This document shows positions 1-32,000 of a DNA stretch of 32,000 nt, piece after piece (the first letter of the stretch is position 1; every line of letters starts with the position of its first letter). The notes under the pieces were generated by a model, which worked only from the letters and a program-made list of their open reading frames with translations, did not search any database and was not told the origin of the DNA. This DNA comes from Cupriavidus necator (lineage in GTDB: Bacteria > Pseudomonadota > Gammaproteobacteria > Burkholderiales > Burkholderiaceae): positions 390,001 to 422,000 of the forward strand of contig NZ_CP066019.1 of the NCBI RefSeq assembly GCF_016127575.1, written 5' to 3'. Both the position numbers and the translations under genes were made by a program.

Positions 1-309
1 CACGTTGCACTTGCCCATGGCGATGGCCTGCGCGGCATGCGATACATGGGCCAGGTAGGACGAGCCGCCGGTTTCGGTCGAGTCGACATGGCGCACATTC
101 AGGCCCATGTAGTCGATCATGTTGATCACGCCGAGGCCGGGAGCATCGCCGGCGCAGAAGTAGCCGTCGACATCGGCCAGCGTCAGCCCGGCGTCTTCCA
201 GTGCGCCCTTGGCGCTTTCCGCGTGGAGCTGCGCCACGGTCTTGTCGGGTGCCTTGCGGGTGGGGTGCTCGTAGGCGCCTACGATGTATGCCTTGCCTTT
301 GATGCTCAT
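1..309 (-). CDS. thiolase-like protein (acetyl-CoA acetyltransferase / SCP-x type), first 103 codons; the gene runs off the left edge
   Basis: The reverse complement of 1-309 reads MSIKGKAYIVGAYEHPTRKAPDKTVAQLHAESAKGALEDAGLTLADVDGYFCAGDAPGLGVINMIDYMGLNVRHVDSTETGGSSYLAHVSHAAQAIAMGKCNV with no stop. The ATG is the complement of 307-309, with AGGAAG 5 nt upstream. It is absent from the ORF track because it is open at the window edge. Confidence 0.8.
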   Translation of the reverse strand, partial: MSIKGKAYIVGAYEHPTRKAPDKTVAQLHAESAKGALEDAGLTLADVDGYFCAGDAPGLGVINMIDYMGLNVRHVDSTETGGSSYLAHVSHAAQAIAMGKCNV

Positions 310-380
310 GCTTGCTTCCTGTGTGTGGACAAAGGGTTGGGGGTTCCGGCGGGCGGATGGCCTTCCGGCAGTGTGTTGCG

Positions 381-986
381 CTAACGGCTGTCTGCGCTGG
401 CCGGGTTCGGCTCCGTTTGCACGTCCGGGGCGCCGCGGCGATGCGGCGGCCACAGCAGCTTCACGACCTCGCCGTCCTCGCGGTAGGTGTGGCAGGTGTT
501 CAGTGCCGCGGGCTGCGGCAGCGGCGCGGTGCCGTCGGCATGCCAGCGGCCGCCGCGCTCGCGGCGGTCGACCGCGAAAATGGTCTGCCGGGCCGTGGTG
601 GCCAGCGGTCCGAGCAGTTCGGTGAGGTGGGTGCAGCCGCGCACACCACCGACGATGGCGCTGGCCTGGCGGCGAAAGCCTGCCCGGATCTGCAAGCCCT
701 TCAGGCCGGCATAGGCGGACGCGATGTCGGCGCACTGGCTGGTCGGGCCGGCGGACAGCGTTGCGCCGATGTCATGGATCACCAGGTCGCGGCTCACCGT
801 GATCACGATGCGCATGTGATGGATAGCTTCGCCCGGGCCCAGGCGCTTGAACAGCAGGTGCGTGCCGGTTGGCGTGATGTCCGTCATCTCGGCCTCGATG
901 TCGAACAGGCCGTCGGCGCGCTCGTAGCCGTTGCAGGTCACGTGGCGCGTATGGATGCGATTGCGGTCGGGAAGGGTCGGCTTCAT
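381..986 (-). CDS. DUF2889 domain protein
   Basis: Track ORF of 201 aa. The central GCTHLTELLGPLATTA motif and overall layout match DUF2889 as I recall it. It ends 72 nt upstream of the thiolase-like start on the same strand. Confidence 0.75.
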   Translation of the reverse strand: MKPTLPDRNRIHTRHVTCNGYERADGLFDIEAEMTDITPTGTHLLFKRLGPGEAIHHMRIVITVSRDLVIHDIGATLSAGPTSQCADIASAYAGLKGLQIRAGFRRQASAIVGGVRGCTHLTELLGPLATTARQTIFAVDRRERGGRWHADGTAPLPQPAALNTCHTYREDGEVVKLLWPPHRRGAPDVQTEPNPASADSR

Positions 987-1004
987 GGGGGCTCGTCGCG
1001 GGGC

Positions 1005-1349
1005 TCAGGCAGCGTATCGCCAGGACTCGTTGCCGGCATGGAAAGGAGAGGGGCGCCGCAATCCCTGCATGCGGCGGTGCGCGGCCCAGAACAGCACGCG
1101 CAAAGGGAGGTCGAGGCTGCCGCTGGCGTCGTGGCATTGCACGGCATCCGGTTCGACCGCCACGCCAAGCTCGGCTGCCGACGCATATCCCACCACGCTC
1201 ACGCGGGCGTCGCCGTGCTGCAGGCATTCGCCGAGCAAGGCACGCAGGGCTTCCGGGTAGGACGGTGCGCCGGGGCGGCTCGAGCTTGCCAGCGCCCGCT
1301 GTTGCAGCTGGCGGCTGGCCTGCCTGACTTCCTGCAGGAGGTCCATCAT
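1005..1349 (-). CDS. hypothetical protein (114 aa), first gene of the hypothetical/DUF2889/thiolase-like operon
   Basis: Trimmed from track ORF 1005-1559 to the internal ATGATG at 1344-1349. Third codon positions are almost all G/C in this frame. No recognisable domain. It ends 18 nt before the DUF2889 start. Confidence 0.45.
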   Translation of the reverse strand: MMDLLQEVRQASRQLQQRALASSSRPGAPSYPEALRALLGECLQHGDARVSVVGYASAAELGVAVEPDAVQCHDASGSLDLPLRVLFWAAHRRMQGLRRPSPFHAGNESWRYAA

Positions 1350-1736
1350 GCGCTCTCGCGGCGCGGTGGCGTGGGCAGGCTGGTGCCCTGCGCGGGGCCG
1401 TGGTGGTAGCGGCGTGGTGCAAACGTATGCTGACATCGGAATGTGCGGGTGATGCGCCGGCCACGATGGCGGCGCGGAGCCTGCGAAGCAGTGTGAAGCC
1501 GGCAGCCGTCCGGCATCCCCACTCGACGAGGGGGGGCGAGTGCGCCCGGTACGCCGCACGACGCCTTAAGTCCGCCTTGCAGTGAAACAGCCCCGCGCTC
1601 CAGGTGACAGAAACGGGCCCATTCAACTGCCCGTCCGCCGCAGGCCATATGCGCCGCGATGCGCCACCCGCGTCGGGGAGTGCCTGGCGCCATGGCAGCG
1701 GCAATCATGCTTCCAGTACTGCCTTCCTGTTACCGC

Positions 1737-2363
1737 ATGCCTACGACCAACCCGCATCTTCATTACGTTCCAGCCGGCGTCACGCTTCCCGTGGCGGCGC
1801 ATGAAGGTGATCCCTTTCGAAGCCTGAAGGTCATGGCCGAGGCGAATCCGGACGCCGTCGTGGCCACCGACGAGGCCGGCGGACCGCTGACCTGCGCGCA
1901 GTTGCTGAATGCGAGCCTCATGCTGGCGGGATACATGCAGCAGCGCCTGGATGTCCGCGGCGGCGAGCGTGTGTTGCTGATGCTGCCGGCATATCCCCCG
2001 CTGGCAATTGGCTGGTATGCCGCGCTGCGCTGCGATGCTGGCGTGGTCTCGCTGGACCCTTGCAGCTCCGCTGGGGAAGTGGCGGTATGCCTGAGCGAGT
2101 CCGGGGCACGCGTGGCCATTGTCCTGGCGGACGCGCTGGCCAGCGTGAATCCCATGCTGGAGAACGGACGGCTGCGCGCCTGCATTGCCGCGGCGCCGCC
2201 CGCTTCAGACTGGCGCCGCTCGGGCGGCGCGGGACAGCATCCACGGGTGCATGCATTCGGCGATGCCCTGGCGGCGGGCATCGAGGCGATGCCGGCGCGG
2301 GGCTCGGGCAATGCGCCCGCCTCCCCGCGTGGCGCCCGTACGCCGCACAACTTCCTCCGCTAA
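1737..2363 (+). pseudogene. 5' fragment of an AMP-dependent acyl-CoA synthetase/ligase (N-terminal ~200 aa only)
   Basis: From ATG 1737 the frame reads MPTTNPHLHYVP...PDAVVATDEAGGPLTCAQLLNASLMLAGYMQQRLDVRGGERVLLMLPAYPPLAIGWYAALRCDAGVVSLDPCSSAGEVAVCLSESGARVAIVLAD, typical of the N-terminal subdomain of adenylate-forming ligases. The frame stops at 2361-2363 before any TSGTTG-type AMP motif. None of the three forward frames downstream continues the family. Confidence 0.6.
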
Positions 2364-2477
2364 CGACACTGCGCCGCAGTCGCCCCTGTTTCTGTCGATG
2401 CGCCGCGGCGGATTGCCCGGTCCGGCGCATCGAGTCTCCACCCCCTGCGGTCTGCTCGGGCCCAGCGGGACTTATCG

Positions 2478-2509
2478 CTCCGGCCACCCGGCGGGAGCGT
2501 TCTTTTTTT
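2478..2509 (+). terminator. candidate rho-independent terminator downstream of the ligase fragment
   Basis: The stem ctccggcc-accc-ggcgggag has one internal mismatch and is followed by cgttcttttttt (T7 run at 2503-2509). Confidence 0.35.
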
Positions 2510-2750
2510 CAAACCACCCGATCCGGAATGCTGCGCCCGGCGCATTGAGCGTGCACGATTGCGATACGCGCGGGGTCATGTGCAACGGCTGCCGACGGGC
2601 GCCGATATGTTGCGCTTGCGCGCCGTGACCTGTCCGGTCGCGTCATAAGCGCTGGTGTCGGTGCGCCTCACTGGTCGCCCACGTTATCCTTGCCGTCGTC
2701 GGCGTGGCGCTTAATACCCGTTTTCCGGCGCAGGCATGGACCTATCATCT

Positions 2751-2759
2751 CCCCCCCCC
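2751..2759. repeat. C9 homopolymer about 190 nt upstream of the porin start
   Basis: Nine consecutive C at 2751-2759, read directly. Its last three bases form the foot of an imperfect hairpin spanning 2757-2804. Confidence 0.6.
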
Positions 2760-2950
2760 AGAGACGAGGGGGCAGGCGGGGTGGCACACCCCCTCCCGTC
2801 TGGGAGGTGGATCGGCGGCAGACAGTGGTCTCCTTGCCGGTGCGCACACAGGGATTCGAAGTGCGCCGCGTACCCGGCGGTCCGGGGCCAGAGACGGTGG
2901 CCTCCGCCATTCAACCGGGGCGCAGGGGATCCACATGGAGAAGACGAGCT

Positions 2951-4123
2951 ATGAAGAAAACAAAATTGGCCCTGGCGGTATGGGGAGCGCTTGCCGGGTT
3001 CAATGCTGCCGCGCAAACGAGCAGCGTGACGCTGTACGGTGTGATCGACGTGCCGATCGAGTATGTAAACCGGGTCGCCACGGCGCAGCCGACCGTGGTG
3101 AACGGGCAGCCGGTGTTCGCTAACACCGGCGGCTCGCGCGTGTCGATGCTGCCGCTGGGCGGCAGGGCGCCGTCGCGCTGGGGACTGCGCGGCGTGGAGG
3201 ACCTGGGGGGCGGAAACAGCGCCATCTTCGTGCTGGAAAGCGGCTTCACGGCTGATTCGGGCGCCATGACATCGGGCAGGCTGTTCGGCCGCCAGTCCTA
3301 TGTCGGCCTGCAGAGCAAGACCTACGGCAAGCTGATGTTCGGCCGCCAGTACACCTCTCTTTTCGAGGGGCTGTCGAACTTCACGCCCACGCGGTATGCG
3401 TCGACGTATGACCCCGTCGCCTGGCAGCTCGGCATCAACTATCGCGAGGACAACACGATCAAATACCTGGGCACGTTCGGCCCGGTAACGGTGGCGGCGC
3501 ACTACTCGTTTGGCGTTGGCGTGCCGCTGATTGGCGCCACGCCGCTCGCAGGCGGCGGTGCCGGCGAGACGCCGGGGGCGTTCCGCGACAACAACGGCTA
3601 TGGCGCGGCGGTGACATACCTGAACGGCACCTTCGGCGCGACGCTGGCGTATGACGAATGGCATCCCGCGGTCACGTCGGGCCAGCAAGGCGTCGCCCGC
3701 AAGCTTGGCACCGCCGTCAGCTATGCCGCTGGCCCGTTCAAGGCCATGCTGGGCTATCGCTGGGCTAAGACCGACTTCGCCAATGGCAACACGCTGGCGC
3801 GCGACGACTATTACTGGGCTGGCATCAATTATGACATTACCCGGGCACTCGAGCTGACGCTAGCCTACTACTACGCCGACTTCAAATCCCTGCGCCTGGG
3901 GCCGACCGCGCCGAGCCTTGCTCCCGCGAACCCGTGGCAGACGACGCTTATTCTCGACTACCGCCTCTCGAAGCGTACCGACGTCTACTTGGCCACGGCC
4001 TACGCACGCAACGCGGGCCTGAACTTCGACTCCACACAGACCGCGTTCCTGTTCAACTATCCGTCGATGGCCGGACAGAAGGGCATGTTCGGCGTTTCCA
4101 CCGGCATTCGTCACACCTTCTGA
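2951..4123 (+). CDS. Gram-negative (Burkholderiales OmpC-like) trimeric porin, 390 aa
   Basis: ATG 2951 has GGAG at 2937-2940. The signal peptide is MKKTKLALAVWGALAGFNAAAQ/TSSVTLYGVIDV. The body is rich in alternating aromatic/Gly beta-strands, and the C-terminus ...GVSTGIRHTF ends in Phe, the outer-membrane barrel signature. The track ORF start at 2690 is an upstream extension. Confidence 0.9.
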   Translation: MKKTKLALAVWGALAGFNAAAQTSSVTLYGVIDVPIEYVNRVATAQPTVVNGQPVFANTGGSRVSMLPLGGRAPSRWGLRGVEDLGGGNSAIFVLESGFTADSGAMTSGRLFGRQSYVGLQSKTYGKLMFGRQYTSLFEGLSNFTPTRYASTYDPVAWQLGINYREDNTIKYLGTFGPVTVAAHYSFGVGVPLIGATPLAGGGAGETPGAFRDNNGYGAAVTYLNGTFGATLAYDEWHPAVTSGQQGVARKLGTAVSYAAGPFKAMLGYRWAKTDFANGNTLARDDYYWAGINYDITRALELTLAYYYADFKSLRLGPTAPSLAPANPWQTTLILDYRLSKRTDVYLATAYARNAGLNFDSTQTAFLFNYPSMAGQKGMFGVSTGIRHTF

Positions 4124-4248
4124 TCCGCAGACGGTTCGTAGCAAGGGCGGGTTGCTGCCCGCAGCCGCCCGCCACTACCGGTGCCGCGACATCCGCTCTG
4201 TGCGGGTGCGCGCGCGGTGCCGGCGAGCAATTAACCCAGGAGTACGCG

Positions 4249-7200
4249 TTGCAAACCACCTATGACTATATCGTGATTGGCGCCGGGTCTGCGGGCTGCG
4301 CCGTCGCAGGCCGCCTGGCTGACGCCCGTGCCGGCACCGTTGCGGTGCTTGAGGCGGGTGGGCATGACTGCCGCCCGGCCATTACGGTCCCAATCGGATT
4401 TGCGTCGACGGTGCCGAAGCCCGGCCCGTTCAACTACGGCTTCACGACCGAGCCGCAGCGTGCGCTCGGGGGGCGGCGCGGCTACCAGCCGCGGGGCCGG
4501 GTGCTGGGTGGAAGCTCGTCGATTAACGGTATGATCTATATCCGCGGAACGCCGTCCGACTACGACGGTTGGGCGGCCGCAGGTTGCGAAGGGTGGGGGT
4601 GGAGCGATGTCCTGCCGTACTTCAAACGGGCGGAATGCAATGAACGCCTGGGCGGCGGTACCGAAGACGACTGGCACGGCGGGAGTGGTCCGCTGCATGT
4701 GGTCGATACCCGCTCGCTCAATCCATTCGACCGGCGATTCGTCGAGGCAGCGCAGGCCGCCGGCTACCGGTACAACCACGATTTTAACGGCGCGCAGCAG
4801 GAAGGCATCGGCTTTTACCAGCGCACCCAACGCGACGGCGAGCGCTGGAACACGGCGCGCGCCTATCTGCATGGCGGCGATGCCTCGTCGCTCAATGGCG
4901 GCCGCCCGAACCTCGATGTGCTGACGGACACACAGGTCCTGCGTATCGTGTTCGAGAACAAGCGAGCGACCGGCGTTGCAGTGGTGCGCGGCGGGGTCGA
5001 GCAAGTGCTTCGCGCGCGCCGCGAGATCATCCTCACCGCCGGCGCATTCGGCTCGCCGCAACTGTTGATGGCCTCCGGCATCGGTCCGGCGGGCCATCTG
5101 CGCGACATGGGTATCGACGTTATCCATGACGCCCCGGAAGTCGGGCAGAACCTGCAGGAACACCCAGACATGAAACTCGGGCACCGGCTGGTCAGCGCCG
5201 ACCTGTACGCCTTTACGCTACGCGGGGCGCTGCGTCTGGCAAGCGAGTGGCGACGCTACCGGAAGCAGCGCTTCGGCATGTTTGCTTCCAATATCGCCGA
5301 GTGCGGCGGCTTCCTGAAGAGCCGTCCGGACCTCGCCGATCCCGACCTGCAGCTGCACTTCACCGCGACGCTGGGAGATCCGAACGCGCGCAACGTCCAC
5401 GGCTACTGCCTGCATGTGTGCGTGCTTCGCCCCCGCAGCCGCGGGGAGGTCCTGCTGGCCAGCCCGGACGCGCGCCAGGCACCGAAGATCGACCAGAACC
5501 TGCTGGCAGATGCGTACGACATGGAGACCCTGCTGGCGGGCACGAAGATCATCCATCGCATTCTCGGCCAGGAGCCGCTTGCGCGGCTTGGCGGAAAGCC
5601 CCACAAGTATGGACATTTGCGCTTCGATGGCAGCGACGATGAAGCGGTACGCGAACTGATCCGCGAGCGCGCCGACGTTGTCTTCCATCCTGTCGGCACT
5701 TGCCGAATGGGGAGCGACAGCGGATCCGTGGTCGACCCGCAACTGCGCGTGCGCGGCGTCGAAGGACTGCGCGTGGCCGACGCCTCGGTCATGCCGGCCC
5801 TCATCGGTGGCAACACCAACGCGCCCGCGATCATGATTGGCGAAAAGGCGGCCGACCTTGTGCGCGGCATCGCGCGCGCGGGCGGCGACGCGATAGTCGA
5901 CGGCCACGCACCCGGGCGTGCACCGGTGACGGAAGCCGGCGCAGCCAGTACGGCTTGGGCAAAAGCTGACGTTTCCCGGGCTGCGGCGCCCTCCATCAGC
6001 AAAGCGATGCTGGCGAGCGCCCTGGTGGCGGCGCTGTCCTCGGGCGCTCACGCCGTCACTGCGCCGGACCCGGCCAAGCCCGCGAGCGCCACGACCGCCG
6101 CCAGCAACGCCGCGGTGCACCAGCAACTGCCGTTCACGGACCGCGCCGACTACGAGGCGGTCGAGCGCGGGCTGGTCGCGCCGTTTCGCGGGGAAGTCCG
6201 CGACGCGTCCGGCCGAGTGATCTGGAATCCGGCAGACTACGACTTCCTGCGTGCCGAGGCCGCGCCGGACACGGTCAATCCCAGCCTCTGGCGCATGGCG
6301 CAGCTCAACGCGCACGCCGGACTGTTCCGGGTCACCGACGGGGTCTACCAAGTGCGCGGCATGGACCTCGCCAACATGTCGATCATCGAAGGCCGGACCG
6401 GCGTGATCGTGGTCGATCCGCTGACCCGATCGGAAACCGCGCGGGCGGCGCTGGAACTGTACTACGCCAACCGGCCGCGCAAGCCGGTGGTCGCCGTCAT
6501 CTACAGCCACAGCCACGTGGACCACTTCGGAGGGGTACGGGGCGTGGTCGACGAGGCGGACGTCAAGGCGGGCAAGGTCGCGATCCTGGCGCCGGCGGGC
6601 TTCATGCAGGAGGCGGCAAGCGAAAACGTCTTTGCCGGGACGGCCATGTTCCGTCGCGCCATCTACCAGGGAGGATACGGCGTGGTGCGCGGCGCCCGGG
6701 GCCAGGTCGATACCGGGATCGGCAAGGGCGTGCCGCTGGGCGGCACTACAGGCCTCATTCCACCCACGGTGCAGATCGTTAAACCCTACGAGGCGCGGCA
6801 CATCGATGGTGTGGCATTTGAGTTTCAGTTGACGCCCGGCACTGAAGCGCCCGCCGAAATGAACTTCTACCTGCCCGGCAAGCGCGCGCTGTGCATGGCG
6901 GAGAACGCGACACGGACGATGCACAACATTCTGACGCCGCGCGGCGCGCTGGTGCGCGATCCGAAGGCGTGGGGCAGGTTCCTGGACGCGAGCCTGGTCA
7001 GGTATGGCGATCGCGCCGACGTGCTGTTCGCTCAACACAACTGGCCGACCTGGGGCGGCGAGAACATCCGCACGATGCTGGCCGACGAGCGCGACATGTA
7101 CACCTTCCTCAACGACCGCACGCTGCACCTGATCAACCAGGGCATGACGCCGCTGGAGATTGCCGACACCATGAAAAAGTTGCCCGGCAAGCTGGATCAG

Positions 7201-7974
7201 ACGTGGTACACGCGCGGCTACTACGGCTCGCTCAGCTTCAACGCGCGGGCCGTGTACCAGCGCTACATGGGCTTCTATGACGGCAACCCGGCCAACCTCG
7301 ACCCGCTGCCGCCGGTCGAGTCCGGCAAGCGCTACGTGCAAGCCATGGGCGGGTCCGGCCACGTGCTGGACCTGATGCGCGATGCCATGGCGAAGGGCGA
7401 TTTCCGCTGGGCGGCGCAGCTCGGCAACAACCTTGTGTTCGCCGAACCCGGCAATACCGCGGCCCGCCAGGCGCAGGCAGATACGCTGGAACAGCTTGCC
7501 TACCAGAGCGAGAATTCGCTCTGGCGCAATATGTACCTGAGCGGCGCCAAGGAGCTGCGCGGCGGCGTGCCGACGCTGGGCTCCGTTCGCAACGCCGCCG
7601 ACCTCGTCAGGGCGATGGAACCGTCCATGTTCTTCGACTACATGGGCGTGCGCCTGGATTCGGACAAGGCCCAGGGACACGACATGACGCTGAACTGGGT
7701 GTTCACCGATCTGGGCAAGCCTTTCGCGCTGACGCTGCGCAACGGCGTGCTGACATACCGCGAGAACAGCCGCCATGCCAGGGCCGATGCCACCGTGACC
7801 ATGACCAAGGCGACGCTGGACGGCATCGGCCTGCGCGAACTGGACTTGCCTCAGGCGGTACGCGAGGGCAAGGTGAAGGTGGAGGGCGACGCGGGCAAGC
7901 TGACGCAGCTCATAGGCATGCTGGCCACGTTCGATCCGTCGTTTGGCATCGTGGCACCGCTGGCAACGCAGTAG
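4249..7974 (+). CDS. continuous 1241-codon ORF: a GMC-family FAD oxidoreductase (choline / long-chain-alcohol dehydrogenase-like) fused in frame to an SdsA1-type MBL-fold alkyl/aryl-sulfatase
   Basis: TTG 4249 lies 6 nt after AGGAG (4238-4242). GMC hallmarks are QTTYDYIVIGAGSAGCAVAGRLAD, GSSSINGMIY, FHPVGTCRMG and NTNAPAIMIGEKAADLVRG (ending near 5870). The same frame stays open to TAG 7972-7974. Positions 3934-4248 of the track ORF overlap the porin gene and are not coding. Confidence 0.7.
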   Translation: MQTTYDYIVIGAGSAGCAVAGRLADARAGTVAVLEAGGHDCRPAITVPIGFASTVPKPGPFNYGFTTEPQRALGGRRGYQPRGRVLGGSSSINGMIYIRGTPSDYDGWAAAGCEGWGWSDVLPYFKRAECNERLGGGTEDDWHGGSGPLHVVDTRSLNPFDRRFVEAAQAAGYRYNHDFNGAQQEGIGFYQRTQRDGERWNTARAYLHGGDASSLNGGRPNLDVLTDTQVLRIVFENKRATGVAVVRGGVEQVLRARREIILTAGAFGSPQLLMASGIGPAGHLRDMGIDVIHDAPEVGQNLQEHPDMKLGHRLVSADLYAFTLRGALRLASEWRRYRKQRFGMFASNIAECGGFLKSRPDLADPDLQLHFTATLGDPNARNVHGYCLHVCVLRPRSRGEVLLASPDARQAPKIDQNLLADAYDMETLLAGTKIIHRILGQEPLARLGGKPHKYGHLRFDGSDDEAVRELIRERADVVFHPVGTCRMGSDSGSVVDPQLRVRGVEGLRVADASVMPALIGGNTNAPAIMIGEKAADLVRGIARAGGDAIVDGHAPGRAPVTEAGAASTAWAKADVSRAAAPSISKAMLASALVAALSSGAHAVTAPDPAKPASATTAASNAAVHQQLPFTDRADYEAVERGLVAPFRGEVRDASGRVIWNPADYDFLRAEAAPDTVNPSLWRMAQLNAHAGLFRVTDGVYQVRGMDLANMSIIEGRTGVIVVDPLTRSETARAALELYYANRPRKPVVAVIYSHSHVDHFGGVRGVVDEADVKAGKVAILAPAGFMQEAASENVFAGTAMFRRAIYQGGYGVVRGARGQVDTGIGKGVPLGGTTGLIPPTVQIVKPYEARHIDGVAFEFQLTPGTEAPAEMNFYLPGKRALCMAENATRTMHNILTPRGALVRDPKAWGRFLDASLVRYGDRADVLFAQHNWPTWGGENIRTMLADERDMYTFLNDRTLHLINQGMTPLEIADTMKKLPGKLDQTWYTRGYYGSLSFNARAVYQRYMGFYDGNPANLDPLPPVESGKRYVQAMGGSGHVLDLMRDAMAKGDFRWAAQLGNNLVFAEPGNTAARQAQADTLEQLAYQSENSLWRNMYLSGAKELRGGVPTLGSVRNAADLVRAMEPSMFFDYMGVRLDSDKAQGHDMTLNWVFTDLGKPFALTLRNGVLTYRENSRHARADATVTMTKATLDGIGLRELDLPQAVREGKVKVEGDAGKLTQLIGMLATFDPSFGIVAPLATQ
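6007..7974 (+). CDS. SdsA1-like alkyl/aryl-sulfatase module (655 aa if translated independently from ATG 6007)
   Basis: It starts with the signal-peptide-like MLASALVAALSSGAHA/VTAPD. It then carries LPFTDRADYEAVERGL, VNPSLWRMAQLN, YQVRGMDLANMSII, YSHSHVDHFGG (MBL HxHxDH), FYLPGKRALCMAEN, YYGSLSFNARAVYQRYMGFYDGNPANLDPL and an SCP2-like C-terminus. This is collinear with P. aeruginosa SdsA1 as I recall it. Module identity is confident (about 0.9). Whether it is a separate CDS is not: there is no upstream in-frame stop and no SD. Confidence 0.5.
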   Translation: MLASALVAALSSGAHAVTAPDPAKPASATTAASNAAVHQQLPFTDRADYEAVERGLVAPFRGEVRDASGRVIWNPADYDFLRAEAAPDTVNPSLWRMAQLNAHAGLFRVTDGVYQVRGMDLANMSIIEGRTGVIVVDPLTRSETARAALELYYANRPRKPVVAVIYSHSHVDHFGGVRGVVDEADVKAGKVAILAPAGFMQEAASENVFAGTAMFRRAIYQGGYGVVRGARGQVDTGIGKGVPLGGTTGLIPPTVQIVKPYEARHIDGVAFEFQLTPGTEAPAEMNFYLPGKRALCMAENATRTMHNILTPRGALVRDPKAWGRFLDASLVRYGDRADVLFAQHNWPTWGGENIRTMLADERDMYTFLNDRTLHLINQGMTPLEIADTMKKLPGKLDQTWYTRGYYGSLSFNARAVYQRYMGFYDGNPANLDPLPPVESGKRYVQAMGGSGHVLDLMRDAMAKGDFRWAAQLGNNLVFAEPGNTAARQAQADTLEQLAYQSENSLWRNMYLSGAKELRGGVPTLGSVRNAADLVRAMEPSMFFDYMGVRLDSDKAQGHDMTLNWVFTDLGKPFALTLRNGVLTYRENSRHARADATVTMTKATLDGIGLRELDLPQAVREGKVKVEGDAGKLTQLIGMLATFDPSFGIVAPLATQ

Positions 7975-7991
7975 GGGGCGAGCGGTGGCAC

Positions 7992-8018
7992 GCCGGGGCC
8001 GCACAAGGCGGCTCCGGC
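7992..8018. terminator. GC-rich hairpin between the convergent sulfatase and IclR genes (candidate bidirectional terminator)
   Basis: gccggggccgc-acaag-gcggctccggc forms an 11-bp stem with one G-T wobble. It is followed by gccgcttattcttt, which overlaps the IclR stop. Confidence 0.4.
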
Positions 8019-8023
8019 GCCGC

Positions 8024-8764
8024 TTATTCTTTGTCCAGGACCGTGTCGCGCACTTCCAGCAAGGCGGCCACGTAGGCATCACGGTTCTTCTTGACCCGTT
8101 CGGTGGGGCCGGCCAGCGCCACGCCTGCCGGCGTGCCGGCCAGCCACCCGGTCGCGGCGAGCCCGTAGACGCCGTCGCTGCCTTCCTCGCGTGAGTCGTA
8201 CCAGCCGCGCTGCCGCATCTTCGCGATTTCGGCCATGAGCTTGTCGGGATCAACCACCGTGCGTTCGGTCAGGCGACGCATGCCCGACTTTGCCAGCATT
8301 GCCCGCGCCTCTTCCGGGGGCAGCAGGCCGAGCAATGCTTTCCCGGTCGCGGAGGCGTGGAGGGCGGCATGCGAGCCCACTTCGACGATGTAGCGCAGCG
8401 GTTCGCGGCTGGGCTGCACGGCCACCACCCGGACGTGCTGCCCCTCCAGTACGCTGAAGTAGGCGCTCTCGTTAGTCAGGGCCGCGAGCCGCTCGACGGC
8501 TTCGCGCGCCACGACACCGAGCGGATCGTTCTCCGCGATCTGCCTCACGATCTCCAGCAGGCGGCCGGTGGGGTAGAAGCGGCGGTTGCGCGCGGTGCGC
8601 GTGAGGTAGCCCAGCGAATGCAGGGTGTGGAGCAGGTCGGAGGTGCTGGTTTCGGGCAATTGCAGCAGCCGGGCCAGGTCCGAGTTGGACAATTCGCGCT
8701 TCTCACGCGCGAAGACTTCGAAGACCGCCATGGCGCGGGCGGCCGACGGGATCAGCGTGGGCAT
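8024..8764 (-). CDS. IclR-family transcriptional regulator (paralog 1)
   Basis: Track ORF of 246 aa. It has an N-terminal wHTH (AVFEVFAREKRELSNSDLARLLQLPETSTSDLLHTLHSLGYL) and a C-terminal IclR effector domain (GSHAALHASATGKALL). Confidence 0.9.
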   Translation of the reverse strand: MPTLIPSAARAMAVFEVFAREKRELSNSDLARLLQLPETSTSDLLHTLHSLGYLTRTARNRRFYPTGRLLEIVRQIAENDPLGVVAREAVERLAALTNESAYFSVLEGQHVRVVAVQPSREPLRYIVEVGSHAALHASATGKALLGLLPPEEARAMLAKSGMRRLTERTVVDPDKLMAEIAKMRQRGWYDSREEGSDGVYGLAATGWLAGTPAGVALAGPTERVKKNRDAYVAALLEVRDTVLDKE

Positions 8765-8855
8765 ATGGACAAGTGAGGGAGTGGCTCGAAAATTGGGGCA
8801 ACTATACGAGATTTCGGAGGCTATCGAAAGCCTGCCGTCCGGAGGCGCTTGCGCG

Positions 8856-9800
8856 GTGGCACATTGCGGCGTGCAGTCGTTCGCAAGCCCGGAAGATCAC
8901 CGGCTGGGACTCCCGGAACTCAACAAGCGATACCTGCAGACCGGCCCGGGGCGGTATGCCGGCCATCTTCAGCAGGTCAGGCCGGACGCCGATTTGCTGG
9001 TCTACCGGGAACGCCTTGACGTCCCGATCCTCAGGGAGGGCTGGACGAGGAAGGGCTTGCGCATGTTCGCCATTGCGCTGCCGGTGGAGAGCCGCGCCAC
9101 GTTCCATGGGCGTGCGGTCGGCGCCGCCGTCGCCCACCTCGCCGGTGGCCGTGAGTACTCGGTCCAGTCTCCCGGACCGAGCGAACACCTCGGGATCGTA
9201 CTCGCGGACAGCACATTCTCTATCCATGCCGACTACCTCGGCGGCGTTCCCCGTCTCGCCTGGACCGGCGAGCCGCTGCTGGAAGCTCCTGCCGCCGCCC
9301 GGGAGCGTCTTGCCTCGCGCATCCTGTGCTGCCTGCTCGGCGCGACGAAAAACGTGAGCGCCCTGGTTTGCCCGGCGGCGCGCATGACCCTGCGCGACGA
9401 TGTGCTCGAACACCTGTTCTGCCTGCTGATCGACGCGGAGCTGCCGGGCCGGCGCCGCGACATTACCCGGCTGACCTACAGCGATATCGTCCACCGGAGC
9501 CGGGAGCATCTGCGGGCGAATGCGGACCGGCCGGTCGGGGTGCTCGAACTGTCCGGGCTGTTGCGGGTGAGCCGGCGCACGATCCAGACGGCCTTCATGG
9601 AGGTGACCGGCGTCACGCCGCAAACCTATTTGCGGGCGATACGGCTGTCGTCGGTGCGCCGGTTGCTGCGGCAAACCAGTGCCGATCGGCTGACCGTCAG
9701 CCAGGCGGCAGCCCGCTGGGGTTTTGTCCACATGAGCCGGTTCGCCGCCGAGTATGGCCGGATGTTCGGGTGCCTGCCGTCGGAAGCCCCGCGCGCGTAG
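8856..9800 (+). CDS. AraC/XylS-family transcriptional regulator
   Basis: The C-terminal double HTH is LSGLLRVSRRTIQTAFMEVTGVTPQTYLRAIRLSSVRRLL...VSQAAARWGFVHMSRFAAEYGRMFGCLPSE. The start is set at in-frame GTG 8856, 10 nt after GGAGG (8841-8845). The track start at 8625 would overlap the divergent IclR gene. The start is uncertain; GTG 8871 is also possible. Confidence 0.75.
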   Translation: MAHCGVQSFASPEDHRLGLPELNKRYLQTGPGRYAGHLQQVRPDADLLVYRERLDVPILREGWTRKGLRMFAIALPVESRATFHGRAVGAAVAHLAGGREYSVQSPGPSEHLGIVLADSTFSIHADYLGGVPRLAWTGEPLLEAPAAARERLASRILCCLLGATKNVSALVCPAARMTLRDDVLEHLFCLLIDAELPGRRRDITRLTYSDIVHRSREHLRANADRPVGVLELSGLLRVSRRTIQTAFMEVTGVTPQTYLRAIRLSSVRRLLRQTSADRLTVSQAAARWGFVHMSRFAAEYGRMFGCLPSEAPRA

Positions 9801-9888
9801 GCGTTGGCGCTGTCCCCGGATGCGCGCGGGCGCGGCGAAAAAGAGGGTGGCGCGCCGCATCCCGTGCAGCGGCGCCGGCTCTCTCTGC

Positions 9889-10665
9889 TCAGAGGACGTT
9901 GCGCGGATCCTGCTCGAGTACAAGCGTCCAGATCTTCTGTCCGACCGGTGCCTGCCGTTCTTCCAGGATGTGCGCAAGCAGGCCGGCCGAGCGGCCGACC
10001 AAGGCGAGGCCGCGCGCCATGACCGGGTCCAGTCCCATGTCGGCGACGATGGAGCCAATGGCACCCACCGCATTGAGGGGCAGCTTCTTGCCGAACTCCT
10101 TGTCGAAGACGTCGGCGATCGCCTCCATCACGCGCCAGTGCACGCCGTAGCAGCCGTTGGCGACCGACAGCGCACGCAAGGTGGGCACGCGCGGGTCGCC
10201 GTCGACGTGGATGGGGTGGCCGACCCCGTAGATGGCACGCCGTTCCTGCTTGTGCCGCCGGATGACCGCGCGCGCCACGTCGCGGACCTGACCATCGTCC
10301 GCGTCCTGGTCCAGGTCGCGCGCGGCCTCCAGCAGCATTTCGGCCGAGTTCTGCATCGTGCCGAGCAGCACGCTTCCCGCGCCGAGCAGGCCGGCCGCGA
10401 CGGCCGCGACGGCCGCCTGCATGGCCTCGGGGGCTCCCGTGTAGGTCATGCGGGTCGAGACCGAGCTTGGCGTCAGGCCATGATCGGCGGCGGTCACGAG
10501 CAGCGCGTTGACCATGGTCTTCTCCTGTGGGCTCGGCGACCGTGCGAGCGTGAGGAGGAAGATCATGTCGACGAAGTCGAACTTGCCGATGATCTCCGTG
10601 GAGAGGTTGAGGTTGCGTACGACAATGGTGTCGCGCGTGGTGTAGCCGATGTCGGTCGTTATCAT
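9889..10665 (-). CDS. short citrate-synthase-fold protein (citryl-CoA lyase-like), 258 aa
   Basis: The sequence includes LLVTAADHGLTPSS, ...IYGVGHPIHVDGDPRVPTL... and ...GRSAGLLAHILEE. These match the catalytic C-terminal part of citrate synthase / ATP-citrate-lyase-type enzymes. GGAAAGGAAG lies upstream of the ATG. Confidence 0.75.
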   Translation of the reverse strand: MITTDIGYTTRDTIVVRNLNLSTEIIGKFDFVDMIFLLTLARSPSPQEKTMVNALLVTAADHGLTPSSVSTRMTYTGAPEAMQAAVAAVAAGLLGAGSVLLGTMQNSAEMLLEAARDLDQDADDGQVRDVARAVIRRHKQERRAIYGVGHPIHVDGDPRVPTLRALSVANGCYGVHWRVMEAIADVFDKEFGKKLPLNAVGAIGSIVADMGLDPVMARGLALVGRSAGLLAHILEERQAPVGQKIWTLVLEQDPRNVL

Positions 10666-10728
10666 GGGATGGGCTTCCTTTCCGGATAAAGGGTGGTGTG
10701 GCAGAAACGGTGGCGTTCTGGCCGATGC

Positions 10729-11238
10729 TCATGACCCCGGGTGAGAGGTGCGGCGGCGTCGCATCAGATAGGTGGTTTCCATTTCGGCGCATACTTCGCC
10801 GCGCTGGTTGACGGCCTTGCGCAGGAAACCGGTCAGGCCACGCTCCGGCTTGCTTGTGGGCCTCTGCTCGACGACTTCGACCTCGACGCGGATGGTGTCG
10901 CCGATATGGGTGGCGCGCGGGAAACGGATGCGGTTCTCGAGCACGCCAAACAGCGCGTCTTCCATGAGCTGGTTCGGGATAGCCCGCGAGGTCAGTCCGG
11001 CCATGAACGAGGCGACCAGCATGCCGTGGGCGATGCGCTGGCCGTGCACCGAAGTGCCGGCGTATTCGGCGTCGACGTGCAGGCGGTTCATGTCGCCGGT
11101 CAGCGCGGCGAATGCGGCGACGTCGGCTTCGGTGATGGTGCGCGAGGACGTCGTGTACTTCGTTCCGACCGTCAGGTCGTCCCAGCAGAGGCTGAGGCGC
11201 TGGAGTGATTCGAAGGTGAGCAGGGGCTGAGTCGTCAT
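10729..11238 (-). CDS. MaoC-like (R)-specific enoyl-CoA hydratase/dehydratase (hot-dog fold)
   Basis: Track ORF of 169 aa containing ITEADVAAFAALTGDMNRLHVDAEYAGTSVHGQRIAHGMLVASF. GGAGAA lies 5 nt before the ATG. Confidence 0.85.
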   Translation of the reverse strand: MTTQPLLTFESLQRLSLCWDDLTVGTKYTTSSRTITEADVAAFAALTGDMNRLHVDAEYAGTSVHGQRIAHGMLVASFMAGLTSRAIPNQLMEDALFGVLENRIRFPRATHIGDTIRVEVEVVEQRPTSKPERGLTGFLRKAVNQRGEVCAEMETTYLMRRRRTSHPGS

Positions 11239-11283
11239 CGCGGTTCTCCGAGGTTCAGTGGTTGAAAGCCGTTGCAGGTGCGC

Positions 11284-12032
11284 TCAGCCATATCGGCCCC
11301 CGGTGACGAACAGCGTGGTCCCCGTGATGTAGCGGGCATGCTCGGATGCCATGAACGCTACGGCCGCAGCGATGTCGCCGGGCTGGCCGACGCCGGGCAC
11401 CTGGATGCGCGCCACCGCGTTCTGCAGCACGGTCTCGTAGTTGGGCAGGCTCTTGATGCAGTCGGTTTCGATGAAGCCGGGTGCGATCGCATTCACGGTG
11501 ATGCCATGCCTGGCCTGTTCCTGCGAGAGCGCCCGGGTGAAGCCGACGAGGCCCGCCTTGGCGCTCGAATAGTTGGTCTGTCCGGGGTTGCCGAACAGCG
11601 GCGCGAGGCGATGTTCACGATGCGTCCCCAGCCGTTCTCCTGCATCGGCGGCAGCGCCGCGCGGCAGCAGTGGAAGGCGCCCTTGAGGACGACGTCGATC
11701 ACGATGTCCCAGTCGCTCTCGTCCATCTTCAGCAGGGTGCGGTCTTTCACGAGACCGGCATTGTTCACAAGTACGTCGAGACGGCCGAACGCTTCACGGG
11801 CTGCGCCGGTCATCTGGCGCACCTGTTCCGCGTCCCGCACGTCGCAGCGCAAGCCCATCGCGCGCGCGCCGCCGGCTTCGATCGATGCCGCGAGTCCGGC
11901 GGCGGCGTCGGCATCGAGGTCGGCGATGACCACGGCCATCCCCTCGGCGGCGAGCATGCGCGCCGTCTCGGCGCCGATGCCGCGCGCCGACCCGGTCACG
12001 ATGGCGACACGGTCCTTCAATCCCAGATCCAT
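11284..12032 (-). pseudogene. SDR-family oxidoreductase (FabG-like) interrupted by a frameshift near 11600-11610
   Basis: ATG is the complement of 12030-12032, after AAGGAG. The frame reads MDLGLKDRVAIVTGSARGIG...NNAGL...GRIVNIAS and then goes out of frame (track ORF 11493-12056 ends in nonsense). The family resumes in another frame as (A)PLFGNPGQTNYSSAKAGLVGFTRALSQEQARHGITVNAIAPGFIETD...TGGRYG (track ORF 11284-11496). The span is 749 nt, not a multiple of 3. Confidence 0.8.
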
Positions 12033-12071
12033 TGAATCTCCTTCCGTTGTAGTCAATGCGTGGTTAATCCA

Positions 12072-12887
12072 TTAGCTCAGTGTCTTGCGCCGTTCCCGCG
12101 GCCGTGGCGCAGCGCGATCCGGCCGCGATGCTTTCGGCGCGGGGAATGGTTCGTGCGTGAGCAGTACGTCGCGCACTTCGAGCAGCACGGCCAGGTAGGC
12201 GTCGTGGTTCTCTTCCATGCGTTCGGTAGGTCCCGCCACCGACAGGCCGACGACGCGGCCGCTCAGACAGCCCGAGACCGCGAGGGCGCACACACCCACC
12301 CCGCTTTCACCGCGGGTCTGGTACCAGCCGCGCTCGCGGCCCAGGTCGATATTGGCGACGACGGCGTCGACGGTGTCGAGCGTTCTCGGCGTGACCCGCT
12401 TGAGATTCAACTGGCTGACGTCGGCCAGCATGTCTTCGCGCGGCATGAACCCGAGCAAGGCCTTGCCAAAAGCGGATGAATGGAGGCCGTAGCGCTCTCC
12501 CACTTCGGCCGTGTAGCGCAGTGCATGCCGGCTCGGCACCGTGGCGACGATCCTGGCGACCGAGCGTTCGCGGATGCCGAGATAGGTGGTTTCGCCGGTC
12601 TTTCGCGCAACTTCCTCGACGGTTTCCTGCGCGGCTGCCGTGAGCGGATCGTTCGAACTGATCTGGCGTGCCGCCTCGAACAGGCGGCCAGTGGGATAGA
12701 AGCGCCGCGTCAGCGGCGTGCGCATCAGGTAGCCCAGCATGTGCAGTGTGTGCAGGAGGTCCGAACTGCTGCTCTCCGGTACCGACAGTAGGCGGGCCAT
12801 GTCCGAGTTGGACAGCTCGCGCCGTTCTTTCGCGAAGAGTTCGAAGACGGCCATGGTGCGCTGGACGACGGGACTGAGGAAGGGCAT
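12072..12887 (-). CDS. IclR-family transcriptional regulator (paralog 2) with a Pro/Arg-rich C-terminal tail
   Basis: Track ORF of 271 aa, by eye roughly half identical to the 8024-8764 protein (MAVFELFAKERRELSNSDMARLLSVPESSSSDLLHTLHMLGYL...AGPTERMEENHDAYLAVLLEVRD). About 27 extra residues (EPFPAPKASRPDRAAPRPRERRKTLS) lie beyond the paralog's end point. Confidence 0.9.
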   Translation of the reverse strand: MPFLSPVVQRTMAVFELFAKERRELSNSDMARLLSVPESSSSDLLHTLHMLGYLMRTPLTRRFYPTGRLFEAARQISSNDPLTAAAQETVEEVARKTGETTYLGIRERSVARIVATVPSRHALRYTAEVGERYGLHSSAFGKALLGFMPREDMLADVSQLNLKRVTPRTLDTVDAVVANIDLGRERGWYQTRGESGVGVCALAVSGCLSGRVVGLSVAGPTERMEENHDAYLAVLLEVRDVLLTHEPFPAPKASRPDRAAPRPRERRKTLS

Positions 12888-12935
12888 TTGCGATGTCCGA
12901 AAAAATCCCGATGGCTGGAAAATTCTTGAAGACGA

Positions 12936-12979
12936 ATTGCTACGGTATGTCGTAGTATTGCTCTACAACTCGTAGCAAT
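12936..12979. promoter_or_regulatory. nested inverted repeats in the divergent IclR-2 / Bug intergenic region (candidate IclR operator)
   Basis: ATTGCTACG (12936-12944) and CGTAGCAAT (12971-12979) are exact reverse complements. Between them, CGTAGTATTGCTCTAC (12951-12966) repeats both half-sites imperfectly. Confidence 0.4.
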
Positions 12980-13058
12980 GCAACTGGGAAATTTCGCCGG
13001 CCTGTCGGGCTGGCGACGCCGCGAAGCCACACCAACACACCCAAAGGAGACTCTTCGC

Positions 13059-14063
13059 ATGGAACTTCGGACCATCACGCGCACGCTGGCGCCACGCCTT
13101 CGCCGGATCGGCGCGACCTGTGTGGCGGCAGCGGTGGCTGCGAGCGATGCGCTCGCGCAGCCCGCTTATCCCGCCAGGCCAGTCACGATCGTCTCCGTCG
13201 GACCGGCCGGCGGGGTCACGGATCAGGCCGCGCGGCTGATCGCCACCAAGGTCGGTGCGCGCCTTGGGCAAACCGTGATCGTCGATGACCGAGGCGGCGC
13301 GGGCGGAAATATCGGCGCGGAGTACGCCTCGAAAGCAGCGCCGGACGGCTACACGCTGATGGTCGGCACGCAGGGCACCCAGTCGACCAACCAGTTCCTC
13401 TTCAAATCGTTGCGCTTCAATCCCGAGAAAGATTTCGTGCCGGTGCACGGGATCATTTCGCTGCCCAACGTGCTGGTGGTCAATGCCAGTCGTCCATATC
13501 GGTCGGTGGGTGAATTTGTCGCCTATGCCAGGACGCATCCCGGCAAGGTGACGGCGGCATCCGGAGGCAACGGGACCGGAATGCACCTTGCCATCGAGCA
13601 GTTCCGGAGCGTGGCCGGCGTAGACCTGGTGCATGTGCCGTACAAGGGCAGTCCGCCCGCGATCACCGATCTCGTAAGCGGGCAGGTGGACCTGTGCTTC
13701 GACTATCCGGCGACCACCGTCGGCCACATCCGGAGCGGCAAGCTGCGCGCGCTCGCCGTGCTGGGGCCGAACCGGCTGCCGCAGTTGCCGCAGGTTCCCA
13801 CGATTGCCGAGGCCGGATTCCCGCGCGCCGAATCCACCGACTGGATCGGCCTGTTCGCGGTGGCCGGGACGCCGCAGCCGATTGTCGACCGGTGGACCAG
13901 GGAGGTGGCGCTCGTCCTGCAGGGGCCTGATGTCATCGCGTCCTTCGAGCGCATGGGCGGCGTGCCGCTGCCGCTGGGCGGCGAGCAGTTCGGCAGCTTC
14001 ATCGTCTCCGAGCGGGTCAAATGGAAGGCGGTGATCGAACGCACCGGCGCACGGATCGAATAA
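13059..14063 (+). CDS. Bug/TctC-family tripartite tricarboxylate transporter substrate-binding protein (periplasmic)
   Basis: ATG 13059 lies 8 nt after AAAGGAGA. The signal peptide ends ...AASDALAQ. Family motifs present are YPARPVTIV, GGAGGNIGAEYASKAAPDGYTL, FNPEKDFVPV and VPYKGSPPAITDLVSGQVD. Confidence 0.9.
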   Translation: MELRTITRTLAPRLRRIGATCVAAAVAASDALAQPAYPARPVTIVSVGPAGGVTDQAARLIATKVGARLGQTVIVDDRGGAGGNIGAEYASKAAPDGYTLMVGTQGTQSTNQFLFKSLRFNPEKDFVPVHGIISLPNVLVVNASRPYRSVGEFVAYARTHPGKVTAASGGNGTGMHLAIEQFRSVAGVDLVHVPYKGSPPAITDLVSGQVDLCFDYPATTVGHIRSGKLRALAVLGPNRLPQLPQVPTIAEAGFPRAESTDWIGLFAVAGTPQPIVDRWTREVALVLQGPDVIASFERMGGVPLPLGGEQFGSFIVSERVKWKAVIERTGARIE

Positions 14064-14086
14064 CGCATCACCACGAGGAGATCACC

Positions 14087-14890
14087 ATGTACGAAGCTAT
14101 CCAGTACGAGAACGAAGATGGCGTGGGCGTGCTCACGCTGGAGCGCCCGCAAACCAAGAATGCCGTGGACGCCGTCATGCGCCGCGAACTGCCACAGTTG
14201 ATGGGCGCCCTGAACACCGACCGCACGCTCAAGGTACTCATCGTCACTGGCGCCGGCGGCAATTTCTGTTCGGGTGGCGACCTGCGCGCGGTGCGCGACA
14301 GCGCGGGCAGCGAAGGCTCGGCGGAGGGGCGCCGCCAGCGCATCCTGGACGGGCAGGCTACCCCCGGCGCGTTCCTGAATTTCGACCGCCCTGTCATCGC
14401 GGTGGTGGAGGGCGTTGCCTATGGGGCTGGCTGCTCGCTGGCACTGACCGCTGACATGGTCCTCGCCGCGCGCGACGCGCGCTTTTGCCTGTCGTTCGGC
14501 AGGATCGGCGCGGTGCCGGACTACGGCGCCTTCTATACGCTGCCGCGCATCGTCGGATTGCAACGGGCGAAGGAACTCGTTTTCTCCGCGCGCGAATTCG
14601 GGGCGGCCGAGGCACGCGATCTCGGCATCGTGATGGAGGTGCACGAGCCCGGTACCGTGCTCGACCGGGCGCGGGAGATTGCCCGCAGCATGGCGCAAGC
14701 GTCGCCCCTCGCGCTCAGCGTATCCAAGCGCGCGTTGAATACCTCTCTCCATTCCGATCTGCCGACCATGCTGATGCACGAAGCAGACGGGCAGGGTATT
14801 GCGATGAGCACCGACTATCACCTGACGGCAGTCAGGCGATTCCTGGACAAGGAGCCGCCGCTGTTCTCGTGGCCGCGCCGGCGCGACTGA
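14087..14890 (+). CDS. enoyl-CoA hydratase/isomerase (crotonase) family protein 1
   Basis: ATG 14087 lies 6 nt after GAGGAG. The sequence includes GVGVLTLERPQTKNAVD, ...VLIVTGAGGNFCSGGDL... and ...VIAVVEGVAYGAGCSLAL. Confidence 0.9.
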   Translation: MYEAIQYENEDGVGVLTLERPQTKNAVDAVMRRELPQLMGALNTDRTLKVLIVTGAGGNFCSGGDLRAVRDSAGSEGSAEGRRQRILDGQATPGAFLNFDRPVIAVVEGVAYGAGCSLALTADMVLAARDARFCLSFGRIGAVPDYGAFYTLPRIVGLQRAKELVFSAREFGAAEARDLGIVMEVHEPGTVLDRAREIARSMAQASPLALSVSKRALNTSLHSDLPTMLMHEADGQGIAMSTDYHLTAVRRFLDKEPPLFSWPRRRD

Positions 14891-14924
14891 ACCTCGACCA
14901 GCCAATCCACAACCAGGAGGAAAC

Positions 14925-15701
14925 ATGAACGACTGGACCCAGTTGAAGTTGTCCGTGGATCGCCACATCGCGGTCGTTACGATGGATGCGCCGCCCGTCA
15001 ATGCGCTGACGCGCGGGCTCAACGACGAGCTCGTTGCCGTGCTCGACCAGCTTTCCGACACACCCGAGGTACGCGTCATTGTCCTGACAGGCGCAGGCAA
15101 GGTGTTCTGCGCCGGCGCGGACATCAAGGGCCGTGGCGCGCTGGTCGATGGCCCCGGCGCCCTGCGCGCCCATTCGCGCCGCACACGGGAGTGCTTCCAT
15201 GCGATCCGTGAATGTGCCAAGCCCGTGGTGGCGGCGCTCAATGGCCCCGCGCTGGGCGCGGGACTGGCCATTGCCGCTTCCGCAGACATCCTCGTGGCCA
15301 GCGAGCAGGCCAGCGCGGGTTTGCCGGAAATCGACGTCGGGGCGCTTGGCGGCGGCCGGCATGCCATGCGCCTGTTCGGGCATTCGCGCGTGCGCCGCAT
15401 GATGCTGACCGGCTATCGCGTTCCCGCGCCCGAGCTGTATCGCCTCGGCATCGTCGAAGCGTGCGTGGCGCCCGATGCACTGATGCCGGCAGCGCTGGAG
15501 CTGGCGGAACAGGTCGCCTCCAAGAGTCCGGTGGTGTCCCAGCTTGCCAAGCACACCCTCAATACGATCGAGCACATGGGCTTGCGCGACGGCTATCGCT
15601 ACGAACAGGACCAGACCGCCATCCTCTCGAAGACGGAAGACTGCAGGGAGGCACAGGCGGCATTCCGCGAGAAGCGGGCGCCGGTCTTCGTCGGCCGCTG
15701 A
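14925..15701 (+). CDS. enoyl-CoA hydratase/isomerase (crotonase) family protein 2
   Basis: Track ORF of 258 aa with AGGAGG upstream. The sequence includes IAVVTMDAPPVNAL, ...VIVLTGAGKVFCAGADI... and ...VVAALNGPALGAGLAIA. Confidence 0.9.
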   Translation: MNDWTQLKLSVDRHIAVVTMDAPPVNALTRGLNDELVAVLDQLSDTPEVRVIVLTGAGKVFCAGADIKGRGALVDGPGALRAHSRRTRECFHAIRECAKPVVAALNGPALGAGLAIAASADILVASEQASAGLPEIDVGALGGGRHAMRLFGHSRVRRMMLTGYRVPAPELYRLGIVEACVAPDALMPAALELAEQVASKSPVVSQLAKHTLNTIEHMGLRDGYRYEQDQTAILSKTEDCREAQAAFREKRAPVFVGR

Positions 15702-15829
15702 GGGTGCTTCGGGCACGGCCGTGTAACAACTTCCCGCCTGCGTGTTGCCGATTCTGTCAAATGCGGGCAGGTGCCCGCCCATATAGTGATGACGCACAGG
15801 TCCCCGCCTGGAACCAACGAGGAATACGC

Positions 15830-17251
15830 ATGGAGACGCTTGAGAAGTTCTACATTGCCGGCGGATGGGTGGCGCCGTCGCCCGGCTCGACCCTGGCAGA
15901 AATCGTCAACCCGGCGAGCGAAGCGGTGATCGGCACGCTCGCAATGGGCACGGCGGCAGACGTGGATCGCGCCGTCGCCGCCGCGCGCGCCGCGTTCCCC
16001 GCTTGGTCGGAGTCGGGTCGCGAAGACCGCATTGCGCTGCTTGAGCGCATCATTACCCGCTATCAAGAGCGGCTCGACGACATGGCCCGGGCGGTGCGGC
16101 TGGAAATGGGCGCGCCCGCCACGCTGGCGCGCAACGTACACGCCATGGCGGGCCTGGGACAGTTGCACGCGACGCTGGCGGCGCTGAGGACCTTCGAATT
16201 CGAAACTGCGCGGGGCAAGGGCGTCATACGGCGCGAGGCGATCGGCGTGGCCGCGCTGGTGACGCCCTGGAACTGGCCGCTGAACCAGATCGTGGCGAAG
16301 GTGGCGCCGGCCATTGCGGCGGGCTGCGCCGTGGTGCTGAAGCCATCCGAGATTGCCCCGCTCGATGCGCGTATCTTCGCGGAGATCATGCACGACGCCG
16401 GCACGCCGCCCGGCGTGTTCAACATGCTCTCCGGGACAGGGCAGACCGTGGGAACAGCGTTGTCGTCCCATCCCGACGTGGATGTGGTCTCGTTCACCGG
16501 CTCGACGCGCGCCGGCATCCAGGTGGCCATCAACGCAGCGCCGACCGTCAAGCGTGTGGCGCAGGAGCTGGGCGGGAAGTCGGCACTGGTCATCCTGGAT
16601 GACGCCGACCTCCGCGCCGCCGTCAGCGGCGGCGTGGCGCAGTGCATGGCGAACAGTGGCCAGACCTGCGTGGCGCCGACGCGCATGCTGGTGCCACGCG
16701 AGCGCTATGACGAGGCGGTCGGCATCGCCGCCGCCCTGGCGGATGCCACGAACGTCGGCGATCCGGAAGATCCGGCGACCAGCATGGGGCCGCTGTCGAG
16801 CCGGGCGCAGTACGAGCGGGTCCAGCATCTGATCGCCGTGGGCATGGGGGAGGGCGCGCGCGTTGCGGCGGGAGGCCTGGGGCGGCCTCGGGGCCTGGAA
16901 CGCGGCTTCTTTGCGAGGCCGACCATCTTCGCCGGTGTGCGCAATGACATGGCCATTGCGCGCGAGGAGATCTTCGGGCCGGTGCTTGTCATGATTGCGC
17001 ATGACGGGGACGACCACGCCGTGGCCCTTGCCAACGACTCTCCCTTCGGCCTCGCAGGCTATGTGATGTCGGGCAACGCCGACCGTGCGCGCAAGGTGGC
17101 ACGGCGGCTGCGGGCAGGCATGGTCCGCATCAATGGCGCGCCCCCCGATCTGTCGCTGCCGTTCGGCGGCTACAAGCAGTCCGGCAACGGGCGCGAGTTC
17201 GGGCCGGAAGGCATCGCGGAGTTCCTGGAGACGAAGTCGATCATCGGCTGA
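15830..17251 (+). CDS. NAD(P)+-dependent aldehyde dehydrogenase, 473 aa
   Basis: It starts at ATG 15830 (METLEKFYIAGGWV). The sequence carries VTPWNWPLNQ, FTGSTRAG, ELGGKSA, the catalytic-Cys region NSGQTCVAPTRMLV, and EEIFGPV. The track start at 15212 is an upstream extension through the previous gene. Confidence 0.92.
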   Translation: METLEKFYIAGGWVAPSPGSTLAEIVNPASEAVIGTLAMGTAADVDRAVAAARAAFPAWSESGREDRIALLERIITRYQERLDDMARAVRLEMGAPATLARNVHAMAGLGQLHATLAALRTFEFETARGKGVIRREAIGVAALVTPWNWPLNQIVAKVAPAIAAGCAVVLKPSEIAPLDARIFAEIMHDAGTPPGVFNMLSGTGQTVGTALSSHPDVDVVSFTGSTRAGIQVAINAAPTVKRVAQELGGKSALVILDDADLRAAVSGGVAQCMANSGQTCVAPTRMLVPRERYDEAVGIAAALADATNVGDPEDPATSMGPLSSRAQYERVQHLIAVGMGEGARVAAGGLGRPRGLERGFFARPTIFAGVRNDMAIAREEIFGPVLVMIAHDGDDHAVALANDSPFGLAGYVMSGNADRARKVARRLRAGMVRINGAPPDLSLPFGGYKQSGNGREFGPEGIAEFLETKSIIG

Positions 17252-17362
17252 ATGCCGGGCTTAAGCTCGTTATGGTTTTCCCGCTCCCACCCGGCGAACC
17301 CTTTGCCCGGGGCCGGAGCGTACGTCAAAAATGTCATCACCATCAAGAATCGGAGACAACTC

Positions 17363-18268
17363 ATGCGTACAGCCAGCCCCGAGTCCCCCACTGTGTCCAC
17401 CCCTGCGGTGGTGCGGCCTAACGCCTTGCATGCCTCGTTCACGGTGAGCCGCATCTCGCCGGCGCTGGGCGCCGAGGTCGGCAGTATCGACCTGGCGGCG
17501 CCGCTGGACGATGACACCATTTCCGCGCTTCGCCGCGCGCTGGTCGAACACAAGGTCCTCGTGTTCCGCGACCAGGACATCACGCCGGCGCAGCATGTGG
17601 CCTTGGCGCGCCGGTTCGGCGAGCTGGAAGTCCATCCTGCGTTCCCGCATCACGAGCAATTTCCCGAACTCGTGCTGCTTGGCGGCGATGAGCGCAAGCC
17701 CGCCATGGAAAATGGCTATCACAGCGACGTATCGTGGCGGGAACTGCCGTCGATGGGGTCGATGCTGCGCTGCGCGCAGTGTCCGGAGATTGGCGGCGAT
17801 ACTGTGTGGGTCAATATGGCGCTGGCCTACGAACGTCTGCCTGATCACCGCAAGCAGCAGATCGAGGGCCTGCTGGCCGTGCATGACATCGGGCCGGCGT
17901 TCGGCGACAAGATGACGCCCGAGCAGCAGCGCCAGTTTCCTCCCGTCGCGCATCCAGTCGTGCGCACGCACCCGGAGAGCGGGGAGAAGATCCTCTACGT
18001 GAATTCAGGGTTTGTTACGCACTTCGCCAATTTCAAATCGCGCAATCCGCTGCGTGGTGCGTTCGAGTCGCAGTCGGAAAAGCAGGACCTGCTCGACTAC
18101 CTGTTCCGCCAGCCCGCGATTCTGGAGTACCAGATGCGCCTGCGCTGGCGCCCCAACACCATCGCCTTCTGGGACAACCGCTCGACCCAGCATTACGCGA
18201 TCCAGGACTACTTTCCGGCTGTGCGCCGCATGATGCGAGCGACCATCATCGGCGACCGGCCTGTCTGA
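17363..18268 (+). CDS. TauD/TfdA-family Fe(II)/2-oxoglutarate dioxygenase (taurine dioxygenase / AtsK alkylsulfatase-like)
   Basis: ATG 17363 lies 6 nt after CGGAGA. The sequence carries HKVLVFRDQDITPAQHVALARRFGEL, YHSDVSW (HxD), GGDTVWVN, HPVVRTHPESGEK and FWDNRSTQHYAIQDY. Confidence 0.88.
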   Translation: MRTASPESPTVSTPAVVRPNALHASFTVSRISPALGAEVGSIDLAAPLDDDTISALRRALVEHKVLVFRDQDITPAQHVALARRFGELEVHPAFPHHEQFPELVLLGGDERKPAMENGYHSDVSWRELPSMGSMLRCAQCPEIGGDTVWVNMALAYERLPDHRKQQIEGLLAVHDIGPAFGDKMTPEQQRQFPPVAHPVVRTHPESGEKILYVNSGFVTHFANFKSRNPLRGAFESQSEKQDLLDYLFRQPAILEYQMRLRWRPNTIAFWDNRSTQHYAIQDYFPAVRRMMRATIIGDRPV

Positions 18269-18449
18269 TCGACGTTCCCAACACCGCGCGGCTCGCTGGA
18301 TTTCATTGCACGCTCTCGGCCTGAGATCACCAGGAAACGCACGAACTGCAAGTGCACGGGCCCGACAGTCCAGGACTTGGTCGGCGGACAGATATAGACG
18401 GCTTGCGCGATGCCTCTTGGGCTGCATTGGGCGAACTCGGCCGCTCCTG

Positions 18450-19017
18450 AGGTATGGGTGATGGCTGCTTGTGGCCGGGAAGCGATTTCCGTCGGCCGGA
18501 GGCGGTCGGCCCTTACTGGGCCAAGGCGCGGCGATAAGGCACGATAACGGGGCCTTATCGCGTCGTCGGTTGCGGCAAGTCCAAGCCCGGGCTGGTCGTC
18601 GCACATTGTTCACCGGAGGAGAGCGGCCAAGCGTGCGGCCTTGGTCAAGGCATAGCGCCGTGGCACTTCTGGCACGGCTGCTCCTATCCGGCGTTGCGTT
18701 GATTGGAAAGCCCTGGGGTGGAATTTGGTCGCTGAGGCCGGCCCGTCAAACTCGAGGTGTCATCGTCTGCCTGGACAGCAACCGGCACTTCATCGTGAAC
18801 TACGGTGACCGCTGTCGGCATGGGGAGCACATTGCAAGGTTTCGTCGAGTCGGCCGTCAACCAAGTGGTGAGCAGGCGCTTCGTCAAACGACAGCAGATG
18901 GCTTGGCGGCCTCGGCGCGCGCACAACCTGCCATAAATCCGGATGGCCGTGCTCAATGACCAGTTGCGATCGCACGTTGAGCGACGGTATCCATCTATTG
19001 CCGCAGAAGAACAACAT
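18450..19017 (+). mobile_element. degraded 3' portion of a DDE transposase gene (ISKra4/ISNCY-like by recollection); at least two frameshifts and one in-frame stop
   Basis: Family-like strings appear in three different forward frames:
- GDGCLWPGSDFRRPEAVGPYW (about 18455)
- PWHFWHG (about 18658)
- HFIVNYGDRCRHGE (about 18787)
- STLQGFVESAVNQVVSRRFVKRQQMAWRPRRAHNLP*IRMAVLNDQLRSHVERRYP (18826-18990, TAA at 18934-18936)
No N-terminal half is present upstream. Confidence 0.5.
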
Positions 19018-19104
19018 CGCCTTGCCGCTTGATTAGCCCCGATTTTGCGTCTCCGTATCGGACCGGCGAGGCTGACGCTTCGTGGGGAGGCTAGGAGCGA
19101 TCCC

Positions 19105-19149
19105 ATGCTCACAACCGTGATAATGTTCGTCGCCACCACCCTCCTGTGA
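19105..19149 (+). CDS. possible 14-codon hydrophobic upstream ORF (MLTTVIMFVATTLL) coupled to the VOC gene
   Basis: ATG 19105 lies 7 nt after AGGAG (19093-19097). Its TGA (19147-19149) overlaps GTG 19146 of the next ORF as GTGA. Confidence 0.25.
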   Translation: MLTTVIMFVATTLL

Positions 19150-19556
19150 GACGCAAAGTGATTTCGCACATTTTTCTTGGCGTTAACGACTTCGATCGTG
19201 CTTTTGAGTTTTATTCGGCGTTGATGCATGAACTAGGACACAACCTCAAATTCTGCGAGCGCGACACGCCATGGGCAGGGTGGATGGCAACGGACGCACC
19301 GCGGCCGCTGTTCCTTATTGGCAAGCCATATGACGGCAATGCTGCGCGAGGTGGGAATGGTCAAATGGTGGCATTGCTTGCGCGTGATCGGCAGACCGTT
19401 GACCAGGCATACGCCCGCGCGCTCGCAAACGGAGCAAATTGCGAAGGCGCTCCTGGCCTAAGAGCCCAGTATCACCCTCACTACTACGGCGCATACTTCC
19501 GAGATGCTGATGGAAACAAGCTTTGCGTATGCTGCCATCACCCGGTGTCGGTTTAG
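19146..19556 (+). CDS. VOC-family protein (glyoxalase / bleomycin-resistance / dioxygenase fold)
   Basis: Track ORF of 136 aa containing ISHIFLGVNDFDRAFEFYSALM and ...YYGAYFRDADGNKLCV. The start is GTG 19146 or GTG 19158. No SD of its own is visible. Confidence 0.8.
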   Translation: MRRKVISHIFLGVNDFDRAFEFYSALMHELGHNLKFCERDTPWAGWMATDAPRPLFLIGKPYDGNAARGGNGQMVALLARDRQTVDQAYARALANGANCEGAPGLRAQYHPHYYGAYFRDADGNKLCVCCHHPVSV

Positions 19557-19801
19557 CGTTATCGATTTAGCACTGACCTGCCTCTGCGCCTGTCGACGCG
19601 GCCCTCACCTCAGATGGCCGTCGACGCGCTGGCGCGGGCAACGGAAGCCGGTCGATGCCATGCAGCGCAGGAAGTCGACAAACGCGGCTGGACTGAGATA
19701 GTTGTCATCCGAGCCATCCGTCCGGTCAAGGAAACGATGGGCGCCTGCGATCCCAGCAGGACACTCGATTATGGCGCACGACCCTCGCCCCGTTTGTGAC
19801 G

Positions 19802-20710
19802 CTACTGGTGGGATGCTGAGGCGATCTTTTGAGAAAAAAACTTCACGAAAGCCTCGACCTTCCTCGGGTGATTGCGAGGTTTCGGAAACACCGCATATAT
19901 TCCCGGCTGCTCAGATGCACCAATCTCGTCGTACTCTTCCAGCAGCCGAATCAAGCCGCCGCTGAGCAAGTCCTGCTCGACAAGCCAGTCGGGCTGCCGG
20001 GTGATTCCCTTGCCTGCTTTGGCCCATGCAATCAGCGCATGCGATTCGTTACTCGAAAATGCCCCATCTACCGGAATTGCCATAGTTGTGCCGTCCACCT
20101 GGTACTGCCAAGATGAGGAATGCGGTTCATGGCGGTAAATCAGGCACTGATGTCGTGCCAGTTCGGTCGGATGCCGGGGGGCGCCATGAGATGCCAGATA
20201 GCCGGGACTGGCGCATGTTACGCGGCGGTACGTGCTGAGGCATCGAGCCGAGAAAGCGGAATCCCCGGGTCGCCCCGCCCGCAGGGCGAGATCGAAGCCG
20301 TTGGCCACAAGGTCGACAATCCGGTCGCTAACCTGGAGATCGAGGCTGATTCTCGGGAAGCGTGCCGTGAACTCATCCAGATGCGGGTACACAAAGGTCA
20401 GCGCCACGCCCAGCGGTAATGTGACGCGTAACTCACCCCTTGGTTCCGACGCAAGGCGCCGGACCGCATCTTCCGCTTCATGCGACTGTTCAATGATGCG
20501 CTTCGCGTGTTTGTACCAGAGCCTGCCTGCCTCGGTCACGGCGATGCGACGCGTCGTCCGGTCGAGCAGGCGCGCGCCAAGCCGTTTTTCTATTCGGGCT
20601 AGTGCGCCGGTCACCGTCGCAGGCGCGAGTCCGAGGACCCGGGCTGCCTGCGCCATGCTCCCCGAGTCCACGATCTGGCAGAACACCTGCATGCTGAACA
20701 GCTGATCCAT
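19802..20710 (-). CDS. LysR-family transcriptional regulator (complete)
   Basis: Track ORF of 302 aa. The N-terminal HTH is MQVFCQIVDSGSMAQAARVLGLAPATVTGALARIEKRLGARLLDRTTRRIAVTEAG, followed by a LysR substrate-binding domain. Confidence 0.9.
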   Translation of the reverse strand: MDQLFSMQVFCQIVDSGSMAQAARVLGLAPATVTGALARIEKRLGARLLDRTTRRIAVTEAGRLWYKHAKRIIEQSHEAEDAVRRLASEPRGELRVTLPLGVALTFVYPHLDEFTARFPRISLDLQVSDRIVDLVANGFDLALRAGRPGDSAFSARCLSTYRRVTCASPGYLASHGAPRHPTELARHQCLIYRHEPHSSSWQYQVDGTTMAIPVDGAFSSNESHALIAWAKAGKGITRQPDWLVEQDLLSGGLIRLLEEYDEIGASEQPGIYAVFPKPRNHPRKVEAFVKFFSQKIASASHQ

Positions 20711-20728
20711 CGTCGATTATTCGTAAAT

Positions 20729-20747
20729 CATGAAGAATCCATTCATG
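20729..20747. promoter_or_regulatory. inverted repeat CATGAA-N7-TTCATG in the LysR / GFA divergent region (candidate LysR site)
   Basis: Read directly. It lies 19 nt upstream of the LysR start codon and about 80 nt upstream of the GFA gene. Confidence 0.35.
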
Positions 20748-20829
20748 GGCGGCTACTTTATCAAAATTTCCGCACACCCTACGATCTTCTCCAATTTAGC
20801 ATTCATCGCAACACTTCCTGGAGAAGCCC

Positions 20830-21225
20830 ATGACCCAGCACGGCAGTTGTCTCTGCGGACACGTCAAATACCGAATCCACGGCCCGCTAACCGACGTCCT
20901 GAATTGTCATTGTTCGATGTGCCGAAAGCTTCATGCCTCGGCCTTCCGCACGAGAGCCAAGGTGGCGATTAGGGATTGGGAATGGGTATCCGGGCAGAAC
21001 ACCGTCAAGTTTTACGAGTCCTCGCCTGGCGAGCACAAGGGATTTTGCAGCGAATGTGGCTCAAGCATATTGACGCGATTTGACAGCAATCCCGATGTAA
21101 TCGGATTCCCGCTCGGTACGCTTGATAGCGATCCCGGCGTGAAGGCCGAGCGCCATGTTTTTGTCGGCAGCAAGGCGTCGTGGTATGACATCACCGATAC
21201 GCTTCTGCAGCACAAGGAATACTGA
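20830..21225 (+). CDS. GFA-family (CENP-V / glutathione-dependent formaldehyde-activating enzyme-like) zinc protein
   Basis: Track ORF of 131 aa with Cys clusters GSCLCGHVKY, CHCSMCRK and FCSECGS. Confidence 0.85.
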   Translation: MTQHGSCLCGHVKYRIHGPLTDVLNCHCSMCRKLHASAFRTRAKVAIRDWEWVSGQNTVKFYESSPGEHKGFCSECGSSILTRFDSNPDVIGFPLGTLDSDPGVKAERHVFVGSKASWYDITDTLLQHKEY

Positions 21226-21368
21226 GGCCAGTCGGAACGCAGTACACATACAAGGGAAATATCACGAATAAGAAGCTTAAAATAAAGACTAGTGGAAAGC
21301 CACAACAATGCCAGTCTCATCGGCTAGCCCTCAGCTCACCACTTTGCTATGTCTTTTGACAGGTGGTC

Positions 21369-22352
21369 TTACTCAACCCAAGTTCGCGCGCCCACGTCCT
21401 GGAATTGGCGTCGATATGCCAAAGGTGTCGAACCCACGATCTGCCGAAACCGCCTGGCAAAGTTATTTGGTTCACCGAATCCCGTGCTTTGCCCGATTTC
21501 TGCGGCCGAGGCGGATGTGAAAGCCAGCAAAGTCTTTGCCCGCTCGATCCGCCTTTCAGTCACGATCTCCAGAAAGGTCTTTCCGGTTTCACTCTTCAGC
21601 AGGTGGGCCAGGTGTGTTGCTGATACATGACTGGCCTGCGCAGCGTCGCCCAAGGTCAGTTCCCGCGAAAGGTTTTGGGTGATATACCGAATGCAGCGCA
21701 GCACGGACTGCTTGTACGACTGCAGCAACATCCCGTTGCTCTCGCAAAGACGAATCTTGTCACCGTGGCGTCGCCACACCATGCCAATCAGGTTTAGCAA
21801 GTGGCTGCGGATCAGCAAGTTGCTGGCCGTATCGTCACTGGGCGATTGCTGGGATTCTTGCGCCATGCGCTCGCATAGCTCCTGAAGGTACTCGGTGTCC
21901 AGTTCATCGAACTGAAAATCCAGACAATGCTGAAAGCGGAAGGGACCAAGCTCTGGCGCGCGCGCGAGCGGCACTTCCGACAACTCGAAGACATCAAGGT
22001 TAAGCGACGGTAGCAGATACTCTTTGCTGATGTTGATTACGTGGAACTTGCCGTCCGCTACGTTCGGAATGTAGTGAACCAGAAACGGCAGGACGAAGCT
22101 TACGGTGCCGGGGCGAATGGGCCGCTGCTGGCCCCCAATGTAGTGAGTGGTTTCGCCTAGTGTGTTGACGTAAATCTGGAAGTACTCGTGACGGTGCGGC
22201 ACCGGGTTCGGCAGACAGTTGCTCTGATCGTGGATGCCAAAGTAGGCGCTCTGCGCCCGGGCCGCCATGGTGTAGTTCCGGATGACAGCACCCTTCTCGC
22301 CGTCGTGGTGGAGGGGCAGCAGCGGGTCGTTCGAGGGCTTCGCTCGGTGCAT
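21369..22352 (-). CDS. AraC-family transcriptional regulator with N-terminal cupin-like domain
   Basis: The cupin part is HRHEYFQIYVNTLGETTHYIGG. The C-terminal HTH is TLGDAAQASHVSATHLAHLLKSETGKTFLEIVTERRIERAKTLL...IGQSTGFGEPNNFARRFRQIVGSTPLAYRR. The start is uncertain: ATG 22352 is chosen, the track uses TTG 22400, and the later MAARAQ Met is also possible. Confidence 0.78.
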   Translation of the reverse strand: MHRAKPSNDPLLPLHHDGEKGAVIRNYTMAARAQSAYFGIHDQSNCLPNPVPHRHEYFQIYVNTLGETTHYIGGQQRPIRPGTVSFVLPFLVHYIPNVADGKFHVINISKEYLLPSLNLDVFELSEVPLARAPELGPFRFQHCLDFQFDELDTEYLQELCERMAQESQQSPSDDTASNLLIRSHLLNLIGMVWRRHGDKIRLCESNGMLLQSYKQSVLRCIRYITQNLSRELTLGDAAQASHVSATHLAHLLKSETGKTFLEIVTERRIERAKTLLAFTSASAAEIGQSTGFGEPNNFARRFRQIVGSTPLAYRRQFQDVGARTWVE

Positions 22353-22479
22353 GGAAACGTGGGGGGCAAAGGATCGTAAGGATTGCGCATCTTTTCGCAA
22401 GCCTGTGCGTTGAGGCCGAACGACCGCGTCTCTAAACTCTAGCCACTCCGTTCAATAATCTTACACAGAGACAATCCTT

Positions 22480-23193
22480 ATGCCTAGAGCCAGTGCGGAC
22501 AGCGTCGTGCAATCGACCAAGGTCCTGAGCGTTACCCCCGCCTTCATTGATATCGTTGGCAGCGATCAACGCTTCCCGGTGCGGCGCGTCTATTGCGTGG
22601 GGCGCAACTACCTTGCCCATATCCGGGAAATGGGGGAGGGTGACGAACGCGACCCCCCATTCTTCTTCCAGAAGCCGGCCGATGCCATTGTGACCGATGG
22701 CCGCGTCCCCTATCCGACGTTTACTGATGACTTTCAGTTCGAGTTTGAACTCGTCGTTGCCATCGGCCGTGAAGCGACGGAAGTGCCGCCGGACACTGCA
22801 CTGGATCATGTCTTTGGCTATGCCGCAGGGCTTGACATGACGCGGCGGGACCGCCAACGCGAATGCAACAAGCGCGGCCTGCCGTGGGAGCTGGGCAAGT
22901 CATTCGACCATTCGGCGCCATGCGGTCCCATCCATCCCGTGGCGAAGGTCGGCCATCTCCGTTCGGGCGCACTGAGCCTGGCGGTAAACGGTGACGTACG
23001 ACAGCACTCGGTCCTGGAGAAGATGATCTGGAACGTCCATGAAATCGTCAGCGAGCTGTCCAGGCAGTATCGCCTGCTTCCTGGCGACCTGATCTTTACC
23101 GGCACGCCAGAAGGCGTTGGTCCGGTGCAGCGCGGTGACAGGTTGATCGGCCGTATTGAAGGACTCGACCCCTTGCAGGTCGAGATCGTCTGA
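22480..23193 (+). CDS. fumarylacetoacetate hydrolase (FAH) family protein
   Basis: Track ORF of 237 aa containing FPVRRVYCVGRNYLAHIREMGEGDERDPPFFFQKPADAIV, ...ELVVAIG... and ...PGDLIFTGTPEGVGPV. Confidence 0.85.
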   Translation: MPRASADSVVQSTKVLSVTPAFIDIVGSDQRFPVRRVYCVGRNYLAHIREMGEGDERDPPFFFQKPADAIVTDGRVPYPTFTDDFQFEFELVVAIGREATEVPPDTALDHVFGYAAGLDMTRRDRQRECNKRGLPWELGKSFDHSAPCGPIHPVAKVGHLRSGALSLAVNGDVRQHSVLEKMIWNVHEIVSELSRQYRLLPGDLIFTGTPEGVGPVQRGDRLIGRIEGLDPLQVEIV

Positions 23194-23217
23194 GTCCCGG
23201 GTCAAAGGAAACACGCC

Positions 23218-24096
23218 ATGAAACCACTCGAACGCATCTCATTTTCGGCCATTTCCGAGCGTCCCGCCCTGACGCTGCCGGCTGGCAAGCGCCTGGCCGT
23301 TTGGGTCATCGTCAATGTTGAGGAATGGGATATCAACGAGACCATGCCGCGCACGGTTCTCACGCCTCCGGCGGGCGGTTCGCCGATGCCAGACATCCCG
23401 AACTGGGCCTGGCACGAGTACGGCAACCGCGTCGGCTTTTGGCGCATGCTGGACGTCATTGACGAGCTTGGGATCAATGCAACGCTCGCCATCAACGGCG
23501 CCGCCATCGATGCCTACGAGCCTATCGCCAAGGCGGCGAAGGCGCGTAACTGGGAGTTCATCGGCCATGGCTTTGGGCAGCGCAACATGCAGAAGGTGCC
23601 CGACGAAGCGGTCGACATCGCAAAGACCACCGAGGCCATTCGCGCCTACACCGGGAAGCGCCCCCGCGGCTGGCTCGGACCGGGGCTCACCGAGACCTGG
23701 AATACACCCGACATCCTCGCGGAGCAAGGCTACGAGTACGTGTGCGACTGGGTGCTCGACGATCAGCCCGTGGAACTGAGGACGCGAGATGGCGGCTGTA
23801 TCGTGAACGTGCCCTACACACAGGAGTGCAACGATGTAGCGATGATGCTGATCCAGCATCACAAGGCCAGCGAGTATCGCGACCGCGCTATCGACCAGTT
23901 CGAGCAACTCTACGCCGATGCGAAGGACTCAGCCCGCGTGATGGCGCTGGTCGTGCATCCGTACATCATGGGCGCGCCACACCGCCTGCGCTATTTCCGG
24001 GAGGCGCTGGCGCACATTCGGGCACACGACGACGTTGCCTTCCTGACGGGAGAACAGATCCTCGATTGGTATAAGGCAGCGCGCGCGGCCTCATAG
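23218..24096 (+). CDS. polysaccharide-deacetylase (CE4) family protein, PuuE-allantoinase-like
   Basis: Track ORF of 292 aa with AAGGAAA upstream. The sequence includes VWVIVNVEEWD, ...NWAWHEYGNRVGFWR..., ...FIGHGF... and ...VHPYIMGAPHRLRYF. The family call is from recollection. Confidence 0.75.
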   Translation: MKPLERISFSAISERPALTLPAGKRLAVWVIVNVEEWDINETMPRTVLTPPAGGSPMPDIPNWAWHEYGNRVGFWRMLDVIDELGINATLAINGAAIDAYEPIAKAAKARNWEFIGHGFGQRNMQKVPDEAVDIAKTTEAIRAYTGKRPRGWLGPGLTETWNTPDILAEQGYEYVCDWVLDDQPVELRTRDGGCIVNVPYTQECNDVAMMLIQHHKASEYRDRAIDQFEQLYADAKDSARVMALVVHPYIMGAPHRLRYFREALAHIRAHDDVAFLTGEQILDWYKAARAAS

Positions 24097-24158
24097 CCGG
24101 ATCCGTACATCGCCAGAAACTCGAACAAATCTCTCGCTTGACGAGAAGGAGACAACAC

Positions 24159-25409
24159 GTGAATTCCTCGACTTCGGCCGGCCCGCTGACCGGAGACGTG
24201 CGCAGCGATGCGCCCGTCACGGCATTGGAGATCGGCATGTTTCTTGTGCTGCTTGCCTCCTATGCGCTCAACGCGATGGACCGGCAGATCTTTCCGCTGA
24301 TCGCCGCAGATGTGCGAAGGGAGTTTGGGTTCGGCCTCGCCGACACCGGCCTGCTTTCGACCATCTTTACGCTCGGCATGGCACTAGCGGGGGTGCCGAC
24401 AGGCTACCTGCTGGCGCGGTGGTCGCGCAAGGCCGTGCTCCAGATTGGCATCGCGATCTTCTCGCTTGGCACGCTGTTGACTGCCTACTCGAGCGGCTTT
24501 GCCGACATGATCCTCTACCGCGCCGCTACTGGCATCGGCGAAGCGATGCAGCTGACTGTGGTGATCGCCATCGCGGCGAGCTATTTCGCTCGCTTCCGCG
24601 CGACGGCCGTTGGGGCCATCAACTTCTCCTTCGGTGTCGGAGCCATCGTGGGACCGCTGCTCGGTGGGCACCTGATCGGCATTGAGCGAAACTGGCGCTT
24701 GCCGCTGGTGGTGTTCGGCCTGACCGGATTTGTCGCAATGGCGCTGATCGCGGCTACCGTGAGCAAGCGCATGACCGAAAAGGCCAGCGCGATCGCCACG
24801 CACATCGACACGCGCGGTGCAACCACGATGTGGAACCGCAACACGGCTCTCTTGACTGTGATGAGCATCATTGGCGGGTTGTGCATCTATGGCTACCTCG
24901 GCATGTACCCCACGTTCCTGCGCGAGCATCTGCACTACACGCCGTCGGACACTGGTCGCGTCATGAGTATCTTCGGGTGCGGCGTGTTCGCCTCCATCTT
25001 TGGCGGCTGGCTTGGCGACCGCTTCCACCCCAAGCTTGTGTTGTCGCTGAGCTTTGCGGGGACCGGGCTGCTCGGCTTCCTTCTGTTCTCGGGGCCGACG
25101 GGCATGTTGGTCCAATCGGTGCTGTCATTCGTGTGGGGGCTGGTGGTAAGTGGCGTGCTGTACGTGAACCTGGCCGGCTACCATATCAAGTCCGTGCGCT
25201 CTTCGCTCACGAATCGGGCCACCGGTGTCTTTGTCACGACGCTCTACGGCGCGGGCGCTTTCGCGGGCTACATCATCGGCGGCATCGCGGCGCGCTTTGG
25301 CTGGAGCACCGCCGGCTTTGCGCAGATCACCTTGCTATCGGTCTTCGGAATAGTACTCACCGTGCTACTGCGGACCGACCGGATGTCCTTGCCTGTGCGT
25401 AAGCCATGA
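24159..25409 (+). CDS. MFS transporter
   Basis: In-frame GTG 24159 lies 6 nt after GAAGGAGA (24145-24152). It has multiple hydrophobic spans plus LNAMDRQIFPL... and RAATGIGEA motifs. The track start is TTG 24138. Confidence 0.85.
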   Translation: MNSSTSAGPLTGDVRSDAPVTALEIGMFLVLLASYALNAMDRQIFPLIAADVRREFGFGLADTGLLSTIFTLGMALAGVPTGYLLARWSRKAVLQIGIAIFSLGTLLTAYSSGFADMILYRAATGIGEAMQLTVVIAIAASYFARFRATAVGAINFSFGVGAIVGPLLGGHLIGIERNWRLPLVVFGLTGFVAMALIAATVSKRMTEKASAIATHIDTRGATTMWNRNTALLTVMSIIGGLCIYGYLGMYPTFLREHLHYTPSDTGRVMSIFGCGVFASIFGGWLGDRFHPKLVLSLSFAGTGLLGFLLFSGPTGMLVQSVLSFVWGLVVSGVLYVNLAGYHIKSVRSSLTNRATGVFVTTLYGAGAFAGYIIGGIAARFGWSTAGFAQITLLSVFGIVLTVLLRTDRMSLPVRKP

Positions 25410-26161
25410 CGCCGGCCGAATGGGTGCTGCTCGGTGGCGCTGCGACTTTCGCCGGGACGCTGAATGCGGTGGCAGGCGGCGGTAGTTTCCTGACACTGCC
25501 GGCCTTGGCGATGGTCGGCGTGCCGCCGGTATCTGCCAACGCCACCGGGACCGCCGCGCTCCTGCCTGGCTATATGGCGGGTGCCTGGGCACAGCGCAAG
25601 GATCTGTCGGGGCCGATGGCACCCTCGCTTCTTCGGCTAAGCGTGCTGTCGGTGCTGGGTGGTGCGGCAGGCGCCACGTTGCTGCTGTCGACCTCGAACA
25701 GCGACTTCGGGCGCATTGTGCCATGGTTGCTGTTGGCCGCGACCCTTCTCTTTGCCTGTGGGCCAAGGCTTCTGCGCAAAGGAGCCGTCGCATCGCAGTC
25801 CCCCAGTGAATGGATCACGGACATCTGCATCGCTGCGGTCGCGATCTACGGTGGCTATTTCAACGACGGTCTCGGCATCTTGCTGCTGGCGGTTCTCGCT
25901 GCGCTCGGGCACACCGACATGAGCCGGATGAACGGCATCAAGAACTTCGTCTCCGTGATCCTGACGCTGATAGCTGTCGTCATTTATGCGGCCAGCGGCG
26001 CCATCGCCTGGACGCATGCACTATGGATGGCGATCGGCGCCACAGCCGGCGGGTATTTCGGCGGCGTCACGGCTCGGCGACTTAAACCGGCCCTGGTGCG
26101 TGGCTTCGTCGTCCTGACAGGGCTGGCAATGACCGCAGCATTCTTTCTCGAGACGAGTTGA
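25406..26161 (+). CDS. TauE/SafE (DUF81) family sulfite/organosulfonate-exporter-like membrane protein
   Basis: Track ORF of 251 aa containing GTLNAVAGGGSFLTLPALAMVGVPPVSANATG. Its ATG overlaps the MFS stop as ATGA (25406-25409), which implies co-translation. Confidence 0.85.
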   Translation: MTPAEWVLLGGAATFAGTLNAVAGGGSFLTLPALAMVGVPPVSANATGTAALLPGYMAGAWAQRKDLSGPMAPSLLRLSVLSVLGGAAGATLLLSTSNSDFGRIVPWLLLAATLLFACGPRLLRKGAVASQSPSEWITDICIAAVAIYGGYFNDGLGILLLAVLAALGHTDMSRMNGIKNFVSVILTLIAVVIYAASGAIAWTHALWMAIGATAGGYFGGVTARRLKPALVRGFVVLTGLAMTAAFFLETS

Positions 26162-26204
26162 CCACAACCGTCTTCCTGCAATCCAAATCGCATCGGAAAG
26201 GAAC

Positions 26205-27668
26205 ATGAGAACAACCAGAAGAGAATTCGCCAAGGTCGCCGGCGCAATGATGGTCGCGGCAACCGGGATCCCCTCGCTTGTCGCTTCGGCATCGGCTTCG
26301 GCGGGAGGCGGCATGCCATCCGCGGCGTCCGGAGCCCGTCGAGGCACCTACCTGATCAAGAACGGCATGGTCATCACGGTCGACCGGAAGAATGGCGTCA
26401 TGCCACGCGCCGACATCTTGATTCGAAACGGCGTGATCGAGAAGATCGGTCGGGGTCTGAGCACGGCCGGCGCGCAGACGATCGATGCCGCGGACATGAT
26501 CGTCATGCCCGGCTTCGTCAACTCTCACTACCATATGTGGAGCGCGATCGGACGCAGCTTCACCGCGCGGAACGGCGGCTTCTCCTACTACCCGGCCAAG
26601 AGCGCCACATCCGCCTTGTACACGCCGGAGGACTTCTACAACAGCGTGCTCCTTGCGTGCGCCGAACTAGCGAACGGCGGGACCACTACCGTGCACAACT
26701 GGTCGCATAACACCCGCTCCGCGGCCCATGCGGATGCCGAACTTCGCGCGCACCAGCACTCTCTGCTGAGGGCCCGTTACTCGTACGGCCACATTGACAA
26801 GCTCCCGGTAGACGAGGTGAACAGGTTCGGCGACCTTGCGCGCGTCCAGCGCAAATGGTTCGGTGCAAACTCCCCATTCGAAGGTTTGGTGCACCTGGGA
26901 CTGAATCTGCGTGGTCCGCAACAGAGCACCGATGCTGTCTTTCACGAGGAAATGAAGTTCGTCAAGAAGAGTGGGCTTCCCGTAGCGATCCACGCGCCGC
27001 AGGAGTCGCCCAACAATGTCGATGCTGTCGACTACGAGAGGCGCGGTTACCTCGGCCCCGATTTTATGATCGCGCATTACGTCCCGGCGACGACCGAGGA
27101 CTTGATGGCGATGGCGCGCACGAAGACACCGCTCTCCTTTGCGACACATTCCGAACTCCGGCTCAGCAGCACGGGCGATGCCCGGGCTGCGCTGTTCGCG
27201 ATGCGTGCCGCGGGGCTGACTATCTCATTGTCGAGCGACGCGACGTCCATTGCCCCACCGGACATGTTCGAAATGATGCGTTTCACCTGGAACCTCGGGG
27301 TGCCCTGGGTTGGCACCCCCAGCGAGCGGGCAAGGGCGGTCAGCGTGCAAGAGGTGATCGAGATGGCGACGATCAATGGAGCCATCGCGATGGGGATCGG
27401 CGACATCACTGGATCGATCACTGAAGGCAAGCGCGCAGACATCATTCTGGTGCGGGCCAAGGATCTGAACATCTGGCCAATAGGCAATATCGAAACGGCG
27501 ATTGTGCAGAGCGGCAGCGCCAGCAACGTCGACACGGTGTTAGTCGATGGCCGAATAATAAAGAGAAGCGGTCGCTTGCTAGCCTACAACGTGGACAGCA
27601 TTGTTCGCGGTGCTCAGCAGTCCTCCAATCGGATTCTCAATGCGGCTGATGAGATGATGAAGTTATGA
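26205..27668 (+). CDS. metal-dependent amidohydrolase-superfamily protein with twin-arginine (Tat) signal peptide
   Basis: The N-terminus MRTTRREFAKVAGAMMVAATGIPSLVASASASA matches the S/T-R-R-x-F-x-K Tat consensus. The sequence includes ADILIRNGVIEKIG, ...IVMPGFVNSHYHMW (HxH metal site) and ...GKRADIILV. Confidence 0.85.
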   Translation: MRTTRREFAKVAGAMMVAATGIPSLVASASASAGGGMPSAASGARRGTYLIKNGMVITVDRKNGVMPRADILIRNGVIEKIGRGLSTAGAQTIDAADMIVMPGFVNSHYHMWSAIGRSFTARNGGFSYYPAKSATSALYTPEDFYNSVLLACAELANGGTTTVHNWSHNTRSAAHADAELRAHQHSLLRARYSYGHIDKLPVDEVNRFGDLARVQRKWFGANSPFEGLVHLGLNLRGPQQSTDAVFHEEMKFVKKSGLPVAIHAPQESPNNVDAVDYERRGYLGPDFMIAHYVPATTEDLMAMARTKTPLSFATHSELRLSSTGDARAALFAMRAAGLTISLSSDATSIAPPDMFEMMRFTWNLGVPWVGTPSERARAVSVQEVIEMATINGAIAMGIGDITGSITEGKRADIILVRAKDLNIWPIGNIETAIVQSGSASNVDTVLVDGRIIKRSGRLLAYNVDSIVRGAQQSSNRILNAADEMMKL

Positions 27669-27810
27669 GTAGTCTAAAGAGTGAGTGGGACGAACGCCGC
27701 CTTCTGTTCGAGATGAAATGCACACCGAACTCCCTCCGTGGACCAGGCAGCGGGAGTTATTTGTCCGCCCAAGGGGCGACCACTCGATTTAGTCGAGACG
27801 AACGCGAGCA

Positions 27811-27834
27811 CGTTCTTCGCATATGCGTTCTTCG
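27811..27834. repeat. direct repeat CGTTCTTCG x2 flanking the palindrome CGCATATGCG, followed by TTTT (possible terminator or regulatory element after the amidohydrolase gene)
   Basis: The repeat copies are at 27811-27819 and 27826-27834. The palindrome is at 27818-27827. TTTT follows at 27835-27838. Confidence 0.3.
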
Positions 27835-27903
27835 TTTTGTACGGTCCGGCAAGGCAACGCCGCGTTGTCCGGACCTTCATCCTTTACTTCCCAGGCCCTG
27901 CCC

Positions 27904-28458
27904 ATGCGCACAGCACGCTTGCTATCATGTAGTTCTATCGCGGCCCTTGCCACCCTCGTTGTGCCGGCGCTCTGCATCGCCAATGCCAACGCCGCCGAGC
28001 AGATCGTCAGGCATCGCAACCCGGCGCACATGACCGAACCGTGGGCGCGTGAGTTCGCGGAGGTGATCGAGATTCCCGCCAATGCGCAGCTGCTTGTGCT
28101 CAGCGGCGTGGGGCCCACGGTGGCGAATGCCTCGGCGCCGCCCGATACCGCGGCCTCCTATGGCGACACCGCAACCCAGACTCGCAGCGTGCTTGGCCAG
28201 ATCGAGCGCATCCTCCAGGATCGCGGCTATCGCATGGGCGACATCGTCTCCATGCAGGCGTTGATTGTGGCAGACCCGGCCACGGGCGAGCCAGACTTCA
28301 CCGGCTTCTCGAGCGCCTATAAGCAATACTTCGGAACAGACAAGCAGCCCAACGTGCCGGTGCGCACGCGAGCCGAAGTCTTGCGGCTGGTGCCGCCGGG
28401 ATGGCTAGTCGAAGTCACCGTCATGGCGAGCCGTGTGCCGTCGCGGCGGCCACAGTAG
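27904..28458 (+). CDS. RidA/YjgF/L-PSP-family protein with N-terminal Sec-type signal peptide
   Basis: From ATG 27904 the signal-like N-terminus is MRTARLLSCSSIAALATLVVPALCIANANA/AEQ. The RidA-type body follows: LLVLSGVGP...DTATQTRSVLGQIERILQDRGYRMGDIVSMQALI...RTRAEVLRLVPPGWLVEVTVMA. No clear SD is present. Confidence 0.78.
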   Translation: MRTARLLSCSSIAALATLVVPALCIANANAAEQIVRHRNPAHMTEPWAREFAEVIEIPANAQLLVLSGVGPTVANASAPPDTAASYGDTATQTRSVLGQIERILQDRGYRMGDIVSMQALIVADPATGEPDFTGFSSAYKQYFGTDKQPNVPVRTRAEVLRLVPPGWLVEVTVMASRVPSRRPQ

Positions 28459-28712
28459 AAGACATAGGCTAACTAGCGGTGTGCCGCAACCGGGAGGGCG
28501 GAGCTCGCGTGGCCGGGCGCAGGTAGTGGGACAGCGCACCTAACTCTCGCTGGAACATGACTGAGTGCGCCGAGCCGCCGCCTGCGAGGCGGGTTGCCCA
28601 GGGATCGGCTTGGCGGCCCGACGAGCTGTCGCGTGTCGTGGCCCTCATGTGTTGCAGTGGTGCTCCCCGGTATTTGCTCTCGATTATGATCTGATTTATA
28701 CAATAAGGCCAA

Positions 28713-29096
28713 ATGAAAGTAAGAGCATTATGTATCGCTTCGCTAGGAGTTGTGGTGCTAACTCAAACATCACTATCCTGTGCGCAAAATTTTAATGGGA
28801 AAAATCTCTTTACGCAGAGATGTGCCATATGCCATGGAGCAGACCTCAAAGGGACAGGGCCATTGGCCAAGAAAAGCATTCCTCCCACACCTGATCTGAC
28901 AACCGCCGCTTTCAAAAGACGACTCAATGATTATCCTGGTGTTATTGTTTCATCGGTGATACTTCGTCCAAATGGAGACTTGATTCCAAGAACTTTGCAA
29001 GAGAATGGTGTGAGGCTGGCGCCGCACTCTTGGACTGTTCAAGATTTTCGAGATTTAAATAAATACATGAGTGGTGTGATTTCAAATAGCCGGTGA
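28713..29096 (+). CDS. small secreted c-type cytochrome (single CxxCH), AT-rich
   Basis: Track ORF of 127 aa. The signal peptide is MKVRALCIASLGVVVLTQTSLSCA. The heme motif is CAICHG. Hand-counted GC is 26/60 (28741-28800) and 24/60 (28921-28980), against 43/60 in the core region. Confidence 0.72.
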   Translation: MKVRALCIASLGVVVLTQTSLSCAQNFNGKNLFTQRCAICHGADLKGTGPLAKKSIPPTPDLTTAAFKRRLNDYPGVIVSSVILRPNGDLIPRTLQENGVRLAPHSWTVQDFRDLNKYMSGVISNSR

Positions 29097-29254
29097 TCTT
29101 GAGGCAAGAAGACGATACGGAAGTTCGGTGATCGCGGCCACTTTTCCTTGTGTCCGGCCGTTAGCCAGACGACATTAGTCTGGCGTGAAGGGCGGCCAGA
29201 TTCTAAGTGACTGCTCTGGATTTGAACCGTTGTCTGCGCCGGTTCGTAGGCAGT

Positions 29255-29335
29255 TCAACTATGGGGCTTGCGCATCCGCATGTCCTCGATCATGCGCTGG
29301 CGCGGCGGGCTGATGGTAGGCGTCGGGATTGACAT
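29255..29335 (-). pseudogene. 26-codon stub of a tyrosine recombinase/integrase gene (N-terminus only)
   Basis: The reverse complement reads AGGAG-N7-ATG, then MSIPTPTISPPRQRMIEDMRMRKPHS*. The RQRMIEDM(R/Q)(M/L)R string is the usual N-terminus of the phage-integrase N-terminal SAM-like domain integrases common in Burkholderiales (recollection). Homology ends after about 23 codons. Confidence 0.5.
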
Positions 29336-29350
29336 GGCTGTGCTCCTGTC

Positions 29351-29379
29351 GAGGATCGAGGCAAATTGCCTCGATCCTC
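29351..29379. repeat. perfect 29-bp palindrome (14-bp arms, 1-nt centre)
   Basis: GAGGATCGAGGCAA-A-TTGCCTCGATCCTC, checked base by base. It lies 16 nt upstream of the integrase stub start. Confidence 0.9.
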
Positions 29380-29921
29380 AACATAGGGAACAGCACAGGC
29401 GGTTCAGTCACTTTGTGCAATGGCCGGAGGGCTACCGCGCGAGCGGTTTAGTCCACTGGCCGGACCCGGACGACCGCGCAGGTTGGTGGATGACTGTGAT
29501 CGTAGACCGTGCCTCCTGCCCTACCTTCGACACGACGTTGCTGTCTCAGGACAGGTTCACTGCTTCACGGGCCAACTTCAACGAAGAGACCAGGCGGTGC
29601 ACAGAACGCACGCCCGTGCCGACTTTTGAAAACATGCTGGCGGTACGACCTTATGCCACGCCTTAACATGGCCAGTCTTGCAGTGCTCAGCCATCTCACT
29701 TGCGTCGATCCCTTTCCATCACCGGGTCCTGGGCAGCATGCAGCGGGAATCGGCCTGGCCCGTCGACGCCGCACCCCGGCGAGGAGCCGGCGCGTCGTGT
29801 CGCGCTGGCGTGGCTGACCTCGGCCGATCCGGCAAATGCGGTGCGCCTCGCATCTGATGAAGAGCGCGGCGCGCTGCTATCTGCCTTTAGTACAGACTCA
29901 AGTAGCCCGGCGGGGTTACCA

Positions 29922-30750
29922 TCAGCCGTTTCCCTCGTCCCCCCCGAAGCCGTCGATCAGCGCATCCCATCTTGGCGGCGCGGTAAATACCTCATCCAGC
30001 AAGTCGAGGAATGCCCGCACGTTGGGGCTTGCGCGCCGGCTCTCGGGCCATAGCGCGGTAATGTTCGCGCGAGGGACCGCTAACCGCGGCATGACCGGGA
30101 CCAGCTCCCCTCGCATCACATGCGTCGCCGCCAGATAGGTCGGCATGATGCCGATCCCGCCGCCGGCGATGACGATCGACGCCACCACGTCGCTTACATC
30201 CGCGACGATGCCCGCATCCGGAGCAATCTCGACCAGCTCCCCATCCACGGAAGACGGCCAGCGCAACGCCTGGCCCGAACTCTGGAAGCGGAATTTCACG
30301 CAGTCATGCCGATCCAGCTCCTCCGGGCGCGTGGGCGTGCCTTTCCGAGCCAGGTACGCGGGCGCGGCAAACGCGCAGATCCGGTGCGGCGCCAGATGGC
30401 GCGAGATCAGGCGGGAATTCGGGAGATCGCCCACGCGGATGGCGATATCGATGCCCTCGGCAACGAGGTCGGCCATCTGGTCGCGGATGCGCAGGTCGAC
30501 CGCGAGGGCGGGATGCCGCGCGCGAAATAGCACCAGCGCCGGTGCCAGCACATGCACGCCGATCGGATACGGCGCCGCCACGCGGATTATCCCGGAAGGA
30601 CCGTTTCTAGTGGAAATCGCGGCCTGCTGTATTTCCTCCGCTTCGTGCAACAGGCGCATCGCGCGCTCGCGCAACCCCTCGCCCTCGTGGGTCAGGCGCA
30701 ACGACCTCGTTGTGCGGATGAACAGCGGGATCCCGAGCTGCTTCAACACG
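29922..30750 (-). pseudogene. LysR-family regulator lacking its N-terminal HTH (5'-truncated)
   Basis: Recognisable homology begins at ...LKQLGIPLFIRTTRSLRLTHEGEGL, the end of the HTH region, and runs through a full substrate-binding domain to the stop at 29922. The first roughly 35-40 residues expected for a LysR are missing. The residues upstream in the track ORF (MRPNSGVSVVPGES) are antisense to the SDR fragment. Confidence 0.7.
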
Positions 30751-30957
30751 CTTTCACCCGGCACCACCGACACCCCGCTGTTGGGCCGCACGCTCGGCGA
30801 CGCCAGCGGCGGCTATGTCACGGAGCTCAGCGCACGGCTGCCGCTGAAGAAGATCGTTCCTATGCAACAGGCTGCCGCCGCCGTCATGTTCCTGATCCAG
30901 AACGACTTCATGAACGGCGAGACGCTGCACATCGACGGCGGCCAGCGCCTGGTTTGA
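30745..30957 (+). pseudogene. C-terminal ~70 codons of an SDR-family oxidoreductase (5'-truncated)
   Basis: The frame reads NTLSPGTTDTPLLGRTLGDASGGYVTELSARLPLKKIVPMQQAAAAVMFLIQNDFMNGETLHIDGGQRLV*, a typical SDR C-terminus. There is no Rossmann N-terminus. The upstream part of track ORF 30145-30957 is antisense to the LysR remnant. Confidence 0.65.
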
Positions 30958-31581
30958 GCCGGCCTTGCCGGCAGCCAACGGCCAGGTTCCGTTTGGCCGG
31001 GGACGACATTGACCTAGCCTCACGCCGGCCGGCGCTCTTCAACGATCTTCTTGTCGCTACTGGCTGACGTGCCGGGCCCGGACGTCGCGCAAACTCATGA
31101 CTTTCTTCCTGCTGGCTCCATGAGCACCGAACCAGGCTAATTGCGGCGCACGAAAGAGCCGCCATCTGCGGCTGATCCTCTACTTACCGCTTTAGGAGTC
31201 CTGAGTGCTTCGAACGTTGCACCGACGCGATACCACCAATAAGTAGGCTTCGATAACCTCGCGTTGTTTGCGAGCATTGTTTCGGACGTCGCCGCGATTG
31301 CCCACCCATTCTTGAAGCCCTCGTCAACATTGTCGACAGCTTTTCTATTGTCGGACGGCGGCTGATAGTGCCTAGCACGAAGCGATCGGAGACCGCTCCA
31401 TCGACAGCAAGGAGTCGGGCCATGCCGGGGGTAACATTCAGGTACGTGTGCGACGTACTCCGGCGCGGGTGGTACACCGGGTTCTGCCTGGTTACAGGTT
31501 TGAGAGCGTGCTGCTTTGACGTGAATCAATCACAGGCGGAAGAGCTTACGTAAGCTTGAATCGTTGCTATAGGAGGCCGGG

Positions 31582-32000
31582 ATGACCATTGTCGTGCTAC
31601 CGAGCGACGGCTCGCCATACAGCATTAGAGCCGCGAGAAGACTGGTTTCTCCCGGTCTCTTTGAGCGCCCGCTGGAAGTGCACCTAGTGCACGCGTTTCC
31701 CGATATCAGCGGCAGGGCGCAGGCATATTTCTCGAAGCCCCAGATCGATCAGTGGGCAAACGAGGCCGCAGATAACGCATTCCAGGCAATTCGCCCATTA
31801 CTGAAGGCGGCTCACTGTGCGGTGACCGAACATGCTTGCATTGGTGAGCCAGCGCCACGAATCGTAGACGTGGTGCTAGCGTGCCGAGCCGACGTCATCG
31901 TCATGGGCACGCACGGCCGGGGCGCTTTCCTGTCGGCCGTCCTCGGGTCGGTGGCAGCGCGCGTGTTAGCTTCCTCTCCCGTTCCGGTCTTGCTGGTGCC
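31582..32000 (+). CDS. universal stress protein (UspA family), runs off the right edge
   Basis: ATG 31582 lies 5 nt after AGGAGG (31571-31576). The frame reads MTIVVLPSDGSPYSIRAARRLV...ADVIVMGTHGRGAFLSAVLGSVAARVLASSPVPVLLV with no stop before the window end. It is not in the ORF track. Confidence 0.8.
   Translation, partial: MTIVVLPSDGSPYSIRAARRLVSPGLFERPLEVHLVHAFPDISGRAQAYFSKPQIDQWANEAADNAFQAIRPLLKAAHCAVTEHACIGEPAPRIVDVVLACRADVIVMGTHGRGAFLSAVLGSVAARVLASSPVPVLLV

What the first reader, a model, noticed from the sequence alone, without database searches (positions are those of the whole stretch)
4249..7974. GMC alcohol-dehydrogenase-like enzyme reads in frame, with no stop, into a complete SdsA1-type alkylsulfatase that keeps its own signal peptide
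Seen in the sequence:
- The frame opened by TTG 4249 has no stop until TAG 7972-7974.
- Up to about 5870 it encodes a complete GMC oxidoreductase (GxGxxG N-terminus, FHPVGTCRMG, NTNAPAIMIGEKAADLVRG).
- From ATG 6007 it encodes a complete SdsA1-like sulfatase, beginning with what looks like a Sec signal peptide (MLASALVAALSSGAHA/VTAPD).
- The ~45-codon Ala/Gly/Pro-rich connector (5871-6006) is open in this frame. TAG 5894-5896 and TGA 5927-5929 sit in the +1 frame, so a single-base indel in the cgcgcgcgggcggcgacgcg run would make or break the fusion.
- The 18 nt before ATG 6007 (ccctccatcagcaaagcg) contain no SD-like purine run, unlike most genes in this window.

Established knowledge: SdsA1 hydrolyses primary alkyl sulfates such as SDS to the alcohol. 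GMC enzymes of the AlkJ/LaoA type oxidise long-chain alcohols to aldehydes. These are consecutive steps.

Inference, three readings:
(a) A real Rosetta-stone fusion, where the former signal peptide works as a signal-anchor. That would place the dehydrogenase at the cytoplasmic face and the sulfatase in the periplasm.
(b) A very recent stop loss, or an assembly or homopolymer error.
(c) Internal initiation at 6007.
Basis: partly seen in the sequence, partly recalled or inferred. Interest (0 to 1): 0.72.

Follow-up and report, generated by a model that had tools for sequence, protein, structure and literature searches.

The report
Dehydrogenase–sulfatase fusion with internal signal peptide
A Cupriavidus necator gene joins a cytoplasmic alcohol-dehydrogenase-like enzyme to a normally exported alkylsulfatase in one reading frame and keeps the sulfatase's export signal in the middle of the protein, so one gene probably supplies enzymes to both sides of the inner membrane.

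Summary
TTG 4249 to TAG 7972-7974 is one 1241-codon frame encoding a complete GMC flavoenzyme, a ~45-residue linker, a signal-peptide-like segment and a complete metallo-beta-lactamase-fold alkylsulfatase.

It is not an assembly error or a recent stop loss. It is C. necator H16 protein CAJ95210.1, annotated as "Two domain protein". At least eleven other fused orthologue clusters (71-77% identity) exist in Cupriavidus species and metagenomes. Their linkers are hypervariable and of seven lengths, yet always in frame and free of stops.

Relatives carry the unfused state, with adjacent GMC and sulfatase genes, an SD and an N-terminal signal peptide on the sulfatase. These are one metagenome contig (77% identity), two Pseudomonas species and Rivibacter.

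The internal segment is homologous to that signal peptide. All twelve fused proteins keep a basic n-region, a 13-20-residue uncharged core and an AxA-type site. It is too weakly hydrophobic to be a membrane anchor.

No conserved internal start codon or SD exists.

Best reading, not proven: the internal signal exports the sulfatase half, and signal peptidase probably cleaves it.

Correction: the sulfatase is closer to Pisa1 (60% identity) than to SdsA1.

Interest is moderate. The fusion is already annotated; the internal-signal topology seems undescribed.

The parts
2690..4123 (+). Upstream porin gene (Porin_4). The true start is probably downstream of 2690. It lies on the same strand, 125 nt before the fused gene.
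   Evidence: Pfam Porin_4 E 4.8e-43. The orthologous locus L001 also has a porin directly upstream of the fused gene.
4238..4242 (+). Shine-Dalgarno-like AGGAG, 6 nt before the TTG start.
   Evidence: Read from the sequence.
4249..5871 (+). GMC flavin oxidoreductase domain, codons 1-541. It begins directly with the Rossmann strand and GAGSAG, with no N-terminal signal peptide.
   Evidence: Pfam GMC_oxred_N and GMC_oxred_C. NCBIfam choline-dehydrogenase-like, below the equivalog cut-offs. Closest solved structures are 9lq0, 8b7s and 8rpg. Mean pairwise identity among fused orthologues is 0.79.
5872..5997 (+). Hypervariable Ala/Gly/Pro/Arg-rich linker, codons 542-583.
   Evidence: Mean pairwise column identity is 0.23 with 22% gaps. 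Total GI-to-KPAS length is 62-72 codons among orthologues. GC at codon positions 1/2/3 is 0.75/0.69/0.72, so there is no coding periodicity. AF2 pLDDT is below 50 for residues 546-604. There are no in-frame stops in 9 orthologues.
5998..6054 (+). Internal signal-peptide-like segment, codons 584-602. The n-region is ISK, the h-region is AMLASALVAALSSGA, and the c-region is AHA. The predicted signal-peptidase site lies after A602 (nt 6054|6055). ATG 6007 is codon 587.
   Evidence: It aligns with the N-terminal signal peptides of Pisa1 and stand-alone homologues, and with the signal-peptide coding DNA of the split-state locus L010. The n/h/c features are conserved in all 12 fused proteins. AF2 predicts a helix at 586-597.
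6055..7971 (+). Mature alkylsulfatase, codons 603-1241: MBL catalytic domain, dimerisation domain and SCP2-like C-terminal domain.
   Evidence: Pfam. 60% identity to Pisa1 (4av7/2yhe); 642 bits to SdsA1 (2cfu). Mean pairwise identity among fused orthologues is 0.78.
6508..6525 (+). HSHVDH, the HxHxDH binuclear-zinc motif of the MBL domain (H754, H756, D758, H759).
   Evidence: H754, H756, D758 and H759 are invariant in alignment A1; S755 is nearly invariant and position 757 varies. The motif aligns with HSHIDH of Pisa1.
7972..7974 (+). TAG stop of the fused gene.
8006..8025 (+). Terminator-like GC-rich hairpin followed by a T-rich run, between the fused gene and the convergent IclR gene.
   Evidence: Consensus scan. 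The number of such sites in the region is not above the shuffle expectation, so this is weak evidence.
8024..8764 (-). Convergent IclR-family regulator.
   Evidence: Pfam HTH_IclR and IclR_C. The same arrangement occurs in orthologous locus L002.

Best explanation
An ancestral two-gene operon has been fused into one reading frame in a Cupriavidus lineage. The operon consisted of a cytoplasmic GMC flavin dehydrogenase followed by a Sec-exported alkylsulfatase. The fusion removed the GMC stop codon, the spacer, and the SD and start of the sulfatase. It kept the sulfatase's signal peptide, which now sits about 585 residues into the protein.

Shown here:
- The fusion is real, old and kept open by selection.
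- The linker is a disordered, nearly unconstrained tether.
- The internal segment is homologous to the signal peptide and keeps its n/h/c features.

Inferred:
- The GMC domain folds with FAD in the cytoplasm.
- When the internal signal emerges it engages SecA/SecYEG in an N-in/C-out orientation.
- The roughly 640-residue sulfatase half is translocated to the periplasm.
- Signal peptidase I probably cuts after the AxA site (A602|V603).
- The result is the same mature periplasmic sulfatase as in unfused relatives, plus a dehydrogenase whose C-terminal tail ends in the membrane-embedded signal peptide.

Pathway logic (inferred): the sulfatase releases an alcohol from an alkyl sulfate outside the inner membrane, and the alcohol partitions into that membrane. 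The GMC enzyme oxidises it at the cytoplasmic face. Neighbouring aldehyde dehydrogenase and beta-oxidation genes take it further.
For: Fusion real and selected:
- There are 12 fused clusters at 71-77% identity in C. necator H16 (CAJ95210.1), Cupriavidus sp. DF5525, C. oxalaticus, C. numazuensis, JMP134 (Q46UK0) and metagenomes.
- Nine linkers were read at DNA level. They have seven different lengths (62-72 codons), are all in frame, and have no in-frame stops.
- Each linker has only a 0.36-0.58 chance of being open in shuffles, with a product of 1.3e-3.
- Fused sulfatase domains are as divergent from each other (73-78%) as from the nearest stand-alone enzymes.

Split ancestor:
- L010 has a GMC gene (77% identity) ending 17 codons after GEKAADLVRGI, a 123-nt spacer with GGAGA, then a sulfatase with its own signal peptide.
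- The same gene order, as separate genes, occurs in Pseudomonas jinjuensis, Pseudomonas sp. N040 and Rivibacter subsaxonicus.

Signal retained:
- Column identity is 0.45 with 2% gaps, against 0.23 with 22% gaps for the upstream linker.
- The uncharged core is 13-20 residues, against a mean of 13.9 in 106 stand-alone signal peptides.
- Mean KD12 hydropathy is 2.02 against 2.24.
- A basic residue lies immediately upstream in 11 of the 12 proteins (in P0124 the basic pair is two residues away). Net charge is about +2.3 before the core and about 0 after it. An AxA-type site is present in all 12.
- GC3 is 0.85, like coding sequence, against 0.72 in the linker.

No internal start: there is no conserved ATG, GTG or TTG and no SD.

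Export is needed for function: signal-less Pisa1-clade sulfatases lost whole-cell SDS desulfation in E. coli (PMC6107682).

Internal hydrophobic signals more than 100 residues from the N-terminus are handled co-translationally by SecA, helped by upstream basic residues (PMC5674894).

AF2 predicts two well-folded domains, pLDDT below 50 for residues 546-604, a helix at 586-597, and pTM 0.55, so no confident docking of the two domains.

Context:
- A porin lies upstream.
- An aldehyde dehydrogenase lies 11-30 nt downstream in L004 and L006.
- Acyl-CoA dehydrogenase, enoyl-CoA hydratase and thiolase genes are nearby.
Against: - No experimental evidence on localisation or processing was found.
- No SignalP or TM predictor was available. 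The signal-peptide call rests on homology and simple hydropathy and -3/-1 rules, and AxA-like triplets are frequent by chance in Ala-rich sequence.
- Shuffle P values for the uncharged run in single sequences are modest (0.004-0.30).
- I know of no characterised bacterial case in which a large soluble cytoplasmic enzyme precedes a cleavable Sec signal. The classic internal-signal polyprotein (FbcH, recalled from memory) has a polytopic membrane protein upstream.
- The fused cores are slightly less hydrophobic than stand-alone signal peptides.
- RefSeq also holds short sulfatase-only calls for some Cupriavidus genomes (687, 586 and 531 aa). Their cause was not resolved.
Confidence: 0.5

Rival explanations
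1. Uncleaved signal-anchor. The hydrophobic segment stays in the membrane as a single N-in/C-out span. One ~135-kDa bitopic protein then holds the dehydrogenase at the cytoplasmic face and the sulfatase at the periplasmic face.
For: - It shares the evidence for export given in the best explanation.
- GMC alcohol dehydrogenases such as AlkJ are membrane-associated and reduce ubiquinone (PMC5404194), so tethering could be useful.
Against: - The uncharged core is only 13-16 residues in 11 of the 12 proteins.
- The summed Hessa-scale cost over the best 19-residue window is +2.8 to +7.3. That matches cleavable signal peptides of stand-alone homologues (mean +4.3), not a stable helix.
- An AxA-type site is kept in all 12 proteins.
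Confidence: 0.15
2. A wholly cytoplasmic bifunctional enzyme. The former signal peptide no longer drives export. It survives as a relic or as a membrane-association patch, and both reactions occur inside the cell.
For: - A folded 540-residue domain ahead of a moderately hydrophobic signal is an unusual Sec substrate.
- The fused cores are slightly less hydrophobic than those of stand-alone enzymes (KD12 2.02 against 2.24).
- Other GMC relatives are fused to cytoplasmic partners such as P450, aldehyde dehydrogenase and AMP-binding enzymes.
Against: - A relic should have decayed like the adjacent linker (identity 0.23, many indels). Instead, position, length, upstream charge and the AxA site are kept in all 12 lineages.
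- Signal-less homologues could not desulfate SDS in whole cells (PMC6107682).
- A porin is the upstream neighbour.
- AF2 gives no sign of docked domains.
Confidence: 0.2
3. Internal translation initiation at ATG 6007 (reading c). The sulfatase precursor is made separately from within the long ORF and exported normally. The full-length fusion is then a minor or inert product.
For: - In this strain an ATG sits exactly at the start of the h-region.
- P0005 and P0011 also have a Met there.
Against: - There is no SD-like sequence within 20 nt upstream of ATG 6007 or of any equivalent codon.
- The start is not conserved.
- L005 has no ATG, GTG or TTG in the whole linker. L003 and L006-L008 have none placed before the n/h region.
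- Split-state relatives all have clear SDs.
- If the sulfatase had its own start, stops in the linker would be tolerated, yet none occurs.
Confidence: 0.1
4. Assembly or homopolymer error, or a very recent stop loss (reading b).
For: In this window alone, an open 44-codon GC-rich linker is expected by chance about 46% of the time. +1-frame stops lie close by.
Against: - The identical 1241-aa protein is on 63 contigs, including several C. necator records.
- Fused orthologues at 71-77% identity come from independent genomes and metagenomes.
Confidence: 0.01

Closest known systems
Pisa1, the inverting sec-alkylsulfatase of Pseudomonas sp. DSM 6611 (PDB 2yhe/4av7), and the wider group-III MBL-fold alkylsulfatases (SdsA1 2cfu, SdsAP 4nur, YjcS 4pdx)
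   Same: - The same three-domain architecture and HxHxDH zinc motif.
- 60% identity to Pisa1 over 646 residues.
- The internal segment aligns with Pisa1's N-terminal signal peptide.
   Different: - Here the enzyme is the C-terminal half of a 1241-residue protein, and its signal peptide is internal.
- Substrate preference (primary or secondary alkyl sulfates) is unknown. Pisa1 prefers secondary esters, but the Pisa1-clade enzymes SdsAP1 and SdsAP2 degrade SDS (PMC6107682).
Membrane-associated GMC alcohol dehydrogenases of alkane and SDS catabolism (AlkJ of P. putida GPo1; LaoA of P. aeruginosa)
   Same: - GMC fold with an FAD Rossmann motif and no signal peptide.
- Genomic coupling to an alcohol-releasing enzyme and, in some orthologous loci, to an aldehyde dehydrogenase.
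- AlkJ reduces ubiquinone and is membrane-associated (PMC5404194).
- laoABC oxidises the dodecanol derived from SDS (PMC6107682).
   Different: - Sequence relatedness to AlkJ or LaoA was not tested here.
- The best solved relatives are a choline dehydrogenase, a chloramphenicol oxidase and alcohol oxidases.
- The domain scores below the BetA equivalog cut-offs.
Unfused GMC-sulfatase gene pairs (metagenome contig L010; Pseudomonas jinjuensis; Pseudomonas sp. N040; Rivibacter subsaxonicus)
   Same: - Same gene order and orientation.
- The GMC protein has no signal peptide, while the sulfatase has one.
- The L010 proteins are 77% (GMC) and 73-78% (sulfatase) identical to the fused ones.
   Different: They have a stop codon, a 70-120-nt spacer, and an SD and start codon for the sulfatase. 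In Cupriavidus these are replaced by an open, hypervariable linker.
FbcH cytochrome b/c1 polyprotein of Bradyrhizobium japonicum (recalled from memory: Thony-Meyer et al., PNAS 1991; not retrievable here)
   Same: One gene gives two proteins. An internal signal-peptide-like sequence directs translocation of the downstream part and is cut by signal peptidase.
   Different: - In FbcH the upstream part is a polytopic membrane protein already engaged with the translocon.
- Here it is a large soluble flavoenzyme, and cleavage is only inferred.
RodZ/CadC-type N-in single-span proteins with internal hydrophobic segments targeted co-translationally by SecA
   Same: A hydrophobic segment far from the N-terminus, preceded by basic residues and followed by a translocated C-terminal domain (PMC5674894).
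   Different: - RodZ and CadC have true transmembrane helices and are not cleaved.
- Their N-terminal domains are about 100-160 residues, not about 585.

Membership tests
Group-III (MBL-fold) alkylsulfatase, SdsA1/Pisa1 family | Metallo-beta-lactamase catalytic domain with the HxHxDH binuclear-zinc motif | tested here: met
   Lactamase_B E 7.4e-19. HSHVDH at residues 754-759, with the His/Asp positions invariant among orthologues, aligns with Pisa1.
Group-III (MBL-fold) alkylsulfatase, SdsA1/Pisa1 family | Alkylsulfatase dimerisation domain and SCP2-like C-terminal domain | tested here: met
   Alkyl_sulf_dimr E 3.4e-59 and Alkyl_sulf_C E 5.7e-41. Full-length alignment to 4av7, 2yhe, 4nur, 4pdx and 2cfu.
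Group-III (MBL-fold) alkylsulfatase, SdsA1/Pisa1 family | N-terminal Sec signal peptide of about 23-26 residues (PMC6107682) | tested here: inconclusive
   A homologous n/h/c segment is present and conserved, but it is internal (residues ~584-602), not N-terminal. Whether it functions was not testable.
Group-III (MBL-fold) alkylsulfatase, SdsA1/Pisa1 family | Hydrolysis of alkyl sulfate esters | not testable with these tools
   Only indirect evidence: whole cells of C. necator and R. eutropha strains show sec-alkylsulfatase activity (PMC3920027).
GMC oxidoreductase superfamily | N-terminal GxGxxG FAD-binding Rossmann fold plus the GMC N- and C-terminal domains | tested here: met
   GAGSAG at residues 11-16. 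GMC_oxred_N E 1.6e-50 and GMC_oxred_C E 1.3e-35. The AF2 model is confident over most of the domain.
Choline dehydrogenase BetA (NCBIfam TIGR01810 / PRK02106) | Score above the curated equivalog or subfamily cut-off | tested here: not met
   463 bits against a cut-off of 732 (TIGR01810). 533 bits against 605 (NF002550).
AlkJ/LaoA-type long-chain alcohol dehydrogenases | Close sequence relationship to AlkJ or LaoA, and oxidation of long-chain primary alcohols with quinone as acceptor | not tested
Only the genomic context supports an alcohol-oxidising role: a sulfatase partner, and an aldehyde dehydrogenase downstream in L004 and L006.
Rosetta-stone (gene-fusion) pair | The two halves occur as separate, functionally linked genes in other genomes | tested here: met
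   Separate adjacent genes in L010, L012, L014 and L042.
Type II signal-anchor membrane protein | Hydrophobic segment long and hydrophobic enough to span the bilayer (about 19 or more apolar residues, insertion free energy near or below zero) | tested here: not met
   The uncharged run is 13-16 residues in 11 of 12 proteins. The crude Hessa-scale sum over the best 19-mer is +2.8 to +7.3. This is a simplified scale without position terms.
Polyprotein split by an internal, signal-peptidase-cleaved signal peptide (FbcH-like) | Internal n/h/c segment with small residues at -3 and -1 | tested here: met
   All 12 fused proteins have one (AHA|V, VHA|A, AQA|A, VSA|A and others). This is a weak test in Ala-rich sequence.
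Polyprotein split by an internal, signal-peptidase-cleaved signal peptide (FbcH-like) | Two mature polypeptides demonstrated | not testable with these tools
   No proteomic or biochemical data were found.

The most novel reading that the evidence does not exclude
A natural 'one gene, two compartments' enzyme. A Sec signal peptide about 585 residues into the chain, behind a folded soluble flavoenzyme, still drives export of the downstream sulfatase and is cut by signal peptidase. A single ORF then delivers stoichiometric amounts of a periplasmic hydrolase and a cytoplasmic-face dehydrogenase, the latter transiently tail-anchored by the spent signal peptide. Sec export would also explain why the gene fusion was tolerated and became fixed.
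Probability: 0.45. Interest if true: 0.72.

Novelty: new variant of a known kind. Interest (0 to 1): 0.55.

Why it matters
- If the internal signal works, this is a natural test case for how Sec/SecA recognises a cleavable, weakly hydrophobic signal far from the N-terminus and behind a large folded domain. That has mostly been studied with engineered constructs or true membrane anchors.
- It would show how gene fusions between proteins of different compartments can be tolerated: the export machinery separates the two products again.
- The conserved GMC-sulfatase pairing, fused or adjacent across Cupriavidus, Pseudomonas and Rivibacter, links a specific GMC subfamily to alkyl-sulfate (detergent) catabolism. 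It nominates that subfamily as the missing alcohol-oxidising step in these organisms.
- For annotation, it flags inconsistent RefSeq gene models for this locus.

Tried and rejected
- Internal start codon: I looked for a conserved one with an SD in nine orthologous DNA sequences and found none.
- Genome scan for fused versus split loci: the scan was truncated at 600 GMC pattern hits and did not return the Cupriavidus genomes. It did reveal three split-state genera.
- Search of 1.84 billion cluster representatives for independent GMC-sulfatase fusions: the only two-stretch top hits were tandem sulfatase-sulfatase proteins (P0241, P0249) and double-GMC eukaryotic proteins. This negative is weak, because the Cupriavidus fusion itself was hidden behind a single-domain representative.
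- tblastn against plasmids, to find AlkJ for comparison: it returned only unannotated or generic GMC paralogues at 60% identity or less.
- Literature searches for the fusion, for the H16 product name and for FbcH found nothing usable.
A 1115-residue construct was used instead.
- Twin-arginine export: RR occurs before the core in only some orthologues and never in a full Tat motif.
- Lipoprotein: no lipobox is present.
- Export of the whole protein: rejected because the N-terminus is the Rossmann strand, with no signal.
- DNA alignment of the linkers with the L010 spacer: only the signal-peptide part aligns convincingly.

Full report
**1. The observation**

The frame that opens at TTG 4249 runs without a stop to TAG 7972-7974; the stop-to-stop ORF starts at 3934. 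Its 1241-residue product contains these Pfam domains:
- GMC_oxred_N, residues 5-306
- GMC_oxred_C, 395-531
- Lactamase_B, 707-831
- Alkyl_sulf_dimr, 967-1106
- Alkyl_sulf_C, 1116-1237

- The +1-frame stops are at 5894 and 5927.
- There is no SD before ATG 6007.
- The segment MLASALVAALSSGAHA/VTAPD is present.
- TTG 4249 has an AGGAG 6 nt upstream (4238-4242).

By itself the open linker means little. With this base composition a 44-codon stretch is open in 46% of shuffles.

**2. It is a real, old, selected fusion**

The protein is C. necator H16 CAJ95210.1, which the genome's annotators named [quoted passage not shown]. The identical sequence is on 63 contigs.

Eleven further fused clusters at 71-77% identity come from these sources:
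- Cupriavidus sp. DF5525
- C. oxalaticus
- C. numazuensis
- JMP134 (Q46UK0)
- an unnamed Cupriavidus assembly
- several metagenomes

I fetched DNA for eight of them. Together with the window that gives nine sequences:
- The stretch from the end of the GMC domain to the mature sulfatase N-terminus (KPAS) has seven different lengths, 62-72 codons.
- It is always in frame and has no in-frame stop.
- The other two frames carry stops.
- Each variable linker has only a 0.36-0.58 chance of being open, with a product of 1.3e-3.

The sulfatase domains of the fused proteins are 73-78% identical to each other and equally 73-78% identical to the nearest stand-alone enzymes. The fusion has therefore survived substantial divergence. 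Reading (b), an artefact or recent stop loss, is refuted.

**3. The ancestral state is a two-gene operon**

The stand-alone sulfatase closest to several fused ones (P0122) lies on metagenome contig L010. It sits directly downstream of a separate GMC gene whose product is 77% identical to the window's GMC domain. In L010:
- The GMC gene stops 17 codons after GEKAADLVRGI.
- A 123-nt, lower-GC spacer carries GGAGA.
- The sulfatase starts at its own ATG with an N-terminal signal peptide.

A genome scan found the same order, as separate genes, in three more organisms:
- Pseudomonas jinjuensis, where the two genes share a frame and are separated by one TGA and 78 nt
- Pseudomonas sp. N040
- Rivibacter subsaxonicus

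In each, the sulfatase has an SD and a signal peptide, and the GMC protein has no signal. This is a textbook Rosetta-stone relationship. It supports a functional link between the two enzymes.

**4. Anatomy of the junction**

Mean pairwise column identity among fused orthologues:

| Region | Identity | Gaps |
|---|---|---|
| GMC domain | 0.79 | 0% |
| Variable linker | 0.23 | 22% |
| Signal-peptide-like segment | 0.45 | 2% |
| Mature sulfatase N-terminus | 0.63 | 6% |
| Rest of the sulfatase | 0.78 | 4% |

- The linker has no codon-position GC periodicity (0.75/0.69/0.72).
- The signal-like segment does show periodicity (GC3 0.85), as do the domains (GC3 0.82 and 0.87).
- AlphaFold2 on a 1115-residue construct gives two confident domains, pLDDT below 50 for residues 546-604, and a short helix at 586-597. 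Its pTM of 0.55 gives no sign that the two domains dock.

The linker thus behaves as a tether whose only constraint is to stay open and in frame. That is expected if a stop there would abolish sulfatase synthesis.

**5. The internal segment is the sulfatase's signal peptide, still in shape**

- It aligns with the N-terminal signal peptides of Pisa1 and of stand-alone homologues of about 657 residues.
- It also aligns with the signal-peptide coding DNA of L010.
- In all 12 fused proteins there is an uncharged core of 13-20 residues, usually ending 9 residues before KPAS.
- A basic residue lies immediately upstream in 11 of the 12 (two residues away in P0124). Net charge is about +2.3 before the core and about 0 after it.
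- An AxA-type site follows the core: AHA|V, VHA|A, AQA|A, VSA|A and others.

I compared these cores with 106 stand-alone signal peptides:

| Measure | Fused | Stand-alone |
|---|---|---|
| Mean uncharged core length (residues) | 15.0 | 13.9 |
| Hydropathy, best 12-mer (KD12) | 2.02 | 2.24 |
| Crude Hessa-scale cost, best 19-mer | +4.9 | +4.3 |

The segment therefore looks like a cleavable signal peptide, not a transmembrane anchor.

**6. No internal start**

- The Met of ATG 6007 is not conserved.
- L005 has no ATG, GTG or TTG anywhere in its linker.
- Four other orthologues have none before the n/h region.
- None has an SD, whereas every split-state relative does.

Reading (c) is unlikely as the conserved mechanism. 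It cannot be excluded as a minor route in H16.

**7. Mechanism (inferred)**

- The GMC domain starts directly with its Rossmann strand and must fold with FAD in the cytoplasm.
- Alkylsulfatases of this group carry signal peptides. Signal-less versions of Pisa1-clade enzymes could not desulfate SDS in whole E. coli cells (PMC6107682). A sulfatase kept under purifying selection is therefore expected to be exported.
- SecA can recognise hydrophobic segments more than 100 residues from the N-terminus co-translationally, helped by upstream basic residues (PMC5674894).

The best-supported model has four steps:
1. The internal signal inserts N-in/C-out.
2. The sulfatase half is translocated.
3. Signal peptidase probably cuts at the retained AxA site.
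4. This regenerates the two ancestral proteins: a periplasmic sulfatase, and a GMC dehydrogenase with a tail that ends in the membrane.

This model also explains why the fusion was tolerated. Once the SD and start were lost, any stop in the linker would be lethal to sulfatase expression, which locks the frame open. A permanent signal-anchor and a fully cytoplasmic bifunctional enzyme remain possible.

The genomic context fits alkyl-sulfate catabolism:
- A porin lies upstream.
- An aldehyde dehydrogenase lies 11-30 nt downstream in two orthologous loci.
- Beta-oxidation genes are nearby.

**8. Comparison with known families**

- The sulfatase half meets the defining sequence features of group-III MBL-fold alkylsulfatases. 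It is closest to Pisa1 (60% identity, 888 bits) rather than SdsA1 (642 bits).
- Pisa1 prefers secondary alkyl sulfates, but Pisa1-clade enzymes also degrade SDS.
- Whole cells of C. necator strains show sec-alkylsulfatase activity (PMC3920027).
- The GMC half is a bona fide GMC oxidoreductase. It is below the BetA equivalog cut-offs, and I could not compare it with AlkJ or LaoA.
- The nearest mechanistic precedent for one gene giving two proteins through an internal signal peptide is FbcH of Bradyrhizobium. I recall this from memory and could not retrieve the paper. In FbcH the upstream part is a membrane protein; here it is soluble.

**9. Novelty and verdict**

- The fusion itself has been visible in annotation since the H16 genome was annotated ("Two domain protein").
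- I found no paper that discusses it or the internal signal peptide.
- No independent GMC-sulfatase fusion surfaced among 1.84 billion cluster representatives. This negative is weak.

I rate it a new variant of known kinds: a Rosetta-stone fusion and an internal-signal polyprotein. Interest is moderate, and the localisation experiment is clear and cheap.

Noticed in passing
window 4249-4275: RefSeq model WP_231881483.1 (1233 aa) starts at GTG 4273, which removes MQTTYDYI, the first Rossmann strand. TTG 4249, with AGGAG at 4238-4242, matches CAJ95210.1 (1241 aa) and the N-termini of all orthologues. The RefSeq start is probably wrong.
   Followed up: partly
window 14021-18268 (+): A cluster of two enoyl-CoA hydratases, an aldehyde dehydrogenase (Pfam match from about 15866) and a TauD-family dioxygenase (17252-18268), preceded by a TctC-family binding protein (12978-14063). 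A TauD-family enzyme beside an aldehyde dehydrogenase could be an AtsK-like alkyl-sulfate dioxygenase. Orthologous locus L004 also has TauD and TauE next to the fused gene.
   Followed up: no
window ~18000-30000: GC content drops from 0.66-0.69 to 0.54-0.62. The genes here include LysR, AraC, FAA hydrolase, a polysaccharide deacetylase, MFS and amidohydrolase. This may be a horizontally acquired segment.
   Followed up: no
L012:4400-4800 (Pseudomonas jinjuensis): The separate GMC and sulfatase genes are in the same reading frame, divided by a single TGA and a 78-nt spacer with an AAGGAAGG SD. One point mutation would give a read-through fusion, though the sulfatase start would still be present.
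   Followed up: partly
P0241 (1241 aa), P0249 (1047 aa): These are tandem sulfatase-sulfatase fusion proteins from the representative library, with two alkylsulfatase units in one chain.
   Followed up: partly
hits P0037, P0045, P0074, P0078, P0079, P0102, P0115: Bacterial relatives of this GMC domain (39-53% identity) are fused to aldehyde dehydrogenase, AMP-binding enzyme, alpha/beta hydrolase, cytochrome P450 or DUF4334. This GMC subfamily seems prone to fusing with pathway partners.
   Followed up: no
alignment A1 columns ~684-715 (P0007, P0009; also P0124, P0397): The C. oxalaticus/JMP134 clade carries an insertion of about 30 residues, rich in Gly, Ser and Gln, early in the sulfatase domain. 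It is absent from the window protein.
   Followed up: no
RefSeq proteins WP_280519704.1 (687 aa), WP_258234555.1 (586 aa), WP_235679933.1 (531 aa): These are sulfatase-only models from Cupriavidus genomes in the same 90% cluster as full-length fusions. The 687-aa model starts inside the hydrophobic core. They may be annotation choices or genuine disruptions of the GMC half; this was not resolved.
   Followed up: partly
window 1659-2363 (+): A 234-aa ORF matches only the first ~116 positions of the AMP-binding enzyme profile. It may be a truncated or frameshifted acyl-CoA synthetase gene upstream of the porin.
   Followed up: no

What the first reader, a model, noticed from the sequence alone, without database searches (positions are those of the whole stretch)
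22480..28458. Catabolic cluster ending in a Tat-exported amidohydrolase followed by a signal-peptide-bearing RidA: a predicted periplasmic hydrolase + imine-deaminase pair
Seen, all on one strand:
- FAH-family hydrolase
- CE4/PuuE-like deacetylase
- MFS transporter
- TauE/SafE-family membrane protein, whose start overlaps the MFS stop as ATGA (25406-25409)
- a 487-aa amidohydrolase whose N-terminus MRTTRREFAKVAG...ASASASA fits the twin-arginine consensus
- after 235 nt, a RidA-family protein with a Sec-like leader (MRTARLLSCSSIAALATLVVPALCIANANA/AE)
A divergent cupin-AraC regulator sits upstream.

Established knowledge:
- RidA/YjgF proteins are normally cytoplasmic and quench reactive enamine/imine intermediates.
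- Amidohydrolase-superfamily members of this HxH type include many deaminases and ring-opening amidases.
- Tat export implies folding and metal loading before export.

Inference:
- Both proteins being exported suggests an extracytoplasmic deamination or ring hydrolysis whose unstable imine product is handled by a dedicated periplasmic RidA.
- The products would then be taken up by MFS/TauE and finished by the deacetylase-like and FAH-like enzymes.
- I do not know of a described pathway with this layout.
Basis: partly seen in the sequence, partly recalled or inferred. Interest (0 to 1): 0.6.

Follow-up and report, generated by a model that had tools for sequence, protein, structure and literature searches.

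The report
Exported amidohydrolase with an add-on exported Rid
A Cupriavidus catabolic gene cluster does end in a Tat-exported amidohydrolase followed by a signal-peptide-bearing Rid imine deaminase. However, the Rid gene is a separate cassette added in one sub-lineage, so a dedicated periplasmic enzyme pair is possible but not shown.

Summary
Observation confirmed. All eight genes, the ATGA overlap and both leaders are present at the stated coordinates.

**Export signals**
- The amidohydrolase (AH) leader has a canonical twin-arginine motif, shared by 105 of 121 homologs. The genome encodes TatC.
- The Rid leader is a Sec/SPase-I signal that ends just before the conserved mature N-terminus. 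Similar leaders occur in 87 of 121 homologs. This is the only one of the genome's 16 Rid genes with a leader.

**Interpretation only partly supported**
- The conserved unit is araC | FAH-CE4-MFS-TauE-AH.
- Rid lies on a 0.7-kb cassette (27753-28469) with its own conserved 5' leader.
- Four of six other AH-bearing Cupriavidus species have Rid after the AH. Two of them, plus a Comamonas, have the full cluster and no Rid.
- Three other Cupriavidus species carry the cassette without the AH, behind a LysR gene next to an ABC importer and a CE4 paralog.
- AH orthologs in other phyla have no Rid of this type beside them.
- The AH keeps all metal ligands, but an invariant Gln replaces the catalytic Glu of related deaminases.

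**In favour of a link**
- Rid-family genes sit within 3 kb of AH-family genes in about five other lineages.
- One is an actinomycete cluster, NCS1-Rid-TauE-AH-FAH-CE4, where both proteins lack leaders.

Substrate unknown. Novelty modest.

The parts
21369..22400 (-). AraC-family regulator with a cupin-type ligand domain, divergent from the operon
   Evidence: Pfam HTH_18, HTH_AraC and AraC_binding. Conserved with the operon in Cupriavidus and Comamonas loci.
22480..23193 (+). FAH-family hydrolase, fumarylpyruvate/acylpyruvate-hydrolase-like. No signal peptide.
   Evidence: PF01557, E 9e-54. Best solved relatives are 6j5y (E 3e-80) and 4maq 'putative fumarylpyruvate hydrolase'.
23218..24096 (+). 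CE4 (PuuE-like) hydrolase, cytoplasmic. The best-conserved marker of the pathway.
   Evidence: PF01522. TIGR03212 at 106 bits, below the 424.6 cut-off. Best PDB hit is PuuE 3cl6. 70-74% identical copies lie next to FAH in actinomycete and other proteobacterial loci.
24138..25409 (+). MFS transporter, most like organic-anion/aromatic-acid symporters. Proposed importer.
   Evidence: PF07690, E 3e-47. Best NCBIfam hits are TIGR00895/TIGR00893, all below cut-off.
25406..26161 (+). TauE/SafE-family anion permease. Its start overlaps the MFS stop (ATGA).
   Evidence: PF01925, E 2e-36. Overlap read. TauE-AH adjacency is kept in Comamonas and two actinomycete loci but is missing in the Cupriavidus UYPR2.512 locus L035.
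26205..27668 (+). Tat-exported amidohydrolase of the COG0402 / subtype-III fold. Residues 1-~35 are the Tat signal (TRREFAK ... ASA|G). Proposed metal ligands are H108, H110, H263, H291 and D345. Q266 sits at the catalytic-Glu position.
   Evidence: Family scans. Invariant columns. Alignment to 4f0r. Tat motif in 105 of 121 homologs. AlphaFold model pLDDT 77.6 with residues 1-55 disordered. Foldseek best hits 4f0s, AtzA, TrzN and Vcz at about 20% identity. Good SD (GGAAAGGAA) 2 nt before the ATG.
27669..27752 (+). Spacer between the AH stop and the Rid cassette. Shared only by the Rid-bearing Cupriavidus genomes, i.e. one junction.
   Evidence: blastn and alignment. In AH-only genomes homology stops at 27664-27670.
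27753..27903 (+). Conserved 5' leader of the Rid cassette. It travels with the gene in both genomic contexts and contains a stable hairpin at 27843-27875.
   Evidence: blastn boundaries, alignment A3, fold of -24.1 kcal/mol with z -2.8. No terminator-like site between AH and Rid.
27904..28458 (+). Sec-exported Rid-family protein, Rid3-like. Signal is residues 1-30 (cleavage ANA|AE). Catalytic Arg is R154 and Glu is E170.
   Evidence: PF01042. Best solved relatives are the Rid3 proteins PSPTO3006 (E 2e-26) and PFL1385, both shown to be imine deaminases in PMC5619798. Alignment A2. The only one of 16 Rid paralogs with a leader.
28713..29096 (+). Small exported cytochrome c (one CxxCH), 43.8% GC. 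Neighbour only, not a conserved part.
   Evidence: Pfam Cytochrom_C, GC content. Present only in G000, G452 and one metagenome contig.

Best explanation
The region holds two units of different history.

(1) A horizontally mobile six-gene catabolic unit, araC | FAH-CE4-MFS-TauE-AH, for an unidentified nitrogen-containing compound, probably heterocyclic or an amide. The AH is folded and metal-loaded in the cytoplasm, exported by Tat, and carries out a first hydrolytic step in the periplasm. Because it has HxxQ instead of HxxE, this step need not be a nucleobase-type deamination. The acidic product is then taken up by the MFS symporter and finished in the cytoplasm by the PuuE-like CE4 hydrolase and the acylpyruvate-type FAH hydrolase.

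(2) A self-contained 0.7-kb cassette encoding a Sec-exported, catalytically competent Rid3-type imine/enamine deaminase. It was added once to the 3' end of that unit, at the edge of a decaying low-GC island, in one Cupriavidus sub-lineage.

Rid is best read as a general periplasmic imine/enamine hydrolase. It may speed a step of this pathway but is an optional accessory, not an obligate or dedicated partner of the AH.

Shown: gene identities, both leaders and their conservation, the cassette boundaries, and the presence/absence pattern. Inferred: the order of the reactions, the substrate class, and any Rid-AH coupling.
For: Gene identities and export:
- Families assigned.
- Tat motif in 105 of 121 AH homologs. 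Leader-less forms start at the mature domain. TatC is present.
- Sec leader conserved with codon-wise indels and an AxA site before the invariant mature N-terminus. The ATG is invariant.

Presence and absence:
- The six-gene unit is intact with no Rid-family gene within 8-10 kb in G445, G439 and Comamonas.
- Rid directly follows the AH in G452, G015, G449 and G458.

The cassette as a separate unit:
- Cassette 27753-28469 is shared at 82-85% DNA identity with loci that lack the AH.
- In those loci it follows a LysR gene that is divergent from an ABC importer, a CE4 paralog and an AspDH-like operon. The same arrangement holds around a 62%-identical exported Rid in the metagenome locus L103.
- Rid gene GC is 0.654, against 0.57-0.64 for the cluster and 0.438 for the cytochrome c.

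No partner at a distance:
- About 20 AH orthologs at 51-65% identity in other lineages share no conserved neighbour, and only one of them (L026) has Rid-family genes nearby.

Enzyme chemistry:
- Q266 aligns with the catalytic Glu of 4f0r.
- Rid3 proteins deaminate many imines in vitro (PMC5619798).
Against: - Both proteins go to the same compartment.
- The cassette has been kept after the AH in five species-level genomes.
- In one of them (G458 = UYPR2.512) a deletion removed the cassette's own leader, leaving Rid 100 nt behind the AH. There it is probably read through from the operon.
- No terminator was detected between the two genes.
- Rid-family genes lie within 3 kb of AH-family genes in about 5 other lineages of 79. 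About 1.3 would be expected from 2.2 Rid genes per Mb, giving a rough Poisson P of about 0.01 (my estimate).
- One of those is the same cluster type in an actinomycete, where both AH and Rid are cytoplasmic.
- Rid reactions also run spontaneously, so absence of Rid from some clusters does not disprove a role.
Confidence: 0.6

Rival explanations
1. One reading: a dedicated periplasmic pair. The Tat-exported AH opens or deacylates its substrate to an unstable enamine/imine, much as RutB feeds RutC. The exported Rid hydrolyses this to a keto compound, possibly the 2,4-diketo acid that FAH later cleaves, and MFS/TauE import that product.
For: - Same compartment, and adjacent in 5 Cupriavidus genomes.
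- The leader-deletion variant forces co-transcription.
- Recurrent Rid-family/AH-family neighbourhoods in L058, L073, L089 and L026. Both proteins lack leaders in the three examined closely, L058, L073 and L089.
- The Rid keeps its catalytic Arg and Glu.
- Precedents exist for Rid proteins that are needed in hydrolase-containing catabolic clusters: RutC (PMC8113886, title and abstract) and OngD (PMC9537276).
Against: - A single insertion event with one shared junction.
- Full clusters with a Tat-AH and no Rid in G445, G439 and Comamonas.
- The cassette without the AH in G475, G469 and G438.
- The other exported Rid3-like genes that had usable flanks show no AH beside them.
- The Rids in the other lineages belong to different subfamilies. 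They were missed by tblastn at 1e-5.
Confidence: 0.25
2. The exported Rid serves a periplasmic flavin amine/amino-acid oxidase or dehydrogenase that passes electrons to a c-type cytochrome, as in lao-cccA-ridA. Its position next to the AH would then be incidental.
For: - A Burkholderiales genome has amine oxidase, cytochrome c and an exported Rid in a row (L095).
- The G. diazotrophicus lao-cccA-ridA cluster has a Tat-signal LAAO, and Chlamydomonas has a periplasmic LAAO-Rid complex (PMC5053998).
- Niehaus et al. note that Rid3 genes cluster with FAD amine oxidases (PMC4433059).
- An exported cytochrome c follows Rid in this window.
Against: - No amine-oxidase gene in the window. The best hit anywhere in the genome has E 1e-4.
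- The cytochrome c is AT-rich, is found only in G000, G452 and one contig, and resembles the L095 cytochrome only around the haem motif.
Confidence: 0.08
3. One or both leaders are not functional export signals, through a wrong start or a cytoplasmic retention, so both enzymes act in the cytoplasm.
For: No predictor or experiment was available. Pfam TAT_signal gave no hit. The SD before the Rid ATG is weak (AGG about 10 nt upstream).
Against: - Leaders are conserved in architecture across 105 of 121 AH homologs and 87 of 121 Rid homologs.
- Indels in the Rid leader are codon-wise, and the ATG is invariant.
- Leader-less natural forms start exactly where the predicted mature proteins start.
- The model leaves residues 1-55 of the AH disordered.
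Confidence: 0.04

Closest known systems
Rid3 subfamily imine deaminases PSPTO_3006 and PFL_1385 (PDB 9bka, 9bkc; Hodge-Hanson and Downs 2017, PMC5619798)
   Same: Best solved relatives (E 2e-26 and 6e-24 over the whole mature domain). The catalytic Arg in the P-x-R-T motif and the Glu are both kept. These proteins deaminate 2-aminoacrylate, several imino acids and iminoarginine in vitro.
   Different: In both solved chains the aligned domain begins within the first 16-38 residues, leaving no room for a leader of this length. The window's protein adds a 30-residue Sec leader and about 20 extra mature N-terminal residues (I-V-R-H-R-N-P-A-H ... W-A-R-E-F), conserved in its own clade. Neither PMC5619798 nor PMC4433059 mentions signal peptides or the periplasm.
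lao-cccA-ridA cluster of Gluconacetobacter diazotrophicus, and the periplasmic LAAO-Rid complex of Chlamydomonas (PMC5053998)
   Same: A precedent for a Rid protein working outside the cytoplasm, beside an exported enzyme and a c-type cytochrome. The same layout occurs around a 39%-identical exported Rid in a Burkholderiales genome (L095).
   Different: Here the exported neighbour is a metallo-amidohydrolase, not a flavin oxidase. No oxidase is nearby or clearly present in the genome.
COG0402 / subtype-III amidohydrolases: MTA/SAH/adenosine deaminases (4f0r, 1p1m), AtzA (4v1x), TrzN (3ls9), isocytosine deaminase Vcz (7ww2)
   Same: Same fold (Foldseek probability 1.0, TM 0.68-0.78). HxH, two further His and Asp metal ligands are all conserved.
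   Different: Only about 20% identity. An invariant Gln stands at the HxxE catalytic Glu; E241Q variants of TrzN are among the solved entries. A Tat leader is present. NCBIfam PRK08204 scores 350.5 bits, just below its 391 cut-off. No characterised close relative was found.
RutB/RutC of the E. coli pyrimidine (rut) pathway
   Same: A hydrolase releases an enamine (3-aminoacrylate) that a Rid-family protein deaminates (PMC8113886, abstract).
   Different: RutB belongs to the isochorismatase family and both Rut proteins are cytoplasmic (established knowledge). RutC is a different Rid subfamily: TIGR03610 scores 23.6 bits here against a 169 cut-off.
PuuE allantoinase (3cl6) and fumarylpyruvate hydrolases (6j5y, 4maq)
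   Same: Closest solved relatives of the CE4 and FAH enzymes that form the conserved core of the cluster.
   Different: The CE4 is far below the PuuE equivalog cut-off (106 against 424.6 bits). No gentisate-type or purine-pathway genes accompany them.

Membership tests
Tat (twin-arginine) signal peptide | S/T-R-R-x-F-L-K motif near the N-terminus | tested here: met
   T-R-R-E-F-A-K at residues 3-9. The family consensus is [T/N/S]-[R/K]-R-x-F-[A/T]-[K/R]-[L/F].
Tat (twin-arginine) signal peptide | Uncharged h-region and an AxA cleavage site, followed by the mature domain | tested here: met
   34 uncharged residues after the motif, then ASA|G. Leader-less homologs begin at GxYLIKNG. The model is disordered over residues 1-55.
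Tat (twin-arginine) signal peptide | Recognised by a curated profile or predictor, and Tat machinery present | tested here: inconclusive
   PF10518 gave no hit on the leader. An Atlas cluster of relatives carries PF10518 on 39% of its members. TatC is present in the genome. TatP and SignalP were not available.
Sec / signal peptidase I signal peptide (on Rid) | Positive n-region, hydrophobic h-region, small residues at -3 and -1, no lipobox | tested here: met
   MRTAR, then a 21-residue core (maximum 10-residue Kyte-Doolittle mean 2.44), then A-N-A|A-E. The residues before the single Cys (P-A-L-C) do not fit a lipobox, and the Cys is not conserved.
Rid (YjgF/YER057c/UK114) family, imine-deaminase-competent group (RidA, Rid1-3) | PF01042 domain above cut-off, plus the conserved catalytic Arg and Glu | tested here: met
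   49.3 bits against a 27.3 cut-off. R154 and E170 are invariant in the clade and align to the Arg and Glu of PSPTO3006.
Archetypal RidA subfamily | Scores above the TIGR00004 / PRK11401 cut-offs | tested here: not met
   27.2 bits against 106.25, and 24.8 bits against 222. So this is a Rid-family protein, Rid3-like by its best relatives, and not RidA proper.
Amidohydrolase superfamily, mononuclear subtype III (COG0402) | HxH (strand 1), His (strand 5), His (strand 6) and Asp (strand 8) metal ligands in a TIM barrel | tested here: met
   H108, H110, H263, H291 and D345 are invariant and align to the ligands of 4f0r. The fold is confirmed.
COG0402 nucleobase/nucleoside-type deaminases and triazine hydrolases | Catalytic Glu three residues after the strand-5 His (HxxE) | tested here: not met
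   H263-A-P-Q266: the Gln is invariant in 28 family members and aligns with the Glu of H-I-H-E in 4f0r. It should therefore not be filed as a deaminase or chlorohydrolase.
PuuE allantoinase | Scores above the TIGR03212 equivalog cut-off | tested here: not met
   106.2 bits against 424.6.
Conserved functional gene pair (exported AH + exported Rid) | Neighbourhood kept across independent lineages | tested here: not met
   This Rid type adjoins the AH only in one Cupriavidus sub-lineage. Each gene also occurs without the other in the genus. Rid genes of other subfamilies do adjoin AH-family genes in about 5 lineages.
lao-cccA-ridA type periplasmic oxidase module | Flavin amine/amino-acid oxidase gene adjacent to the Rid | tested here: not met
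   None in the window. The best genome-wide hit has E 1e-4.

The most novel reading that the evidence does not exclude
Sec-exported Rid3-type proteins may form a large, so far undescribed class of periplasmic imine/enamine deaminases. Most of the 120 nearest homologs carry leaders. On this reading, in Cupriavidus one of them has been recruited to a Tat-exported, non-canonical (HxxQ) COG0402 amidohydrolase, and the two together carry out an extracytoplasmic ring-opening or deacylation plus deamination ahead of uptake. The exported Rid also recurs next to importer operons that carry PuuE-like CE4 genes (three distinct contexts), which would fit a role in conditioning unstable nitrogenous substrates before transport.
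Probability: 0.25. Interest if true: 0.65.

Novelty: new variant of a known kind. Interest (0 to 1): 0.42.

Why it matters
Rid proteins are treated as cytoplasmic guardians against reactive enamines and imines. The two key family surveys do not mention export.

Here one of 16 paralogs in a genome is clearly exported, and most of its nearest relatives are too. This points to imine/enamine chemistry in the periplasm, which has hardly been studied in bacteria.

The Tat-exported amidohydrolase family is large in soil metagenomes, has no characterised member, and lacks the catalytic Glu of its deaminase relatives. Current automatic names such as 'cytosine deaminase', 'atrazine chlorohydrolase' and 'MTA/SAH deaminase' are therefore probably wrong.

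Finding the substrate of the conserved CE4-FAH-AH unit would define a new catabolic route. It would also give the first physiological substrate for a Rid3 protein.

Tried and rejected
I took contexts instead from genome contigs, metagenome contigs and the genome search.
- **Conserved neighbours of distant AH orthologs.** I looked around the roughly 20 AH orthologs at 51-65% identity by all-against-all clustering and found none beyond within-genus synteny.
- **A flavin oxidase partner for Rid and the cytochrome c.** None found.
- **Pfam TAT_signal on the leader.** No hit.
- **CE4 orthologs in 400 Actinomycetota genomes.** None beyond the known one. In 400 Pseudomonadota genomes there was one true ortholog, next to FAH and with no AH or Rid.
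- **A tree of the AH proteins**, meant to test a single origin of the Rid-bearing group, was unresolved. The single-event reading rests on the shared DNA junction instead.
- **My greedy ORF picker was unreliable** in high-GC loci, so I used tblastn and jackhmmer coordinates.
- **Literature searches** for a periplasmic bacterial Rid, or for this cluster type, found only the LAAO precedent.
- **Considered and rejected.** A lipoprotein Rid (no lipobox). A later Rid start (it would cut the conserved domain). The upstream ATG at 27823 (not conserved in the aligned loci).

Full report
**1. What is there**

The window is part of a Cupriavidus chromosome-size replicon (G000 contig C2, 390001-422000). 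The nearest named homologs are all from Cupriavidus.

GC falls from about 0.67 to about 0.59 between 19 and 30 kb. This agrees with an earlier scan note that reads 18270-29380 as a decayed island.

On the plus strand lie, in order:
- FAH, 22480-23193.
- A PuuE-like CE4 hydrolase, 23218-24096.
- An MFS transporter, 24138-25409.
- A TauE/SafE permease, 25406-26161. The ATGA overlap was read.
- A 487-residue amidohydrolase (AH), 26205-27668.
- After 235 nt, a 184-residue Rid-family protein, 27904-28458.

A cupin-AraC regulator is divergent upstream. A small exported cytochrome c follows at 28713-29096.

**2. The export signals are real**

AH:
- The leader reads T-R-R-E-F-A-K, then 34 uncharged residues, then ASA|G.
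- Among the window protein and its 120 best homologs, 96 have RR and 9 have KR in the motif [T/N/S]-[R/K]-R-x-F-[A/T]-[K/R]-[L/F], followed by at least 13 uncharged residues.
- The 16 without it mostly begin right at the conserved GxYLIKNG start of the mature enzyme.
- The AlphaFold model leaves residues 1-55 disordered.
- TatC is encoded in the genome.

Rid:
- The leader is MRTAR, then a 21-residue hydrophobic core, then ANA|AE.
- In an alignment of 26 relatives the leaders vary in sequence and in length by whole codons. All end in a small-x-small site directly before an invariant mature N-terminus (I-x-R-H ... W-A-R-E-F). Leader-less relatives from Pseudomonas and Burkholderia start exactly there.
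- The ATG at 27904 is invariant in seven loci, whereas the DNA before it has non-triplet indels.
- The next Met lies inside the conserved domain, so a later 'cytoplasmic' start is not credible.
- Of the 16 Rid-family genes in this genome, only this one has a leader.

No signal predictor was available, and the Pfam TAT_signal profile gave no hit. Export therefore remains a strong inference, not a demonstration.

**3. What the two proteins are**

Rid:
- Its best solved relatives are the two Rid3 proteins PSPTO3006 and PFL1385 (E 2e-26 and 6e-24). These are broad imine deaminases in vitro (PMC5619798).
- The catalytic Arg (R154) and Glu (E170) are invariant in its clade.
- It is far below the cut-offs for archetypal RidA and for RutC.

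AH:
- It has the COG0402 / subtype-III amidohydrolase fold. Foldseek's best hits are MTA/adenosine deaminase homologs, AtzA, TrzN and isocytosine deaminase, all at about 20% identity.
- All five metal ligands are conserved (H108, H110, H263, H291, D345).
- The position of the catalytic Glu of the HxxE motif is an invariant Gln (H-A-P-Q266).
- It just misses the PRK08204 cut-off (350.5 against 391 bits).
- It should not be called a deaminase or chlorohydrolase. Its substrate is unknown.

**4. Is the pair conserved? The decisive test**

Across other lineages:
- I examined 80 AH-family loci from one-genome-per-species contigs.
- The window's Rid type follows the AH only in Cupriavidus.
- The roughly 20 AH orthologs at 51-65% identity (Alphaproteobacteria, Actinomycetota, Pseudomonas) share no conserved neighbour at all.

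Within the genus (77 other species genomes):
- AH orthologs occur in six genomes.
- Four of these (G452, G015, G449 and G458, the last being UYPR2.512) have Rid 100-240 nt downstream of the AH.
- G445 (AH 89% identical) and G439 (AH 82% identical) have the complete araC-FAH-CE4-MFS-TauE-AH unit and no Rid-family gene within 8-10 kb. The same holds for a Comamonas genome.
- Conversely, G475, G469 and G438 carry an 87-89% identical exported Rid but no AH ortholog.

The cassette:
- DNA comparison defines a discrete cassette, window 27753-28469. It comprises the gene plus 150 nt of conserved 5' leader, and it is shared between the two contexts.
- In AH-only genomes homology stops at the AH stop codon.
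- All Rid-bearing clusters share the same 85-nt junction, which implies one insertion event.

The second context:
- There Rid follows a LysR gene that is divergent from an ABC importer, CE4-paralog and AspDH-like operon.
- The same arrangement surrounds a 62%-identical exported Rid in a metagenome locus (L103). It is therefore probably the older home of the cassette.

Other homolog contexts:
- Other contexts of homologs are unrelated to each other. They include an amidase plus a malic-enzyme-like gene, GNAT acetyltransferases, Dus, and an amine oxidase plus cytochrome c.

**5. What still speaks for a link**

- A family-level jackhmmer scan found Rid-family genes within 3 kb of AH-family genes in L058, L073, L089, L026 and, doubtfully, L057.
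- With 2.2 Rid genes per Mb, about 1.3 such cases would be expected in 80 loci. This is my own rough estimate, with a Poisson P of about 0.01.
- L058 reads binding protein - AH - Rid - ABC ATPase. L073 reads Bug binding protein - AH - Rid.
- L089, an actinomycete, reads NCS1 permease - Rid - TauE - AH - FAH - CE4 - GntR. This is the same cluster type, with CE4 70% and FAH 59% identical to the window's.
- In L058, L073 and L089 both AH and Rid lack leaders. The compartments therefore match there as they do in Cupriavidus.
- In UYPR2.512 a deletion has removed the cassette's own leader, leaving Rid 100 nt behind the AH.
- No terminator is seen between the two genes.
- Rid reactions also proceed spontaneously, so clusters that lack Rid do not disprove a helper role.
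- I therefore give the dedicated-pair model about 0.25, and the 'optional accessory or incidental neighbour' reading about 0.6.

**6. The conserved core and a working mechanism**

- CE4 and FAH are the best-conserved genes of the unit. They are 70-74% and about 59% identical across phyla.
- PuuE-like CE4 genes lie within 10 kb of 11 of the 80 AH-family loci.
- FAH is closest to fumarylpyruvate/acylpyruvate hydrolases. The MFS is closest to organic-anion symporters.
- Most likely sequence of events, all inferred: periplasmic hydrolysis by the Tat-AH, uptake of an acidic product by MFS (the role of TauE is unclear), then CE4 deacylation or ring-amide hydrolysis and FAH C-C cleavage in the cytoplasm, all under AraC control.
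- An NCS1 permease in the actinomycete version hints at a nucleobase-, hydantoin- or ureide-like substrate.

**7. Comparison with what is known, and novelty**

- Extracytoplasmic Rid proteins have a precedent beside periplasmic L-amino-acid oxidases: G. diazotrophicus lao-cccA-ridA and the Chlamydomonas complex (PMC5053998). L095 shows that layout in Burkholderiales.
- No oxidase accompanies this Rid. The cytochrome c next to it is AT-rich (0.438 GC) and confined to G000, G452 and one metagenome contig.
- The two family surveys do not mention export. The breadth of leader-bearing Rid3-like proteins therefore appears under-described.
- Overall this is a new variant of known kinds, namely an exported Rid and a Tat-exported non-canonical amidohydrolase. 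It is not a demonstrated new system.

Noticed in passing
window 27753-28469; L125-L127, L131-L133, L097, L098: The Rid gene plus 150 nt of upstream sequence behaves as a discrete cassette with sharp homology boundaries. It occurs in two unrelated Cupriavidus contexts: after the AH, and after a LysR gene.
   Followed up: yes
window 27843-27875: A stable hairpin (-24.1 kcal/mol, z -2.8) sits about 28 nt before the Rid start. It is nearly invariant in both genomic contexts and is followed by a weak U-rich tract. It could be a 5'-UTR element or a leaky terminator.
   Followed up: partly
L035:11474-11572, L119, L123 (Cupriavidus sp. UYPR2.512 / G458): A deletion of the equivalent of window 27728-27875 removes the cassette's leader and hairpin, bringing Rid to 100 nt behind the AH. 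TauE is also missing from this copy of the cluster.
   Followed up: partly
L131:5592-13846; L103:3355-11706: In the second context a LysR gene followed by the exported Rid lies divergent from an operon of ABC ATPase, two permeases, a Peripla_BP_4 binding protein, a CE4 paralog (38% identical to the window's) and an aspartate-dehydrogenase-like gene. The layout is kept between Cupriavidus and a locus whose Rid is 62% identical. L100 is a third context where an exported Rid lies about 6 kb from a PuuE-like CE4.
   Followed up: partly
L095:42-2019 (G190, Burkholderiales): Flavin amine oxidase, cytochrome c and an exported Rid (39% identical) lie in a row. This is the lao-cccA-ridA layout described for G. 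diazotrophicus.
   Followed up: partly
L089:1680-7991 (actinomycete MAG): NCS1 permease - Rid (143 aa, Arg kept) - TauE - AH (34%, no leader) - FAH (59%) - CE4 (70%) - GntR. This is a cytoplasmic version of the same cluster that independently recruited a Rid of another subfamily.
   Followed up: partly
L026:1068-7761 (Acidimicrobiia MAG): Downstream of a 51%-identical AH ortholog are several Rid-domain genes. One is a tandem double-Rid protein whose first domain lacks the catalytic Arg. An Amidohydro_2-like ORF lies among them.
   Followed up: no
P0126-P0132, P0135 (Variovorax, C. basilensis relatives of the AH): In these close relatives the twin arginine is K-R (for example M-K-T-T-K-R-D-F-T-R) rather than R-R. 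This is a natural variant of the Tat motif within one orthologous group.
   Followed up: no
window 28713-29096: The exported single-haem cytochrome c gene has 43.8% GC in a 67% GC replicon and has no redox partner beside it. It is present only in G000, G452 and one metagenome contig.
   Followed up: partly
L134:9243-9611 (G029, C. basilensis-like): A remnant of the Rid cassette (74% identity, residues 30-158 only, leader lost) lies at a deleted version of the second context. It is annotated in public records as a 189-residue 'Rid family hydrolase' with an aberrant N-terminus (P0035).
   Followed up: partly
public names of AH homologs: Members of this HxxQ family are variously auto-named cytosine deaminase, atrazine chlorohydrolase or MTA/SAH deaminase. 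None of these fits a protein that lacks the catalytic Glu.
   Followed up: partly
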